Positions 1-64,000 of a stretch of DNA of 64,000 nucleotides are shown piece after piece. Made by a program: the position numbers and the translations under genes. The stretch covers positions 372,001 through 436,000 of the forward strand of contig CDRNVI010000063.1 of NCBI GenBank assembly GCA_977017575.1. The letters run 5' to 3'. The DNA comes from Paramoeba atlantica (lineage: Eukaryota > Protista > Discosea). Each line of letters begins with the position of its first letter. The first letter of the stretch is position 1. The notes beneath the pieces are model-generated. The model did no database searches. It was not told the origin of the DNA and worked only from the letters and a program-made list of their open reading frames with translations.

Positions 1-2403
1 AGATCGGCTACTTCAGCTAGGATGGGATGTATTAAGCTACAAAAGTAGAGAGATGAGAGCGCTGAACCTTGTCGTACCCCAGATGTGCTTTTGATTGTTG
101 AATAGAGTGTGTTGTCAGCAAAGAAAAGAAGATCAGATGGCTCGGAGTACTCTAGGAAAAAGAGGCGCATAAATGGTCTGAAAACATCATGCTTTTGAAG
201 AGTTTATGCAATGGCGATTCTGTTTGGTGTGTTGAATGCGTTGGTGTAATCGACTGTGACGATCTTGTGGTCTGCCTCGTATTCTTCTATCAGTTCATGC
301 ACAATTTGCTCACACGCATTCTTTTGTAGTATGCCTCGTTGGAAGGGTTGAAAGTGCTTTTTAAGCGCGTCTTCATGTCGTTGCAAAAGAATGATGCCAC
401 ACACTTTAAGGATGGTCTCTCCTATAGCGACCGCAGCAGTTTATTTATTTGTTTGGGCAAAGCTACTAATCTGCATCTTGTGAGTCGATCACGCACCGAG
501 TTTGGAATGTCGCCATTGATCACCTCGCGAAACATGTGGCATAAGCAAATGCTGGATTCTTCATCGTCGGCGAGAAGTCGCAACACCGATTCGCTGAAAC
601 CTGTAGGTCCGGGGGAAGCACCCTTTGCCAATTTGCTGGCTGCTAAGAGGAGTTCGTCTCGTTCAACAATTCCAATGCGCGGAAAGTCAACACTTATCGG
701 CATTTGAGGCGTTTTCCCGGAAGGATGGAGACTTATTAGAAGAGAAACTTTTTCTTCGATAGTCAGGGGTGATTGTTTGTAGACGTTATCGAGAATACGC
801 GTTGCTTTGCCTAGGTCTCCTGCTTTGGCCGTTCGTAAAGCATTGCGGATCGCTCGGCGGTCAGTTTCTAACTCTTCTTGTTCTTCTTGGCTGAGCTTGT
901 CGACGTTGTATTCATATTTACTTTTACTTTTCGGCGCGTGAGTCGTGGCTCGTGTTCGCATTAGCATTTTCCCCACAGTGGTCAAAGCATCTCTCGGAGC
1001 ATTTAGGAACCTGTGCCATAGGGTTTCTTTTTCGGACAGAAGTTGTAAACGAGGATATTCGCGAATTGTCTCTCTGAAAATTGAAACCACATGTACAGCA
1101 AAGGACGGTTCTATTTGAGCTAGCGGTGGAAGTGGTTCCATGTCTCTGTGCGTGTCGGATTCCTTCGTCGTCTCTGACATGCTCTCCGGAAAATTTAGCG
1201 TGTTTACTCCTTTGCTTGGTATTCGATTTATCTTCGTAGCACAGATTTGAAAGACTCGCACTTTGTCAGACTGTGGAAGAAAGAGGTTTCCTTGGGGTCC
1301 GGTTTGTCCTTCAGCAGGGGAGTACGCAATCTTTATACGAACCTGACCTTTCCTTGAGACGCGGGACACTACTTCGCCGACAGAATGAAAAATTTCTTCT
1401 CCGTAGCGGAAGTTCCAAAGGATCTCGCATTGAGTACCGCGGCCCCATTCTGATACAATGTCTTGAACTTGGTCTGGCGCTTTCAAAATTCGTGTGCGTG
1501 CCAGCTCACTCTAATAGTCCACGTTTTGAAATTTAGCCGAGGGGCTGTTATGTATTTGCCTGCTGGCCCTTCGGGGCACATAGTTTCTTCGAATTATGTT
1601 TTGTATTCAGAATTTTACATGGGATGGGTATTTACTATTATCTTATATATCCTTGTTAGGTTGTTATTTTACTTCGCTTTAAGTTTTTGTGCCCACCCAC
1701 CAAGCCCCCAGCCATTTGGCCGAGGGTTCCGGTGGGGGGGAATCCCGTTAACAACGTGACACATGATTATTGGTTTTATGCAGGCTTTCTTTTGAACTAT
1801 GTTTGTGCATGTGAATTCTATCTATATATCGTATTATGTGTTCTTTGATTTTGGGACGATTTGGAAGTGTGATTATATTAGTCATAGGTATTTACTTATA
1901 TTTGTTTGTTACTTATAAGTTTCATAGAGCCCCCTCGGCGTGGATTTCATACACAGATCGTCGGATGACATTGTTTCAGATGAGGTACTTAGGCCATCGG
2001 TGTCCGCTGACATGTCGTCTTCATTTTGCGGCGCATTTTCAGTTATTTGGGGAGACTTCGATGGCATATCTGAGCTTGTTTGATCCGAAGGTCGTGAGTC
2101 TCCGATGATAACTTTGATTTTCCGTGGTTTGCTTTGTCGTGATTCTTGTCGTGTGATGCATTCTCGCGGTTCGATGTTCATTTCGTCTGAATTTGTGGAG
2201 TTGTCGTGAATGTCGCTGCTTTTGTCCATAATCTCGTTTAGACCTTTGCCCTTTAGACTACCTACTTTTCCTTTCCATTTCTTCGACACTTGAGGTAGAA
2301 TTGGTGTAGGGTAGTGTATTTCGTTCCAGTCGCTCTGTGGGTCGATATTGGATTCGTTGGTCGAGTGCTGCTTTGCAAGTTTGGAGCGCGTTAGCACAAC
2401 CAT
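1..2403 (-). pseudogene. F2 CRE-clade non-LTR retrotransposon, N-terminus to RT domain, fragmented
   Basis: ORFs 1909-2403 (MVVLTRSK), 422-1486 (KGASPGPTGFSE, RCRLVALPK) and 204-404 (VDYTNAFNTP) are homologous to ORF 26361-29102; interrupted by an insert at ~1515-1910. Confidence 0.85.
1560..1910 (+). repeat. YR-element A|B repeat junction remnant
   Basis: GGCCCTTCGGGGCACAT and CCCACCCACC motifs as in A repeats at 41241 and 60245; part is duplicated at ~53300-53417; termini not found. Confidence 0.5.
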
Positions 2404-2421
2404 AAAGTTTTTGTAAAGTTT

Positions 2422-2883
2422 TAAAAGTTTACGAAAAGAATTGTACAATGGAAATTTTGATTTCTGAGAATTATATTTACGTTAGTTGGCCGACGGGCAT
2501 TGTACGTTTGTTATTCATAAACTAGTTTATATAGTGACACAAAACATTATACAGTGAACTGGTAATAGAGCGCGTTTTTATCCTTTGAAACTTTTTGCCC
2601 CACCCACCAACCCCCAAACCACTCCCCGCGTGGACACCCGTTCGAGAAAGGGAGGGAAGGGAGTTCTCTCCAGGAAAAAGTTCATGAGGTATATAAAATA
2701 GATTTGATACTTACTTCGCGAAGTTGATATTACAGTACTGGTGAAGATAATGTCTTTTACTCTGTTGTCCATGATGGATGTTATATTTCGGTAGCTCTGT
2801 AGTTCTACAGATTAAACATTACAGTTTACATACGCTTACTATATCTGATTGACTATATGTTTTTCTTCCGGAAGTGCAATTCA
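2422..2883 (+). mobile_element. Solo A-B unit of the YR retrotransposon family
   Basis: Starts TAAAAGTTTACGAAAAGAATTG (A start), contains CCCACCCACC...TCCCCGCGTG (A|B junction) and ends GCAATTC (B end). Confidence 0.75.
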
Positions 2884-4461
2884 ACGAAAAAAAAAACAAC
2901 AAGCAACAAGGTACAGAAGATGACGCAACTAAGATTTTAGGAGTCTTCATAGTGGATACTGACAACGTAGACAAATGCCTAGTTCATACACTCGAAAGGC
3001 ATGACAATATTTTTCGTCGTCTAAAAACAATGGGAATGTCCAATGTTTCGCTCAGCTTACTAACAAAATGCGTCAACGTGCGACAGCAATATCAAATGAG
3101 AGTACATCACCCTGACGCCACCGAGCGCGTATCTGAGAGATTTGATAAGAACGTTGAGGCAGTGTTGGAATCGTGGTTGGGCAAGCTTCGGACACAACAA
3201 GTTGAGCTTGCTAGATTACCCCTTAAGAAAGGTGGTTTGGGGCTCACCGCGTGCAAACCCACGCGGGAAGCTGCTTACAAATCGTCTCGATATGCGGTCT
3301 TTGGGCGCCGAAAGCCTTCTACAGCTCAAAGTGGCATATCAGGGCAAATGCAAGCCAGCAACGAGCAACAAATTCCACCGGAAGACGAGATCACGACAGC
3401 TGCAAAACTACACGAAAAAGCTTGGCAAAAACTAAATCAGGATCTTCACATGAATTCGATTCTTAAAAACACGTCCAGGAAAGGTAGTTACGACTGGATT
3501 ACACCTGCGACACGATACGTATCACCACATGTCTTCTCTTTATCCGTAATGCCTCGGCTTGGAATATCACATCCGAAAATCCCACAGAATTTATTGTGTC
3601 CCGGGTGCCGGAAAATACTGGACGGACGAAGCGCCCTGATACATATCCCAGGCTGTGTGCAATGCCCAGGCTTTAACGCGACATCGAAACATAACGCCCT
3701 CGTAAAGTATATCTATGATCTATGCATCAAAACGGGGATCCCCTGTGAAAGAGAGCCACGACATTTCAGCACATGGACATGCCTCACATGCAAACGAACC
3801 GTTGACCAAGACAATCATCAATTGCACCATAAAACATGCAGTGGCAAAAATTATCACCGCTCAGGACCAGATATCTTCATATACTGGAATACGGGAGCTG
3901 TTTTCTACGACTTAACCGTGATTCACGAATTGGCAGCCACACACGCGAAGAGCCATCCAGGACAACTGATGAAAGAAGCGACTGAACGTAAAATAGAAAC
4001 GTATGTCCGATCAGGTATGATATCCGAAGAGTCGTTTCTTTGCCTACCGGTGCTCTCCTCTGGGTCACTCCACGCGAACACGCTAAACCTGATTCACGAA
4101 CTTGCAGATGCGTCGCTTACGGACAGGAACAATGCCATCTTATCATTTAAACTATTGCTACAAGAGCTAAATGGGTCACAAATTTATGCTGAACTGCGAA
4201 AGTTCTTAGCAGTAGATACGGAAGCGTCTCAAAAGGCAATTTAATACTATGAACATACGATGAGATATTTCTTATATCAATACTACACAGATTTAGATAT
4301 AGAGCTTACAAAGACGCGTAAACTCTTAGTTTTTTTACCTCCCCATCATAATGGGGGGTAGCGCCAGAACAGAAAACTTTTTAATCTAAGGTGTGAAGAT
4401 ATTTAAGGGAAAGTAACAGCAGAGGGGCGTATGTTTTCTTGGATGGCATGCAAAAAAAAAA
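2884..4461 (+). pseudogene. F2 element 3' part: RT thumb, CCHC zinc finger, RLE, 3' UTR and A-tail
   Basis: TKILGVFI, LPLKKGGLGL, CPGC..HIPGC..KHNAL, EREPR..SGPDI..DLTVIH; A-run 4452-4461. Confidence 0.88.
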
Positions 4462-5000
4462 TCATGCGCTCTCAGGCCCGCATGATGGTCTCCCGGATAG
4501 TCGTCAGTGACCCCCAAGCTCCCCTGGAAGAGGAGTAGGGCCCACAGGCATGGTCCTCTAGGGTAACAAGACGATTAGGGTGCTGGTCGCGTCGACAGAG
4601 TCTATACTCACGCCTAGCCCGCGAGGGCTAGGTACCCCAAGTGAGGTAGTACACGGGCAGTGAATCTCCTCCCCGTCGGCCAGCATCCTGTTTCGCGACC
4701 GTGTCGCTGTCGACACAGGCCCGCGCCTGCGCCCTCCCATATAGCAAGGGAAGGGTTCACAAGTCAGGCCGTGGAGTGGTCGAAAGACCCGGTCCGGAAC
4801 GCGCGAATGGATTGGATCTGGATTGCTTGTTTTTATTTTTACTGTGTCTTGTTTGTCGTATATACTTAGGGGAGATTGAATTGCTAGTTTTGGGCTGAGA
4901 AAAAAGAAAAAGAAAATATACTTCTGTGGAAATAAAAAGAATTGCTAATTTGATTGCTTGTTTTAAATTCATATACCCCCCCAATGGACCAAAAAAAAAA
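4462..5000 (+). mobile_element. F1 element 3' fragment (last ~25 codons, structured UTR, A-tail)
   Basis: MRSQARMMVSR* C-terminal motif, RNA module, T-rich tail, A10 at 4991-5000. Confidence 0.8.
4578..4810 (+). ncRNA. Conserved structured 3'-UTR RNA module, copy 1
   Basis: Near-identical to five other copies; helices GGGTGCTGGTCG/CGGCCAGCATCC, CCTAGCCC/GGGCTAGG, GGTC-GAAA-GACC. Confidence 0.75.
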
Positions 5001-6760
5001 GCAGTCCTCCATGCGTATGAATGGAACATATGCCCGCTTAGCTCCTCAGCTCGTTCACAAGTTCAACGCCCGAAACGGTATGGAGGTTTTGGTCTCCGAT
5101 CTGCATCTGCGCACCGCTCAGCGGCGTACGTGTCTTCAGTTGCTTTTGCTGCAGAGACGGATCGTTGGCTACCGTCAGATGCAGAAGGATTCTCTTCTGC
5201 AGTCCTGGACATCAATCGCCGGAGCGGAGGCCCCGTAGTTGATCCGGACACGGGAAGAGCATTAGAGGAGATCATCTCCCCTTTTCCGAAAGGATCTAGT
5301 CAAAGTACAGAAACGGACAATTCTTGCACCCCCCGTCAACGTGCCTTGAGCGACGCAATCTCGGCGCACGAATTTTCATGTGCGTACGCAGCGGCGGACA
5401 GTAGCACTCGCGCGAGGTGCACCTCTCAGACTGGAGATGGGGCCAGCAGCTGGGCATTTTGCATCCCATCAACAGAGCTTGGCCACGCTTACACACCCAC
5501 AGAATTCCGCGCCCTCTCCAGGTGGTGGTTAGGTGCCAAGGTCTACAACGAGTTGAGCACGTGCCCAATTAACACATGCCAACAACCTCTCGACCTCGAA
5601 GGAAACCATGCAGTGTCTTGCAAAAGTGGGAATGGACTGATCTCCCGCCACAATGCGCTCATTACACAATTCACCGACACGTGCTCCAAGGCGAATTTAT
5701 CACCTTCACGTGAGGTAAGCCTGGGGAACCTAGGGCCTGGCGTCTGTCCCACGAGGCCGGGCGATGTCTTTATTCCGGGCTATGAGAAAGCTCAAGGTCT
5801 GGTGCTTGATTTTGCTGTCACCCACGTTCAGCAACCTAAATACACGGACTTAGTCCGCAACGCTAACGGGGTGGCGGCAGGATCATTTGCGGAGCACTAC
5901 GCCGCTTCTCACAAGGTGAAAGAGAGAGAGGAGGCGGAACAAGCAAAACATGTATTTGTTGCCATGGTGGTAGAATCATATGGTGCTTGGAGTGCAAGTG
6001 CCCTATCAATCCTTAGATGGGTGGGGAAGCATCGCGCCTCATGCTCCCAGGGGGCTCTATCTCAAGAAGCAGCTACCCGTCAGCTGCTTCAAGAGCTTAA
6101 CCTCACCCTGATGCGTTCTCAATCGAGAATGCTTGTCTCACGCATGCCGGCTGAAGATCCACAACCGGCACTTATTTTGCAGTAGCCTAAACCAAGGCTC
6201 GCGGATCCCGGCATGTTCGAAGGCTGAGGGTGCTGGTCGCGTCGACAGAGTCTACTCACGCCTAGTCCGTCAGGGCTAGGTACCCCAAGTGAGGTAGTAC
6301 ACGGGTAGTGAATCTCCTCCCCGTCGGCCAGCATCCTGTTTCGCGACCGTGTCGCTGTCGGCACAGACCCTTTGCTTGCGCCCTCTCGTACAACAAGAGA
6401 AGGGTTCACAAGGCAAGCTGGGAGAGGTCGAAAGACCCGGTCCGGAACGCGCGAATGGTTAGGTGAAAGCCCCCCCTAGCAGAGGGAGATCTTACCCTCC
6501 CTGGAAAGTTGGAAAGATTGGTAAGGGCAAGTGGGTAAGATGGGAAAGCAGATTTGTTAGTTCTATATTTAAAAAAAAAAAGGGGGTAAGGACGGGGATG
6601 GATGAGAGGGTTAAGGGAAAGTGTGGAAAGTGGGGAGTAAGTACGGTGAAGTGGGGAGAGTAAGTACGGTGAAGTGTGAAAAGTGTGCGAAAGTGTTCGA
6701 AAAGTAGATAAAAACGTTAAACTCAATACTATTCCCCCCCCAAAAAAAAATACAAAAAAA
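5001..6760 (+). mobile_element. 5'-truncated F1 element (thumb, CCHC, RLE; stop at 6185) with UTR and A-tail
   Basis: PKRYGGFGLR, CPINTC..HAVSC..RHNAL, RPGDV..DFAVTH, VVESYG; ends CTCAATACTATTCCCCCCCC(A)n. Confidence 0.88.
6228..6458 (+). ncRNA. Structured RNA module, copy 2 (most divergent)
   Basis: Compensatory changes versus copy 1: CCC/GGG to CTC/GAG and GCCTG/CAGGC to GCTTG/CAAGC; flanks unrelated to other copies. Confidence 0.75.
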
Positions 6761-6838
6761 AACGATAAAGATACAGTTTTAACGATAAAGATACAGTTTC
6801 TGTACCTTGTTGTTTCTGTACCTTGTTGTACCTTGTTG
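6761..6838 (+). other. Spliced-leader-like sequence with nested relics
   Basis: Partial copy, then AACGATAAAGATACAGTTTCTGTACCTTGTTG (6781-6812), TTTCTGTACCTTGTTG (6813-6828), TACCTTGTTG (6829-6838); core ACAGTTTCTGTAC matches kinetoplastid/diplonemid SL exons. Confidence 0.85.
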
Positions 6839-9800
6839 ATTTATTTCCTAATCCTCTCCAAATGGTCGCGTTGACTCGCTCCGTAGCCATACGCTCGGGC
6901 CAACACATTGAAACTCCACCCTTACCTTTGTGCCACGGACATAAGAACCGCCCCCTGAAGGATTCCTTGCTTCCAAACCCCCACGACGCAAAAACTTCCC
7001 CGACGGATTCACCGGTAAAAATTTCTGATCTCCCTCGCGAAGATTCCACTAATCTTTGCAAACACATATGTAAAAACAAACTGGCATGCAAACACAGTTG
7101 TTGCAAGCGCACAGTGGAGGCGCCTATTGACAGTTCCCATCACATACATACAGTTTGCATACGTACTGGTGACGACCGTCTTCTTCATACTAAAGTACAC
7201 TAGCGTTATTGTAGGGAACGTCCTCGCCCTAGGATGCACGGTGACTTGGACAGTCGCATGCCTGGTCGGGAGCATTATATTGAAAACGCGTAGTCTGCTT
7301 TCACTTCGTTCCAAGGACGTTGCCGCACCAGGTCATGACCCCCCTGTGACGCTAAACCTCTGCACACGTAAACGAAATTGTGTCTCACCGCAACCTGCTC
7401 CCCCCACCTCGTTCTCTATTACCTTGAGCAATCCTCCTAGCTTTGAGTTATCGATTCCTGTATCCCCAACCGACGAGACTGACTCAACTCAGGAGACCGT
7501 ACTATGCGACCCTCACCGCGCTGTGACTCTAGCTGGTCCTGCAACGGAAGCTGTCGTGCCACCTCTTCATTCTGCGGGGGACCCGCCCCTCCCGGAACGT
7601 CGGTACTGTCCGGCAGACGGATGTGCGTGGTCCGCACAATCCCACGGCGGCAAATGGCAAGCTTTTTATAATCATGTGGCCTCCCGACACGCCGAAGGCA
7701 TACCGCTAGAGTGATGGGCACGTGAAGGCAGATTTCTTTGCACGGTGTGCAACAAACATTTTGTGTTGACCAAGAAGGAAGCCCATTCAATTCAATGCTA
7801 CGGGGCGGACCCACCTCCCACACAGCCATCACCAACAACAGATCTTCCTGACCCCGCGTACCCTTCAGAGACGCCAGAGGAATCTAGCTTACCGCCCACT
7901 ATAGACCCACCATGTTTCCCTAGCCTAAGAGCCGTCTGTACAACACCTATGACCACGTCCAAAGACGTTCCTTTCCGATGCCGACGCCAGTGGGCTTCGG
8001 TCCTAACAGCCACCGTCGCAACAGCCGAGAGGGAGAACACCGTCGCTGCATGGACACGACTAGCGATGCTTCCGAAATGTGTCCTTCCAGCCCCGCATAG
8101 AAGAGGACGAAAGGGAAATAGCTCGTACGCCTCCCACGTGCGGAAATGTCTGGATCGCTGGGAAGCACACGAATATTCAGCCCTGTGGAAAGAAGCTGTA
8201 CTTGAACACCAGAAGAAGAGGAAGCAAGGATCCGGAGCAGGTACACTACTGGATGAGGAAAAGAAAGCGATTCGCTCCGAACTACTGGTCCGTCAAGGAG
8301 AAGTTTCTCGAGGAATAGCTGCACTCACTTCGGCGCCAATGGCACCCGACAATGAGGAGACATATAACAAACTAGTCACCAAGCACCCGAGCCGGCTGTT
8401 CGGTCCACTACGCCAAAGCGCACCGTCCTCCAACGAAATCATTTCCTTGACTGTCAATGAGGATGATGTACGAAAGGCGATCCAAAGCTTTAACAGGGGC
8501 TCCTCAGGTGGAACCATGGCGCTACGAGCGGAACACATACAAGCGGCATTATTCGCTGGAACTGACACGGATGTTCATCCCCTCGAGAGTCTCACAAAGC
8601 TTGCCAATCACCTACTCGCCGGTAAGGCTCCAGTTGAAGCACAACAATATTACGCAGGGGCTCGATTGTGTGCATTGCAGAAAGGGCAAAATGATGTAAG
8701 ACCTATCGCAGCAGGGGAAACGTTGCGCCGCATGGTCAGCAAGGCTGCCTGCTCTGTTGTAAAGTCCAAAGCTAGCACACTTTTCCAAGGACGTCAATAT
8801 GGTGTGGCAACGGCATCTGGCTCCGAAAGGGTTATCCACCTCTGCCGCCAAGTGGTGGAGTCCACAAAGAATGACCCAGAATTTGTCTTATGCAAGGTGG
8901 ACCTTCGTAACGCATTCAATACGGTTTCCAGGGCGGCGTTCATATCCCTATCAGAAAAGCACTTCCCCGAGTTGACTCCTTGGATAAATTGGTGCTACGC
9001 CACCGATAGCGCACTCACATATGGTTCTCAAACAGTTGCCTCCACCGAAGGAGTTCAACAGGGGGACCCTTTAGGGCCCCTCCTTTTCTCCATGGTTCTG
9101 CGAGAGATTACTGAACTGATCGAGAATGAAGTGCCCAGCGGACTCCTCTTGCACCTTTGGTATCTCGATGACGGTGTTTTAGCCGGAAAATCCGACAGCG
9201 TACGGAGGGCGTTGGATGCTATAGCATGTGCGGGACCTCAGTGGGGGCTCCATCTTAATGCGAGTAAATGCGAGATAATATCTCATCCGGTATCCTCGCG
9301 TTGCACGGACTCATTCACTACCATCCCAGCCAGAATGAAAAATCACGAAGGAAACTTTAGCATCTTGGGTAGCCCAGTAGGGTCAGAAGAGTTCTGTATT
9401 GAATACCTACGTGAGTTTGCGATCGAACCTGCGGAAGCAACTCTAAAGGCGATAGGCATACTAGAAGACCCACAGGTAGCCCTCGCGCTAATTCGCTACT
9501 GCTCTGGCTTTTGCCAATTAGTCTACTCCCTCCGCACAACGCCACCAAAATACATGGTAGACCTCTGTCAGAGGCTTGATAACGCCGTGCTCCGCGCTAC
9601 GGAGCTTATACTCTGTCCTCTAGACGCCCCGGCACTAGCACAAATCCAACGCGACAAGAGACATGGTGGTTTTGGCCTAAGATCCTCCGTTATACATTCA
9701 TCTGCAGCTTATGTCTCTCCAGCAGCCTTTGCGGGTTCTCAAGATGACTGGGCACCGTCAGAGACGAAATGGTTTTCCGAGGCAGTGGAGCGTGTTAACC

Positions 9801-10903
9801 GCCAGGCGGGAAAGACTTTGGTGGATTCGACAACCGGCAAAATACAGGAGGCACTAATCCACAAAGATTATAACGCATCAACCAACCCTCTCAATGCACA
9901 CCATGATCACAGCCTAGATGCCGGGATGAATGAAAAGCTGATTATCCCGCGACAGAAACACCTTTGTCGCGAGATAGGCGACCGGGAATTTTCTTCAGCA
10001 TATGAGGCAGCAGACTGCAACACACGCGCACGTTTGATTTCGCAAACTGGGAGAGGGGCCGCGAGTTGGGCATTCGTTATTCCCTCCAAGGAGAGAGGAT
10101 ACTCTTACACTCCTACTGAGTTTCGCGCCTTGTCCCGCTGGTGGTTGGGAGCAGACATTTACCCCGGAACGCGGCCCTGTCCTATGGGGAGCTGTCAGCA
10201 ACCGTTGGGACCAAAAGGCGACCATGCCGTGTCCTGTAAGTGTGGACATGGCATCATGACGCGCCACAACGCGATGGCGTGTCAATTTGTCGATTTCTGC
10301 AGTAAGGCGCACCTCGCCCCCCAACGGGAGGTAAGTCTTGGCAATCGCGGTCCCGCTGGAGCGCCCACGAGGCCTGGTGATGTCGTTTTGCCCAGCATTG
10401 GCTTAGGCAAGTCTCTGGTGCTTGATTTCGCCGTTACCCACGTTCAGCAACCCAAATACGCGGACCTCGTCCGTAACGCTAACGGGGTGACGGCGGGATC
10501 ATTCGCCGAGAGCTATGCCACAAGCCATAAGCAGGTGCAGCGACGGGACGCCGAGACTGCTGGGCACGACTTCGCGGCCATGGTCGTAGGCTCCTATGGC
10601 TCGTGGTCCGACAGCGCCCTCGCTGTGCTTAAGAAGGTTGGAGCGTGGCGCTCTGCTACGTCCCAAGGGACGATGGACAGGGGAAAGGCGACGGCAAATC
10701 TCATCCGTGACTTGAATGTCACTTTAATGCGAGCTCAGGCTCGTATGATGGTGGCGCGGATGGCAGAAGATGACCCGGATCCACCTCTGCTCCTGAATTA
10801 GAGGGTGATGCACTTTTTTTTCTTTTTCTTTTCTTTGGCTTGGTTTCGTCAAATAGAGTGATTTGTTGTAGATTGATTTATAGAGATAAATTTGAAAAAA
10901 AAA
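6839..10903 (+). mobile_element. Full-length F1 CRE-clade retrotransposon
   Basis: SL-headed; N-terminal ORF pieces 6864-7203 and 7127-7714 (one frameshift, one in-frame TGA), long RT-RLE ORF, A-tail 10895-10903. Confidence 0.9.
7745..10801 (+). CDS. RT + CCHC + restriction-like endonuclease polyprotein (F1)
   Basis: VRPIAAGETLRR, KVDLRNAFN, QQGDPLGPLLF, WYLDDG, CPMGSC..HAVSC..RHNA, RPGDV..DFAVTH, VVGSYG; uninterrupted 1018 aa. Confidence 0.92.
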   Translation: MCNKHFVLTKKEAHSIQCYGADPPPTQPSPTTDLPDPAYPSETPEESSLPPTIDPPCFPSLRAVCTTPMTTSKDVPFRCRRQWASVLTATVATAERENTVAAWTRLAMLPKCVLPAPHRRGRKGNSSYASHVRKCLDRWEAHEYSALWKEAVLEHQKKRKQGSGAGTLLDEEKKAIRSELLVRQGEVSRGIAALTSAPMAPDNEETYNKLVTKHPSRLFGPLRQSAPSSNEIISLTVNEDDVRKAIQSFNRGSSGGTMALRAEHIQAALFAGTDTDVHPLESLTKLANHLLAGKAPVEAQQYYAGARLCALQKGQNDVRPIAAGETLRRMVSKAACSVVKSKASTLFQGRQYGVATASGSERVIHLCRQVVESTKNDPEFVLCKVDLRNAFNTVSRAAFISLSEKHFPELTPWINWCYATDSALTYGSQTVASTEGVQQGDPLGPLLFSMVLREITELIENEVPSGLLLHLWYLDDGVLAGKSDSVRRALDAIACAGPQWGLHLNASKCEIISHPVSSRCTDSFTTIPARMKNHEGNFSILGSPVGSEEFCIEYLREFAIEPAEATLKAIGILEDPQVALALIRYCSGFCQLVYSLRTTPPKYMVDLCQRLDNAVLRATELILCPLDAPALAQIQRDKRHGGFGLRSSVIHSSAAYVSPAAFAGSQDDWAPSETKWFSEAVERVNRQAGKTLVDSTTGKIQEALIHKDYNASTNPLNAHHDHSLDAGMNEKLIIPRQKHLCREIGDREFSSAYEAADCNTRARLISQTGRGAASWAFVIPSKERGYSYTPTEFRALSRWWLGADIYPGTRPCPMGSCQQPLGPKGDHAVSCKCGHGIMTRHNAMACQFVDFCSKAHLAPQREVSLGNRGPAGAPTRPGDVVLPSIGLGKSLVLDFAVTHVQQPKYADLVRNANGVTAGSFAESYATSHKQVQRRDAETAGHDFAAMVVGSYGSWSDSALAVLKKVGAWRSATSQGTMDRGKATANLIRDLNVTLMRAQARMMVARMAEDDPDPPLLLN

Positions 10904-10969
10904 TCGCGGGAAAAAGAGCCGCAGCATGTAAGGGTGATATGTCCGAGCAAGCGTCAATGTTTTTTCTTC

Positions 10970-11709
10970 TCCAGGACATGAACGTTACGCTCATGCGGTC
11001 TCAGGCACGAATGCTTGTAAGACGCATGGCAGACGTGGATATCCATGCCAGGCTCGCTTTCCTGCACGAGGCACCCTCTGACACCACACCAAATCGTGCC
11101 AGCGGCGGTCCGGCAGGAGCGATCGAGCCTACAGTGCCTATTCTCACGCCTCGCCTTCGTGAGTGAGGTACCCCAATGTGAGATAGGTAGGGATTCGGTC
11201 TGACAGTCCTATTTCAGCACGAAGACGCCATGGTATCCAGGACGGGTGCTGGTCGGGTCGACAGAGTCTATGCTCACGCCTAGCCCGCGAGGGCTAGGTA
11301 CCCCAAGTGAGGTAGTACACGGGTAGTGAATCTCCTCCCCGTTGGCCAGCATCTTGTTTCGCGACCGTGTCGCTGTCGACACAGGCCCGCGCCTGCGCCC
11401 TCCCATATAACAAGGGAAGGGTTCACAAGTCAGGCCGTGGAGAGGTCGAAAGACCCGGTCCGGAACGCGCGAATGGATTGGGAATGGATTGCTTGTTTTA
11501 ATTTTTACTGTTTTTCTTGTTTGTAGTATGTACTTAGGGGAGACTAAATTGCTAGTTTTGGGCTGAGAAAAAAGATACACCTGTGGAAAGAAAAAAGAAT
11601 TGCTAATTTGATTGCTTGTTTTCAACTCGTATACCCCCCAATGGACATACTTGGTTCGTCTACTGGGTCAAAATATAGAGGCAATGCCGCGATTCATAAA
11701 AAAAAAAAA
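10970..11709 (+). mobile_element. F1 3' fragment with structured UTR and A-tail
   Basis: DMNVTLMRSQARMLVRR C-terminus, RNA module, tail ending GGCAATGCCGCG..(A)n. Confidence 0.75.
11244..11476 (+). ncRNA. Structured RNA module, copy 3
   Basis: Near-identical to copy 1. Confidence 0.75.
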
Positions 11710-11924
11710 CTGATACCGTACATTCATAGAAAGTTAGAACTCATACTCTTCCCCCCAATTAATTGCAAAAAAATAAATAAATTAAAAGCAAGAAAAAAAT
11801 TCAAAAAAGTGTACACCCTCAAAAATTGTCTAGTCATTAGAGTAAAAAAAAAAAAAACAAACTTACTGACAGGTCTGCAGGCAGGTGAAATCGAATAAAA
11901 AAAAAAAAAAAAGGGAGGAATCAC

Positions 11925-12760
11925 CCTCCCTTTCTTTGCCGAGCACTACGCACAGACCAAAGCGAGACAGCGACAGGAAGCAACCGAGGCCGGGTTTCTT
12001 TTCACAGCCATGGTTGTGGAATCATTTGGCTCCTGGAGTGAGAGTGCCTTAGCGCTCCTCCGCGACATCGGAACGCAACGAGCGAACGCGTCGAAAGAAC
12101 TCATGTCTCGCAGCCAAGCACGAAATGAACTCCTTACGGAGCTGAACGTTGCGTTAATGAGATCACAAGCCAGAATGATGGTTTCGCGTATCTGCGTGCC
12201 AGATCCAACGGATCCAATGGTAGCGACATAGGCCTATACCTACGGACCCGCTTCTATCCTCTCTTGCATCCTCTGGTCCGGATGTTGGTCGTGTCGACAG
12301 AGTCTATACTCACGCCTAGCCCGCGAGGGCTAGGTACCCGAAGTGAGGTAGTACACGGGCAGTGAATCTCCTCCCCGTCGGCCAGCATCCTGTTTCGCGA
12401 CCGTGTCGCTGTCGACACAGGCCCGCGCCTGCGCCCTCCCGTATAGCAAGGGAAGGGTTCACAAGTCAGGCCGTGGAGAGGTCGAAAGACCCGGTCCGGA
12501 ACGCGCGAATGGATTGGATCTGGATTGCTTGTTTTTATTTTTACTGTGTCTTGTTTGTAGTATATACTTAGGGGTGATTAAATTGCTAGTTTTGGGCTGA
12601 GAAAAAGTAAAGGTACATCTGTGGAAAGAAAAAGAATTGCTAATTTGATTGCTTGTTTACAAATCATATACCCCTCCCCAATGGACCTACTTGGTTCGTC
12701 TACTGGGTAAAAATATAGAGGCAATGCCGCGTTTTATACTTCTCCCCCCTAAAAAAAATC
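11925..12760 (+). mobile_element. F1 3' fragment (same subfamily as 16470-17570)
   Basis: 11937-12290 is nearly identical to 17276-17630. Confidence 0.82.
12280..12512 (+). ncRNA. Structured RNA module, copy 4
   Basis: Near-identical to copy 1. Confidence 0.75.
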
Positions 12761-12854
12761 TTAATACAAAAAGTGATCTTAATACAAAAAGTGATCTTAA
12801 CACCAAAGAAGCTAACAGGCACTTGTTGCTTTCTTTTAGTTATTCTTATTTCTT

Positions 12855-13058
12855 CATGGGAGTGGTCACCCGCCCCAAGGCAAAGGAAACAGGAGCAGCT
12901 CCTGTGATTTTGCCTCTCGCCCCCGTTCGCCGCAGGAAAAAGACAGCGCCTGTTGCCCCAAAGTCTCCTCCAACCATCGCTGTCGTGGGGACGCATCCGA
13001 CCGCTTCGCCCTCAAAGAGGTCTCCACCCCCCGCACCATCGACGCCATCGCCACCTCT
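12855..13058 (+). pseudogene. F2 N-terminal fragment (MGVVTRPKAK, Pro-rich)
   Basis: Duplicate of ~26385-26556. Confidence 0.7.
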
Positions 13059-13060
13059 TT

Positions 13061-13092
13061 AACGATAAAGATACAGTTTCTGTACCTTGTTG
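13061..13092 (+). other. Spliced-leader-like sequence at element 5' end
   Basis: AACGATAAAGATACAGTTTCTGTACCTTGTTG, 80 nt upstream of ATG 13173; no GT intron follows. Confidence 0.85.
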
Positions 13093-15819
13093 ACTATATT
13101 TTATCTCATATTTTTCCCGGGTACACGGCTACCTTAATATCCGGAGACCACCACTTTGAAGAGTCAACTCGAATGGAAGAAGATTCGTTCCTGCAAGAAG
13201 AAGCAGCGCACCAACCAGGATCCTGGGACCAAATTGCGGGGAATGCTCACCTAATCAAACAGCCCACCTCATATAACGAATTGCTATACACCACACCGAT
13301 CCCGGAAAGCATCCCTGAAGACTGGTGTCAGAAAGCCACCTTAATTTCGACTGACCAGCAAACACCAGACACTGGACACAGAAATGACGGCGACGAGGAA
13401 ACGACCCACGCACGCGTTCTCATCAGCACAAATCACAGCTCACGAACAACACAACCCACTAATGTTTCAGTTTCGAAAAAATTTTCCCGTCGCAAGTCAC
13501 CGGCCACATCTCCGTGTGCTAAAGGACAAATTCGGGGCATTGGGAAATCTCAGAAGACGCGACAGAAAACCAACACAAGAACAATGGAAGCGATCGACCA
13601 TAGTATCCCACATAGTCCATACGATAGCGACCTTCCGGAGACTATATCACAAACAACGACCCTCGAAACCCCAACGCCGACAGGTGACGAAACCACTACG
13701 AACATACCGAGCTCTCAAGAAGGCCCTAGGCAACGGGAGTGTCCCGCAGAAAACTGTAATTGGAAAGCACACGCCCACGGAGGGCAATGGCAATCGTATT
13801 ATAGCCATGTGGCTTATCGACACGGAGGGAGCATTCCCAGCATCTGGTGGGATAACGAAGGACGCTTCTTGTGCAACGAATGTGGACGGCATTATGCGTC
13901 CAGCAAGAAGACATCACACGAGAATCAATGCAAAGGACAATCTGTGCAGCCAGCTTCTTCCCCGCACCCATCAGAACCCCTAGGGGAAACTTTTTACGAC
14001 GTTCACGGCACCAACGATATACCATCATTGGACGAAATATGCACGACTTCAATCAGCACCTGTAAGGACGTCCCGCATCGATGCCGATATTTGTGGACCA
14101 AAATTTTGACTACAGCCCTTTCCTCCGCGGTGCACGAAAATTCAGTAAGGGCGTGGACGCTCCTGGCAATACTCCCGAAATGCGTTCTACCAGCCCCTTA
14201 CCGCGGCGGTCGCAAAGCTCACACGTCATATTCCTCGTATATTCTCAAGCGAATGGAGCTTTGGATTGAAGGAAAATACGCAACCTTATGGTCCGAAGCG
14301 ATTAGGGACAACGAAAGGAAACGTTCGAAGCAACAGAGCAATGAGAATGTGGAGGATAAATCTCAGATACGATCAGAACTTTTGGTCCGTCAGGGAGAAT
14401 ATTCGAGAGGCATGGCCGCCCTTACTGCAGCGCCACTTGCGCCGTACAATGAGGAAACTCTGCAAAAGCTACAAAAAAAGCACCCCAGTCCTCACGCAAA
14501 CCCTATATCCAGTCCCCTACCTCCTTTGCAAGTGGATGTTTTGCAGCTCGACGAATCTGAGGTCAAAAAGGCAGTCAATAGTTTCCACCGTGGGTCCTCT
14601 GCTGGAACCATGGGGCTTAGACCTGAACACCTCCAAACAGCACTTCAGGAGCACGTTGACCACAACATGGACCCTCTCATGACACTCACTTCCTTTGTGA
14701 ATCACCTGCTAGCTGGCAAAGCTCCAGACGAAGTACACCCCTTCTTTGCTGGTGCACGGCTCTGCGCTCTCGAAAAGGGGAATGATGACGTGCGACCTAT
14801 AGCTGCAGGAGAAACCCTTCGACGTCTCGTAAGCAAGGCAGTGTGTCTCTCAATTAAACAAAAAGCAGGTTCCTTTTTCGGACGCAAACAGTATGGGGTT
14901 GCAGCGGCTGCTGGAGCAGAACGGGTAATCCACCTTTGCCGCCGGCTAATGCGGAACAACATGGAGAACGACAACATCACCTTTTGCAAAGTGGACCTCA
15001 GGAACGCCTTCAACAACGTAAGTAGGCCGGTTTTTATTTTCCTGACACGCGAACATTTTCCTGAAATATCGCCATGGGTCGAATGGTGCTACGGAAACCA
15101 CAGCTGTCTCACGTTCGGTGACGATTTCATTCCTTCGGCGGAAGGCGTGCAACAAGGGGATCCGTTAGGCCCTCTTCTCTTCTCTTTGGCCCTAGCAGAG
15201 GTAACGAAGGAAATAGCGTCCCGCTCTCACTTACGAACACAGTTGTGGTATCTCGACGACGGCATACTTGTAGGCGAACCGAGTGAAGTCCGGAAGGCCC
15301 TAGACATCCTCGATGAGATAGGGCCGAAGTGCGGGCTTTTCCTAAACCTCACCAAGTGTGAGATTATTACTCCTCCAGCTTCAGCCCACACCTCCGTTTT
15401 CTTCCCCGATATCCCGAGCGAGAAAATCCGCTACGATGGGAACTTCGACACCCTTGGAAGCCCCATTGGCTCTGCGGAGCACTGTATGGAATTCCTAGAG
15501 ACACACGCGATTGAGCCAGCCCGGGATACATTGGAAGCTACCGCAGTGTTAGAAGACCCGCAAGTGGCCCTCGCGCTAATACGGCAATGTGCAGGATTTT
15601 GTCAAATGGTATATGCACTACGCACAACCCCACCACAACCCCACCACAAGCCGTCAAGGAATTATGCCAACGGCTTGATTCATATTTGCTCAACGCTGTG
15701 GAACATGCAATTTCCCACCTGGACCTCTCCGCTCGCGACCAAATCCAACGACCGAAACGCCACGGGGGGTTCGGACTCCGCTCATCATTGCTCCACCAGT
15801 CAGCTGCATATGTTTCCTC

Positions 15820-16442
15820 GGTTAAACTGAACCAATATTCGCAAATTTATGAATTTTCAAAATTTCACGTCCCTTATATGCGCTGAGGCCATGAGGGAAT
15901 CCAGCCATTGACGCAATTTAATCACCGTTTTTTCGCTTACCTCCGTTTCCGCCACTGAAGACACATGGCGCCCACCCCTACAGTACAAAACGATGTACAT
16001 GAGAGTCTGTTTAGCGCTTCGCTGGCTCTTGCTGGGCAACAGCGGCCCCATAGCTCCATACCTCCCTTTACAATGCTTGGTGCAGACCCATTTATTCCCG
16101 ACTAATGCCATGGTGTGCGGAGCTCTGTGATTTTTCTTGTAGCAAATAACTTTCTGCGCCACTAGAGAGTGGTTTTTCATCCAGTCCAGACATTGATTCT
16201 CACTCCAGGAAGAACTTCTTCTGATCGTAAGTTTCGAACGGCACGAGAACCCACCGCACCCAGTGCATGTCATTAAAAGGTGAGAAGAGCACTAAACAAG
16301 TACTAATGGATTCAAAAAACTCAATGCTTATATAAAATTAATGTGCAGAACCATGATTCAGAATAAAAGAAAGGAGCGATAAAACGTTCAGGTAAAAATT
16401 TTGCCAGATTGAGAAAAGTGCGAATATTGGTTCAGTTTCACC
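15820..16442 (-). mobile_element. Merlin/IS1016-like DNA transposon, internally deleted
   Basis: 24-bp TIRs GGT(T/G)AAACTGAACCAATATTCGCA; 8-bp TSD GTTTCCTC (15812-15819, 16443-16450); internal Cys-rich/HTH-like ORF remnant 15857-16273. Confidence 0.8.
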
Positions 16443-17618
16443 GTTTCCTCTATCACTTTTTCTGCTAACATGGATGGCTGGGAACCAACCGAAGCAGAAG
16501 GATTCTCTGATTCCGTCCGGGACATAAACGAAAAAGTCGGAGCTGATCTAGTTGACACGATCACTGGACGCATTGCCAAACCCAATTCTCTAGCTGAACA
16601 GCATGAGGGACGAGGCACCCGGTCCCGCCTAGCTAAACGAAAATATACCACATCTCTCAACAACACTCTCCCCTCCGACTCCACCGAACAGGAAACCATT
16701 ATACCACGACAGAGGCATCTCAGCCATGCAATATCGGAAAATGAATTCCAGGCTGCGTACATGAAAACAGACGCAAGGACGAGGGCACGATGGGTTTCTC
16801 AATCAGGGAGGGGGGCCGGAAACTGGGCTTTTGTAACACCGTCCAAGAGCAGAAGCTACGCTTTTACCCACACAGAGTTTCGGACTCTGACACGCTGGTG
16901 GCTCGGGATGAATATCTTGCCGGAGGATCAACCTTGCCCAGCTGACGGCTGCACCCTTCCCTTACTTAAAAATGGAGAGCACGCTTTGCTCTGTAAGAAT
17001 GGACACGGTATAATCTCACGACATAATGCCGTAGCGCAACAATTTACGTCCTTTTGCAGCAAAGCTTTCCTTCAACCACAGAGAGAGAAGAGTTTGGGAA
17101 ATCGAGGGCCAGGAGGAGCTCTCACAAGACCAGCGGACGTCTTCCTACCAACTGCATCCTTAGCCAAGGGCACTGTAGCGCAAGGCATGGTTCTAGATTT
17201 TGCGGTCACCCACGCACAGCAACTAAAGTATTTGGACTCAGTCCATAATGCTAGCTGGGTGGCCCCAGGGTCTTTTGCCGAGCACTATGCACAGACCAAA
17301 GCGAGACAGCGACAGGAAGCAACCGAGGCCGGGTTTCTTTTCACAGCCATGGTTGTGGAATCATTTGGCTCCTGGAGTGAGAGTGCCTTAGCGCTCCTCC
17401 GCGACATCGGAACGCAACGAGCGAACGCGTCGAAAGAACTCATGTCTCGCAGCCAAGCACGAAATGAACTCCTTACGAAGCTGAACGTTGCGTTAATGAG
17501 ATCACAAGCCAGAATGATGGTTTCGCGTATCTGCGTGCCAGATCCAACGGATCCAATGGTAGCGACATAGGCCTATACCTACGGACCCGCTTCTATCCTC
17601 TCTTGCATCCTCTGGTCC

Positions 17619-17851
17619 GGATGTTGGTCGGGTCGACAGAGTCTATACTCACGCCTAGCCCGCGAGGGCTAGGTACCCGAAGTGAGGTAGTACACGGGCA
17701 GTGAATCTCCTCCCCGTCGGCCAGCATCCTGTTTCGCGACCGTGTCGCTGTCGACACAGGCCCGCGCCTGCGCCCTCCCGTATAGCAAGGGAAGGGTTCA
17801 CAAGTCAGGCCGTGGAGAGGTCGAAAGACCCGGTCCGGAACGCGCGAATGG
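17619..17851 (+). ncRNA. Structured RNA module, copy 5
   Basis: Near-identical to copy 4. Confidence 0.75.
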
Positions 17852-18061
17852 ATTGGGCCTGGATTGCTTGTTTTTATTGTTATTGTTTTTATTGTTCTTA
17901 TACTTACGGGAGATCGAATTGCTAGTTTTGGGCTCCAAAATATGAAATTGCTAATTTGATTGCTTGTTTTAAAATCATATACCCCCCCCCGATGGACCTA
18001 CAGGGTTCAAGTATTGGGTAAAAATATAGAGGCAATGCCGCGTTTCAAAAAAAAAAAGGTT

Positions 18062-18093
18062 AACGATAAAGATACAGTTTCTGTACCTTGTTG
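18062..18093 (+). other. Spliced-leader-like sequence at element 5' end
   Basis: Exact 32-mer, 4 nt after the previous element's A-tail and 46 nt before ATG 18140. Confidence 0.85.
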
Positions 18094-21000
18094 AATTATT
18101 TTCCTTATTTCATCTTTTTCCAGGTACGCGGTTCCTTCCATGACCAGCCAAAAGTCTTTCCAAGAAGAAAAAAAAAGGCACACACTTGGTTCCTGGGATC
18201 AATTCGAGGGTAACAAACATTTAATATCCGGCCCCAGCACCTACAACGAACTTGCCTACACCACCGAGATCCCTGCGCACGTTCCATCCGAATGGACCAG
18301 ACGAACGGAAGCAGCATGTGCCACTTTGGTTGTCGAGGGGGGGACGCCCGACATGGGAATCGAATTAGGGGAGTGTGAAGAGTCAAACCACGCCAGCGTT
18401 CAGCGACAACCTCCCGATAGTTCCTCAGTTCGCCGTTTTCCAAAGACACCCAGAAAAACGAATAGGATGTCACAGGACTCCATCGTTCTCCGAGGGGAGC
18501 TAAAAGGATACAGAAAAACGCCAGTTGGCCGACGAGCCCCCGAGAAACATAACTCTAATGGTAGAAAACCGGCACCTGATAAGGAAGTTCTACCTGCAAT
18601 GGATCTTGATGAAGCATGTTTGACACAGCCATCCGCAACTCAAACACAATCAGCCGCCGCCGAACCACCGAATCACTCTCCCTCTCACGATGAAGCTGTA
18701 CCTTATTTCCAATCATCACAACAACGAAGAGCCTGCCCAGCACCCGGCTGCAATTGGGACGCGCCATCACACGGTGGAAGTTGGCAAGCATACTTCAACC
18801 ACATTGCCTCGCAACATGGAGACAGTGTTCCGGATTCATGGTGGAGAGAAGAAGGCCGTTTCCGATGCCACACATGCAATCGCCACTACGACTTAGGGAA
18901 AGAACACTCACACTCGAAGAGCTGTAAAATCGCATCTCACATCCCTTGCCAAGAGGAGGTGAACCCACAAGCTGTAAACCCGACACAAGAGAACGACGTC
19001 ATCGAATATCTTCCAACATTGGCCGAGATTAGTGCTCTCCCTCGCGCAACTTGCAAGGATATTCCTCACCGGTGTCGGCTACAGTGGGCACGTGTCCTCA
19101 CGACTACCCTTAAGGAGGCCCTGGGTAGCACTGGTGTAGGAGGATGGGCTAAGCTCGCAATGCTCCCAAAGTGCACCCTAGCAGCACCCCGAAGGGGCGG
19201 GCGCAAAGGGCACATGTCTTACGCGTCACATGTAAGTAACTGCCTCGAACGCTGGGAGATGGGAGACGTCTCCGGCCTCTGGAAAAAACTAATTGTTGAA
19301 CAAGAGAAAAGGTCGCCTCGCAAAGAACCTGACGAGCATTCACTTGAGGAAGAGATGCGAAAGGCCAACCTACGCGCCGAGCTTTTAGTTCGACAAGGCG
19401 AATTTTCACGGGGATTGGCAGCACTTACTGCGGATCCTCTCGCACCAGATAACGACGACACTCTTTCCCAGCTCCTGCTTAAACACCCCACCCGTCACAC
19501 CACTGAGCCGCCCGTAGATATGCCTCCCCTAGGCCCGGAGGTGCTTACACTCGGAGAAACGGATGTACGACACGCACTAAAAGGTTTTCACCGAGGATCA
19601 TCCAGCGGGACTGTGGGGCTGCGGGCAGAACACCTTCAAGCTGCACTACTCGTCAATGAAGATCTCGACGTCACACCGCTCTCTGCACTAACAGCTCTCA
19701 CGAATCATCTCCTCGAAGGCAAAGCCCCGTTGGACGTGCAAGAAGCGTTTGCTGGCGCGCGGCTGTGTGCACTCAGAAAAGGGGAGAGTGGTGTACGACC
19801 GATAGCTGCCGGGGAGACATTACGCCGTTTGACTAGCAAAGCAGCATGTCTAGCAGTACGAACGAAGGCACGTGAACTTTTCGCCGGAACACAATTTGGG
19901 GTAGCCACACCTGCTGGAGCTGAGCGTCTAATTCACCTTTGTCGAAAAGCAATGCACGAAAATTCTGAGAACTCCGATTTCGTCCTCTGTAAAGTAGATC
20001 TGAAGAACGCGTTCAACAATGTTTCTCGTGCCGCCTTCATTGCGTTGACACGACATTACTTTCCAGAGCTTTCACGCTGGGTGGAGTGGTGCTACGGTAC
20101 TACAAGTGCTCTGACCTATGGCCAAATCCGAATTTCATCCGAGGAAGGCGCGCAACAAGGCGACCCCTTAGGGCCACTACTTTTTTCCCTCGTCATGCTC
20201 CAAGTTTCGGAAGAAATTAAAACTTCGTCCGGAGGACTTCAGCTCCACATGTGGTACCTTGACGACGGAGTCTTGGCAGGTCCATCATACGAAGTACAAA
20301 ATGCTCTGCGCGTGATAGCGGACGTGGGGCCTAAGTGTTTCTCAACCCGGAGAAGTGCGAAATTATCACCCACCCTGCTTCAGCAATGCAGACAGACATT
20401 TTTTATCAAATCCCTCGCGAACAAAAGAATTTCCAAGGCAATTTTTCTATTCTTGGGAGCCCCATAGGTTCTTCCGAATTTTGTCGTACCTACCTAGAGG
20501 AACATGCAATCGACCCCGCTGTAGACACTCTCCTGGCAATACAAAGCCTAGAAGACCCACAAGTTGCCCTTTCGCTACTTCGTCAATGTGCCGGATTTTG
20601 CCAAATGACGTATGCACTGCGTACAACACCTTTTCGTAAACTCATGGACTTATGCACTCGCCTTGACTCAGCAACAATGAAAACTCTCGAATGGATTTTC
20701 TGTCCTTTGGATGATGTTTCCAGGTGTCAGGCACAGCGACTGAAGAAACATGGGGGATTTGGCATTCGTTCATCCGAGCTACATGCCTCCGGGGCTTATA
20801 TTTCTTCAGTGACATTCGGCGCCGAGCAAGACTCCTGGGAACCGCAAGAAGCAGAAGGTTTCGAAGATGCAGTTCATGACTTCAACAACGCACTAGGCAT
20901 CACGTTACTTGACCGGACCACAGGATCTATCACCAACAGCCAACAAGATAATCGCCAAACGAGTAACGACATCGAGGCGGATTTACCGGAAGGAACCTAT

Positions 21001-21474
21001 GCCTCGGAGAAATGCACAGTACCACGGCAAAAACAGTTAAGCCACATTATTTCAGAACACGAATTCGGGCAAGCATTCTACAACGCAGACATTAAGACCC
21101 GAACTCGCTGGATTTCACAGTCTGGCAAGGGAGCTGGGGACTGGGCATTTTCCACTCCATCCAAAGACCTTGGTTTTGCATTCACATCAGCTGAATTCCG
21201 CGCACTGGTAAGGTGGTGGCTCGGAGCACAACTTGTACCCAGCGTCCAACCATGTCCCATAGAAAAATGTAAAATGTCTATCGGACTCGATGGGGACCAC
21301 GCTCTAGTGTGCAAATCTGGACATGGCATCATGGCACGACATAACTCTCTTTGTCTACAGTTTGCGCAAGAGTGTAGTAAGGCGCAGCTGGCTCCTCAGA
21401 GGGAAAAGACGCTAGGAAATCATGGTCCGGGAGGCGGCTTGACACGACCAGGTGACGTTTACTTGCCAAACTAT

Positions 21475-21662
21475 GACCTTGGCACAGCTCTCGTCCTTGA
21501 CTTCGCAGTTACACATGTCCAGCAAAACAAATATACGGACTTAGTCCGAACTGCTACATGGGTAAAGGGACCTTGGCACAGCTCTCGTCCTTGACTTCGC
21601 AGTTACACATGTCCAGCAAAACAAATATACGGACTTAGTCCGAACTGCTACATGGGTAAAGG
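21475..21662 (+). repeat. 94-bp tandem duplication in the RLE coding region
   Basis: GACCTTGGCACAGCTC...GGTAAAGG occurs twice in tandem. Confidence 0.9.
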
Positions 21663-22020
21663 GGTCATTCGCCGAGCGCTACGCCTCGGAACATAAAATA
21701 TCGGAGAGAGCAGAAGCTGTCGCTGCTGGTCACCGTTTTGAAGCGATGGTCGTAGAATCCTTTGGATCCTGGTCCAAAAGTGCCCTGACCATCATAAAAA
21801 GCGTCGGGAAACACCAAGCTTCAACCTCTAATGGGACTTTGAGCCATGCACAGGCCACAGCACAACTCATAAGGGGTATGAACATAGCCCTCATGCGTTC
21901 ACAGGCACGGATGTTGGTCCGACGTCTCCCGGATGAAGATCCCACTGGCCAACTCGTCACACATGACGACCGGCTGGATTCATTCCGAACTGGTCGTTTG
22001 CGCCCATGAACATCTGGTCG

Positions 22021-22253
22021 GGATGCTGGTCGCGTCGACAGAGTCTATGCTCACGCCTAGTCCGTCAGGGCTAGGTACCCCAAGTGAGGTAGTACACGGG
22101 TAGTGAATCTCCTCCCCGTCGACCAGCATCCTGTTTCGCGACCGTGTCGCTGTCGACACAGGCCCGCGCCTGCGCCCTCCCATATAGCAAGGGAAGGGTT
22201 CACAAGTCAGGCCGTGGAGAGGTCGAAAGACCCGGTCCGGAACGCGCGAATGG
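22021..22253 (+). ncRNA. Structured RNA module, copy 6
   Basis: GGATGCTGGTCG/CGACCAGCATCC is a perfect 12-bp helix here. Confidence 0.75.
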
Positions 22254-22486
22254 ATTGGGCCTGGATTGCTTGTTTTTATTGTTATTGTTTTTATTGTTCT
22301 TATACTTACGGGAGATCGAATTGCTAGTTTTGGGCTCCAAAATATGAAATTGCTAGTTTAATTGCTTGTTTTAAAATCATATACCCCCCCGATGGACCTA
22401 CAGGGTTCAAGTATTGGGTAAAAATATAGAGGCAATGCCGCAAAAAAAAAAGCCATTCCCTACAATTCGTCCGCGGCAGGGTCGCT

Positions 22487-25400
22487 TTGAACACCGGTCT
22501 GCGCAACGAACTCGTGACCCTCTACGAAACTCACTCCGGAAACAGCTTTGACCTAGACTGTGCCATTGGACAACTTCCCGCCGGTATCTCTGTGAGCGCA
22601 GCGCTTCAATGCGCTTCCCAATCTAGCACGATCCCTGGCCACAGGACCGCAGTCTTTAGCCATCCCAAGGGACGCACTCTTATCGTCATCCCCAAGACCA
22701 CACCCCCCGACCGGTATCCCTTCGCCCTTTGCAACCAAATCGGGATCGACACGGAATTTGCCTCTGCCTGGAGAGAGATTCCTTCCCCGGACGGGCCGCT
22801 TTGGTGTTACGCCCCAGCCGAAGGCCTGATTGCCAAATCTGGATGGAGTAAAACGCAGATAGATCTCGGTCTTATGCGAGGGGGGGTGGAGTGGAACCCG
22901 GGCCCTCGAAACCCTTGTCTACACTTGTTCAGATTTAAAATTTCCCCGAAGACACAGAACACTTTGCTCCCCCAAGCGCTACGCAATCAAATTTCCTTTT
23001 TTCCCTCCCCGTCGCTCTCCTCCGAAACGGGATGGAGCCGAATGTGCATGAAAACTGAACTTTTTCGGGGCGGGGTGGAACAAAACCCAGGACCCAACAC
23101 CTCGTACTCGGCTAAACGATCACTTCTCCTTCAAGCTACCGACCGTTCAGCAACCCCCTTTTCCAGCTGGCATCAAGACGAAACCCGGGAATGTCCTGCC
23201 GAAGGCTGTTCCTGGAAAACGACTTCTCACAGCGGCCATTGGAAGGCCTTTTTCAACCACGTAGCGACTCGACACGGTGAAACTATCCCGGAAGATTGGT
23301 GGACCTTGCAGGGACGCTTCCTTTGCACCTCATGCGGACGAAACTATGATTTGGGAAAAAAAGACTCCCACCCAGGTACGTGCAGAGTAATCGATCTCGA
23401 CTCCCGCCCTACCATACATCCCCCTGGTACACCATCGGACACTTCCAGTTTCCCCGACGAAAATGCGGTTCCCATCCCGACGCAGGAAATAGAAGCCCCG
23501 GCCGTGCTGCCTTCCCTCGCTGAAATATGCTCTATCCCCATCAACACCTCCAAAAATGTCCCAGCTCGATGCCGCCAGCAATGGGCAGTTGTTCTCACCG
23601 GGGCTCTGTACGAGGTTGTGAATGACAACACAACCACTTCCTGGACGCTACTTGCAATGCTGCCAAAATGCGTGCTCCCCGCTCCCTATCGAGGAGGGCG
23701 GAAAGGGTTTACATCCTACACTAACTTCGTCAAACAGCGTTTACAACTTTGGCAAGCTCGTGATTTTTCCACCCCCTGGAGAGATGCTGTCAATGGCCTC
23801 CAAAAGAAGCGCTCGATGCGCACCCGGGAAGGAATCGACGAAGAGACCCGGTCAGCCGTCCGTGCGGAACTCCTGGCACGACAAGGCGAATTTTCCAGAG
23901 CCATGACTGCGCTAACTGCATCACCTTTAGCACCAAATTCGCCCGAAACACTGTCCAAGCTGCAGGACAAGCACCCCAGTCGTCTCCCGCCGCCTACTTT
24001 CACCCCAACTTTCACTCCAGAGAAATCACATAGCCCCCCCCTACAGCTCTCAGAAAAAGAAGTCGAGACCGCGATTAAAGCTTTTCACCGAGGTTCGTCG
24101 GGAGGTGCCATGGGACTTCGACCAGAACATCTCCGGGAGGCCCTTCTGGTGAATGCCGACTCTAGAGCTAAACCCTTAGCAGCCATCACTGAACTCGTAA
24201 ATCTTCTAGCTGGGAAGGCAAATCCCGATTGTCAACAGTTTTTCGCAGGTGCCCGCCTGTGCGCGCTCCAGAAAGGCGCACACGGCGTTCGCCCCATAGC
24301 CGTCGGGGAAACGATCCGCCGCCTCGCCAGCAAAGGGGCCTGTGCCGCGGTAAAATCTAAAGCACGCTCTCTTTTCCAGGGACAACAGTTCGGAGTAGCC
24401 ACCGCAGCGGGCTCGGAAAGAATCATACACCTCTGTAGGCGAACAATGGCTGCACACGCCGACGATCCCGACTTTGCTCTAGCGAAGATAGACTTATCCA
24501 ACGCCTTCAACAACGTATCCAGAACTGCCTTTCTTTCATTGACACTCCAACACTTTCCTGACCTGTACAATTGGGTCGAATGGTGCTATGAAACCGAAAG
24601 CTATCTTACATACGGATCGCAGACCATCCCTTCCGCTGAAGGGGTGCAACAGGGGGGCCCCCTTGGACCTCTTTTATTCTCTCTGGTTATACAATACTTA
24701 GCGACATCAGTCATTAATGAGCTCCCTGAAGAACTCCCCCTCCACGTCTGGTACCTCGACGACGGGGTACTGGCCGGCAAAGCTTCGCTGATCCGGCGTG
24801 CCCTCGACGTTATAGCGCACGAAGGAAAACAGTTTGGTCTCTTTCTAAACTCAACGAAATGCGAAATAGTGTTGAGCTCCTCCTCCGCGAGCTCCGCCAC
24901 TTTATTTCCGGACATCCCCAGTGCAAGGATCCACCTCGACGGCAACTTTGACATCCTTGGGAGCCCAGTAGGGTCAGAGCCGCATTGTTATGAGTTCCTC
25001 TCCAAGCAAGCGCTGGAACCCGCACAAGCCTCCCTGAGGGCTATAAAGAAAGTCACGGACCCCCAAGTCGCCCTATCCCTGATACGGCAATGTTCCGGTT
25101 TCTGCCAGCTAGTCTTCTCCCTTCGTACTACACCCCCACTATTCCTTTCAGAGCTTTGTTCGCGACTCGACGCCTCGGTCCTCCAAGCTCTCGAAGACGC
25201 CATATGCACGCTAAACCCTTGTAGTCGAGCTCAAGCTCAGCGTAAAAAACGACACGGAGGTTTTGGGTTACACTCAACTTCCCTCCATGCATGCGCCGCT
25301 TACGTTACCTCCGTAGCCTTCGCCGCGCAACAAGATCACTGGGGCCCGGCAGAAGCAGACGGCTTCTGCGAGGCTGCGTCACGCGTTAACTTCTTAGCGG

Positions 25401-26230
25401 GTTCTCCCATCATCAACTCCGTCACGGGCCAGCTCCTACAGCCCTCGGACCCCGACCTTCCCTCTATTGGCCCCAAGTCGCCCAGACAACATGAACTCAC
25501 CAAAGCTATCGCGGCCCATGAATTTCACCTCGCATACAACGTCGCTGACGCACACAAACGAGTAAGATGGATTTCGCAGTCCGGAGAGGGTGCATCAAAC
25601 TGGCTGTTTGCCTTACCGTCGAAGGAGATGGGGTACGCCTTTACGCCCACGGAGTTTCGTGCACTGGCCCGCTGGTGGTTGGGGGCTGACGTGTACCACG
25701 AATCCCGGCCATGCCCCATGGACAAATGTCCTCAGCCCCTGGGAACAGATGGGAGTCACTCCCTTGTCTGCAAGAGCGGTTACGGGTTAATTTCCCGTCA
25801 CAACGCGCTTGCAGAACATTTCTGCGACGTGTGCAGCAAGGCACACCTCGCCCCACAGCGAGAAAAGAGCCTGGAGAACTACAGCCCGGGTGGCGGCCTT
25901 ACCAGGCCCGCGGACATTTTCCTGCCGAACTTTGGCTTGGCGACCTCTCCGGTGTTAGACTTCTGTGTGACACACGTTCAGCAGACCAATTATACGGACA
26001 TGGTCCGAGGTGCTAACGTGGGAAAAGCAGGATGTTTCGCCGAGAGGTACGCCTCCGAGCACAAAAGTTCGGAGCGTCTGGAGGCGGAGTCCGCGGGGCA
26101 CAAATTCACCGCAATGGCGGTGGAGTCCTTCGGATCCTGGTCCGACAGTGCCATGGGCATCTTGCGCCAGGTGGCTCTGCAGCATCCCAGGGAACCCTCT
26201 CTCGCTTCAAAGCTTCCTTTCGGCTCCTGA
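22487..26230 (+). CDS. F1 polyprotein with two 2A-like motifs, two zinc fingers, RT and RLE (5'-truncated, late frameshift)
   Basis: GGVEWNPGP, GGVEQNPGP, CPAEGC..H..H, KIDLSNAFN, WYLDDG, RPADI..DFCVTH; ORF open up to the preceding A-tail. Confidence 0.85.
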   Translation: MNTGLRNELVTLYETHSGNSFDLDCAIGQLPAGISVSAALQCASQSSTIPGHRTAVFSHPKGRTLIVIPKTTPPDRYPFALCNQIGIDTEFASAWREIPSPDGPLWCYAPAEGLIAKSGWSKTQIDLGLMRGGVEWNPGPRNPCLHLFRFKISPKTQNTLLPQALRNQISFFPSPSLSSETGWSRMCMKTELFRGGVEQNPGPNTSYSAKRSLLLQATDRSATPFSSWHQDETRECPAEGCSWKTTSHSGHWKAFFNHVATRHGETIPEDWWTLQGRFLCTSCGRNYDLGKKDSHPGTCRVIDLDSRPTIHPPGTPSDTSSFPDENAVPIPTQEIEAPAVLPSLAEICSIPINTSKNVPARCRQQWAVVLTGALYEVVNDNTTTSWTLLAMLPKCVLPAPYRGGRKGFTSYTNFVKQRLQLWQARDFSTPWRDAVNGLQKKRSMRTREGIDEETRSAVRAELLARQGEFSRAMTALTASPLAPNSPETLSKLQDKHPSRLPPPTFTPTFTPEKSHSPPLQLSEKEVETAIKAFHRGSSGGAMGLRPEHLREALLVNADSRAKPLAAITELVNLLAGKANPDCQQFFAGARLCALQKGAHGVRPIAVGETIRRLASKGACAAVKSKARSLFQGQQFGVATAAGSERIIHLCRRTMAAHADDPDFALAKIDLSNAFNNVSRTAFLSLTLQHFPDLYNWVEWCYETESYLTYGSQTIPSAEGVQQGGPLGPLLFSLVIQYLATSVINELPEELPLHVWYLDDGVLAGKASLIRRALDVIAHEGKQFGLFLNSTKCEIVLSSSSASSATLFPDIPSARIHLDGNFDILGSPVGSEPHCYEFLSKQALEPAQASLRAIKKVTDPQVALSLIRQCSGFCQLVFSLRTTPPLFLSELCSRLDASVLQALEDAICTLNPCSRAQAQRKKRHGGFGLHSTSLHACAAYVTSVAFAAQQDHWGPAEADGFCEAASRVNFLAGSPIINSVTGQLLQPSDPDLPSIGPKSPRQHELTKAIAAHEFHLAYNVADAHKRVRWISQSGEGASNWLFALPSKEMGYAFTPTEFRALARWWLGADVYHESRPCPMDKCPQPLGTDGSHSLVCKSGYGLISRHNALAEHFCDVCSKAHLAPQREKSLENYSPGGGLTRPADIFLPNFGLATSPVLDFCVTHVQQTNYTDMVRGANVGKAGCFAERYASEHKSSERLEAESAGHKFTAMAVESFGSWSDSAMGILRQVALQHPREPSLASKLPFGS
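22844..23095 (+). other. Two tandem 2A/StopGo-like peptides
   Basis: SGWSKTQIDLGLMRGGVEWNPGP (core 22880-22906) and TGWSRMCMKTELFRGGVEQNPGP (core 23069-23095). Confidence 0.65.
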
Positions 26231-26383
26231 CCGAAATGAACGTCACGTTGATGAGGGCCCAGGCGGGCATGCTAGTTAATGCTAGTTAATCGCATGCCCG
26301 CAGAAGATTTGTATCCGCCATTACGCACGTAATGGCGAGGAAAGTAGGGAAAGTTCGAAGTTGAAAGTTGTAAAAAAAAAAAA

Positions 26384-29079
26384 GGAAACAGGAGTAGCTC
26401 CTGTGATTTTGCCTCTCGCCCCCGTTCGCCGCAGGAAAAAGACAGCGCCTGTTGCCCCAAAGTCTCCTCCAACCATCGCTGTCGTGGGGACGCATCCGAC
26501 CGCTTCGCCCTCAAAGAGGTCTCCACCCCCCGCACCATCGACGCCATCGCCACCTCGGGCACCCTCACCTCCGCCGTCTGCGCCGACGCCTCCGCCATCT
26601 CCGCGATCTTCGTTGCCTCCTACACCGCTCGCATTTCGAGGGCCGACGACCCTTCCTCCGACTGAAGCGCGTTCGCCGTCGCCACCTCCGCCCCTCACAT
26701 TGCGGGAGCCGTCGTCCCCCCAAACGAATACACCGCGATCGGACCCGGTGTTACCACCACCATTGCCGTCTCCGACACCACTACCCTTGCCGCTTTCTAC
26801 TTTTTTCGGCACCACCATGACAAGACTTCCCCCTCTGCGGTCCCTTAAGAAAGCACGCAACAAGGGAGTAGGTCTAACCGAGAAGGCCGACCATGTAATA
26901 GGATCACGTAAGTCTAAAGTAAGTGAAAAATCGTTAAAGGTCAAAATTAAAAGCACTTACAACGGAGAGCCTTCCGCTAAGTGTGAGGCCCTAAAAAATG
27001 CAGGATGCAGCGAGAGCTCTGGCAACCAACGCGTTACGAGAAGTGGCGCTGAAAATTCACAAGGAGTTAAGATTAGTGAGTCGCAATCAGGGATAAGCAA
27101 GGTCAAGCCAAAGAAAACAGCCAGAATCAGAGTAATCACTCACACGGACCCCGCGTTATCTTCGACTTGGGCTGACCACAAAGTCTATGAGAATCTTTCA
27201 GTCGAACGCCGCAATCCCAACATTATCAAATTAAAAGGAATGAAGTATGGTCAGATAGGTCGAGATCCAGCTGATTTTGAGGTTTCCCAGCCAGATGCAT
27301 TGTCCGAGGCAGATTCCGAGTTGATATCTCTGAAAAGTGATGGTGGCATTGATATTGACGACGCGGAATGCATCCAGGATTCTGATATCATGTCATTGGA
27401 CGAAAGAGATGAACAGAGCACGTTCGCCAAAGCTCCTGATCGAGTCTACAAAATTATGTCGGAATGGGGAAAAGGCTCGACGTGCGAGGTTCAGTGGAGT
27501 TTTCGACGCAACGATACAAAGTTCCATTCCATTGGCGAAGTTGTTAAGAGAACGTCACGGCGAGGAAAAGTGAAGATCCAAATCTCGTATAAACCGGAAG
27601 GCGGCCATGAAGGACCATCAGGATTACTTTATCTTCCACAGTCAGAAAAAATTCGAATCTGGTCGCTTCGTGCCTTGAAAGAAAACAAAGTTTCTGTGTC
27701 AACTTATCAGCCCAAAGATGAAGTGGAAGAAACATGTTTTGAAAATGCCCAGAATCTGGACCTGGATCCGCTTCCGCAGTTGGCCCAGATTGATCCATCT
27801 TTCGCTGTCCATGTCGTGGCAATTTTCCGCTCCATCGTACGCGAGTATCCTAAGGCACAAATGGAATCCGAGAAAACAACCATATGGCATAAGCTTCTAA
27901 ATGCACCACGTGACTCACTGGCGACGGTACGTCAAAAGCTCCAGAGAAGCCAAAGCAGCGTAAGAACGCTCAAGCGAAAAGATTTGTTGCCGCAAGAAGA
28001 AACCCTCAGTGAGGAGCAACGTCTGGAGTTGGACGTAGACCGCCGTTCCATCAGAAATGCATTGCAAACTGCAAAAGCTGGGAATTTAGGCAAAGCTACA
28101 CGTATTCTAGACAACGTGTATCGCGATTCCTCAGTACAGCCAGAAGAGAAAGCGTCGAAACTGAAAGAGCTCCACCCGACAGGTCCCCCACCTCAGTTCC
28201 TAGATGACGATTTTCCGCGAACTGCCATTGTTGAGCCGTCCGAACTGCGCCTTGCCACGGAGAAACTGTCGAAGGGAGCTTCACCTGGGCCGACAGGTTT
28301 TAGTGAGAGTATGATGCGACTTTTGATAGACGACGAAGAAACGTGTTTGGCACTTTGTCATATGTTTCGAGACATCATAAATGGTGATGTGACAGAAAGT
28401 ATCCGGGAACGCTTAACCCGATGTCGAATTATAGCTCTTGCTAAATCGAACAATGGCATCCGACCCGTAGCCATGGGGCGCAAAATTCTTAAAATATGCG
28501 GATCAATCCTCTTGGAAAGACATGGGAGCACATTGAAACCTCTTTTTCAACCACTTCAGCGAGGTATCCTACAGCAGAATGCATGTGAATCCATAGTGCA
28601 CGAGCTTATGAAGGAGTATGAAGAAGGTTACACGATGCTAACGGTGGACTTTAAGAACGCTTACAACACTCCACATCGCCCCGCAATAGCAAATGCGCTC
28701 ATTCAGAAACCGATCTTCAAGCACTTTATGAGGCTCTTCTACTTGGAATACGGAAAACCGTCTGAACTTCTCTTCTTCGCCAACAATTCTCTTCACACAG
28801 TCATAGAAAGTTCGTCCGGGGTTCGTCAAGGTTCCGCGCTCTCCTCCCTGTATTTCTGCGTCTTGCTGCAAGGACCGCTATTAAAAGTTGCCAATCTGTA
28901 CCCGGAAGTTCATGTCAGGGCCTATCAAGATGACGTCACCATGAGCTCTAAAAATCCCACTTCGCTTGAAGCAGCCTTTCTACACTTAAGAGAACTCACA
29001 CAGGATATCAACCTTCAGATAAACTTCAACAAATGTGAATGGTTCCAGAAGACAAGTGAGCTAACAGGCAATTCTGCTT
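26384..29079 (+). pseudogene. F2 element, N-terminus through RT, cut by a YR-element left end
   Basis: Pro-rich N-terminus, IRPVAMG, VDFKNAYNTP, RQGSALSSLYF, AYQDD; breaks at A start 29080. Confidence 0.88.
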
Positions 29080-32003
29080 TTAAAGTTTACGATAAGAATT
29101 GATCAAAGGAGATCAAAAGAACAAAACGGCGGTGAAGCGCGACTTAGCATGTGGATTTTGGCAAGTGGTTATTCCTTTAACATGTAGAGAGAAGTTTCGA
29201 TTTAAGGATGCGAAAGGCGATTTGTTTGAAATGAATGCAATGCCTATGGGGCATCGGTGTGCACCCGAAATTATGCATGTACTAACAGCGACGCTGGCAG
29301 GGGATAAGCAATTTTGTACCGCGGATGCCGCGTTTTCTTCAGATAATGCCGAAGTTTATATAGATGGTATCCGTTTTGCGGGGAGCGAAGTGATCGCTGA
29401 ACAATACGTCAGGTTCGTAGACAACCGGGCTAGGGAAGTCAATGCGCGTTTTAAGGATGCCGGAGCCCCTCCATCGCAGACCTACACGTTTAATGGTATC
29501 ACGTATCACCATGGCCTAGGAAAGGTATCGTTAGGTCCAAAATTAACGCGCCGTCTAACGCAGGACGATTTTGCTACAGCAACGGGGTACGTCTCTACTT
29601 CGTTGAATATTCAACGAACCGCCGGCGGTTCTTTACCTTACCTTTCTTTAGACCTTACGCCCCCTGAAAAGTTGAAAAGTTGGGTAGGGGAAAGCAGGAA
29701 AGTAGGGAGAAAGGTGGGAAAAGTATGTCAAGAGGTGAGAAAGAGGAGAAAGAGAGAGAAAAATTTTCTTTATTTGCAAAAAAAAAAAGTAGTTCTAGCA
29801 TATAGTTCATATTATATCTATATCTCTATATAAACCCCGCGTCATGAAAAGTGACCCCCCACTTTTTTTTCGTACAAGTGTCCGTTTGAGCTGATTTTTG
29901 TTGCATTTTGCAGATCTCAACACAAGGACTTTGCGCGTGAAGAAATGAAACAAAAAGAAGCGAATACGTATATTTTATTGAGGAATTACCATTTTTTCAC
30001 TTTTTCGCCTTTCAATCTTATACACTCCTTAAAGCGTGAGTCAAAGCTTAAGACCGTTTTGTCGATCACATTTTGAGACAAGCGAGACCACGCTTTGCGT
30101 ACACATCGGATGAGTGAAGGCTTATCCGATGGGGTCTGTTCGTCCACCGCCCCTTGGACCATAGACCAGACGTTTTCTATTGGGGAAAGATCTGGTGAGT
30201 TGGGGGGACAATTTTTCAGAACTTCACTCATTGCGCTTTCAATGTACTCCTTTGAGGCACGAGCAGTGTGTGCCGTTTCCCCATCTTGCTGAAAAATAGG
30301 GGGGAAATTTTTTTAGGGGGGAAATCTACCTCTTTTAATGTTTCTATGTACGTCTCACTTGTAATAGATGTGTCATTTTGTAGAATTACCAAGTACCTCC
30401 ACCCCACCCCTACAGCACCCCAAACTTGGCATCTTGGTGCCCGACGTACTTTTTGACGCGGGGCTGCTTTTTGACCGCGCCTTACCCACATTTTTCTTCT
30501 GCCATCATTCGTATCAAATGTTTTTTCGTCTGTAAAGATGACACGGGAAGTATCCATATTGTAATTCAACTCAAATTGAACTCTTTTTACTTTTTGTCGT
30601 TCGGTAAGCCCTTGGCATAGCGGTCGAGCGGCATAACTGTAATCCAGGGATGATAAGTCTCTCTGTAGAGTTCTTTTTGAAACTTGTATATTCTTCTCCT
30701 TAAATTGGGCTGCTATGCGCCTTGATGAATTGAGTCTCGGTACTCCAGCGGGGTCAAGAGGGGTTATTATCTTCTCAATTTTCGTTTTACGAGTTTTCAT
30801 TATTTTTTTTCGCTCAGGACTCAAAGTGTATACTGGGGTAGTTTTTTTTTCGTTCAAATATTTTTTAACTATCCTTCTAGAAACGTTGAAATCACGGGCT
30901 AGCTCCTTTATTGGTACTCCTTGTCCGTGCCTCATCTTTAAAAGAACCTTTCCAGTAGAAGTCAGCCCCCCTCTTGGGAGTCGATATGGTGATTTTGGCA
31001 TTTTTGAAAAAAAAGTTGAAAAAATTATTTTTTTTTTACTGAATTTTAAAGCTGAATTTTAAGGCTAAAAACAGCAGGAACGTACATATCTCAAAATTTT
31101 GAACGACAACGTGGTATGATAACCCCCCCACGACCCCCTGTGCTAAAAATAAGGTGGGGTCACTTATTGGTGACGCGGGGTTATAAATATATATATTAAA
31201 AAAAAAAAAGTTTTGTAATGGGAGGTACGTCTGGAGTAGGCACCGGATTTATCTGCCATACAAGCGATTGGGTGATTGGAGTACGTGCGAATGGGTGGTC
31301 CCCGCGTGACCCGTTCGCAAGCTGAGAGGTGAGAAGTTGTGTGATGGGACGGTTACTTTGTTTTCTTTGGTTATAGTCATGACGTCTTGTTTATGAGTTA
31401 ATTATAGTGTTTGAATATGGATTCTTGGTTTCGAACAGTAGTGTGAGCTTTTTATAGAAAGTGTATGCTTGTTAAGTTTTGAGAGTTTATTTTTGTTACC
31501 TTTCTACCATCGGATGATGAGCAATTCTTAAAGTTTACGATAAGAATTGATCAAAGGAGATGGGACGTCATTATTCAGGATGCCCCCTACCGGGGGTTTT
31601 CCCCCCGAAACAAATCTCCCTCCGAATTATTGTCCCCGAAATATAATATGATATAGTGGCGAAAGAAGATATAGTGATGATATATATTTGACATTGAATT
31701 TGAGATTTTGATTCATTTAGCGTCTGTTTGATTTATTCGCGATTAAAGTTTCCCCACCCACCAACCCCCAAACCACTCCCCGCGTGACCCGTTCGCAAGC
31801 TGAGAGGTGAGAAGTTGTGTGATGGGAAGGTTACTTTGTTTTCTTTGGTTATAGTCATGACGTCTTGTTTATGAGTTAATTATAGTGTTTGAATATGGAT
31901 TCTTGGTTTCGAACAGTAGTGTGAGCTTTATAGAAAGTGTATGCTTGTTAAGTTTTGAGAGTTTATTTTTGTTACCTTTCTACCATCGGATGATGAGCAA
32001 TTC
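29080..32003 (+). mobile_element. Internally deleted YR retrotransposon (A1 piece, RT piece, B1-A2-B2)
   Basis: A start 29080-29111 repeated at 31528; RT fragment KRDLACGFWQV..MPMGHRCAPE..YIDG; B1 31299-31527 and B2 31777-32003. Confidence 0.8.
29833..31182 (-). mobile_element. Tc1/IS630-like DNA transposon with frameshifted transposase
   Basis: TIRs AACCCCGCGTCA..AAGTGACCCC in TA-rich flanks; ORFs 30228-31001 and 29986-30300: FTDEKTF, QQDGETAH, PPNSPDLSPIENVW. Confidence 0.88.
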
Positions 32004-33790
32004 CGATAGATTCGGCTCGACATTTCCCTATGGCACCAGACCTCGTTTGGGATCAATCAAAAATGTCGAAGCGCGGTGATGGTTGCCTGGTGGCGTGGTG
32101 TTTTAGCGATTCCACACGATTAAATATCTCGAGGGGTGTGGTGAAATCAGTCAAGAAACGGGCGGGAGCCGGTAGAATAGCCATATCGTATGAAGGCGTG
32201 GAAGGGCACAAATCTGGAACCAAATTTGAGGGGTTTATTCCGCCGAATCCCAACGTGCGAATTCATTCGATACGCTGGCTTGATGAGCGAAGGAGAAACG
32301 CGGGGGAAACGAATTCCACAGAAGACAAAGACAGACATGATCTTGATCACACCGAAGCTAATTTGGACCTCGACCCAATGCCCACCTTACGGTCCGTTAG
32401 TTCCGAGTTTGTACCTTGTGTTGTCGCGATCTATCGGGATATCATGAGGGACTACGCGAGTTCCTCGTACGAGCAACGGAATCAAATTTGGAACAGAACT
32501 CTGTCGGCAATGAAACACTCTTTAGCCACAGTGCGCCACATCATTGGAAAGAAGCGTCGTCGCCGTCTAGTTGAAATTCAGGAGACGACAACTCTGAACA
32601 GTGAAGCGGAGCAAAAGGCGAGTGATTTGCGGGCTATAAAGAAAGCAACGAGACTGCTCTTGGAAGGAGCAACGAAGAAGGGAACGCGAGTATTAGATCA
32701 GGAAACTGCAACTACAACGATGACGGACGAAGGAAAATTGGACCAATTGCGAAAATTGCATCCCTTGTTGCCTATTTCATTCGCGCTTCCGACAGACGCC
32801 CCGAAGATTGCGTGCCTCCCACCGCAAGAGCTACGTGATGCAGGGAAAAGACTAGCAAAGGGATCGGCTCCCGGACCTTCGGGTACAACGGAAGCCATTG
32901 TTCGGTTGTTATTGGATGATGAGATCTGTTGTTCCAGTCTGTGTCATATGATCTGTGATCTTATCAACGGGATGCTGTCCAAAGAAGTCATGCGTAAATT
33001 GAGGAGAGCGCGTCTCGTGGCACTTCCCAAGACATCAAAATCCGTTAGGCCTGTGGCGATGGGGGAGGTCCTGTTGAAGTTGGCGGGGCTGGTCCTAATA
33101 CTTCGACATGAACACAAATTCGCGAAGCTGTTTCTTCCGATGCAACACGGGGTTATGAGGCAAGCGGGCTGTGAAACTATCGTGCACGAGCTCAATCGTC
33201 GGTACATGGAAGGACACGCCATTCTCTCTCTGGACATGAAAAACGCCTTTAACAGCCCTTCACGCGATGACATTGCGAAAGCGATTTTCGCGTTTAGCGC
33301 ACTTCGACCCTTTCAGCGACTTTTTGTTGCTGAATATGGGGAACCATCAGAGCTCCTCTTCTATGGCAAAAACGGGGAATTATTCTCCAAAGTCGAGAGT
33401 TCGGCTGGAGTGCGTCAGGGGTCGCCGTTATCAACGTTGTATTTCTGTACATTTCTTCAACCGATTCTTGAGACGATCGCGCAGGAATTCCCATCGCTTA
33501 ACATATACGCTTATGTCGATGACATCAACATCTCCTCACACGATGTGGATCTCATCGCCTCTGCATACGTCCGTCTCAAGGAGCTCCTGGAAAGTAAATC
33601 GATCCGACTTGCGCCGCAAAAATGTGTTTGGTTTGATGGATTAAACAACGTCAAACTACCCGAGAAACTAGTCAACGAAGGTGTTCAGATAGCCGAAAAA
33701 GCCGTCAAAGTTCTAGGAGCCTATGTAGGGGGATCAACCAGAATCAGCGAATTACTTCTCAACAAGCTTGAAAAACACCGGGCAATCCAA
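32004..33790 (+). pseudogene. F2 element RT region
   Basis: KGSAPGPSG, VRPVAMGE, LDMKNAFNSP, RQGSPLS, AYVDD, KVLGAYVG. Confidence 0.88.
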
Positions 33791-34700
33791 ATTCAAATTA
33801 CTTGAATTGTAAAAAACAATGCACAATTCGGAACAATCCGAATTGATATTGTTTAGCAAGTCTTCGCAAATGTCATGAGATGCTGCATGCTCGACGAAAA
33901 TTATGCTGTCTGCATCCTTGTTTTCTGAAGTGTCGGCGGGTCGCACGACGAGTGAACTTTGCTCAACAAATCTCACAGCTTCTCGGACGTCGACGTTGGG
34001 CGCGAGTGGCCGGGGTAATGCATTCACCTCGGGGGTGTCGGATTTTGTTTCTTGATTTTCTGATGTTCCGATTTCCTCTGATAAGACAACCAATCTTTCG
34101 TCGTCTGATTTTTCGAGCGGAAATTGAGGAGGGCTTGGAGGCTCGCGAGGTGGATCGGACGTTGAGTTAGAGTCTGAGAAAGTACTGTTTGCGTTCCGAG
34201 GTGTTGAGATACAATCTAAGAAGCAACGTTCAGAGCTGGGCGTTTGTGGTGTTTCCGGCAAATTTTGCAGTTCACTGTTCGGAAAAAAAGCATGCGCTGG
34301 AGCCGACGTTGTGTCGGGTGTGTCCGAAAAGATGTCAAAAGCATAAACGTCGTGTACGTACCCATTCCCGACCCATTTGTAACCTTCGAATCGTGGATCT
34401 TTCGGGTCTGGCAACATTTCCACTTCCTGTTCTTTTGCTTTCGTTTCTGTCGTCTCGGATGCTTTCGGAGTTTTCGGCATCGCTCCGCGTTCCTTTGTTT
34501 CTCGTGCTCTAACTTTGGATGGTACGACTTCAGATGCATCGTCGTGGTTCATCTTTTGCGAATTCGTCTTCACTTGTGTATCGCAGGGAATTTCACTCTC
34601 GACTATTCGGCTTTTGGAGACCCGAACACTTATTTGATTTCGGTCGTCGATTTGGTTCGGATCACCGATGGGTGAAGGGCTCCTGACCCTTCCGGTTGAC
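33790..34700 (-). pseudogene. F2-like low-complexity N-terminal fragment
   Basis: Ends in CSELCIVFYNSSNLN, resembling the start of the conserved F2 beta-domain; weak similarity elsewhere. Confidence 0.45.
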
Positions 34701-35052
34701 GATGTGAGGAGGGCCTTCGCTGCCGCCCCAATGTAAGACGTGGCAGAGTTCTATTACAAATGTATATATTATATTAAAATGTGAAGGGCACTGGTCGAGC
34801 TCCATTGTGGTCGAGCTCCGCTGGTGAGAGAGCCTCGCAAGCTCCACACACCCTAGCGTGAGTCATCCCTGGTGGTGGAACAGAATATAACGACTGATCG
34901 ACTACTTCTTTGCCCTAGGATGCGAATCCATCGGGCATTGAAGTCACGGATGACGAGTCAGGCCACGCAACCTGACAGGTATTGCTTGTCTATCTGCGAG
35001 TGCGGCATCCCTCTGGGAAAGTCTGTGCGCGACTGACAGCGTACCACCCACG

Positions 35053-35109
35053 GAGTACTGTAATACCCGGTGCCGTTTCACACGAGCACTAAATAACTAG
35101 GGTGTACTC
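35053..35109 (+). ncRNA. Small covarying stem-loop motif (R motif), single copy
   Basis: ACCCG-GTGC..GCAC-TAAATAACTAGGGT closed by GAGTAC/GTACTC. Confidence 0.55.
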
Positions 35110-35161
35110 TGAACCCATAGCCAGTCATGGCCAAACGGGTTAAACAACAACAACAACAACC

Positions 35162-35863
35162 TTGGCACTTATATCTCGTCTTGGTCTCAGTCACCCGCGG
35201 CTTCCAGGAAACTTACAATGCCCGGGGTGTCGAGTCATTCTTGAGTCTTCGTCAGCCCTCTCGCACATAGCGGGATGTGTTCAGTGCTCTGGAAACAATG
35301 CCACGACGAAACATGATGCGCTGGTGTGTAGAATTTACGATCTGTGCATGAAGGCTGGGGTACCATGCGAGCGGGAGCCACGACAATTTACGACCTACAA
35401 ATGCTCCACTTGCGGGGAGTCGTTCCCGCATTGGCGCAAACGTGAGCACCAACAGATCTGCCGAAATGCTAGTCTTCACCGGTCCGGACCTGATATAGTC
35501 GTATATTGGGCGTCCGGTGAAGTCTTCTACGACCTCACTGTAATCCATGAATTGGCGCCGTCGAATTTGCGGCGAGGGAGTGGGGCCCTAATGAGGGATG
35601 CGATCGCACGGAAACATAATACGTACGTCGCATCGGGGATGATTCCGCAGGAACGTTTTAAATGCATCCCAGTCCTCTCCGGCGGCGCCATGCATCAAGG
35701 GCTCAAGACCCTTCTGCACACGCTAGCGGACTGCTGTGGGCTTGAAAGAGGGAAAACTTTGAACGAATTTTCGTTGCACCTTCAAGAGTTGAACGGATCA
35801 GTGGTATTTTCCCAGCTGAAAAATTATCTAACGCAGGAGACATCTCAGGAACCGGGCCTCTGA
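35162..35863 (+). pseudogene. F2 CCHC + RLE fragment
   Basis: CPGC..HIAGC..KHDAL, EREPR..SGPDI..DLTVIH. Confidence 0.85.
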
Positions 35864-36967
35864 ACAGGTTTTTAGTTTCGGTCTATTAGAAATCTTTGGT
35901 ATTATTATAAACGTTTTTTTTGTATTAACCTGAACACATAACATAACATAACATTAAGGATATAAAGTATTCAAAAGAATAGAATACAATATATAATATC
36001 ATTTTTGGGATAGTTTCTCTTCGAAAATTGAGAGAAGGGGGGAAGGTGAACATTTCTCATTTCTCATTATCCTACGTGACTTCCTGCTGTGAGAGCTTAT
36101 AGGATTTCATGGGAGAAATGGCTCCGAGATGTTTTTTTTGCATGGAAAAAAGAAAAGGCATGAACTCGGATCATGGAACCAATTTGCCGCTAACGAAAAA
36201 CTCACGAACAACAAGCCAAGTACATACAACGATTTGCTTTATACAACAGCCATACCCGCACACACATCGAAAGAGTGGAACGAGAAACTAACACGCGTCG
36301 TGGAAGAGATAGGTGTAGACACAACGCCGGATCAAGGACACGATAAGTATCGAGACGAAGAGGACAGGTATTTCAGTGTGACGGCCTCTAAAACGCAGGA
36401 ACCTCCAGTCATAAAGAAGCTTTCAAACGGAATGCAGCTGCGACCCAGAGCATCTCACAATTCAAGTCAGGCACAAGAAGCTATTCGAATCAAATCTAGC
36501 CCACACTCGGGTTCAAACACGAGAAACCATGAACGGAGTACGCCCGATCGCAGTAGGAGAAACGCTCAAAAAAGTGTGGTACGATTCTCCTCCAAAGACA
36601 CGAAGAAAAGATTAAAGACTTTTTCCATCCGGTTCAACGCCGTGTCCTGCAAAGAAACGCATGCGAAGGAATAGTTCACACCATAGCAAAAAGAATATGA
36701 GGAGGGATACACCATCCTAGCAGTTGATTACGCGAATGCCTACAACACACCTACACGACAATTAATCTACGACGCCCTGAAGAAGTGCAATATCTTCAAA
36801 CCCTTCATGCGACTATTTGCCCTAGAGTACGGAGCTCCATCAGATCTTCGCTTCTTTGCGAACGACACTCTACATTCTACGATAAAAAGTACCTCAGGAG
36901 TACGACAAGGATCAGCGCTCTCATCGCTGTACTTCTGCGCCCCCATCCAGGATTCCCTGAAAGACAT

Positions 36968-37516
36968 GATGATGATGATGTATTGGGCCTTTTGACTCCG
37001 AAAAGTTATGGCCCCTCAACTCCCCAAACGGGCAGTCCGAATACGTCTTGCGACGTATCCGGAGAGCCAGCCATAGCAAGCTACGGCTGACCTCCGCTTG
37101 GAGAGGAGTTAGGTTACAGCTAGGGAGGTGGGGTGCGCTATACCCCTGCGCCTTAGGTAATGCAAATAAGGCGCCCCTTGACCAAAAAAACCACTCTATC
37201 TTTTGAGGGTGGATAAAAAAAACACAAACACATTCCAAAGATTAGCCCGAATGGCACCCACCCTAGTTTCTTAGTACCTTGTTATATTCGGTACCGGGCG
37301 GTGCCACCCATTCTACGTTGCCAGAATGACATCCACCCTAATTATTTAGTGCCTCGTTTTACTGGCACCGGGTAGTGTCATCCATATTGTATTCATCGTA
37401 TTCACCCTAGTTCTTTAGCGTCTTGTTATGCGACGCCGGGTGAGTTAGCTCGGGAAGCTGGGATCGCTAAGTCCCATCATCCGACATAAGCCGGATGCCC
37501 TGACATAAGCCGGATG
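36968..37516 (-). mobile_element. Non-coding SINE/retrozyme-like insertion with three R motifs
   Basis: 13-bp TSD CCCTGAAAGACAT (36955-36967, 37517-37529); (CAT)n tail on minus strand; motifs at 37253-37305, 37328-37379, 37401-37444. Confidence 0.8.
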
Positions 37517-39344
37517 CCCTGAAAGACATAGAAGAGCTCTTCCCAGAAGTCAAAGTAAGAGCGTACATGGATGATATTACACTCTCCTCCCGCGATCCAG
37601 CTACGCTCGAAGCCGCGTTCCTCCACCTACGCGAAGCATCAAACGATTTGGGCCTGAAGGTCAACTTCTCAAAATGTGAATGGTTCAAAAAAGCGAGCGA
37701 CTCAGCATACAATCAAGAGCAAACCCCGCAGTCGCTGCAAGATCTGGGAATGAGTGCAACGCATGAAACTATCAAAATCTTGGGCGCGTACATTGGAAAC
37801 GATCAGATTGTCAGCAACCTCCTAGTTCGCAAGCTAGAAAAACACAAATGTCTGTTTCGGCGACTTTATCGTATGGGTCCCAGCAATCTCTCCCCCGCTA
37901 TTCTGCAAAAGTGTACTAACCCCAGACAAGACTACCACATCCGAGTGCATAGACCCGACGCCTCTTTGGAGCTGGCGCAACAATTTGATACAGAAATCGG
38001 CAATATAGTTTCCCATTGGTTTCAGGCACGAGGAGATTCATTAAGGCTAGCTTCATTGCCCGAAAAACTCGGAGGACTCGGTTTAACACCATCATGCTTG
38101 AAGCACAAATACTTCTACAGTGCGTCTCGTCGATCCATTGAAGAGCAAGGAAAATCCCTTAACGCTCCGGTGGAGAAATCGAAACACTAAGAAGATTTCA
38201 GTGCTGCCAGAAAACAAATCAACAGCGAGCAAGATGGCTACGAAAGCAATCAGGGGAGAAAAATGATCGCCGCTGAACTGCGAAGAAAAAACTGAATGAT
38301 ATACTCGATCGCACGACAAATTCCCACAACCATCTGCACTCCACGAGCAACTATGTGAACCCCTATCTCTTCAGATATAGTGTCATGATGCGCCTGGGTT
38401 GCACGCCCCCCGAAATGCTAGACCTCATTCCATGCCCTGGATGCTCAACCGAACTGTCTGCAAGCAACGCCCTGCACCACGTAGCCGGATGTACACAATG
38501 CTCTGGAGTTAATGCTACAAGAAAGCACACACATCTTATTCGGTTCCTTGGGGAATTGTGCGCGAAAGCCGGTCTGCCGCACGTGCTCGAACCAAGAGTT
38601 CATACATCATTCTACTGCACGAAATGCAAGGCCTCCATCTCGGATGAAGCAGTTGAGAACCATCCCTGTAAAGCGCGACGCATAAGATCAGGACCTGACC
38701 TTGGGATCATGTGGCTTACCATCGGAGAGGTGCTATACGACTTAACGGTAGTACACACATGTGCATCAAGCCACATAAAATCAACTCCTGAACAACTGAT
38801 GCAGAATGCTCTGGAAAGAAAGAACAAGAAGTATGTGGTGGAAAAGGGTATTTCAACGCAGGAATTTAGTTGCCTGGCGGTTACAGAGTTCGGACAACTC
38901 CATCAAAATACCAGGCGATTGTTGGAATGCTTAGCGAAACGGTCAGAAAGAAATGTCAATGAAGTCAAGGAAGAGTTTCAGCTAGAGATTGAAAAGATGA
39001 ACGCCTACACAGTAGCTAATCAACTGAGAAAGTACATGACACCAACTCAATGGCTGGGAGAACTCCAACAATAAACAAGTAGCAGCTGATTAATGCAACG
39101 AATATTAATATTACCGATCCAGCTAGCGCCTGTCTGAATACCAAACGTTTGTTTAATTCACCCCTTTTTGTTTTTTTTTCCAAACTCGAATACGTAAAGC
39201 AAAGATATGGAATAGCAATAACAAAAGGAAAAGGGGATCCGTCCTTTTTGAGACTTTAAGGATAAAGTCCTCCTTTAAGGAGGATACATCCGTTCCTCTC
39301 TTCTCTCCTTCTCCTCTGCGATTGACTGATTTTGTTTTGATGGA

Positions 39345-39403
39345 GGCACCATCCGGTACCAAATACATATATAACAAGGTACTAAATAACTAGGATGAGT
39401 GCC
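39345..39403 (+). ncRNA. R motif in an F2 3' region
   Basis: GGCACCATCCG-GTACC..GGTAC-TAAATAACTAGGATGAGTGCC. Confidence 0.55.
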
Positions 39404-39869
39404 ATGCGGGCTTGTTTTTATATTGTTTACGAGAGTCTGATATTTTATGGAAACATGGGAAAAGGGGAAAGTGGATAAGGGGACAGTAAGGGGAAAAGCA
39501 GGTAAGGAGAAAACGGGTAATGGGTTAGTGAGTAAAGAGGAAGTGGGAAAGGGATAAATTTAGGGTAGGATAAATTAGGGCAGGATAAATTAGGGTAAGA
39601 AAAAAAAATACAAAAAAAAGTGGGGATAGTCGCGCGGAGCACTGTGGGGAGAACGGCGGGGAGTGAAGTTGGGAGCGTGGCGGAAGCGGGGAGCGCGGCG
39701 GGAAGCGGGGCGAGGAGCGCGGCAGGGAGAGCGGCGTGAGCGCGGCGGGGAGAGTTGTTGTTGTTGTTGTGCAGGCCGTTTGTCGCCGCAGCGATATGGC
39801 CTCCTAAGGGGGTATTAAACAAAAAGGGGATATTAAACAAAAAGGGGGCATTAAACAAACACTGCACTA

Positions 39870-41190
39870 ACTCACATCCCCGGATGCGTGCAATGTACAT
39901 TCTTTGCTCGCGCGCTTTTACAAAATCCTATCTTCAAGCCCTTCATGAGACTTTTTTATCTGGAATACGGCCTTCTCTCAGAACTGCTATTCTTTGCCAA
40001 CAACTCCCTGCATGACACAATACAAAGTTCATCTGGAATCCGGCAGGGGTCCGCTCTCTCCTCCATGTATTTCTGTGCGCTTCTGCAAGGCCCTCTGAAA
40101 GAAGTAGTGAATCTTTACCCTGAAGTCAATATCAGAGCCTATCAAGATGATGTGACACAGAATCTACAATCTCTAGAGGCAGCTTTTCTTCATTTACGTG
40201 AGGTTACAGAAGATTTCAACCTACAGATCAATTTCCAGAAATGTGAGTTATTTCAGAAAGTCTCTCCTAGCGCTACTCAGCCCTTTCCATTAGAAAACCT
40301 AGGTATAAATTTTCGCACGGATGCGATTAAAATTCTTGGAGCTTACATTGGTCCTGACCGCGTAGTGGAAAATTTTCTCCTTGAGAAGCTTAAGAAACAC
40401 AAATGCCTGTTACTATAAGAGCATACCAGTTATAAGTTATATTATAAGTTACTATAAGAGCATACCAGGACGACGTCACGATGAGCTCCAAAAATGAAGC
40501 TTCTCTCGAGGTTGCGTTTCAGCACTTTAAAGAGCTTACGAACGACTTGAACTTGGAAATAAACTTCCGGAAATGCGAAATTTTTCAAGGGTCTAAGGCA
40601 CAGCACTTCAAAGGTTCGACACTCCGAGAACTAGGGGTTCAAGACTGCGTTGACACGATCAAAGTACTTGGAGGATACATAGGGAGTAACAAAGCAGTAG
40701 AACGCATGCTCCTTGAAAAATTAGAAAAACACAACTGTTTGTTTCGAAGACTCAGTCGCATGGGCCCAAGCAATCTCTCACTAGCAATTCTCAAACGCTG
40801 TACATTACCACGTCATGATTATCACTTGCGAGTACACAAACCGGGAGCTTCCCTTCTTCTAGCACAGGAATTCGATAAGGAGATCCGGCAGGTCTTAGTG
40901 AAATGGTGTGACGCTGACGAAGATGCTCTAACACTCGCTTCTTTGCCATGCAAAATGGGAGGACTGGGAATAACCTCAACGATCCTAAAACCTCTTTGAC
41001 GCTTCTCGTCAATCTATCGATGAGCAATTCAAACCACATGAAGCTCCGGTAGAAAAACTTGAGAAGCAACGAAAAGGTATGAGGACAACGGGATCACAAT
41101 GCGCACGTACTGCAATGAAAAAAATGGCAAATAGTGAGCACGAAAAGCTAGCAGCGGAGCTGAAATCGAATCCTCGTTTCAGTGGGGTTA
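39870..41190 (+). pseudogene. F2 RT/thumb fragments, continued at 46365
   Basis: RQGSALSSMYF, AYQDD twice (two copies joined near 40407-40468), LPCKMGGLGI. Confidence 0.8.
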
Positions 41191-41265
41191 TTAGAGTTTA
41201 CGGAAAGAATTGCTTGAAGAAAATATTTATTCTTTGACCGTGGCCCTACGGGGCACATATACATA

Positions 41266-41908
41266 CAGGGGTGAAAATCCCATGGTGGGGGGGGTCTAAA
41301 ATTCGTAAAATTTGTCCAATTTTTGAAAATAATAGCGCGTTCGAGAGCTCTCGCAGAGTTGTATGTTTTAAGATAGGCAGTTTGCGGGGGTTAGGGGGGT
41401 ACCCCCCTTTGATGGAAGGGTCAAAAACACGATTTGCAAATTTGAAAAACTGTAAAAAATGGTCAAAAATTACCCTTAATACCCACAGAAAGACCCGTTT
41501 CGCTCAATAACGATGCGACAACGCTTGCGGAAACTGCTCATCGTGTTAATACATTCTTGCTTGCGTTCTGATTGTAATCTTTCGAACGCTGTCTCAATGG
41601 CCGATACTAATTCAGCCCGAGATCATTTTTGATCCTGTCCATGGTCCCCCAAAGGTTTTCAATGGTGTTTAAATCGGGGGATTTTGCAGGCCAAGAGAGT
41701 ACATTAATACCTTCGTTGCGAAAGGTTGTTCGCGCAGAATTATGAACAGGACAATTATCCATTGCAACGACCCCAGATGGGTGGCGCCTCAAATAATTTA
41801 AAAGTCCTTTGCGCTTCTTCATGGCGTCATTGAAAACATCCCCTGTTATAGTTACTTTTCGGCCGGAAGGGTCGTGGGAGGGAAAAATATATGGGGGGGA
41901 ACCATGTA
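41266..41908 (-). pseudogene. Tc1-like transposon 3' half (family 2) inside YR1 A1
   Basis: MDNCPVH..WPAKSPDLNTIENLW; terminus TA|CAGGGGTG shared with 59381. Confidence 0.8.
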
Positions 41909-41991
41909 ATTATACTTTTAGCATACTATACTATACATTATTTTACTCTAGTGACTTATAACCTTTTTCCACTCGCAAAAGGAAAGTTGCG

Positions 41992-43108
41992 ATGACACAA
42001 CCCGAACTTCACTCTACCCGAAATTTACGGTCATCGCGCAGTTCGTCTCCTGCAGTGCAACGGCCCGAGCCTACCGAGCCGTTGTCGCAGCAGGAACTGA
42101 GTTTGGTGTGCACTGTTGCCCGAGAAAAACTGTTGAGTAGGGTGGCGGTCAATGTTAGGGCCAAATTTCGACGCAAGGACTCTTCTTCTGAGGCAATGCA
42201 AGTTGTGCAAGGTAAGATTCGAAAAGAAGGGATTGAAAAAAAGGGGTGTCTGGGATAATGAACCCTCAAAAGAGTATCCATTTCCGCACGCCGACTTGTA
42301 CTATTACGACATTTCGATCATAGATGATCCTCCGGCGACTACGGGGCTAGAACAAGGGTCGACCGCCAATGGATTACGTACTAGTCAGAATTTCCCGGAT
42401 GGTGGGGGGACAAACGAGGCTATTGTTAATGCTGATACTGTGGAAACTGGAATTCCTTTCGGACCGAGTGCCAAATTGGACCCTAACGGCCTGGATCCTT
42501 ACGAGCCGATTACGTTCACCCCATGGATTAACGCCTTTGATGACGGGGGATTTCGCGTACGGGATTTGATGCGAGAACTGCGAGAAGCACCAGAATTTGG
42601 ACTTCGCGTGAACCAGTTTTTCACCGACCGGACTTTTCTGAAGCAACAAGAACGATTTTTTGAAAATGTTTTTTGCAAGTGGATTCTTTTTGCGCGGGTG
42701 ACTCAAGGTTGGGATCAGGGAGTTTACTTGGAAATGGGAAAAGCAATCATTCAGACGATGCGCGATGCATATTGGCGAGCCCGGCGCATTGACGTGGATT
42801 TCGTGCATCAAAAATTGCAAAAAGACGCCCGTCCGAATGATAAGTTCTACCATCTTGTCAGTGAGCAATTAGTTGATCGCCAGAAGCAGTATGCCCGCCA
42901 AGTGGGATTTTCCGGATCAGGGGTCTTCCACTCAAAGGCAAGTTTTCAAGGAAATGCGCGCCAGAATTTTGTACCTCAACAGCGAGCTCCTTTATTGTGT
43001 TATGGTTGTCGTTCCCCTGACCACATGTGGAGAAATTGTCCTAAACGGTTTCAGCAGGGTTTTCGTTCGAGGGTGGCTGGCCCTGCACAAGGCAGCAAGA
43101 ACTTCTGA
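41992..43108 (+). CDS. Gag-like protein with CCHC zinc knuckle (probable frameshift near 42250)
   Basis: CYGCRSPDHMWRNC; homologous to 63390-63938; ORFs 41992-42258 and 42152-43108. Confidence 0.75.
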
Positions 43109-45849
43109 AACGTTCCCACCCGAACGGCCAGTACTACAATAAATACCAACCGAAACCACAAACCTTTTACGCAAGTGAACAGTACAGTAACAGTTTTCAA
43201 AAGAAAAAGGATACAATTTATGCAAGTGACGAAGAAACGAAGGATGGAGAAGAATCACGTGGGTGTAGTGAGTGCAAAGAACTCAAGAGGAAGATATCTC
43301 AGATCTGGGACTTTATACGGCGGGACGCTAAGTTTGGAGCAGGTGCCGGAAAGGCAGAAATTGATGAAGTTATTGCTGGGTGTGACAATAATGAGTCCCG
43401 AAATAAGGATGGCTCTCGATGCAATGGGGGCAATGTGGAGCGTTTCGACGTGGCGGGCACGGGCACGAATATGGGAGCGCCTGTCAGCCTTTTGCACGGG
43501 AAGGGGGATACGGATAACGGCGTTACACGCCGTGACTTTTCTTGCCAGTTTGCAGATAAGAATACAGGCGAAACTAACTTACGCCCGAACCCTCGCCTCG
43601 ATATTAAACCTTGCAGGGGAAAATACGAACCCGTTAAAATTCTACGTAAAATCTCTAATGGCGGAAGGAGCGACGGAACCATGCCGTCAAATGGAACCCC
43701 TGACGCAGCAGCACATTCAGAAATTGTGGAACCACATGGCATCCCGCAAAAAACATACGCTGCTGCTGTGCTGGAAGGGGGCAAGCCGTTGGTCCGAAAC
43801 GGCAGCGTTGACCAGAAAACGGTTTTACGAAGTGGCGTCCAACAGAATTGTAATTTGGTGGGGAAGGCATACGAAGACGTCCCGCCTAAACCCATATCGC
43901 CCATCCATGTATACCGTCATCGAGGGACCGGGCACGGAGGAGCTCGCAAGGTATGTAGCGCAACTAAAGCCTCTCCAACCGATGTCATGGGCTACAACTT
44001 CAAAAGTGGATGTCGAGATAAGGAAAATTTTCGGATTGGGTTTCGGGTCACATTCGGCAAAGCGCGGGGCGATCACTCTTCTTCTCGCGGAGGTGGCAAA
44101 CGGCAATCTAAATTTGGAGGAGGTCCAGCATCTTGCAAAACATCAGAGCCTGGAATCTCTTCTGCGGTACAATGCCGATCCAGTGACGACTGCACTGGCA
44201 CTGGGAACGCACAAAGCAACGCGCAAGTTGACCATCTGATTACGGAAGACAATCTTTTTATCAAATTTTTAGACGATATTCCTCAGGAGAAAGTTAAACA
44301 CACGATTACTCGTACTCGACGAACATCGAAAGTGGCTCTTCCATCCGATTATAATCTTCCGTTGCACGTGAAATCCGGAATACCCGACATGCAGGTTAAT
44401 ACTCTCAGACGAATGATGAACAGCGAAGCAGAACGCCGATTCGCAGAAACATGGGATACACTTGTTCGGCTACCGTCTACACCGACGATAGAGCCGCGAT
44501 TCAAATCCTTTTTACCCCCAGCTGATATATCCGCTTTGTTGGAGACAGGAGTTATTTCACGGGTTGGATCCGAGGTAGTAAAGGCCAGACCTTCGATGGA
44601 GTGGGTGATTCCGTTCACGGTGGTGGAGCCAGCTGACGACGATTCGGAGCGACGTCGCTTTATAGCCTGGACCCGAGGCGATAACAATAGAATTCGCGAA
44701 GAGTACAAGCCTGAGGTTCCGGTTTGCCATGCTGCATATTACCTTCATCGGGTTCGAGACCAATGTGCTATTAAGCGGGATTTAGCGTGCGGGTTTTGGC
44801 AGGTGAAGATACCGGTGGAATCACGACAAAAATTTCGCTTCCGTGACGAGGAGGGCATATTATACGAAATGAATGTTATGCCCATGGGGCATCGTTGTGC
44901 CCCCGAGATAATGCACACCCTTACGGCCACCATTGGGGGTGACCCCCGATATTGTAATCGAGATGCGTCTTTTCCTGGAGGGGGTCTGGATGTTTACATT
45001 GACGGTATTCGTTTTGCGGGCGAGGTGTCTAAGGTGAATGAGTACGCGCGCTTCATTGATCGTCGTGCTATCAATGTCAATGCTAAGTTTAAGGATCATG
45101 GCGACCCGCCAATGGATGTTTATACCTTTAATGGGGTTACCTTTTTTCACCGAGATGGAAAGGTTAGTCTAGGGCCTAAGTTGACGCGACGATTGCAAAG
45201 TGATGATTTCTTAGCGGGAACCTATGGGTCTTTGGAGGCAGGCGTTGGGAGATTAATTTTTGCATCGGCCATCATGGGAATATGTATGCCAGAGTACCAT
45301 TTGGAGTTGAAAATTGTTAGGCGCCGAATTTATCGATTGAATCGCGAACCGAATTTACTTGATGATAAGGTCCCATTACCGACATCTGTCAGGATACGTT
45401 TGATGGCGTGGAGGGATAAATTGCTTTATCGTTCACCTGTTACACCGCCTCGCCATCCAGATACTGTTCCCCATCAACATACTTTGTTTACGGATGCGTC
45501 ATCTGTAGGATGGGGGGCGGTCCTATATCTTGATTACGGACCCATGTTTTGCACTGGTGCGCAGTGGCCGGCGGATTTTAATTACGAGGTTAATAGAGCT
45601 GAAGCGCGGGCAGTTCGACTCGCCTTTGAGAAATTTCAAATTCACTTTAAGAAAGATACGTGTGTGGACTTTTTCATTGATAATACTTCGTGTGTGGCCG
45701 CTGTTAATAGAAAGGTTTCAAAATCAAATGGGATTACCGAGGAGCTTCGTCGTTTACTGCATTTTCTGAACAAGAACGGCTTAGCGGTTAAAGCAGAGTA
45801 CGTACGATCATCCGAGAACCCAGCCGATCATTACAGTCGATATTTTTGA
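43045..45849 (+). CDS. RT-RNaseH ORF, probably reached by -1 frameshift from gag
   Basis: Open from the stop at 43042-43044; KRDLACGFWQV, MPMGHRCAPE, YIDG, LFTDASSVGWG, FIDN, ENPADHYSR. Confidence 0.88.
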   Translation, partial: TVSAGFSFEGGWPCTRQQELLKRSHPNGQYYNKYQPKPQTFYASEQYSNSFQKKKDTIYASDEETKDGEESRGCSECKELKRKISQIWDFIRRDAKFGAGAGKAEIDEVIAGCDNNESRNKDGSRCNGGNVERFDVAGTGTNMGAPVSLLHGKGDTDNGVTRRDFSCQFADKNTGETNLRPNPRLDIKPCRGKYEPVKILRKISNGGRSDGTMPSNGTPDAAAHSEIVEPHGIPQKTYAAAVLEGGKPLVRNGSVDQKTVLRSGVQQNCNLVGKAYEDVPPKPISPIHVYRHRGTGHGGARKVCSATKASPTDVMGYNFKSGCRDKENFRIGFRVTFGKARGDHSSSRGGGKRQSKFGGGPASCKTSEPGISSAVQCRSSDDCTGTGNAQSNAQVDHLITEDNLFIKFLDDIPQEKVKHTITRTRRTSKVALPSDYNLPLHVKSGIPDMQVNTLRRMMNSEAERRFAETWDTLVRLPSTPTIEPRFKSFLPPADISALLETGVISRVGSEVVKARPSMEWVIPFTVVEPADDDSERRRFIAWTRGDNNRIREEYKPEVPVCHAAYYLHRVRDQCAIKRDLACGFWQVKIPVESRQKFRFRDEEGILYEMNVMPMGHRCAPEIMHTLTATIGGDPRYCNRDASFPGGGLDVYIDGIRFAGEVSKVNEYARFIDRRAINVNAKFKDHGDPPMDVYTFNGVTFFHRDGKVSLGPKLTRRLQSDDFLAGTYGSLEAGVGRLIFASAIMGICMPEYHLELKIVRRRIYRLNREPNLLDDKVPLPTSVRIRLMAWRDKLLYRSPVTPPRHPDTVPHQHTLFTDASSVGWGAVLYLDYGPMFCTGAQWPADFNYEVNRAEARAVRLAFEKFQIHFKKDTCVDFFIDNTSCVAAVNRKVSKSNGITEELRRLLHFLNKNGLAVKAEYVRSSENPADHYSRYF
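43057..43063 (+). promoter_or_regulatory. Putative -1 ribosomal frameshift heptamer G_GGT_TTT
   Basis: X_XXY_YYZ in gag frame, shifting into the RT frame; homologous G_GAT_TTT in YR2. Confidence 0.7.
43175..44239 (+). CDS. Tyrosine recombinase (overlaps RT ORF in another frame)
   Basis: GASRWSE, TKTS, HSAKRG, KHQSLESLLRY match the R-K-H-R-H-Y catalytic pattern. Confidence 0.88.
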   Translation: MNSTVTVFKRKRIQFMQVTKKRRMEKNHVGVVSAKNSRGRYLRSGTLYGGTLSLEQVPERQKLMKLLLGVTIMSPEIRMALDAMGAMWSVSTWRARARIWERLSAFCTGRGIRITALHAVTFLASLQIRIQAKLTYARTLASILNLAGENTNPLKFYVKSLMAEGATEPCRQMEPLTQQHIQKLWNHMASRKKHTLLLCWKGASRWSETAALTRKRFYEVASNRIVIWWGRHTKTSRLNPYRPSMYTVIEGPGTEELARYVAQLKPLQPMSWATTSKVDVEIRKIFGLGFGSHSAKRGAITLLLAEVANGNLNLEEVQHLAKHQSLESLLRYNADPVTTALALGTHKATRKLTI

Positions 45850-46364
45850 AAGATGTTGTTTTCGAAGGATTGAATTACGCCATTTGTGAAAGCGCATATG
45901 ATACGTATAGTGGATAAAAATAAGATATTGAGCGTTGAAAATCAAAAAAAAAAAAAAAAAACGAAGACGAGGGAGACGTAAACTTCATGCAATCAATAAC
46001 CAAGCAGAACGGACATGTGAGCGATTTTGATGTGTATGAGGAATGAGTGAGTGAGGAGACGAGATGACGAGGGGGGGGCTCTCAGATAGTAGGCAATCTG
46101 GGGTCTCTTCTTCTTGCCGTCACTAGCGTTTGGGTGATTTGAAGACTGGCGAGTGGGTGGTCCCCGCCGGGGAACTACCCATTCGCAAGAGAGAGAAAGT
46201 TTGAATATTGTTTTGTGGACGTCCATATATTTTTTGTTATCATTATAGTCAGGATAGGAAAGTTGAAAGACATGTAGTTATTTAGTTTTATTTACTTGAT
46301 GAATATTATTTACTTAGGACAATTCTTTATATATTTTGTACAAAGATTTTATGATGAGCAATTC

Positions 46365-47134
46365 TAAAACGTTCCAAAGAAGCGAATTATCATCTACTCT
46401 CGACAAACAATTATGTAAACCCGTACTTATTTCATCAAACACTCAAGATGAGATTAGCTATTGGACTGCCTAATGCTTCAAGTACAATCTCTTGCCCAGG
46501 CTGTGGGATCAGTGAATCGCCGATTGGTATAATTCCTCATGTCGCCGGATGCTCGAAATGTGCCGGAATGAATTGCACAAGAAAGCACTCACACATTGTG
46601 AGATACCTATCAAATCTGTGCGGGAAAGCAGGCCTACCATGTGCCGTGGAACCGCGTCTGTATTCCTCGTTTTTCTGCACAAAGTGCAAGTGCTCCATAT
46701 CACCAGCAGCAGCAGAGAGGCACCCATGCCGAGCTCGTCGTATACGATCTGGCCCAGATCTGGCGATAATGTGGCCAGATATTGGAGAAGTTCTATATGA
46801 TGTCACAGTTGTCCACACACTATGCAGCAGTTACCAGAAACAGACCAGCAAAGCCCTGTTAGAGAGTGCCGTAGAAAGAAAACATCGGAAATACGTTGTA
46901 GAGAAGGGATTAGAACCAGAGTATTTTCGTTGCGTCGCTTTAACGGATTGTGGAATGTTACATGAAGATACCAAGGTCTTGATCAAAGCCCTTGCAAAAC
47001 GAGCGGATTCTGACCCAAAAGTTATACGTGAAGCTTGTCAATTGGAAAATGAAAAGTTTGCGGCTTACACTATCGTATCGCAATTGCGGAACCACATGCA
47101 GGGTGAAAAATGGCTAGGTGGCATAAGCCTTTGA
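46365..47134 (+). pseudogene. F2 CCHC + RLE (continuation of 39870-41190)
   Basis: KRSKEANYHLLSTNNYVNP, CPGC..HVAGC..RKHSH, SGPDL..YDVTVVH. Confidence 0.85.
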
Positions 47135-47698
47135 AGCCAAGTAATCTTCTAGTCTCCAAAGTCAAGTCTATCTCGTATTATTCAACATGGGCACAAATAC
47201 AGGACCCAACAACAACAACATGGGCACAGATACAGGACACTAAACTCTGAGGGCTATTAAAAGGACAAAATTCCTTTTTGCTTAAGAAAGAAAGGTATTT
47301 TCTTTAGAAAAGGATTTTCTTTAGAAATGGATTTTTATATGATGAAAATCCATATGAAAAGTGGGTAGGCTTCCGGTGGGCCTAGGGGGGTGCACACCCA
47401 AAAAGAAAAAAAAATCTTCGTATAAATATACATCATCATCATACGATAATGAGAACTTGTGAAAGTAATTGAAGCATTTATATGTAGAATAAGAAGTATG
47501 CATGCTGATCGAAAAAATTATTGACCACCTATTCCACAGAACTGGGCGGGTCACGAAGACTTTTTCAAGCGTAAAAAAAAAAATTGACTTGGTTTGGGTT
47601 TGCTCGGTTTGGTTGGGCTTTTATTAGTTTACGATTTGAAATTTAAAAAAAAAAAACTCAATACTATTCCCCCCCCCCCAAAAAAAAAAAAACGTTTT

Positions 47699-47730
47699 AA
47701 CGATAAAGATACATTTTCTGTACCTTGTTG
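47699..47730 (+). other. Spliced-leader-like sequence (one substitution)
   Basis: AACGATAAAGATACATTTTCTGTACCTTGTTG following an A-tail. Confidence 0.8.
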
Positions 47731-48466
47731 CCTTTTCTTCCATACACCATCTCCTCTACAATGGGAGGGCACCCCCCTCAATCACACTCTCTCTTGTCCG
47801 CACCCCCCCTCCGTCTCTCGTCCCATCACCCTCCTGCATCGTATTCCCCCACTTCGTCCTTCCCTCTCAGCGCGCTTGTCGTTCTGCTGTTTTCCTCTCT
47901 TGCGTCCCCCACCCCCGTGCCAGCAGCCCAAAGTATTGTATACTTGCTCACGGGATGGGGGCAGAGGTCCAGACCGATGGGCTCGTGCGTCGTTTCTCCT
48001 TGTCCCCGCGTCCGTTCCGCCTCGTCTCTCTTCCCGCTTTTTGCCCTCGGCGTGACGGCGGCTATGCGTTTCGTCATCTCCACGTCTCCCACCCTCGTAC
48101 GGCAACCTAAAGTATCTGATACTGCTAACGGGGTGGGAGCGGAGGTCACCTCCACGTCTCCCACCCTCGTACAGCAACACAAAGTATCTTATACTGCTAA
48201 CGGGGTGGGAGCGGAGGTCCTGGACCACATGGGCCACAGTGCGGACGAGTCGGTCAGTAGGGACGAGTCAGTCGGAAGGGAGTAAGTGGGGGAAGGGAAG
48301 TGAATGTAGTGAGGGGAAGGAAGTAGGGGAAGGAAGGAAGGAAGGAAGTAGGGTGAAGGGTTTTAAGTGGTGGAAAGTTCGAAACGTACATAAAAACATT
48401 AGACTCAATACTACTCCCCCCAATTATATGCAAAAAAAAAAAAGTTTTAGTAAAAAAAAAAAAAAA
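47731..48466 (+). mobile_element. SL-headed non-autonomous short element derived from F1
   Basis: 72-bp tandem repeat 48078-48219 reads TLVQQHKVSYTANGVGA, like F1 THVQQPKY..NANGV; purine-rich tail and CTCAATACTACTCCCCC(A)n as at 6590-6750. Confidence 0.65.
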
Positions 48467-48734
48467 TTGACTATTGATATAAGAGTTGAAGTTTAGACGA
48501 CTGAAAGTCTATGTAAAGAAATCAACCCCTCTGGAAGTATGTTTCAGGGAACGCTCCATCTATCAAAATAGTCAATCAGATGTAGTAAGCGTATGTAAAC
48601 TGTAATGTTTAATCTGTAGAACTACAGAGCTACCGAAATATAACATCCATCATGGACAACAGAGTAAAAGACATTATCTTCACCAGTACTGTAATATCAA
48701 CTTCGCGAAGTAAGTATCAAATCTATTTTATATG

Positions 48735-49791
48735 CCTGTTCCGCAGACTTTTATTGATGGGTCCCAGCAATCTTTCATTAGCCATTTTACGACGATGCAC
48801 TATTCCACGACACGATTACCATCTGCGAGTACACAGGCAGGATGCCACACTCCATCTTGCGCAATCTTTCGAAAAAGAGGTAAATCAGGTTTTGCAAAAG
48901 TGGAGTGGAGCTGACGAAAAATCTTTACAACTAGCAATGCTTCCAAAAAAATTCGGTGGTTTAGGTATCACATCCTCGATTCTCAAACAGAAGTATTTCT
49001 TTGATGCCGCCCAAATATCTATCGAAGAGCACTCAAAGCCCAATAACGCTCCGGTAGATTACGAGGGCTGCGGCAAAGTTCAGAAGAAGAAGAAGACACA
49101 GAACCGAGGAGAAGCGACACGTAAACTCCCGAAGAAGAGATTGAGTACAGAGCATGAGTTGCAGGTCGCAGAACTGAAGAAGACTCCACATCTAGCGAAC
49201 ATTATAAATCGAAGCAAAGAGGCAAATGTACACTTAGAAAGCACAAATAACTACGTCAATCCATATTTTTTTCGCTACACGATGATGATGCGACTGGGGG
49301 TAAGTCTGCCGAAGGCGCCGTTAAACATAGTATTCCCGGGATGCTGTGGTCAGGAAACTTCATTCAGCATTATTCCACACATCGCAGGATGCTCCAGATG
49401 CTCCGGTATGAATTGCACCCGTAAGCACTCCCACATTGTTCGCTACCTCGCAGATTTGTGCTCAAAAGCAGGACTACCGTGTGTTATCGAACCCCGTATA
49501 CATTCTTCTTTCTATTGTACGAAATGCAAGTGCTCGATCTCTGCGGAGGTTGCCGACCAACATCCATGCAAAGCTCGACGAATTCGATCCGGCCCAGACA
49601 TCGCCATCATGTGGCCTCACATGGGAGAAGTCCTCTATGATTTTACTGTAGTTCACACTTGTTGCAGCAGTTATGCAAAGCAAACAACCAGTTATTTGTT
49701 GCAACAAGCCCAAGATAGAAAGTTCAAGAAGTACGTGGCAGAGAAAGGCGTGGACAGTGACTCCTTTCGTTGCATTGCCGTGACAGACTGC
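48735..49791 (+). pseudogene. F2 thumb + RLE, continued at 52966-53148
   Basis: LPKKFGGLGI, SGPDI..YDFTVVH, ends AVTDC and resumes GVLHNDTK after YR3. Confidence 0.85.
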
Positions 49792-52700
49792 TGAAAGTAT
49801 ACGATAATAATTTAACGTAGTGGAAATATTAAAAGGAGGAGAATATTGATAGAATGCATCGGCACCACCACCGGTTTTCGGTCGCGGGGGCGCTGGTCAA
49901 AGAATGTGACTACGTACGGTCCACCCCCACATTAACCAGTCTACAAGTTACAACACAAAGATACGCAAAAAACAAACACAAGTGAAGCAAAAAATGACAA
50001 GTCAAAAAGTAGTACAGAAGAGCAAAATAAAACAACAAAACAGAAGTATACAAAAAATGATAACCAAACCAAAAAAATTTACGCAAAACAAGTTAACACA
50101 AAAAAACGAAGGCAGAAGAGACACCAAAGAAAAACATTTCAAAACAAGCAATGTGAGGAGAAATCAAGCAACGAATCCGCATGCAGCGCCACATCAAAAA
50201 ACTCACTGCCAGCCCCGATTAACAACACACAACAATTTAAGCGAACCCAGGTCCCAATATACGACATACGGAGCACGAACGGAGGAGCCAGCTGCGGCAT
50301 CCTAACACATATTTTTCGGATAACGAACCCAGAAATACGGGCAGAACTCAGACATATTTGGGCCAAGAGTACTTGGGATACCCGGGCACGATTAATCAAG
50401 GATATGATCCGGCGCCGTTTGCCACTTACGGACCAATGGGTAATATTATACATAGTCCGGATTTATACTACAATGCAAACCTAATTAGTCTACCTCAAGC
50501 ACCTGATCGCTATCCTACGCCGCCTGCAGAAGCCCACTACGAAGGCCGATATGTATGCCAAAACATTAATCCGCAGGGGTGCTACGGTTCCCCGCAGACA
50601 GGCCTTACCTATAACCCGTTTCCCGCTAGACAGATTAACGCCTATCATGACACGGGAAATGGCGGCCGTATGCCATATTGCTTACAAAACGGCATCCAGA
50701 GTGGGCGAAGTTTCCAAGCTCAAACGCCAGGATTTTATTGTACGCATTAGCTCTTTGACAACACAGCAGGTTACGAAATTCCTACGGACCCACGCGGGAC
50801 AGAACTACACATCCCATTCATTGAAACATGGAGCAATACGAGGCCTTATGCAGCAAGTAGCAGAGGGACGATTGAATTTGGAAGAGGTCATGAGGGTGTC
50901 ACATCACCGCCAATTGGCAACGTTGATACGGTATGCGGGTACGAACGAAGCGACCGCGCTAGCTTTGGGAACACAAAAAGCGACACAGCGTCTTTAACTT
51001 ATGATGATTTATCTACGGGGGATTGGTTTACTCATTATGACATTCCACTACCTGGAAACAGACGTACGTTGACCCGCATTCATCGAAGGACTATATTACC
51101 GAGCCTACAGCAGCGAGACACTTATCCCCTCCATGCAACGTATGTTCCTCCGATAGACTTGGATCAAGTCAGAAAATTAATGAATGAAACATCCCGCACC
51201 CGTTTTGATGAAGTATGGCAATTGCTAACAGCTCCTGAAGTAGAACAGCCGAAACATATAAACCCTGCCTCTCAGACAACACTCTCAGTGAACGACATAT
51301 ACAAACTTTTGGAATGTGACATCATAGCACGTGTAGATGAGACAACCTTAGGGGACAACCCTACCAAAGGCACGGTGGTCCCCTTTTCTACTGTTGAGGA
51401 TCGTGAAGAACGAAAACGAAGAAGGTTTATTTGTTGGCCGACTGAGCATAATTTATCATTACGAGAGAAGTACACACCATATGTGCCGATAACACAACCC
51501 GTTCATTATGTAAGCGCCCTAAAAAATGAAGAAGCTGTGAAGCGGAATTTGCGCTGTAGGTTCTATCAAGTAGAACTTCCAGAGAGCACACGTCCCTTTT
51601 ATCGTTTTGTTTTCCAGAATCGCGTATATGAGCTTAACCGGATGCCTATGGGGCATATGTGTGCACCTGAAATTCAGCAAACCATTACGGCAGTATTAGC
51701 GGGAGACCCATCGTATTGCACTAGCCATAGCAGCAACTTACGGTTCGGTCCAGGGGGCGACCTTGACGTATACGTTGATGGTTTTCGATTTAGTGGCTCT
51801 TCCTATACATGTCAAGAATTTGAGAAGTGGATCGAAGAACGCGCTTCAAAAATTAGGGCCACCTTCAAGCAATCTGATTCTATTAGAGGAACGAAGTACA
51901 CTTTTATTGGTATTGATTTTGATCATCAGACGCAAAAATACCGATTGACAGCACGGTTCATAAGGAAATTGCCACACATTCTTCGGCATGCAATGCCTCT
52001 TCACGAGCTCGAAACCTTAACAGCAAGACTTGTGTATGGATCCGGAGTACTGAAGATCAACATGCCACGATACTACTGGGCAATTAAATTTGTTCGACGA
52101 AAGTTGTCGCAATTGAATAGAGGAAAATTGAATGACACTACGGAAATTACGTTGCCAATCAGTGTTTACAATGACCTGCACATGTGGCTAAATGAAGTCA
52201 GAGCCAACCAGTGGTACGAATATCGAGATCATACTGGAGGAACTGAGGCAGTGTTGTACACTGACGCATCCCAAGCAGGTTGGGGTGCAGTATTGTTTAC
52301 TCCCTTTGGTAAAATTTTAGGGACTGGAGCCCCATGGCCGCAGCCTACAGAAATAAATCGGGCAGAAGCCACAGCGGTTTATAATGCTTTTCACGCATTC
52401 AGGGCGCAGTGGAGCGCCGTTGACACGGTGCATCTATTGATAGATAACACTAGCGTTGTCGCAGCGCTCCGAAATGAATGGTCGAATTCGCCCTCTTTGG
52501 CAGCGGTGCTCGCAGAGCTACTTCCGCACTTGCTTCTTGACCACCGGTCTGTGATAGCTGTAGGTCAATATATCATATTATATTTAGTTTTTGTTATTTT
52601 ACTACATAAAACAGTCAAATGTCCCGGAGGAAAATTATGAAAGTATACGATAATAATTTAACGTAGTGGAAATATTAAAAGGAGGAGAATATTGATAGAA

Positions 52701-52965
52701 TATCGTTTTACATTATTGTTAAATTCTTACTCGTTTTATTGCTAAAGGGATATTTTGTGGGCCCACCCACCTCCCCACACCAAGTGCCGGCGAATTCCCA
52801 CTCGTAAGTTAGCAAGTAATAATTTTATTCAGATGCAACCTTTATAGGAGTACAATGCGATTTCAAGGTATAAAGTCTGTGATAGCTGTAGGTCAATATA
52901 TCATATTATATTTAGTTTTTGTTATTTTACTACATAAAACAGTCAAATGTCCCGGAGGAAAATTA
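49792..52965 (+). mobile_element. YR retrotransposon YR3, internally deleted, inserted without TSD
   Basis: A start TGAAAGTATACGATAATAATTT at 49792 and 52638; B end GGAGGAAAATTA at 52637 and 52965; YR remnant 50551-50997; RT-RNaseH 51069-52545 (YVDG, LYTDASQAGWG). Confidence 0.85.
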
Positions 52966-53257
52966 GGTGTGTTACACAACGACACGAAACACCTTCTAAA
53001 AGCGTTGTCACAGCGTGCAAACCAAAAATATGAGAATGTGCGTGACGCTTTCCAGCTCGAACTCGAAAAGCTATCGGCATACACCGTAGTATCACAGCTC
53101 CGGGAATACATCCCTGAAGAAAAGTGGATTGGAGGAATGAAACAATAGCATAAAGCCTTTCCTCACATCTGGTCGTTTCCGCCGTATGTTTTAATTAATA
53201 TTATTTCATCTCATCTCCTCTTCTGAAAATTGGTATTGGAGCATACAGTGTAAGTTA

Positions 53258-53259
<2 letters not shown>

Positions 53260-53293
<34 letters not shown>
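53260..53293 (+). repeat. (TAC)n microsatellite
   Basis: About 11 TAC units. Confidence 0.9.
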
Positions 53294-53419
53294 GAAGCAT
53301 CCGTATATATCTGGGTATTTACTATTATCTTATATATCCTTGTTAGGTTGTTATTTTACTTCGCTTTAAGTTTTTGGGCAGGTTGGCCGAGGGTTCCGGT
53401 GGGGGGGAATCCCGTTCTC

Positions 53420-55241
53420 AGTATTCAATTCACCGGACAGAAAGGACATTGCTCGTCACGTGTTTGCTTTTGCTACACTCCGTCCTTTTCAGCGGTTTTT
53501 CTTTTTTGAATATTCCCAAGCTTCGGAACTGTTGTACTTTGGATCTGAAGGTAGGTTCGTTGAGGCGATACCCAGCACTGCGGGGTTAAGACAAGGATCT
53601 CCTTTGGCTACTCTCTACTTTTGCGCCTACCTACAACCCATACTCGAAAGAATAGCGCATGAGTTTCCAGAGGTCACGGTCAACGCATTCATTGATGATA
53701 TTACCCTCGCTTCTAAAAATCCAGAAATGCTTGCAAACGCATTTACAAGCCTGAGAGATCTATTGACGGAGAAACGTTTAGAATTATCAACCGAGAAATG
53801 CGTCTGGTTCGGTGGAATCTACAAGACCATTCCGCAGACACTTAGAAAGGAAGGAGTGCAAACAGATTTTTTTTTTACGGAGAGTCCCTTTTACCACTTC
53901 GGCGAACAGTTGTGTTATTGCTTTTTTTTTTATACAAATTTATGATTTTGATAACAATAATAATAAAAAGAAGCAATTTATGCCCTTTATGCCCCCCTTT
54001 TTTTTTATTTTTTGCAGTAAATAGGGGGGGAGGAGTATGAAATGGGGGCGAGCAATCTGTCCTCCCTTATTTTATCCAAGAGTGTTAACGTGCGTCATCG
54101 ATTTCATATCAGAGTTCACAAACCCCAAGCTACGGAAAAAATTGCATCTGAGTTCGACATGGAAGTCGATAAAGTCCTGAAGACGTGGTTTGGTAATTTA
54201 GCCGATTCGCAAATAAAATGGGCGAGAATGCCGCTGAAACTGGGGGGTTTTGGTCTGTCGTCAACTTATGCACTACGGGAAAATTCATATGAATCTTCTT
54301 GTCACGCATCCTTAGAGCGCCGAAAACTATATTCTGCTCAGGATGGGGGACGTGTGGAGGTGTCGCTTTCGAAGGTCATACCGGACGAAGAGGAGGCAGT
54401 GGAACTTAAGTTACACAAGCAAGTGAAGGAGGAACTGTGTAAGGACCCGAAAATCGGGAGGGTTATTTCGGCCACGTCAAGGAAGGGAAGTTACCAATGG
54501 TTGCACGCCACCGAAAGATACATCCCCCCAGCGCAATTTACTCTATCGGTTATGCCGAGACTCGGAATCCGTCACCCTAAGCTTCCTGACTCTCTTCTGT
54601 GCCCAGGTTGTAAGACCTTACTAAATGCAGCTAGCGCGTTGACTCACATACCTGGATGCGTGCGTTGTTCTGGGATTAACGCTACAACCAAACATAACTC
54701 TCTCACGAGGTACATTTACGAGTTATGTCTCAAAGCAGGTTTGCCATGTGCACGTGAGCCTAGAGAATTCACGACATACACGTGTTCTGCATGTTCGCAA
54801 GTGTTAAGCGAAGAAACCAAGGTCGAGCACTCAAAATTATGTCGCGGAGCAGTTTTGAACAGATCAGGCCCGGATCTTGTTATTTATTGGGCTTCCGGAG
54901 CGACGTACTATGATCTCACAGTAGTGCATGAGCTTTCGCCATCGTATGAAAAAATGTCACCACAAAAGGCTATGCAAGATGAAATACCCAGGAAACATAC
55001 AAAATATGTGAAGTCGTCGATGCTACAAAATGACCAATTTCAATGCCTGCCTATCTCATCTTGCGGAGCTCTTCACAACAACACGAAATCTCTCCTGCAA
55101 ATTCTTGCAGGAAAGGTTTATCGCGAACCGAAGGCCATTCTAAATGATTTTGTCTTGCTTCAACAAGAATTGGATGGTGCCATCCTACAGTCACAATTGC
55201 GCAGCTACTTACCGGACACGAAGGATGATTATGCGTGTTAG
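53420..55241 (+). pseudogene. F2 RT, thumb and RLE fragments
   Basis: RQGSPLATLYF, AFIDD, PLKLGGFGL, SGPDL..YDLTVVH. Confidence 0.85.
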
Positions 55242-55350
55242 TCCAGATCGGTTCTGGGCTAATACAGGGTGTATGAAAAGGAGAGTGGGAAAAACAAACA
55301 GAAAAGATAAAATAAGAAGATAATATATATATATATATATATTTATCTTT

Positions 55351-55378
55351 AACGAGATACAGTTTCTGTACCTTGTTG
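55351..55378 (+). other. Spliced-leader-like sequence (4-nt deletion)
   Basis: AACGAGATACAGTTTCTGTACCTTGTTG upstream of MPMLTRS. Confidence 0.8.
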
Positions 55379-58300
55379 AGTTTTTGCCTTTTTTTAATTG
55401 TCTTACTTTTCCATGCCGATGCTCACACGAAGCGTGGCTGCTGCGCTCGGAGTTCGACTTTCAGATCGTCCGCCTGACCCGCCGAAGCGCATAAGGTCAT
55501 GCAAGTCGAAGTCCAATGTTTTTCTCAAAACAGGAGTCTCTTCGCCAGCCAATTCGAGCACGAAAGAAACGCATCGGAAAACTTTGACAACAAATTCCAC
55601 GCAAGAATCCAATCAAGTCACAACACCGCGGCCAGAACACACACCACCGCCGCCGAACACCCCGCAAGAATCCGTTCAGATCACAACGCCGCGGCCGGAA
55701 CACACACCACCGCCGCCAAATCCCCCGCAAGAATCCGTTCAGATCACAACACCGCGGCCAGAACACGCACCATCGCCGCCAAATCCCGCACAAGAATCCA
55801 ATCAAGTCACAACACCGCGGCCAGAACGCGCACCACCGCCGCCAAATCCCGCACAAGAATCCAATCAAGTCACAACACCGCGGCCAGAACGCGCATCACT
55901 GCCGCAAAATCCCACGCAAGAATCCGATCAAGTCACAACATCGCGGCCAGAACACGCACCACCGCCGCCAAATCCCGCACAAGAATCCAATCAAGTCACA
56001 ACACCGCGGCCAGAACGCGCATCACTGCCGCCAAATCCCGCACAAGAATCGGCTCAAGCCCCATCACCGCCCCATCAACAGACAAATCCGCTGGTAGCAT
56101 CGACCAAAGACCTTGTTCGACGTAGGAAAATCTACTTCGCAAATAATGCAATGCAATCTGACGCACGCGCTGGGATCCAGCTACTCTCTAGCTTCAAAAG
56201 CACTACGATACCGCCCCCGATTTCCATACAAGAATCGAATCGAATCATATCGCGATCAGAACATGCATCATCACCGCCCAATCCCAAGGAAACGAACCGA
56301 GTCACATCAGAACACGCGCCATCGACGACGAATTCGCACCCGTGTTCTTCACTCCCCAAAAAGATTACTCCAAAAGATTTCCCAAAAAATAGTTCACGCG
56401 ACAATCAGGACCCCAACACCAGCACGACCACCACTCACCCAGCTTCTTCTGAAGCATCGAGCAATCGAACACATGCGAGCGAAACTGCATCCGAGAATGA
56501 AGTCGGGAAAAACGGACGCAAGAAACCGTCCTTTTATGACACACTTGCAGCCCACTTCCCATCGCGTTTTCCGACGCGGTTTGCACGCGATCAGCGTCGA
56601 GCTTCCTCTCCCACCACTTCGTCACGTACGTCCATACCACCCAACTCATTCCAAGAACATTCTTCTCTCGGAGGTGTGGGAAGAAAACCAGTCCCGCCAA
56701 CGCCAATTCTATCGATGAGTAAGCTATCAAAACGAAGAATGAAATTTGCGGAAAACATGACATCAAGTGCCAGCTCCATTAGACCAAATGAAACCAACAA
56801 TGATCTCCCACCTATTATTAAACATTTTCACCCTCTAGTCGCGCAAACTCCGACAAGAGGCAACGAGATTTCCTATGCGAAAGCACTTTCTCGATCACCC
56901 GGTCGATCGCCGGAAATCGCCGCAACACGAATGGCCAAAGAATCACAAACTTGCGGTACGAAACCTCCGACAGAGATCTCGACAACCGATACAATAGTAA
57001 AAGACGAAGGTCCTGCAAAAATGGACTTACCGGAGCGAGTAAGGGCGCTGTCAATTGAAGAAATGCAAACTCAATCATCGGAAGACTTCCCGAAGCACGT
57101 GGTCCCGAAGGCGACGCGTTCAGTACACGAAAAACAAAATCAAGTAACAGTGGACTCACCGACACCAACGAAATCGCCGACAGACAGCGAAAGAGAAGCT
57201 CCAATGACGCCAGACTGGACAAACCACGATATCGATATCATAACAAACCGTGCCACCGAATCGGATCCACGGATGGAAGACATCGAAACGCCAACAAAAA
57301 CAACACAAACGATTGATTCCTCCCCACAAACTTTCGAATTTCATGACTGTGAATCCTCTGTTTTCCGAACAATTCGATCAGGAACACATTTTGTGTCATG
57401 ACGATTCCGTACCTGAAACATTCAACCCACAGGCATCAACTTCACCAAACAGATGTGAAAACAACGACACAGTCTTGAGCTGCGACACAATAGAGCTAAT
57501 AAAAACTATCAACCCTACAACAGATTTTCCGATCCCAAGTCACGAAATATGGAATAGCTCTCGATGTGCTAAGGCTGGGGCAATATGCACTGTTGTTTGG
57601 GCATTCGACCGAAATACAGACCTAAATGTCTCCGCCGGAAAGGTCACAAGAAACAGCAAAGCGCAAGGGAAAGTGAACTTGATCTACACCGGGATTCACG
57701 GATACATGGTTGGAGAGGAATTTCGAGGCAGCTTGCCACCGATAGAGAATATACGCATTTACCGAATCATATGGCAACAAAACGCTCCGAGCGTGGAAAT
57801 CAGTTCCAGTGCAGAAACTCTTCCAAACGAACAACAGTGCGAGTGTACAGCGCAACAAATAGCGTTTCAGGAAAACCTAATAATCCCAAACAATGCGTCA
57901 GGGAACATCGACTACGAGCCAATCCCTACTCTGAGATCTTTCACTCAAGAAATGATTCCGTGTGTCGTTGCAACCTATCGAGACATACTACACGGCTACA
58001 TAGAAAGCGATTTTCCCCAACGAACTAGCATATGGCACCGTTTGTTATCCGCCATGAAATTATCGCTAGCAGCAGCTAGAGTTGCGACGGGAAGAGCTAG
58101 ACGCCGGCGACCCACGACGAAGAAAGATGACGAAACACAGAATGACACCCAACAGAACGCCAATGAAAACAAAGAAGAACACGTGAGCGACACAAGGGCC
58201 ATCAAGCGTGCCACAAGACTAGCCCTGGAAGGGTGTGCATCTAAGGCAGCTAAAGTGTTGGACCGTGAATTCAAGAAAAATGAATTAAGCAATGAAGAAA

Positions 58301-58386
58301 CGCTAAGCAAGCTGAAGGAATTACACCCGCAGGAAAAAATTTGTTTCCCGCTCCCCTCGGATGCTCTAAAACTCTTGGAAATGTAA
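55379..58386 (+). pseudogene. SL-headed F2 element, long N-terminal region, truncated before RT
   Basis: ORFs 55398-57401 and 57250-58386 (beta-domain, YEPIPTLRS, DTRAIKRATRL) homologous to 32030-33805. Confidence 0.8.
55602..56050 (+). repeat. 63-bp coding tandem repeat x7 (QESNQVTTPRPEHAPPPPNPA)
   Basis: CAAGAATC recurs every 63 bp from 55602 to 56043. Confidence 0.9.
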
Positions 58387-58566
58387 TTGGACCTTTGTAC
58401 TAGTGTCAGGAATTAAGGAAAACATGAAGGACTTATTCGTGAACTACGGTATGATATTATTTGCAAAATTAGACAGACTTTTCTTATTTGTATTTCGCAC
58501 GAATAAAAGTGGACTTCGAGTCACTCACTTCCAGATGTTTTCCTCACCGAACAGGTCAATACAGTC

Positions 58567-59380
58567 GTGGAAAAGCTAACGCGTGCACTTGAAAAAGTCA
58601 CTTCGAAGGTTGATGCGATGGAGGAGCGTGAACGGAAAAGACGAAAAGAGACAAACATTACGGATCCATCTGCACCGCGACACGGACAAGCACCTGGGAA
58701 CACCTTATGTCCTCTTCCAACCTCCTTGAAAAAGAGATGCAGTGTGCCAGAAGAGCTCAACAAGCAATACGCCGCACAAAGGGTTATGCTCCCAGAGGAA
58801 GTAGAGAGTCAAGTCAATGAGGTTATGGCGACCATGCAACAGAATGACATAGAAGTCGAAGTAACCTGGTTCCCCGTTGGAGGTAGGAAAGAGACAGCGA
58901 CAACATGGCGAGGTACGGTAGAGGACAATGGAGACGAGGAAAATCCTATCATTGTTTCCTACCCATGGGGTAACTATCCTCTGCCTAATAGCAACGTGTG
59001 TTATACGCGCATCGTGATATCAGCAAGTGAGCCAAAGATGCCAGGCAAATTGCCCGAATCGGACGATGAAACTGCACCATCAGAAGAGACGAACGACAGT
59101 TTCAACCCCCGGGACGTTACAACATGGAACACATACATTACCCAGGGGCCACTAGGGATTGAAATATTGAAACAGCGGTTGCGAACGGCGCTGGATCTCC
59201 CTTCTCGAATGTCACCACAGCTACAAGCCCTTTGGGATATCTTGTGTGCTTGGATAGACGATAGCGCAGAAAGAGGGGGCGTGAACAGCGACGCCGTCAA
59301 TCACAAAAACGTCGGCCAAAGCACAGTTGACCAGATACGCATTCTGCAAGGAATATATCGAGGAGCAGATGCTCGATATA
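58567..59380 (+). pseudogene. Gag-like ORF of a retroelement, cut by Tc1
   Basis: Coiled-coil start, VEVTW..WRGTV..VSY..LP beta-domain, FNPRDVTTW resembling YR1 gag YEPITFTPW; inferred by eye. Confidence 0.5.
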
Positions 59381-59847
59381 CAGGGGTGCGAATCTAAAGG
59401 TGGGGGGGTCTAAAATTCGTAAAAGTTGTCCAATTTGGGAAAATAATAGCGCATTGGATAGCTCTCACAGAGTTGTATGTTTTAGGATAGGTAGCATCCG
59501 GGGTTTGGGGGGTACCCCCCTTTCATGTAAGGGTCAAAAACACATATTGCAATACTTTAGTGATGTCAATAATTTCTGTAATTTGGATTGCAAAAGACAA
59601 TTAGTAACCACAGTGCCCCCCGTTCCGACTAATAAAAATTTCACAACGCTTCCTGAAACTCTTCAACCTTTTCTGAACCGTTGCAGAGTGGGTCTGTTTC
59701 AATTTAAGGAAAGACCCCTCAATGGCGGCTTCCAGTTGCTGTCGATTTCGGGGTCGAAGAAGATTTTTGTCTGTGTCCATCACAGACAAATTTTCGATCG
59801 GATTCAGGTCTGGAGATTTTGCAGGCCCGGGGAGAACGGAAATTCCT
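59381..59847 (-). pseudogene. Tc1-like transposon 3' end (family 2)
   Basis: PAKSPDLNPIENL..SFRKRCEIFISRNGGHCGY; terminus TA|CAGGGGTG; cut by YR2 right end. Confidence 0.8.
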
Positions 59848-60594
59848 GAATTGCCCTCCGGGTGAGCCCCTGCACAACATAAAGAAACTATAAAATATAT
59901 TGTACGAAAAGGTGAACTTCAGTCTACATAATGTATATTGATAATTTGTTTTAACGGTATCCTATGTACATCTCTGCACTCTTTTATTTTACAATTGAAT
60001 TTGAAACTATCCGTAGAAACCAATTTGAACAAACTAATAATACTATAACATTCACTCACCGAGAGATGCATTGTCTCTCCCTGTCGCGAACGGGTGTCCA
60101 CGCGGGGAGTGGTTTGGGGGTTGGTGGGCGGGACAAAATTTTCGTACGGATATAATCTTCTATCCTTTACCAAAGTATAAATAATTGATGTACGATTAAA
60201 CTCTGACAATTTAACTAAGTAAAAATCATAATATGAGAATGTCATGTGCCCCGTGGGGCCACCCCCCCCCCACCCTACAGGAAACTCGATATCCTTCGAA
60301 CAATTCTATTCGTAGACTTCTAGAATTGCCCTCCGGGTGAGCCCCTGCACAACATAAAGAAACTATAAAATATATTGTACGAAAAGGTGAACTTCAGTCT
60401 ACATAATGTATATTGATAATTTGTTTTAACGGTATCCTATGTACATCTCTGCACTCTTTTATTTTACAATTGAATTTGAAACTATCCGTAGAAACCAATT
60501 TGAACAAACTAATAATACTATAACATTCACTCACCGAGAGATGCATTGTCTCTCCCTGTCGCGAACGGGTGTCCACGCGGGGACCACCCTTTCG

Positions 60595-63468
60595 CTAGTC
60601 ACAAATTTTCCCTTTCGCACTGCTCTGGACCTGTTGTCGACTGATTGGATCTGCGGGATTCAATTTTGATGAAATGTATTCCGGCTGTACGGTAATTCCC
60701 TGCTTTCTTAAGAATTGCAGCAATGGCTTCAGTTCAAAATGAATTCCGTCTGAGTTTGTTGATTTCTTTTTAATTGATGCTAAACACGATGTGTTATCGA
60801 TGAAAAGGTCCACACAAGTTCCTCGGTGGAAGTGATGTACCAAACGCTCGAAAGCGAGACGAACGGCCCTCGTCTCTGCTTTGTTCACTTCGTACGCGAA
60901 GTTCTCCTCCCAGCGATCCCCCACACAAACTACTTGCCCGTAGTCGAGGTACAATATTGCTCCCCATCCCGTCGACGAAGCATCCGTGTATAAGGTGTGG
61001 CGGTGTGGAACTGTATCCGGATGAGGAGGGGGTGTTACTGGATTATTTAAGCATATCTTATTCTTCCATTCCGTCAATGCCAAAGTTACATACGGAGGGA
61101 GCGGTACCCGTACGTTGTGTAGTTCAGGTTTGTTGTTGAGCGCATTGATACGTCTGCGAACCAATTTTAGGGGAAAATGGTAGTTTGTTATCGGTTCACC
61201 CAGAACTGAGGATGCGTGCACGGGTCGTCCCACTGCTGATTCAAGTTGCTCAAAAGTAGCATAACGAAATCTATCCTCTTTCATTCGCTGAATTATCTTT
61301 GGTCCCATTTTTACCTTACCCTCTTCGTGACAAAACTCCACTCCATTGAAAACATAGTTCGTCATAGGATCCGTGCCCTCGTCCTTGAAAGTTGCATTAA
61401 CGCTGCCAGCTCGAGAGTCAATGAATTGTTTATACGCGCTCGCCTCTTCTTCCCCTCCCGCGTACCTTACTCCATCAACATAGACGTCAGCTTTAAAGGC
61501 TCCATCATACGCGGAACTCTCGCTGCAATAATGCGGATCCCCGGCCAATGTTGATGTAATTGTGTGCATGATTTCCGGGGCACACCTATGCCCCATCGGC
61601 ATAACTTTTAGTTCATATAGGTCTCCATTGCTTCCTCGAAATCTAAACTTTGCCCGTGCCTGCTCCGGCACACTCACCTGATGAAAACCACATGATAAGT
61701 CGCGCTTCAGCCCGTACGGCTTTTTCGCTCGATGCAAATAGAAAGCAGCGTGCTTTAAGGGAACGTAAGGTATGTAATCTTCTTTGAGTCTCTTGTTGTC
61801 CTCTCGAGTCCACGCTATAAATCTGCGGCGCTTTTCAACTCCAGTTTCATCCGCGGGTTCAATAACCGTAAAGGGTATCACCCACTGATTGGTGGGGCGT
61901 TTGTTTTCTTCGTCCGGTGATACTTTACTAATAATATTTGCATCTTCCAACTCTTTGATATCTTTTTCCGGTAAAGTAGGTGCAAATTTTGGCGATTCAT
62001 CTTCATTTTTTTCCAACTTAAAGAGGGTGTTTAGCGTCTCACAAAATCGGGCAGATGCTGCCCCGTTCATCCTATTCCGAACTTCGTTCATATTCAACAC
62101 TTTCACTTTCTTCACATGTAATGGTAGTTTGAGATCATCATGCATAGCGAGCTTTGTGGTGCGTCGGGTACGCACAATGGTGTAGCGGCTCTTCTCTTGC
62201 GGCATATCGCGCAAGTACTGGCGAAATAAATTTTCGGAGCTCACAACGTTTTCAGATGCATTGTCGCTTTCCCAGTTCCAAGAGCGAGCGCGGTAGTGAC
62301 GGGATCTGAATTGTACCGGAGGAGGGATTCTATCTGTTGGTGTTTTGCCAGATTCTTCAGTTCGTCGATTGTGACCTTCCCATTTGCGACCTGTTTGAAC
62401 AGCTCCGTGACCGCCCCTCTCTTGGATGAATGTGTCCCAAAAGCTTGACCGAGCGTTTGCTTGATATTTCGATCCATCTGTCGTACGTTCGTTCGGCACA
62501 TTGTGTTCCACGACTTGAGCGTATGAACGTATTGGGCAAGCTCCGGAGTGCCTTCCCCAAGAATTACTGTGTACATTGATGGTCGCCACTGGTTGCAACG
62601 CGACGCCTTTGTTCCTCTGCCCCAGGCGATTACTATTCTTTGCGAGGTCACCTGTACGAATCTTTCTGTCGTTAAATTTGCTGTCTCGGTCCAGCGGGAG
62701 GCAGCTTTCCAGCACAGTAGCATTGTCATGCTTTCCGATTGAGTCAGATTCTTTCGTAGCTTGTTCAAGAGGTATGGTGTTAGTGGTTCCATTTGGTGTT
62801 TCGGCTCCTCCGCACCCTCGGCTTGTAGCGCTTTGCAGAAAAACTTTATTGGTACAGTGCTCTCTCCGATTAGGTTGAACAGTGCCATTATTGCTCGAGC
62901 GTACGTTATTTTCGTTTGCGGAGATATCGGGAGAAGCTGAATGAAAGCGACTGCATGTATTGGACTTAGATGTATCTTTTTCCACGTGCAAAAGGTCCTG
63001 AACCTTTCCCAAAGCCTTGCCCTTGAATCCCACGTTGATGTGCTCCACATTGAGGCCATCCCATCCAAGGCCACTCTGACTTCGTGAGTGATCGTACTCA
63101 CACCCATCAACAGGCTTAGCAGGTTTCTCCTGCCTGATTGCGCCGACTCCAAACTTAACGTTCCCTGATATAATTTTCCAGATGAAATTAATCTCCCGTC
63201 GTAGCTCCGCGCATTGACTACATTCTGTGCTGTCGTCTTTCTTCGTTTGCTGTGCGGAGCCTCGATCTGCGATGAAATTCTTTTGTATACTATGGACTTC
63301 TGTGGTACCATTTGATGCGAAATTTTCGTTCCTACGTCGATTCTCCGGTATTCTATATTCGGAACACTGGCGATTAAAGGACGGGCGTTTCATAACGTCT
63401 TGGCGCTGTGCGCGCTGCCAGCCGCCCTCTGGCGAAAATCCGGTGGTGATGATCTTTTGTACGGACAA
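60595..63468 (-). CDS. RT-RNaseH ORF with long dual-coded N-terminal extension
   Basis: KRDLSCGFHQV, MPMGHRCAPE, YVDG, LYTDASSTGWG, LNPADPISR; 957 aa open. Confidence 0.9.
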   Translation of the reverse strand: MSVQKIITTGFSPEGGWQRAQRQDVMKRPSFNRQCSEYRIPENRRRNENFASNGTTEVHSIQKNFIADRGSAQQTKKDDSTECSQCAELRREINFIWKIISGNVKFGVGAIRQEKPAKPVDGCEYDHSRSQSGLGWDGLNVEHINVGFKGKALGKVQDLLHVEKDTSKSNTCSRFHSASPDISANENNVRSSNNGTVQPNRREHCTNKVFLQSATSRGCGGAETPNGTTNTIPLEQATKESDSIGKHDNATVLESCLPLDRDSKFNDRKIRTGDLAKNSNRLGQRNKGVALQPVATINVHSNSWGRHSGACPIRSYAQVVEHNVPNERTTDGSKYQANARSSFWDTFIQERGGHGAVQTGRKWEGHNRRTEESGKTPTDRIPPPVQFRSRHYRARSWNWESDNASENVVSSENLFRQYLRDMPQEKSRYTIVRTRRTTKLAMHDDLKLPLHVKKVKVLNMNEVRNRMNGAASARFCETLNTLFKLEKNEDESPKFAPTLPEKDIKELEDANIISKVSPDEENKRPTNQWVIPFTVIEPADETGVEKRRRFIAWTREDNKRLKEDYIPYVPLKHAAFYLHRAKKPYGLKRDLSCGFHQVSVPEQARAKFRFRGSNGDLYELKVMPMGHRCAPEIMHTITSTLAGDPHYCSESSAYDGAFKADVYVDGVRYAGGEEEASAYKQFIDSRAGSVNATFKDEGTDPMTNYVFNGVEFCHEEGKVKMGPKIIQRMKEDRFRYATFEQLESAVGRPVHASSVLGEPITNYHFPLKLVRRRINALNNKPELHNVRVPLPPYVTLALTEWKNKICLNNPVTPPPHPDTVPHRHTLYTDASSTGWGAILYLDYGQVVCVGDRWEENFAYEVNKAETRAVRLAFERLVHHFHRGTCVDLFIDNTSCLASIKKKSTNSDGIHFELKPLLQFLRKQGITVQPEYISSKLNPADPISRQQVQSSAKGKICD
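62241..63311 (-). CDS. Tyrosine recombinase, fully nested in the RT ORF
   Basis: AASRWTE, TKAS, HSSKRG, KHQQIESLLRY. Confidence 0.9.
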   Translation of the reverse strand: MVPQKSIVYKRISSQIEAPHSKRRKTTAQNVVNARSYDGRLISSGKLYQGTLSLESAQSGRRNLLSLLMGVSTITHEVRVALDGMASMWSTSTWDSRARLWERFRTFCTWKKIHLSPIHAVAFIQLLPISPQTKITYARAIMALFNLIGESTVPIKFFCKALQAEGAEEPKHQMEPLTPYLLNKLRKNLTQSESMTMLLCWKAASRWTETANLTTERFVQVTSQRIVIAWGRGTKASRCNQWRPSMYTVILGEGTPELAQYVHTLKSWNTMCRTNVRQMDRNIKQTLGQAFGTHSSKRGAVTELFKQVANGKVTIDELKNLAKHQQIESLLRYNSDPVTTALALGTGKATMHLKTL

Positions 63469-64000
63469 TCCTTCAAGAAATGATCAGGAGATCGGCAATT
63501 GTAACACACTGGGCGCCCCACATTGGAAGAAGCATAACTCGGATACATTTGTCTCGGCTGACCAAAAGAACGATAACTTCGATTCACATAATTTGATCCG
63601 GAGTAGCGCGCACGAAATTTCTCTCGATCGGATAACTGATCCGACACGTGTTGATAAAATTTGTCGTGTGATCTGTCCTCTTTATCCAACTTCTGGTGGA
63701 CTGCCTCTACATCTACCTTGCACGCTCGCCAATATGAGTCTCGAAGACTCTGAACGATGGCTTTACCCAACTCCAAGAAAGGACCTTCAGACCATCCTGG
63801 GGTATCCCGCGCCAACATAATCCATTTCCCTAGCAAATTGTCGAAGTTTCGCTCTTGCTGTTTCTGAAATGAACGATCCTGAAATAATTGATTGAGTCGC
63901 AAACCATATTCCGGTGCCTCCTTCAGTTCCCGAATCAAATCACGAATGCGAAATCCCTCATCATTACGGGCATCGATCCACGCTGGCCAAGTAATAGGTT
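63390..64000 (-). CDS. Gag-like protein C-terminal part with CCHC knuckle
   Basis: CYNCRSPDHFLKDC; homologous to YR1 gag; runs off the window. Confidence 0.82.
   Translation of the reverse strand, partial: PITWPAWIDARNDEGFRIRDLIRELKEAPEYGLRLNQLFQDRSFQKQQERNFDNLLGKWIMLARDTPGWSEGPFLELGKAIVQSLRDSYWRACKVDVEAVHQKLDKEDRSHDKFYQHVSDQLSDREKFRARYSGSNYVNRSYRSFGQPRQMYPSYASSNVGRPVCYNCRSPDHFLKDCPYKRSSPPDFRQRAAGSAHSAKTL
63435..63441 (-). promoter_or_regulatory. Putative -1 frameshift heptamer G_GAT_TTT
   Basis: Same position and frame relationship as 43057-43063. Confidence 0.7.

Follow-up and report, generated by a model that had tools for sequence, protein, structure and literature searches.

Why should a stretch of about 233 nt behind the stop codons of retrotransposons be far more alike from copy to copy than the open reading frames (ORFs) that it follows? 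The question is raised by the window analysed here, 64,000 nucleotides of the Paramoeba atlantica assembly (contig CDRNVI010000063.1, positions 372,001 to 436,000), in which a preliminary description made from the letters alone had noticed six such blocks. It had considered a new or heavily elaborated ribozyme, a domain that recruits the reverse transcriptase (RT) and the head of a parasitic short RNA. We asked which of these readings agrees best with the borders, fold, variation and distribution of the block.

A block recurring behind retrotransposon reading frames

With blastn, the six copies are recovered on the + strand at 4578, 6228, 11244, 12280, 17619 and 22021, as first described, each about 233 nt long and 90.6-97.4% identical to copy 1 (E-values 1e-88 to 1e-121). 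The blocks are indeed far more alike than their ORFs (90-97% versus about 66-71% DNA identity among the same elements), the exception being copies 4 and 5, which belong to one lineage. Where the ORF is intact, the last open frame stops 11-81 nt before the block, in agreement with the earlier estimate of about 10-80 nt, and 110-250 nt separate the end of the block from the poly(A). Without exception, the 30-plus copies are in sense orientation, between a stop codon and a poly(A). Within the window the features are as follows.

4578-4812, + strand: block copy 1, main type, with domain 1 on its 5' side and domain 2 on its 3' side
4813-4990, + strand: tail of copy 1, main-type, T-rich and shortened, ending in poly(A)
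6228-6460, + strand: block copy 2, a chimera of main-type domain 1 and B-type domain 2, with both flanks different
6461-6581, + strand: tail of copy 2, rich in G and A and not related to the main tail, poly(A) at 6571-6581
7745-10801, + strand: RT ORF of the copy 3 element, 1018 aa, Pfam RVT_1, best solved relative R2Bm protein 8gh6
11121-11192, + strand: older L3-type domain 1 relic covering model positions 8-85; about 50 nt separate it from the complete copy 3 downstream
11244-11478, + strand: block copy 3, main type, downstream of the 1018-aa RT ORF
11479-11707, + strand: tail of copy 3, main-type, reaching poly(A)
12280-12514, + strand: block copy 4, main type; its element is 5'-truncated and starts near 11935
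12515-12738, + strand: tail of copy 4, main-type
17619-17853, + strand: block copy 5, main type, 48 nt past the stop of ORF 16470-17570
17854-18057, + strand: tail of copy 5, main-type, reaching poly(A)
22021-22255, + strand: block copy 6, main type, 11 nt past the stop at 22007-22009
22256-22451, + strand: tail of copy 6, main-type, reaching poly(A)

Copy 2 resembles the others over the block only and differs from them on both flanks, which fixes the borders of the block at GG(A/G)TG... and ...GCGCGAATGG, as had been argued. Five of the six window copies have in common an additional T-rich tail of about 230 nt that extends up to the poly(A). A spliced-leader-like sequence stands directly after the tail of copy 5, with the leader core at 18074-18087.

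Each window copy is placed in the 3' UTR of a non-LTR retrotransposon of the restriction-like-endonuclease (RLE) class, and these elements form a head-to-tail array linked to the spliced leader. The Pfam match of the element ORF to RVT_1, the R2Bm protein 8gh6 as closest solved structure, and the C-terminal CCHC and endonuclease R-PAD...D-FAVTH (PD..D) motifs conserved in the family alignment of relatives together indicate that the block-bearing elements are R2-like. No named SLACS or CZAR protein occurs among the best 120 hits to the element RT. A search of 82 loci with RT relatives from other metagenomes (29-42% identity; nhmmer and covariance model R1) returned no homologue of the block, and the one 3' UTR of such a relative that was read is about 195 nt long, unrelated to the block and ends in poly(A). 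The invariant 24-mer GGAGNGGTCGANAGACCCGGTCCG had zero exact-pattern matches in the metagenome, prokaryote-genome and viral collections.

Fold and sequence variation

To describe the fold we used 26 distinct copies from the same assembly. RNAalifold and a curated structure give two domains with nine helices, and between them recover every helix proposed in the preliminary description. The helices of copy 1 are located as follows.

4578-4688, + strand: domain 1, with P1 4578-4589/4677-4688, P2 4600-4611/4641-4652, P3 4612-4620/4625-4633 and P4 4653-4657/4672-4676
4591-4598, + strand: joiner S1, GUCGACAG, within domain 1
4690-4800, + strand: domain 2, first helices, with P5 4690-4701/4790-4800 and P6 4702-4706/4711-4715
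4725-4730/4763-4769 and 4731-4738/4748-4756, + strand: P7 and P8, further helices of domain 2
4778-4781/4786-4789, + strand: P9 of domain 2, with a GAAA loop

Across the 26 copies, 98.5% of the cells of the 74 pairs are paired. The alignment also contains covariation, with both sides changed in 7 pairs versus 2.1 +/- 1.2 in shuffles (0/500) and at most 1 in slid controls. The compensatory changes noticed earlier were confirmed (CCC/GGG to CUC/GAG, and likewise GCCUG/CAGGC to GCUUG/CAAGC); both come from a single variant lineage and therefore count as one event each. In 22 main-type copies, variation touches 13 of the 148 positions that are paired and 16 of the 87 that are not (Fisher p = 0.04). 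All five of the paired-site variants found in at least two copies (27 instances) keep the pairing, as G.U/A-U or C-G/U.G, and would give A.C mismatches on the opposite strand, while 6 of 9 singleton variants at paired sites break a pair. The L3-type, which is the most divergent variant, folds unaided into the same helices; these are also retained in the B-type, at 76-85% identity for the two types, and the loop of P9 remains a GNRA loop when GAAA becomes GAGA. These patterns indicate that the structure is selected on the sense RNA. Secondary structure conserved through covariation, a trait of R2-type 3' UTR RNA, is found here in three or four lineages of one genome, since the relatives from other organisms yielded no homologue.

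The complementarity of ACAG and CUGU, proposed as a possible pseudoknot, is also real and extends to 8 bp (GUCGACAG/CUGUCGAC), in a pairing that would join positions 14-21 of one domain to 130-137 of the other as an alternative to hairpin P6. Two further pairings were set aside. An RNAalifold alternative for domain 2, in which long-range GUC/GAC and UCGAC/GUCGA helices replace P6 and P9, gives C-A where the hairpin shows a change from U-A to C-G; this, the kept GNRA loop and the self-folding of the L3-type into the hairpins led to its rejection. A loop-loop pairing of 83-88 with 178-183 is doubtful: compensatory changes occur in two lineages, a third breaks the pairing, and the long P4 of the L3-type is incompatible with it. 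Coding potential was likewise rejected, with stops in all three sense frames and variant indels that break the sole open antisense frame; no clear codon periodicity appears in the variation of the block.

The same observations bear on the idea that the block has no function and is a GC-rich hitch-hiker, homogenised by gene conversion among neighbours in tandem. Conversion is made likely by the head-to-tail arrays, and the GC content of the block (62% versus roughly 50% for the array, next to a T-rich tail) could partly reflect GC-biased conversion. Yet the substitutions obey the sense-strand fold, through compensatory and wobble changes and lesser variation at paired sites, the divergent types keep their helices, and the borders of the block stay exact while both flanks are replaced. 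We consider this explanation very unlikely indeed.

Exchange between reverse transcriptase lineages

Eight RT lineages with 49-60% protein identity carry blocks that are 94-99% identical, and the tails range between lineages from unrelated (52%) to 95% identical. A single 3' border is followed by at least four different tails, and a single 5' border is preceded by several unrelated upstream contexts; judged by these borders, the block is a discrete module. The block at 6228 joins a domain 1 of the main type to a domain 2 of the B-type. Upstream of the complete main-type block of copy 3 lies the relic of an L3-type domain 1 (11121-11192), a trace of 3' module replacement. In one pair of elements the last 800 nt are 97% identical and the protein before them only 54%, and in a second pair the shared sequence begins only at position -8. 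The exchange junctions are spread over several places (about -350, -8 and within the block), with no single fixed site. The chimeras, the relic and the swapped tails show that the block is a cassette exchanged between RT lineages. The L3-type has multiplied recently, with five near-identical copies, of which those examined stand directly after long ORFs.

Could the block instead stand at the head of an independent short RNA, a parasite that consists of block, tail and poly(A) and exploits the RT? Between full elements there are indeed units of 584 nt to 1 kb with little beyond block and tail (11935-12738 in the window and 4640-5230 in another locus, L004). Against this reading, all of them start with 20-370 nt of the 3' end of an ORF, at varied points, which is what ordinary 5' truncation would leave. 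The 5'-truncated copies begin from -367 to -20 upstream of the block or at model positions 58, 99, 152, 159 and 206; none starts at nucleotide 1 of the block, and no short unit has a spliced leader joined to it. This part of the preliminary description is not supported, and we regard a parasitic head as barely credible.

Candidate functions and known systems

The ribozyme reading started from a partial likeness to HDV/CPEB3-type ribozymes, seen in the G at the start of P1, the C/U-rich loop before the 3' strand of P1 and the terminal GCGAAUGG. A self-cleaving ribozyme, either elaborated HDV-like or of a new class, that cuts the transcript at or in the block would suit the compact fold with many helices, the strong conservation and the possible inter-domain pseudoknot, and other retroelements carry ribozymes. 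The likeness is superficial. In HDV-like ribozymes P2 is formed by the segment after the 5' strand of P1, which pairs with the 3' end and closes the outer pseudoknot (PMC4908430). The only candidate for P2, AGUCUAU at 22-28 with AUGGAUU at 230-236, is intact only in the main-tail copies (7/7 pairs) and declines to 6/7 in the B-type (internal U.U), 5/7 in third-tail copies, 4/7 in copy 2 and 3/7 in the L3-type. It also competes with helix 23-28/69-75, which is kept in every lineage, and an unbiased scan for conserved helices of at least 5 bp returned none that involves the 3' end. An HDV-like P1 is short (about 7 bp), with the cleavage site at its start and usually G.U as its first pair; the core further contains a conserved C in J4/2 and an L3 loop that forms P1.1 with the nucleotides directly following P1. 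The P1 of the block instead has 12 bp, opens with a G-C pair in 22 of 26 copies, and is followed by UGU and not by the GG for P1.1. In the recently multiplied L3-type, a plain 9-bp hairpin with a 7-nt loop takes the place of the L3-like UCCCCGU loop at the 'P3/L3' site, and CACUGCUGG stands instead of CGAAUGG. We also rejected an alternative mapping in which the long arm serves as a J1/2 peripheral domain such as large HDV-like ribozymes have (PMC4908430), since it gives the 5' strand of P2 no room and the 3' end no partner.

Comparison with Rfam 15, a check suggested from the start, gave no family for the whole window at gathering score and no ribozyme family for copy 1 at E <= 10 (HDV, CPEB3, drz and others) or for the L3 and B variant loci at E <= 1, the variant searches and that of copy 1 giving trivial hairpin matches only. 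In all genomic copies the ORF, the block, the tail and the poly(A) follow one another unbroken, the scattered 5' ends of truncated copies include no recurrent site within the block, the exchange junctions likewise point to no one site, and cleavage between ORF and poly(A) would damage both translation and target-primed reverse transcription (TPRT). Neither the HDV-like proposal nor that of a new ribozyme is supported by these data, and we judge self-cleavage to be very improbable.

Among the earlier suggestions, the evidence favours RT recruitment, through the R2-like class, the position after the stop codon, the sense-strand fold, the modularity and the exchange. R2 proteins selectively bind a structured 3' UTR of about 210-250 nt as the template for TPRT (PMC11194090, PMC12180492). 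By analogy, the block is most likely a cis-acting two-domain RNA by which the element RT, or its ribonucleoprotein (RNP), recognises its template; the RT as binding partner and the role in template choice are what we infer. With the block 11-81 nt past the stop codon, the new protein would meet it first on its own mRNA and would bind there; cDNA synthesis would then start 110-250 nt further on, at the poly(A). The cassette may have been swapped among RT lineages by template switching in the course of reverse transcription or by recombination of array neighbours, and through such exchange one main version would now serve at least eight lineages with proteins only about half identical.

Some features fit this account less directly. 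The block is not at the 3' end of the RNA, and its constant distance is that to the stop codon, which would also suit translation termination, RNA stability or export, or the binding of a host factor. Near-identity across half-diverged RTs is not predicted by one-to-one coevolution of RT and RNA; it needs recent sweeps or a conserved partner, not necessarily the RT. The block may instead bind a conserved host factor or the ribosome and act in mRNA stability, export, termination, protection from decay or retention of the RNA at the site of translation. The distance to the stop codon is constrained while the poly(A) distance and the tail sequence vary freely, and one sequence behind such different RTs is simply explained by a single host protein as the partner. 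However, the block was seen only in these retrotransposons in the window and about 240 kb of other loci of the same genome, and the solved R2 relatives use such 3' UTR RNA to bind the RT (PMC11194090, PMC12180492). Tails, too, are common to many lineages, so that recent exchange can explain the identity without a host partner. We consider a host partner rather unlikely. Unlikely, too, is a new class of large functional RNA spreading horizontally among retrotransposon lineages, either a ribozyme unrelated to known classes or a switch in which the P6 hairpin alternates with the 8-bp pairing of 14-21 and 130-137, between domains or between molecules, to gate RNP assembly or RNA dimerisation.

Should the cassette prove to be the handle of the RT, it would be a defined and compact template-choice signal of about 225 nt in an R2-like branch outside animals, of use in comparing how these enzymes choose RNA and possibly for R2-based tools of RNA-templated insertion. 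One cassette in at least eight half-diverged RT lineages, with visible chimeras, is a natural experiment on 3' module exchange and sweeps. The block is also a new structured RNA family, absent from Rfam, with a pair of mutually exclusive helices.

The HDV-like ribozymes of R2 and L1Tc/ingi elements are alike in their association with retrotransposons and in a long first helix that starts with G (PMC3185411, PMC3774820, PMC4908430), as well as in the pyrimidine-rich loop before the 3' strand of P1 and, for the main type, a 3' end like GCGAAUGG. Their place is the 5' end of the element RNA, and they depend on a nested double pseudoknot (P2 and P1.1) (PMC3185411, PMC3774820, PMC4908430), whereas the block follows the stop codon, has no conserved P2 and no P1.1, and lacks the 'catalytic' motif in an active variant. 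CRE1, CRE2, SLACS and CZAR, the RLE-class elements specific for trypanosomatid spliced-leader genes, share the kinetoplastid-type host, the leader association and the poly(A) end (PMC12278014, PMC5814959), but they split the leader, and here a whole spliced leader precedes each element; we found no description in the literature of a structured 3' cassette in these leader-associated elements. In stringent-type LINEs, and where LINEs and SINEs share 3' ends (zebrafish ZfL2, eel UnaL2), a cis-acting 3' RNA element is likewise needed for recognition by the RT (PMC4176376, PMC3747384), and identical 3' modules on different elements imply shared machinery. The ZfL2 and UnaL2 signals are single short stem-loops beside terminal repeats, in contrast to the two-domain fold of 225 nt described here, and the block is shared among autonomous lineages: in the roughly 300 kb of this genome examined we found no non-autonomous, SINE-like passenger with the block, and all short units are 5'-truncated autonomous copies.

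The closest parallel is the 3' UTR RNA of R2 (248 nt in Bombyx; pseudoknot-hinge-stem in birds and turtles), which the R2 protein binds for TPRT (PMC11194090, PMC12180492, PMC10499050). That RNA abuts the target junction, whereas the block is internal, with a variable tail before the poly(A), consists of two multi-helix domains nearly unchanged across many divergent RT lineages, and is only putatively bound by its RT. The block matches no Rfam family by sequence or covariance model, but the sequences of R2 3' UTRs are themselves poorly conserved from one clade to another (PMC12180492), so that this has no bearing on function. Both are structured RNAs that measure about 200-250 nt and belong to the 3' UTR of RLE-class non-LTR elements, with a fold more conserved than the sequence across variants and a possible pseudoknot.

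Position and distribution of the block

Over the first 30,000 nt of the window (1-30000), non-LTR retrotransposons follow one another head to tail on the + strand. RVT_1 is present in their long ORFs, the nearest solved protein to an element ORF product is the Bombyx R2 protein 8gh6, an alignment of relatives reveals, at the C-terminus, CCHC and PD..D motifs that mark the restriction-like endonuclease class, and a whole spliced leader (SL)-like sequence with the core ACAGTTTCTGTACC, which we take to be the conserved kinetoplastid SL core, lies between one element's poly(A) and the next element (~6793, 13073, 18074). The elements are therefore R2-like and SL-associated, and the block lies inside their 3' UTR. 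The SL-like sequence (...AACGATAAAGATACAGTTTCTGTACCTTGTTG) between poly(A) and the next 5' UTR occupies 6730-6840, 13060-13100 and 18058-18095, with nested partial repeats at 6770-6840. This arrangement suggests that element RNA, once trans-spliced, is copied all the way to its 5' end, and that head-to-tail arrays grow as new copies insert beside a resident leader.

The six copies of the preliminary description were recovered at the following starts:

4578, + strand, copy 1
6228, + strand, copy 2
11244, + strand, copy 3
12280, + strand, copy 4
17619, + strand, copy 5
22021, + strand, copy 6

They are 90.6-97.4% identical across 231-235 nt (blastn, E 1e-88 to 1e-121). As had been claimed, the ORFs diverge more than the blocks, with upstream coding DNA 66-71% identical between elements in the window self-comparison (two copies from one lineage are the exception), and the proposed distance of ~10-80 nt from the stop codon holds, the block lying 11-81 nt past the last stop wherever the ORF is intact. 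Stops in the sense frames and indels between variants show that the block is non-coding. Five of the six copies also share a T-rich tail, ~230 nt long and ending in poly(A); because copy 2 has both another tail (G/A-rich) and other upstream sequence, it does fix both block borders, as first suggested.

Downstream of copy 6 lie two more R2-like elements (ORFs 22487-26230 and 26361-29833); within the window, neither ORF has a block behind it. Some 150 nt past its stop, the first element is apparently interrupted by the 5' end of the second, which is 99% identical to 12882-13057. Whole elements also stand in tandem in two other contigs, L004 (ctg3706c, 1-18396) and L092 (ctg3673c), with periods of ~4.47 kb and ~4.0 kb; the L004 unit is a full element plus a 584-nt 5'-truncated copy, and the final 'c' of the contig names may denote repeats closed into circles by the assembler.

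Relatives of the RT ORF are numerous in the same ENA assembly, ERZ24900291 (49-60% protein identity), and further ones occur in other metagenomes (29-42%). We fetched twelve contigs around RT relatives and 80 metagenome loci, and searched them with nhmmer and a covariance model (R1) built in this analysis. More than 30 block copies were found, all in ERZ24900291, all sense and all behind ORF ends; neither search found a block in the 82 loci of other organisms, and an exact scan for an invariant block 24-mer gave zero matches in metagenome, prokaryote and viral collections. An RT relative in soil metagenome Ga0126373 has the exact kinetoplastid SL core ACAGTTTCTGTACC (L062:1560-1573), which hints at related SL-associated elements in uncultured kinetoplastids. 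The 26 distinct full copies sort into three types.

Sequence types of the block
Main type: copies at least 94% identical to one another
B-type: L009:4247 and L001:1890, 83-87% identical to main
L3-type: L003:13219 and four near-identical L092 copies, 75-78% identical

Fold and alternative pairing

RNAalifold and single-sequence folding gave two domains, P1-P4 and P5-P9, and the structure was then curated.

Helices of the block (nt 1 = window 4578, + strand)
P1: 1-12 with 100-111
P2: 23-34 with 64-75
P3: 35-43 with 48-56
P4: 76-80 with 95-99
P5: 113-124 with 213-223
P6: 125-129 with 134-138
P7: 148-153 with 186-192
P8: 154-161 with 171-179
P9: 201-204 with 209-212

Across 26 sequences, 98.5% of cells in the curated structure are paired. 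Both sides have changed in 7 pairs, against 2.1 +/- 1.2 in column shuffles (0/500) and at most one in slid registers. The L3 lineage adds compensatory changes in P2, P3 and P4 (structure-aware alignment and an L3-type domain 1 relic), helices P2-P9 are recovered when the L3-type is folded alone, and the P9 loop remains GNRA (GAAA or GAGA). Among 22 main-type copies, 13/148 paired and 16/87 unpaired positions vary (Fisher p = 0.04). All five paired-site variants common to at least two of these copies preserve pairing by exchanging G.U for A-U or C-G for U.G, which is workable on sense RNA only; six of nine singleton variants at paired sites disrupt their pair, in line with decay of copies once inserted. 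Folding z is -4.2 for the sense and -3.0 for the antisense strand. These patterns are evidence that the fold is probably under selection as RNA, the double changes coming from 3-4 lineages of one genome and representing few independent events.

The 7-8 nt preceding the block read CUGGUC(C/G) in many lineages, not all (e.g. 12272-12279, 22013-22020). This motif directly repeats block nt 6-11 and might compete with them for pairing to the 3' strand of P1.

The ACAG/CUGU complementarity noticed earlier is real and longer than first described: GUCGACAG (14-21) can pair with CUGUCGAC (130-137) over 8 bp. Hairpin P6 and this pairing are mutually exclusive, and the same substitutions spare both: B-type and L3-type have U15 to C and U127 to C where A136 is G, and the chimeric copy 2 holds the U.G intermediate. 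In the L3-type, segment 14-21 has lost its palindrome and kept exact complementarity to 130-137. The survival of both pairings under the same substitutions points to a possible switch, inter-domain pseudoknot or pairing between molecules.

Exchange of the block between lineages

Blocks 94-99% identical stand behind eight RT lineages whose proteins are 49-60% identical, and in these lineages the 200 nt after the block are up to 95% identical in some comparisons and unrelated (52%) in others. The same block border is joined to four or more distinct tails and, on the upstream side, to several unrelated sequences. The tails (4813-4990 and equivalents; L003:13459-13684; 6461-6581) are low-complexity and type-specific: the main-type tail is T-rich, with GATTGCTTGTTTT twice and a polypyrimidine run then AG, and the B-type and L3-type tails are G/A-rich with ~20-nt repeats.

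Four exchanges are visible. Copy 2 is chimeric: its domain 1 is of the main type and its domain 2 of the B-type. Copy 3 and its L001 counterpart carry an L3-type domain 1 relic ~50 nt upstream of a complete main-type block. The last 800 nt of the copy 3 element and of the P0002 element (10897-11707 and L001:13571-14375), including ~90 C-terminal codons, relic, block and tail, are 97% identical, whereas the proteins ahead of this common end are only 54% identical; the common 3' end is recombinant, and the junction lies within the ORF. In the copy 5 and copy 6 elements, common sequence begins 8 nt before the block. The exchange junctions are thus scattered, and the block borders mark the minimum always retained. 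The cassette may have spread across RT lineages by RT template switching, or by recombination or conversion in arrays.

The ribozyme reading and proposed recognition by the element protein

A partial likeness to HDV/CPEB3-type ribozymes had been proposed, but the defining features of HDV-like ribozymes (PMC4908430) are missing from the block, and no ribozyme model in Rfam matches it. The sole candidate for the HDV-type P2 forms in full only where the main tail follows, and breaks down in other lineages; a scan of the copies found no conserved helix using the block 3' end, and positions 23-28, the place of the 5' strand, are occupied by another helix conserved in all lineages. The block's own P1 has 12 bp and a G-C start, and no segment can form P1.1. 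The L3-type does not end in CGAAUGG, and a simple 9-bp hairpin takes the place of the HDV-like L3 loop. This type multiplied recently (five near-identical copies), and its copies with surroundings examined lie directly behind long ORFs, with 5'-truncated daughters nearby. Genomic copies bear no cleavage trace: ORF, block, tail and poly(A) are always contiguous, and truncated copies have scattered starts (-367 to -20 upstream; model positions 58, 99, 152, 159 and 206), none at block nt 1. We consider a ribozyme of an unknown class very improbable.

By analogy with known elements, the best-supported reading is that the block works in cis as the module by which the element's RT or RNP recognises the RNA. 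Its distance to the stop codon stays short and that to poly(A) varies, which suggests that the element protein may be caught on its own mRNA at the end of translation. The short, kept distance would also fit a role tied to a host factor or to translation termination, which we consider unlikely. For the recognition module, the model is the R2 3' UTR, likewise a structured RNA: R2 proteins selectively bind their own structured ~210-250-nt 3' UTR to template target-primed reverse transcription, and elements of the bird and turtle clade depend on a pseudoknot in it (PMC11194090, PMC12180492). Stringent LINEs similarly require a 3' stem-loop for recognition (PMC4176376). The block is a new structured RNA family, with no match in Rfam and no description found in a literature search, and would belong to a kind already known, the structured RNAs that serve for recognition in the 3' UTR of non-LTR retrotransposons. 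It goes beyond the textbook case in its near-identical cassette across many half-diverged autonomous lineages, its visible chimeras and its two mutually exclusive covarying helices.

Follow-up and report, generated by a model that had tools for sequence, protein, structure and literature searches.

In LINE/SINE pairs of the stringent type, the 3' tail of the LINE is the feature that its protein recognises (PMC1636434, PMC4176376), and in kinetoplastids the RIME, NARTc and SIDER elements are short versions of ingi/L1Tc (PMC12278014). Plant retrozymes are LTR-type elements with hammerhead ribozymes, direct repeats of 300–400 bp, a PBS and PPT, and 4-bp target-site duplications (PMC4918200). The locus analysed here lies in a stretch of 64,000 nucleotides of Paramoeba atlantica DNA (the window; contig CDRNVI010000063.1, positions 372,001–436,000), in which a 549-bp insert (window positions 36968–37516, with the minus strand as element sense) splits the RT gene of a LINE. 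We interpret this insert as a complete copy of a non-coding retroposon that depends on a LINE and was active recently; it is SINE-like and without a recognisable Pol III head. Judging by their sequences, the retroposon and a 1145-codon LINE found elsewhere in the assembly have their tail in common and make up a conventional 'stringent' pair. Table 1 lists the features of the insert and its surroundings.

Table 1. Features of the retroposon insert and of the neighbouring LINEs (window coordinates; '.' in the strand column, no strand assigned)
Feature	Coordinates	Strand	Evidence or remark
Same hairpin in the upstream R2-like LINE, close to its 3' end; the (CAA)6 tail (35147-35165) follows after ~30 nt	35054..35117	+	
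Host LINE, upstream half of the interrupted RT gene, through RT motif B	36129..36967	+	
Left 13-bp target-site duplication CCCTGAAAGACAT	36955..36967	.	Single copy in empty-site paralogue
(CAT)n tail, retroposon 3' end	36968..36980	-	Family copies end in CATCATCATCATC, then the duplication
3' terminal domain, predicted multi-hairpin fold; with the tail, the 148 nt common to the partner LINE (~96% identity)	36981..37115	-	LINE matches L073:9625-9776, L075-L079
Spacer: U-rich tracts and two further predicted hairpins; unmatched elsewhere in the window	37116..37251	-	
Hairpin copy 3: inner GUACC/GGUAC, outer GGCACC/GGUGCC	37252..37308	-	-28.0 kcal/mol, z -4.8
Hairpin copy 2: inner GUGCC/GGCAC	37327..37383	-	-27.2 kcal/mol, z -6.1
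Hairpin copy 1: inner GCGUC/GACGC, short outer stem	37396..37446	-	-16.9 kcal/mol, z -4.3
Head: 1.6 units of a 19-nt repeat (GTCAGGGCATCCGGCTTAT), two small hairpins	37447..37516	-	Hairpins compensated in 82% relative
Right 13-bp target-site duplication	37517..37529	.	Single copy in empty-site paralogue
Host LINE, downstream half: RT motif C onward, Cys/His-rich C-terminal domain; degenerate, several stops	37517..39074	+	
Same hairpin in the host LINE 3' UTR, ~270 nt past the stop codon	39346..39408	+	

The insertion is proven by its empty site: a host-LINE paralogue on another contig (C20; L034:5950-6020, minus strand), 98.7% identical, is uninterrupted and has the 13-mer only once. Read on the plus strand, the window sequence across the two junctions is ...GGATTCCCTGAAAGACAT / GATGATGATGATGTATTGGGCC ... 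GCCGGATG / CCCTGAAAGACATAGAAG (slashes mark the edges of the insert), and the tail appears as GATGATGATGATG on this strand, i.e., (CAT)n in element sense. RT motif B (GVRQGSALSSLYF) lies just upstream of the insert and motif C (YMDDI) just downstream, and Pfam RVT_1 matches the RT piece downstream of the insert (E 2.3e-5). An earlier note, made from the sequence alone, had described a 549-bp insert with a 13-bp duplication and a (CAT)n tail splitting an RT ORF, and the empty site in the C20 paralogue bears this out. At the 5' junction, six nucleotides of the right duplication (CCCTGA) also match the element's 5' repeat unit; since these nucleotides (TCAGGG in element sense) are common to target and element, we read this as a microhomology junction. 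The C20 paralogue bears its own copy of the same retroposon, at a different position.

Further insertions, which the same note had suggested looking for, are plentiful. A search with the insert as query against the whole 45.7-Mb assembly gave 294 first-look candidates and at least 50 matches at 92–100% identity, and the 3' terminal 20-mer of the retroposon has 69 exact occurrences in the genome. We oriented 30 family copies by their tails and surveyed their duplications and ends: all 30 end in the same tail sequence followed directly by their duplication, and clear target-site duplications of 8–15 bp are seen in about 20 of them. Nearly all duplications in the family begin with AT or AA and are in register with the tail, which would follow from annealing of the nicked target end to an RNA tail of (CAU)n. 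Among the scored copies, roughly one half are full length and have all three hairpins intact, and the remaining ones are 5'-truncated, starting at element positions 47, 52, 56, 66, 92, 115, 133–137 and 196 (numbered from window position 37516 on the minus strand). The family thus has variable-length duplications, a 3' repeat tail and 5' truncation, in addition to the empty site; the first three of these marks point to LINE-type target-primed reverse transcription (TPRT) and argue against both an LTR-type and a circular-RNA element.

Some family copies depart from this pattern. Four of them start precisely at the first base of hairpin 2 (GGATGACAC; C3:724919-725335, C14:465119-465530, C27:28750-29167 and C5:19024-19434), which may reflect a subfamily with two hairpins, a stop of the RT or processing of the RNA. 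In three others the head is found about 1.2 kb upstream of element positions 130/170–549 (C54:121920-123538, C54:98751-100554 and C45:296088-297706), and these copies are either interrupted by another insertion or representatives of a longer family variant. We also note one copy (L024:2011-2082, on C42) that sits within the conserved loop strand of another element's hairpin, with the duplication ACCCTAGTTTCTT.

The only direct repeats of the element are the hairpin units of 69–75 nt, which are 64–79% identical to one another, and the flanking 13-bp duplication. Folded as a whole, the element gives -212 kcal/mol (z -6.7) in the sense orientation, and z -3.6 in the antisense. It is short, non-coding and dispersed over many contigs, and has its 3' end in common with a LINE, all of which are properties of SINEs. 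We rejected the assignment to SINEs in the strict sense for want of a Pol III-type head: ARAGORN found no tRNA in the window, the head has no similarity to tRNA, 5S or 7SL according to ARAGORN and Rfam (at the gathering score and at E up to 10), and a scan of the head for A/B boxes did no better than scans of shuffled sequences. Long arrays of the 19-nt head repeat were not found in the genome. A relative of the first 300 nt of the element, 82% identical and with a different 3' half, lies at L038:2940-3430 (C30:446940-447430). Upstream of it are a spliced-leader relic (CTGTACCTTGTTG) and a proline-rich ORF of 68 codons, whose stop codon falls inside the retroposon 'head', and the head may have descended from the 3' part of a trans-spliced transcript. 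Spliced-leader relics ending in CAGTTTCTGTACCTTGTTG are found elsewhere in the window, and we take the genome to be of a trypanosome-like, euglenozoan kind.

Two loci contain a second kind of element that shares only the last 148 nt of the insert. In this element, the partner LINE, the ORF (ending in ...LAGHIARM...KPKV) and its stop codon are followed after about 30 nt by one hairpin, and some 25 nt further on come the 148-nt domain and (ATC)n; the domain plus tail is about 96% identical between the retroposon and the end of the LINE 3' UTR. The partner LINE ORF matches RVT_1 at E 1.5e-35, and open frames of 1145 codons are present in two copies that are 99% identical (e.g. C48:219346-222800, minus strand). 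Its RT finds its best match among solved structures in human L1 ORF2p (4e-26, vs 6e-14 for R2) and is about 21% identical to the RTs of the window LINEs. A relative with 43% identity (C66) shows, within the same frame of 1178 codons, a match to Exo_endo_phos (APE), from which we infer that the partner LINE has an APE domain of its own. Among the Exo_endo_phos hits (150 of 210 candidates scored), none lies inside the window and none beside the partner LINE copies, whose N-terminal 600 codons fall outside the sequence read. The 1145-codon LINE is the likely mobiliser of the retroposon. We further note a stem in the 148-nt domain (37060-37090, minus strand, vs L073:9650-9680) in which the retroposon has a G-U pair and the partner LINE has A opposite C. 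Both are wobbles of similar geometry, and the position may be a conserved recognition feature.

In element sense, the 5' part of each hairpin unit consists of an outer stem, CC(C)G, an inner stem of 5–6 bp and a loop ending in A(A/C/G)C(A/G)A, and the 3' part consists of the inner stem again, UAA(A/G)NAA(C/U)UA, GGGU and the outer stem; the conserved one-sided loop region of 9–10 nt reads CUAARNAACUAGGGU. When six copies (the three in the insert and those of the host LINE, the upstream LINE and the partner LINE) were folded alone, all six gave the same shape, a hairpin with a one-sided loop of 9–10 nt, at -17 to -28 kcal/mol (z-scores of -2.5 to -6.1). Pairs were counted in 13 representatives aligned by MAFFT, so that the counts were not fitted to a covariance model: 88.6% of the cells are paired, as compared to 27–48% when the partners are slid by 1–3 columns. 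The inner helix is 98.5% paired in these representatives, with changes on both sides in four of its five pairs and one-sided changes in none. A covariance model, a check that the earlier note had proposed, was built from 14 copies and gave 126 hits (45 distinct) in the retrieved loci, while on the whole assembly its hits saturated the search; the 126-hit alignment shows the same picture of covariation. The inner stems in the window (GTACC/GGTAC, GTGCC/GGCAC and GCGTC/GACGC) and at other loci (GCATC/GATGC, GTGTT/AACAC and GTGTC/GACGC) make at least six types, with the unpaired strand constant throughout; the three covarying motifs with a conserved unpaired strand that the earlier note had described are therefore confirmed against the slid controls. 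Frequent G-U pairs, together with the stronger z-score of the sense fold, indicate that the structure belongs to the sense RNA.

The core pattern of the hairpin has five matches in the window (0.10 expected), and its core CTAMNNAAYTAGGRT occurs 414 times in the genome, vs four times for the reversed control. The 82% relative of the element retains all three hairpins through compensatory changes (e.g. GGCACC/GGUGCC to GACACC/GGUGUC). That stems and loop are kept in units only 64–79% alike, and compensated again in this relative, argues for selection on each hairpin as RNA. Outside this genome, the strict motif pattern gave two hits in metagenome contigs, neither of them convincing; one was rejected as a coding-like chance match and the other as having no inner stem in register.

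Beyond the insert, the hairpin is found behind quite different LINEs. The single copies that the earlier note had placed near 35053 and 39345 were both recovered (Table 1). They belong to two LINEs that are 33% identical over the C-terminal part of the RT, and the nearest solved structures of the intact one of the two are R2 proteins. The first 15 nt of hairpin 2 are also found 48 nt past the end of the ORF in four copies of the APE-type LINE related to the partner LINE at 43% identity (C66:329577, C29:115472, C29:130057 and C54:82721), and the terminal 20-mer of the retroposon is absent from these four copies. The hairpin is a conserved sense-strand structure that at least two distant groups of LINEs (R2-like and L1-like, with RTs about 21% identical) have in their 3' UTRs, common to elements that depend on them. 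Three hairpin copies, behind the C-terminal end of a LINE ORF, are also part of the unit of tandem arrays that repeat about every 1863 bp (C192:1-43600 and C85:52000-91500; L031:1-8000), together with a 14-nt minisatellite and long A runs; the arrays look like head-to-tail stacking of 5'-truncated LINE 3' ends. Its presence behind differing LINEs, in arrays and in the retroposon indicates a module that moves among retroelement 3' UTRs and is distributed more widely than any terminal domain.

Other features of the window LINEs are as follows. The Cys/His-rich C-terminal domain of the host LINE (CPGC...GC.QCSG...GPD...YDLTV.H), a candidate endonuclease, has no Pfam match and no significant sequence match in PDB. 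The ORF at 35162-35863, right after the (CAA)6 tail, is 38% identical (E 6e-52) to this C-terminal domain (38355-39074), so we consider it a 5'-truncated LINE fragment inserted at the tail of another LINE, and rejected its reading as an N-terminal zinc finger. The homology between two copies of the host LINE stops in three repeats of 15–16 nt, GGATAAATTAGGG(T/C)A (window 39548-39598), which contain the telomere-type TTAGGG.

How these parts might work together can be put as follows. The retroposon would be transcribed, probably within read-through transcripts, and its RNA would fold; the shared 3' domain would be bound by the partner LINE protein, which would nick the DNA where the duplication starts with A(T/A). 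The nicked end would anneal to the (CAU)n tail and prime reverse transcription, and the 5' end would be joined via microhomology. Partner specificity and priming would then come from the 148-nt domain and the tail, and the conserved-loop hairpins would be an additional cis-acting handle for recruiting or assembling the retrotransposition RNP, which the parasite would have tripled in order to compete for the machinery. We favour, with moderate confidence, this role of the hairpin as a cis-acting handle that would help to assemble the retrotransposition RNP and was multiplied by the parasite. The suggestion of an RT-recognition signal exploited by a parasite, made in the earlier note, is upheld as far as the anatomy goes, as the hairpin lies in sense orientation in LINE 3' UTRs and the last 148 nt and tail are common to the retroposon and a LINE. 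Other observations speak against the handle: four copies start at the first base of hairpin 2, the retroposon's hairpins are 270–460 nt away from its 3' end, recognition by the partner RT could be due to the terminal 148-nt domain alone, and a common factor (host protein, export or stability) explains the sharing of hairpins at least as easily as RT binding, because the RTs are only about 21% identical and the 3' ends differ.

The strongest rival, which we consider rather unlikely, follows from the last point: the hairpin would bind a host factor (for RNA export, stability, localisation or 3'-end definition) and not a LINE protein. Any retroelement transcript in this polycistronic, trans-splicing genome would gain from such a signal, and unrelated LINEs and their parasites would have exchanged and multiplied it. 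The presence of one hairpin in LINEs whose RTs and tails are so unlike would have a simpler explanation in this way: the motif is found in LINE groups whose RTs are about 21% identical and whose terminal domains differ, the tails of hairpin-bearing LINEs range from (CAA)n and (ATC)n to the TTAGGG-containing repeat, the hairpin is present in one to three copies at a variable distance from the 3' end, and the terminal 148-nt domain already accounts for partner specificity. However, no Rfam element matches the hairpin, all of the contexts examined are retroelements (host mRNAs were outside the survey), and the metagenome contigs contain no exact-pattern relatives with a convincing structure. As a tentative extension, the hairpin could be a clade-independent 'passport' module, exchanged among R2-like and L1-like LINEs, amplified in parasites and acting via a common factor, not via the element's own RT. 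Less likely than such a module, it might be an element for RNA processing, with 5' ends being set at the base of the hairpin (cf. the four copies that start at hairpin 2).

It is improbable that the three hairpins are now functionless in the retroposon, as pieces of LINE 3' UTRs that template switching had brought together and that were then inherited passively. Such an origin is favoured by the evident modularity of the element, with its head and hairpin region recurring at 82% identity in front of a different 3' half and its 3' domain recurring on a LINE. Yet the stems are compensated and the loop sequence kept although the units have diverged from one another, and the 82% relative compensates once more, where neutral decay would have broken the stems.

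A new small self-cleaving ribozyme or RNA-processing site, with the element as a retrozyme-like parasite, was the other suggestion of the earlier note, and although covarying stems, invariant unpaired nucleotides, the tandem arrangement and the four copies starting at the first base of hairpin 2 (as RNAs cut just 5' of a structured element would) speak for it, we regard it as very improbable, because the motif resembles none of the hammerhead, twister, HDV-like, pistol, hatchet and hairpin models and is a single hairpin with a one-sided loop of 9–10 nt that lacks the junction or pseudoknot seen in known small ribozymes, reverse transcription passed through all three hairpins in about half of the genomic copies scored, which are full length, the other truncation points are scattered, and the insertions have a tail and 8–15-bp duplications instead of 300–400-bp direct repeats and 4-bp duplications (PMC4918200). 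In Rfam, whose search the note had proposed, no ribozyme family matches the window at the gathering score on either strand, and at E up to 10 the region 34900-39700 gives chance-level snoRNA/sRNA hits only; no known family matches the hairpin, in agreement with the note's own remark that no hammerhead or twister core is visible. Of the retrozyme hallmarks looked for in the element, flanking direct repeats, PBS, PPT and 4-bp duplications are all absent. The element is most probably a SINE-like LINE parasite and not a ribozyme-bearing retrozyme.

With this locus, a euglenozoan genome that has been little studied gains a well-defined pair of LINE and parasite, and no new ribozyme class. It also supplies a compact and strongly covarying RNA hairpin that is directly testable as a retrotransposition signal, and its tripling and its presence behind very different RTs make for a convenient system in which to ask whether it is the enzyme of the element itself or a cellular factor common to all that reads such 3' UTR modules.

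Among known systems, plant retrozymes resemble the retroposon in that they are small, do not code for protein and contain a structured RNA motif more than once (PMC4918200). They differ from it in their hammerhead ribozymes, 300–400-bp repeats and PBS/PPT, for which the retroposon has no known ribozyme and no such repeats or PBS/PPT, and instead short duplications of 8–15 bp, a simple-repeat tail and 5' truncation. The likeness to RIME, NARTc and SIDER is that these are also non-coding and LINE-dependent, with a euglenozoan host, LINE-related ends and no Pol III-type head; their tails are poly(A) and their 5' signature is that of ingi/L1Tc (PMC12278014), whereas the retroposon has a (CAT)n tail, a head with its own 19-nt repeat, and a body built of repeated 3' UTR hairpins. 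In the eel UnaL2/UnaSINE1 pair and the zebrafish LINEs, a short non-coding element and a LINE likewise have in common a conserved 3' end with stem-loops and a short-repeat tail (PMC1636434, PMC4176376), and target-site duplications and 5' truncation are also common to these pairs and to the retroposon. As compared to the fish pairs, the retroposon is without a tRNA, 5S or 7SL head, the common terminal block is 148 nt and its recognition is putative, and upstream of this block there is a further hairpin module, which is present three times in the parasite and is common to unrelated LINE groups. What this locus adds is a hairpin that is tripled in one retroposon family and present behind an L1-like LINE as well as behind R2-like ones.
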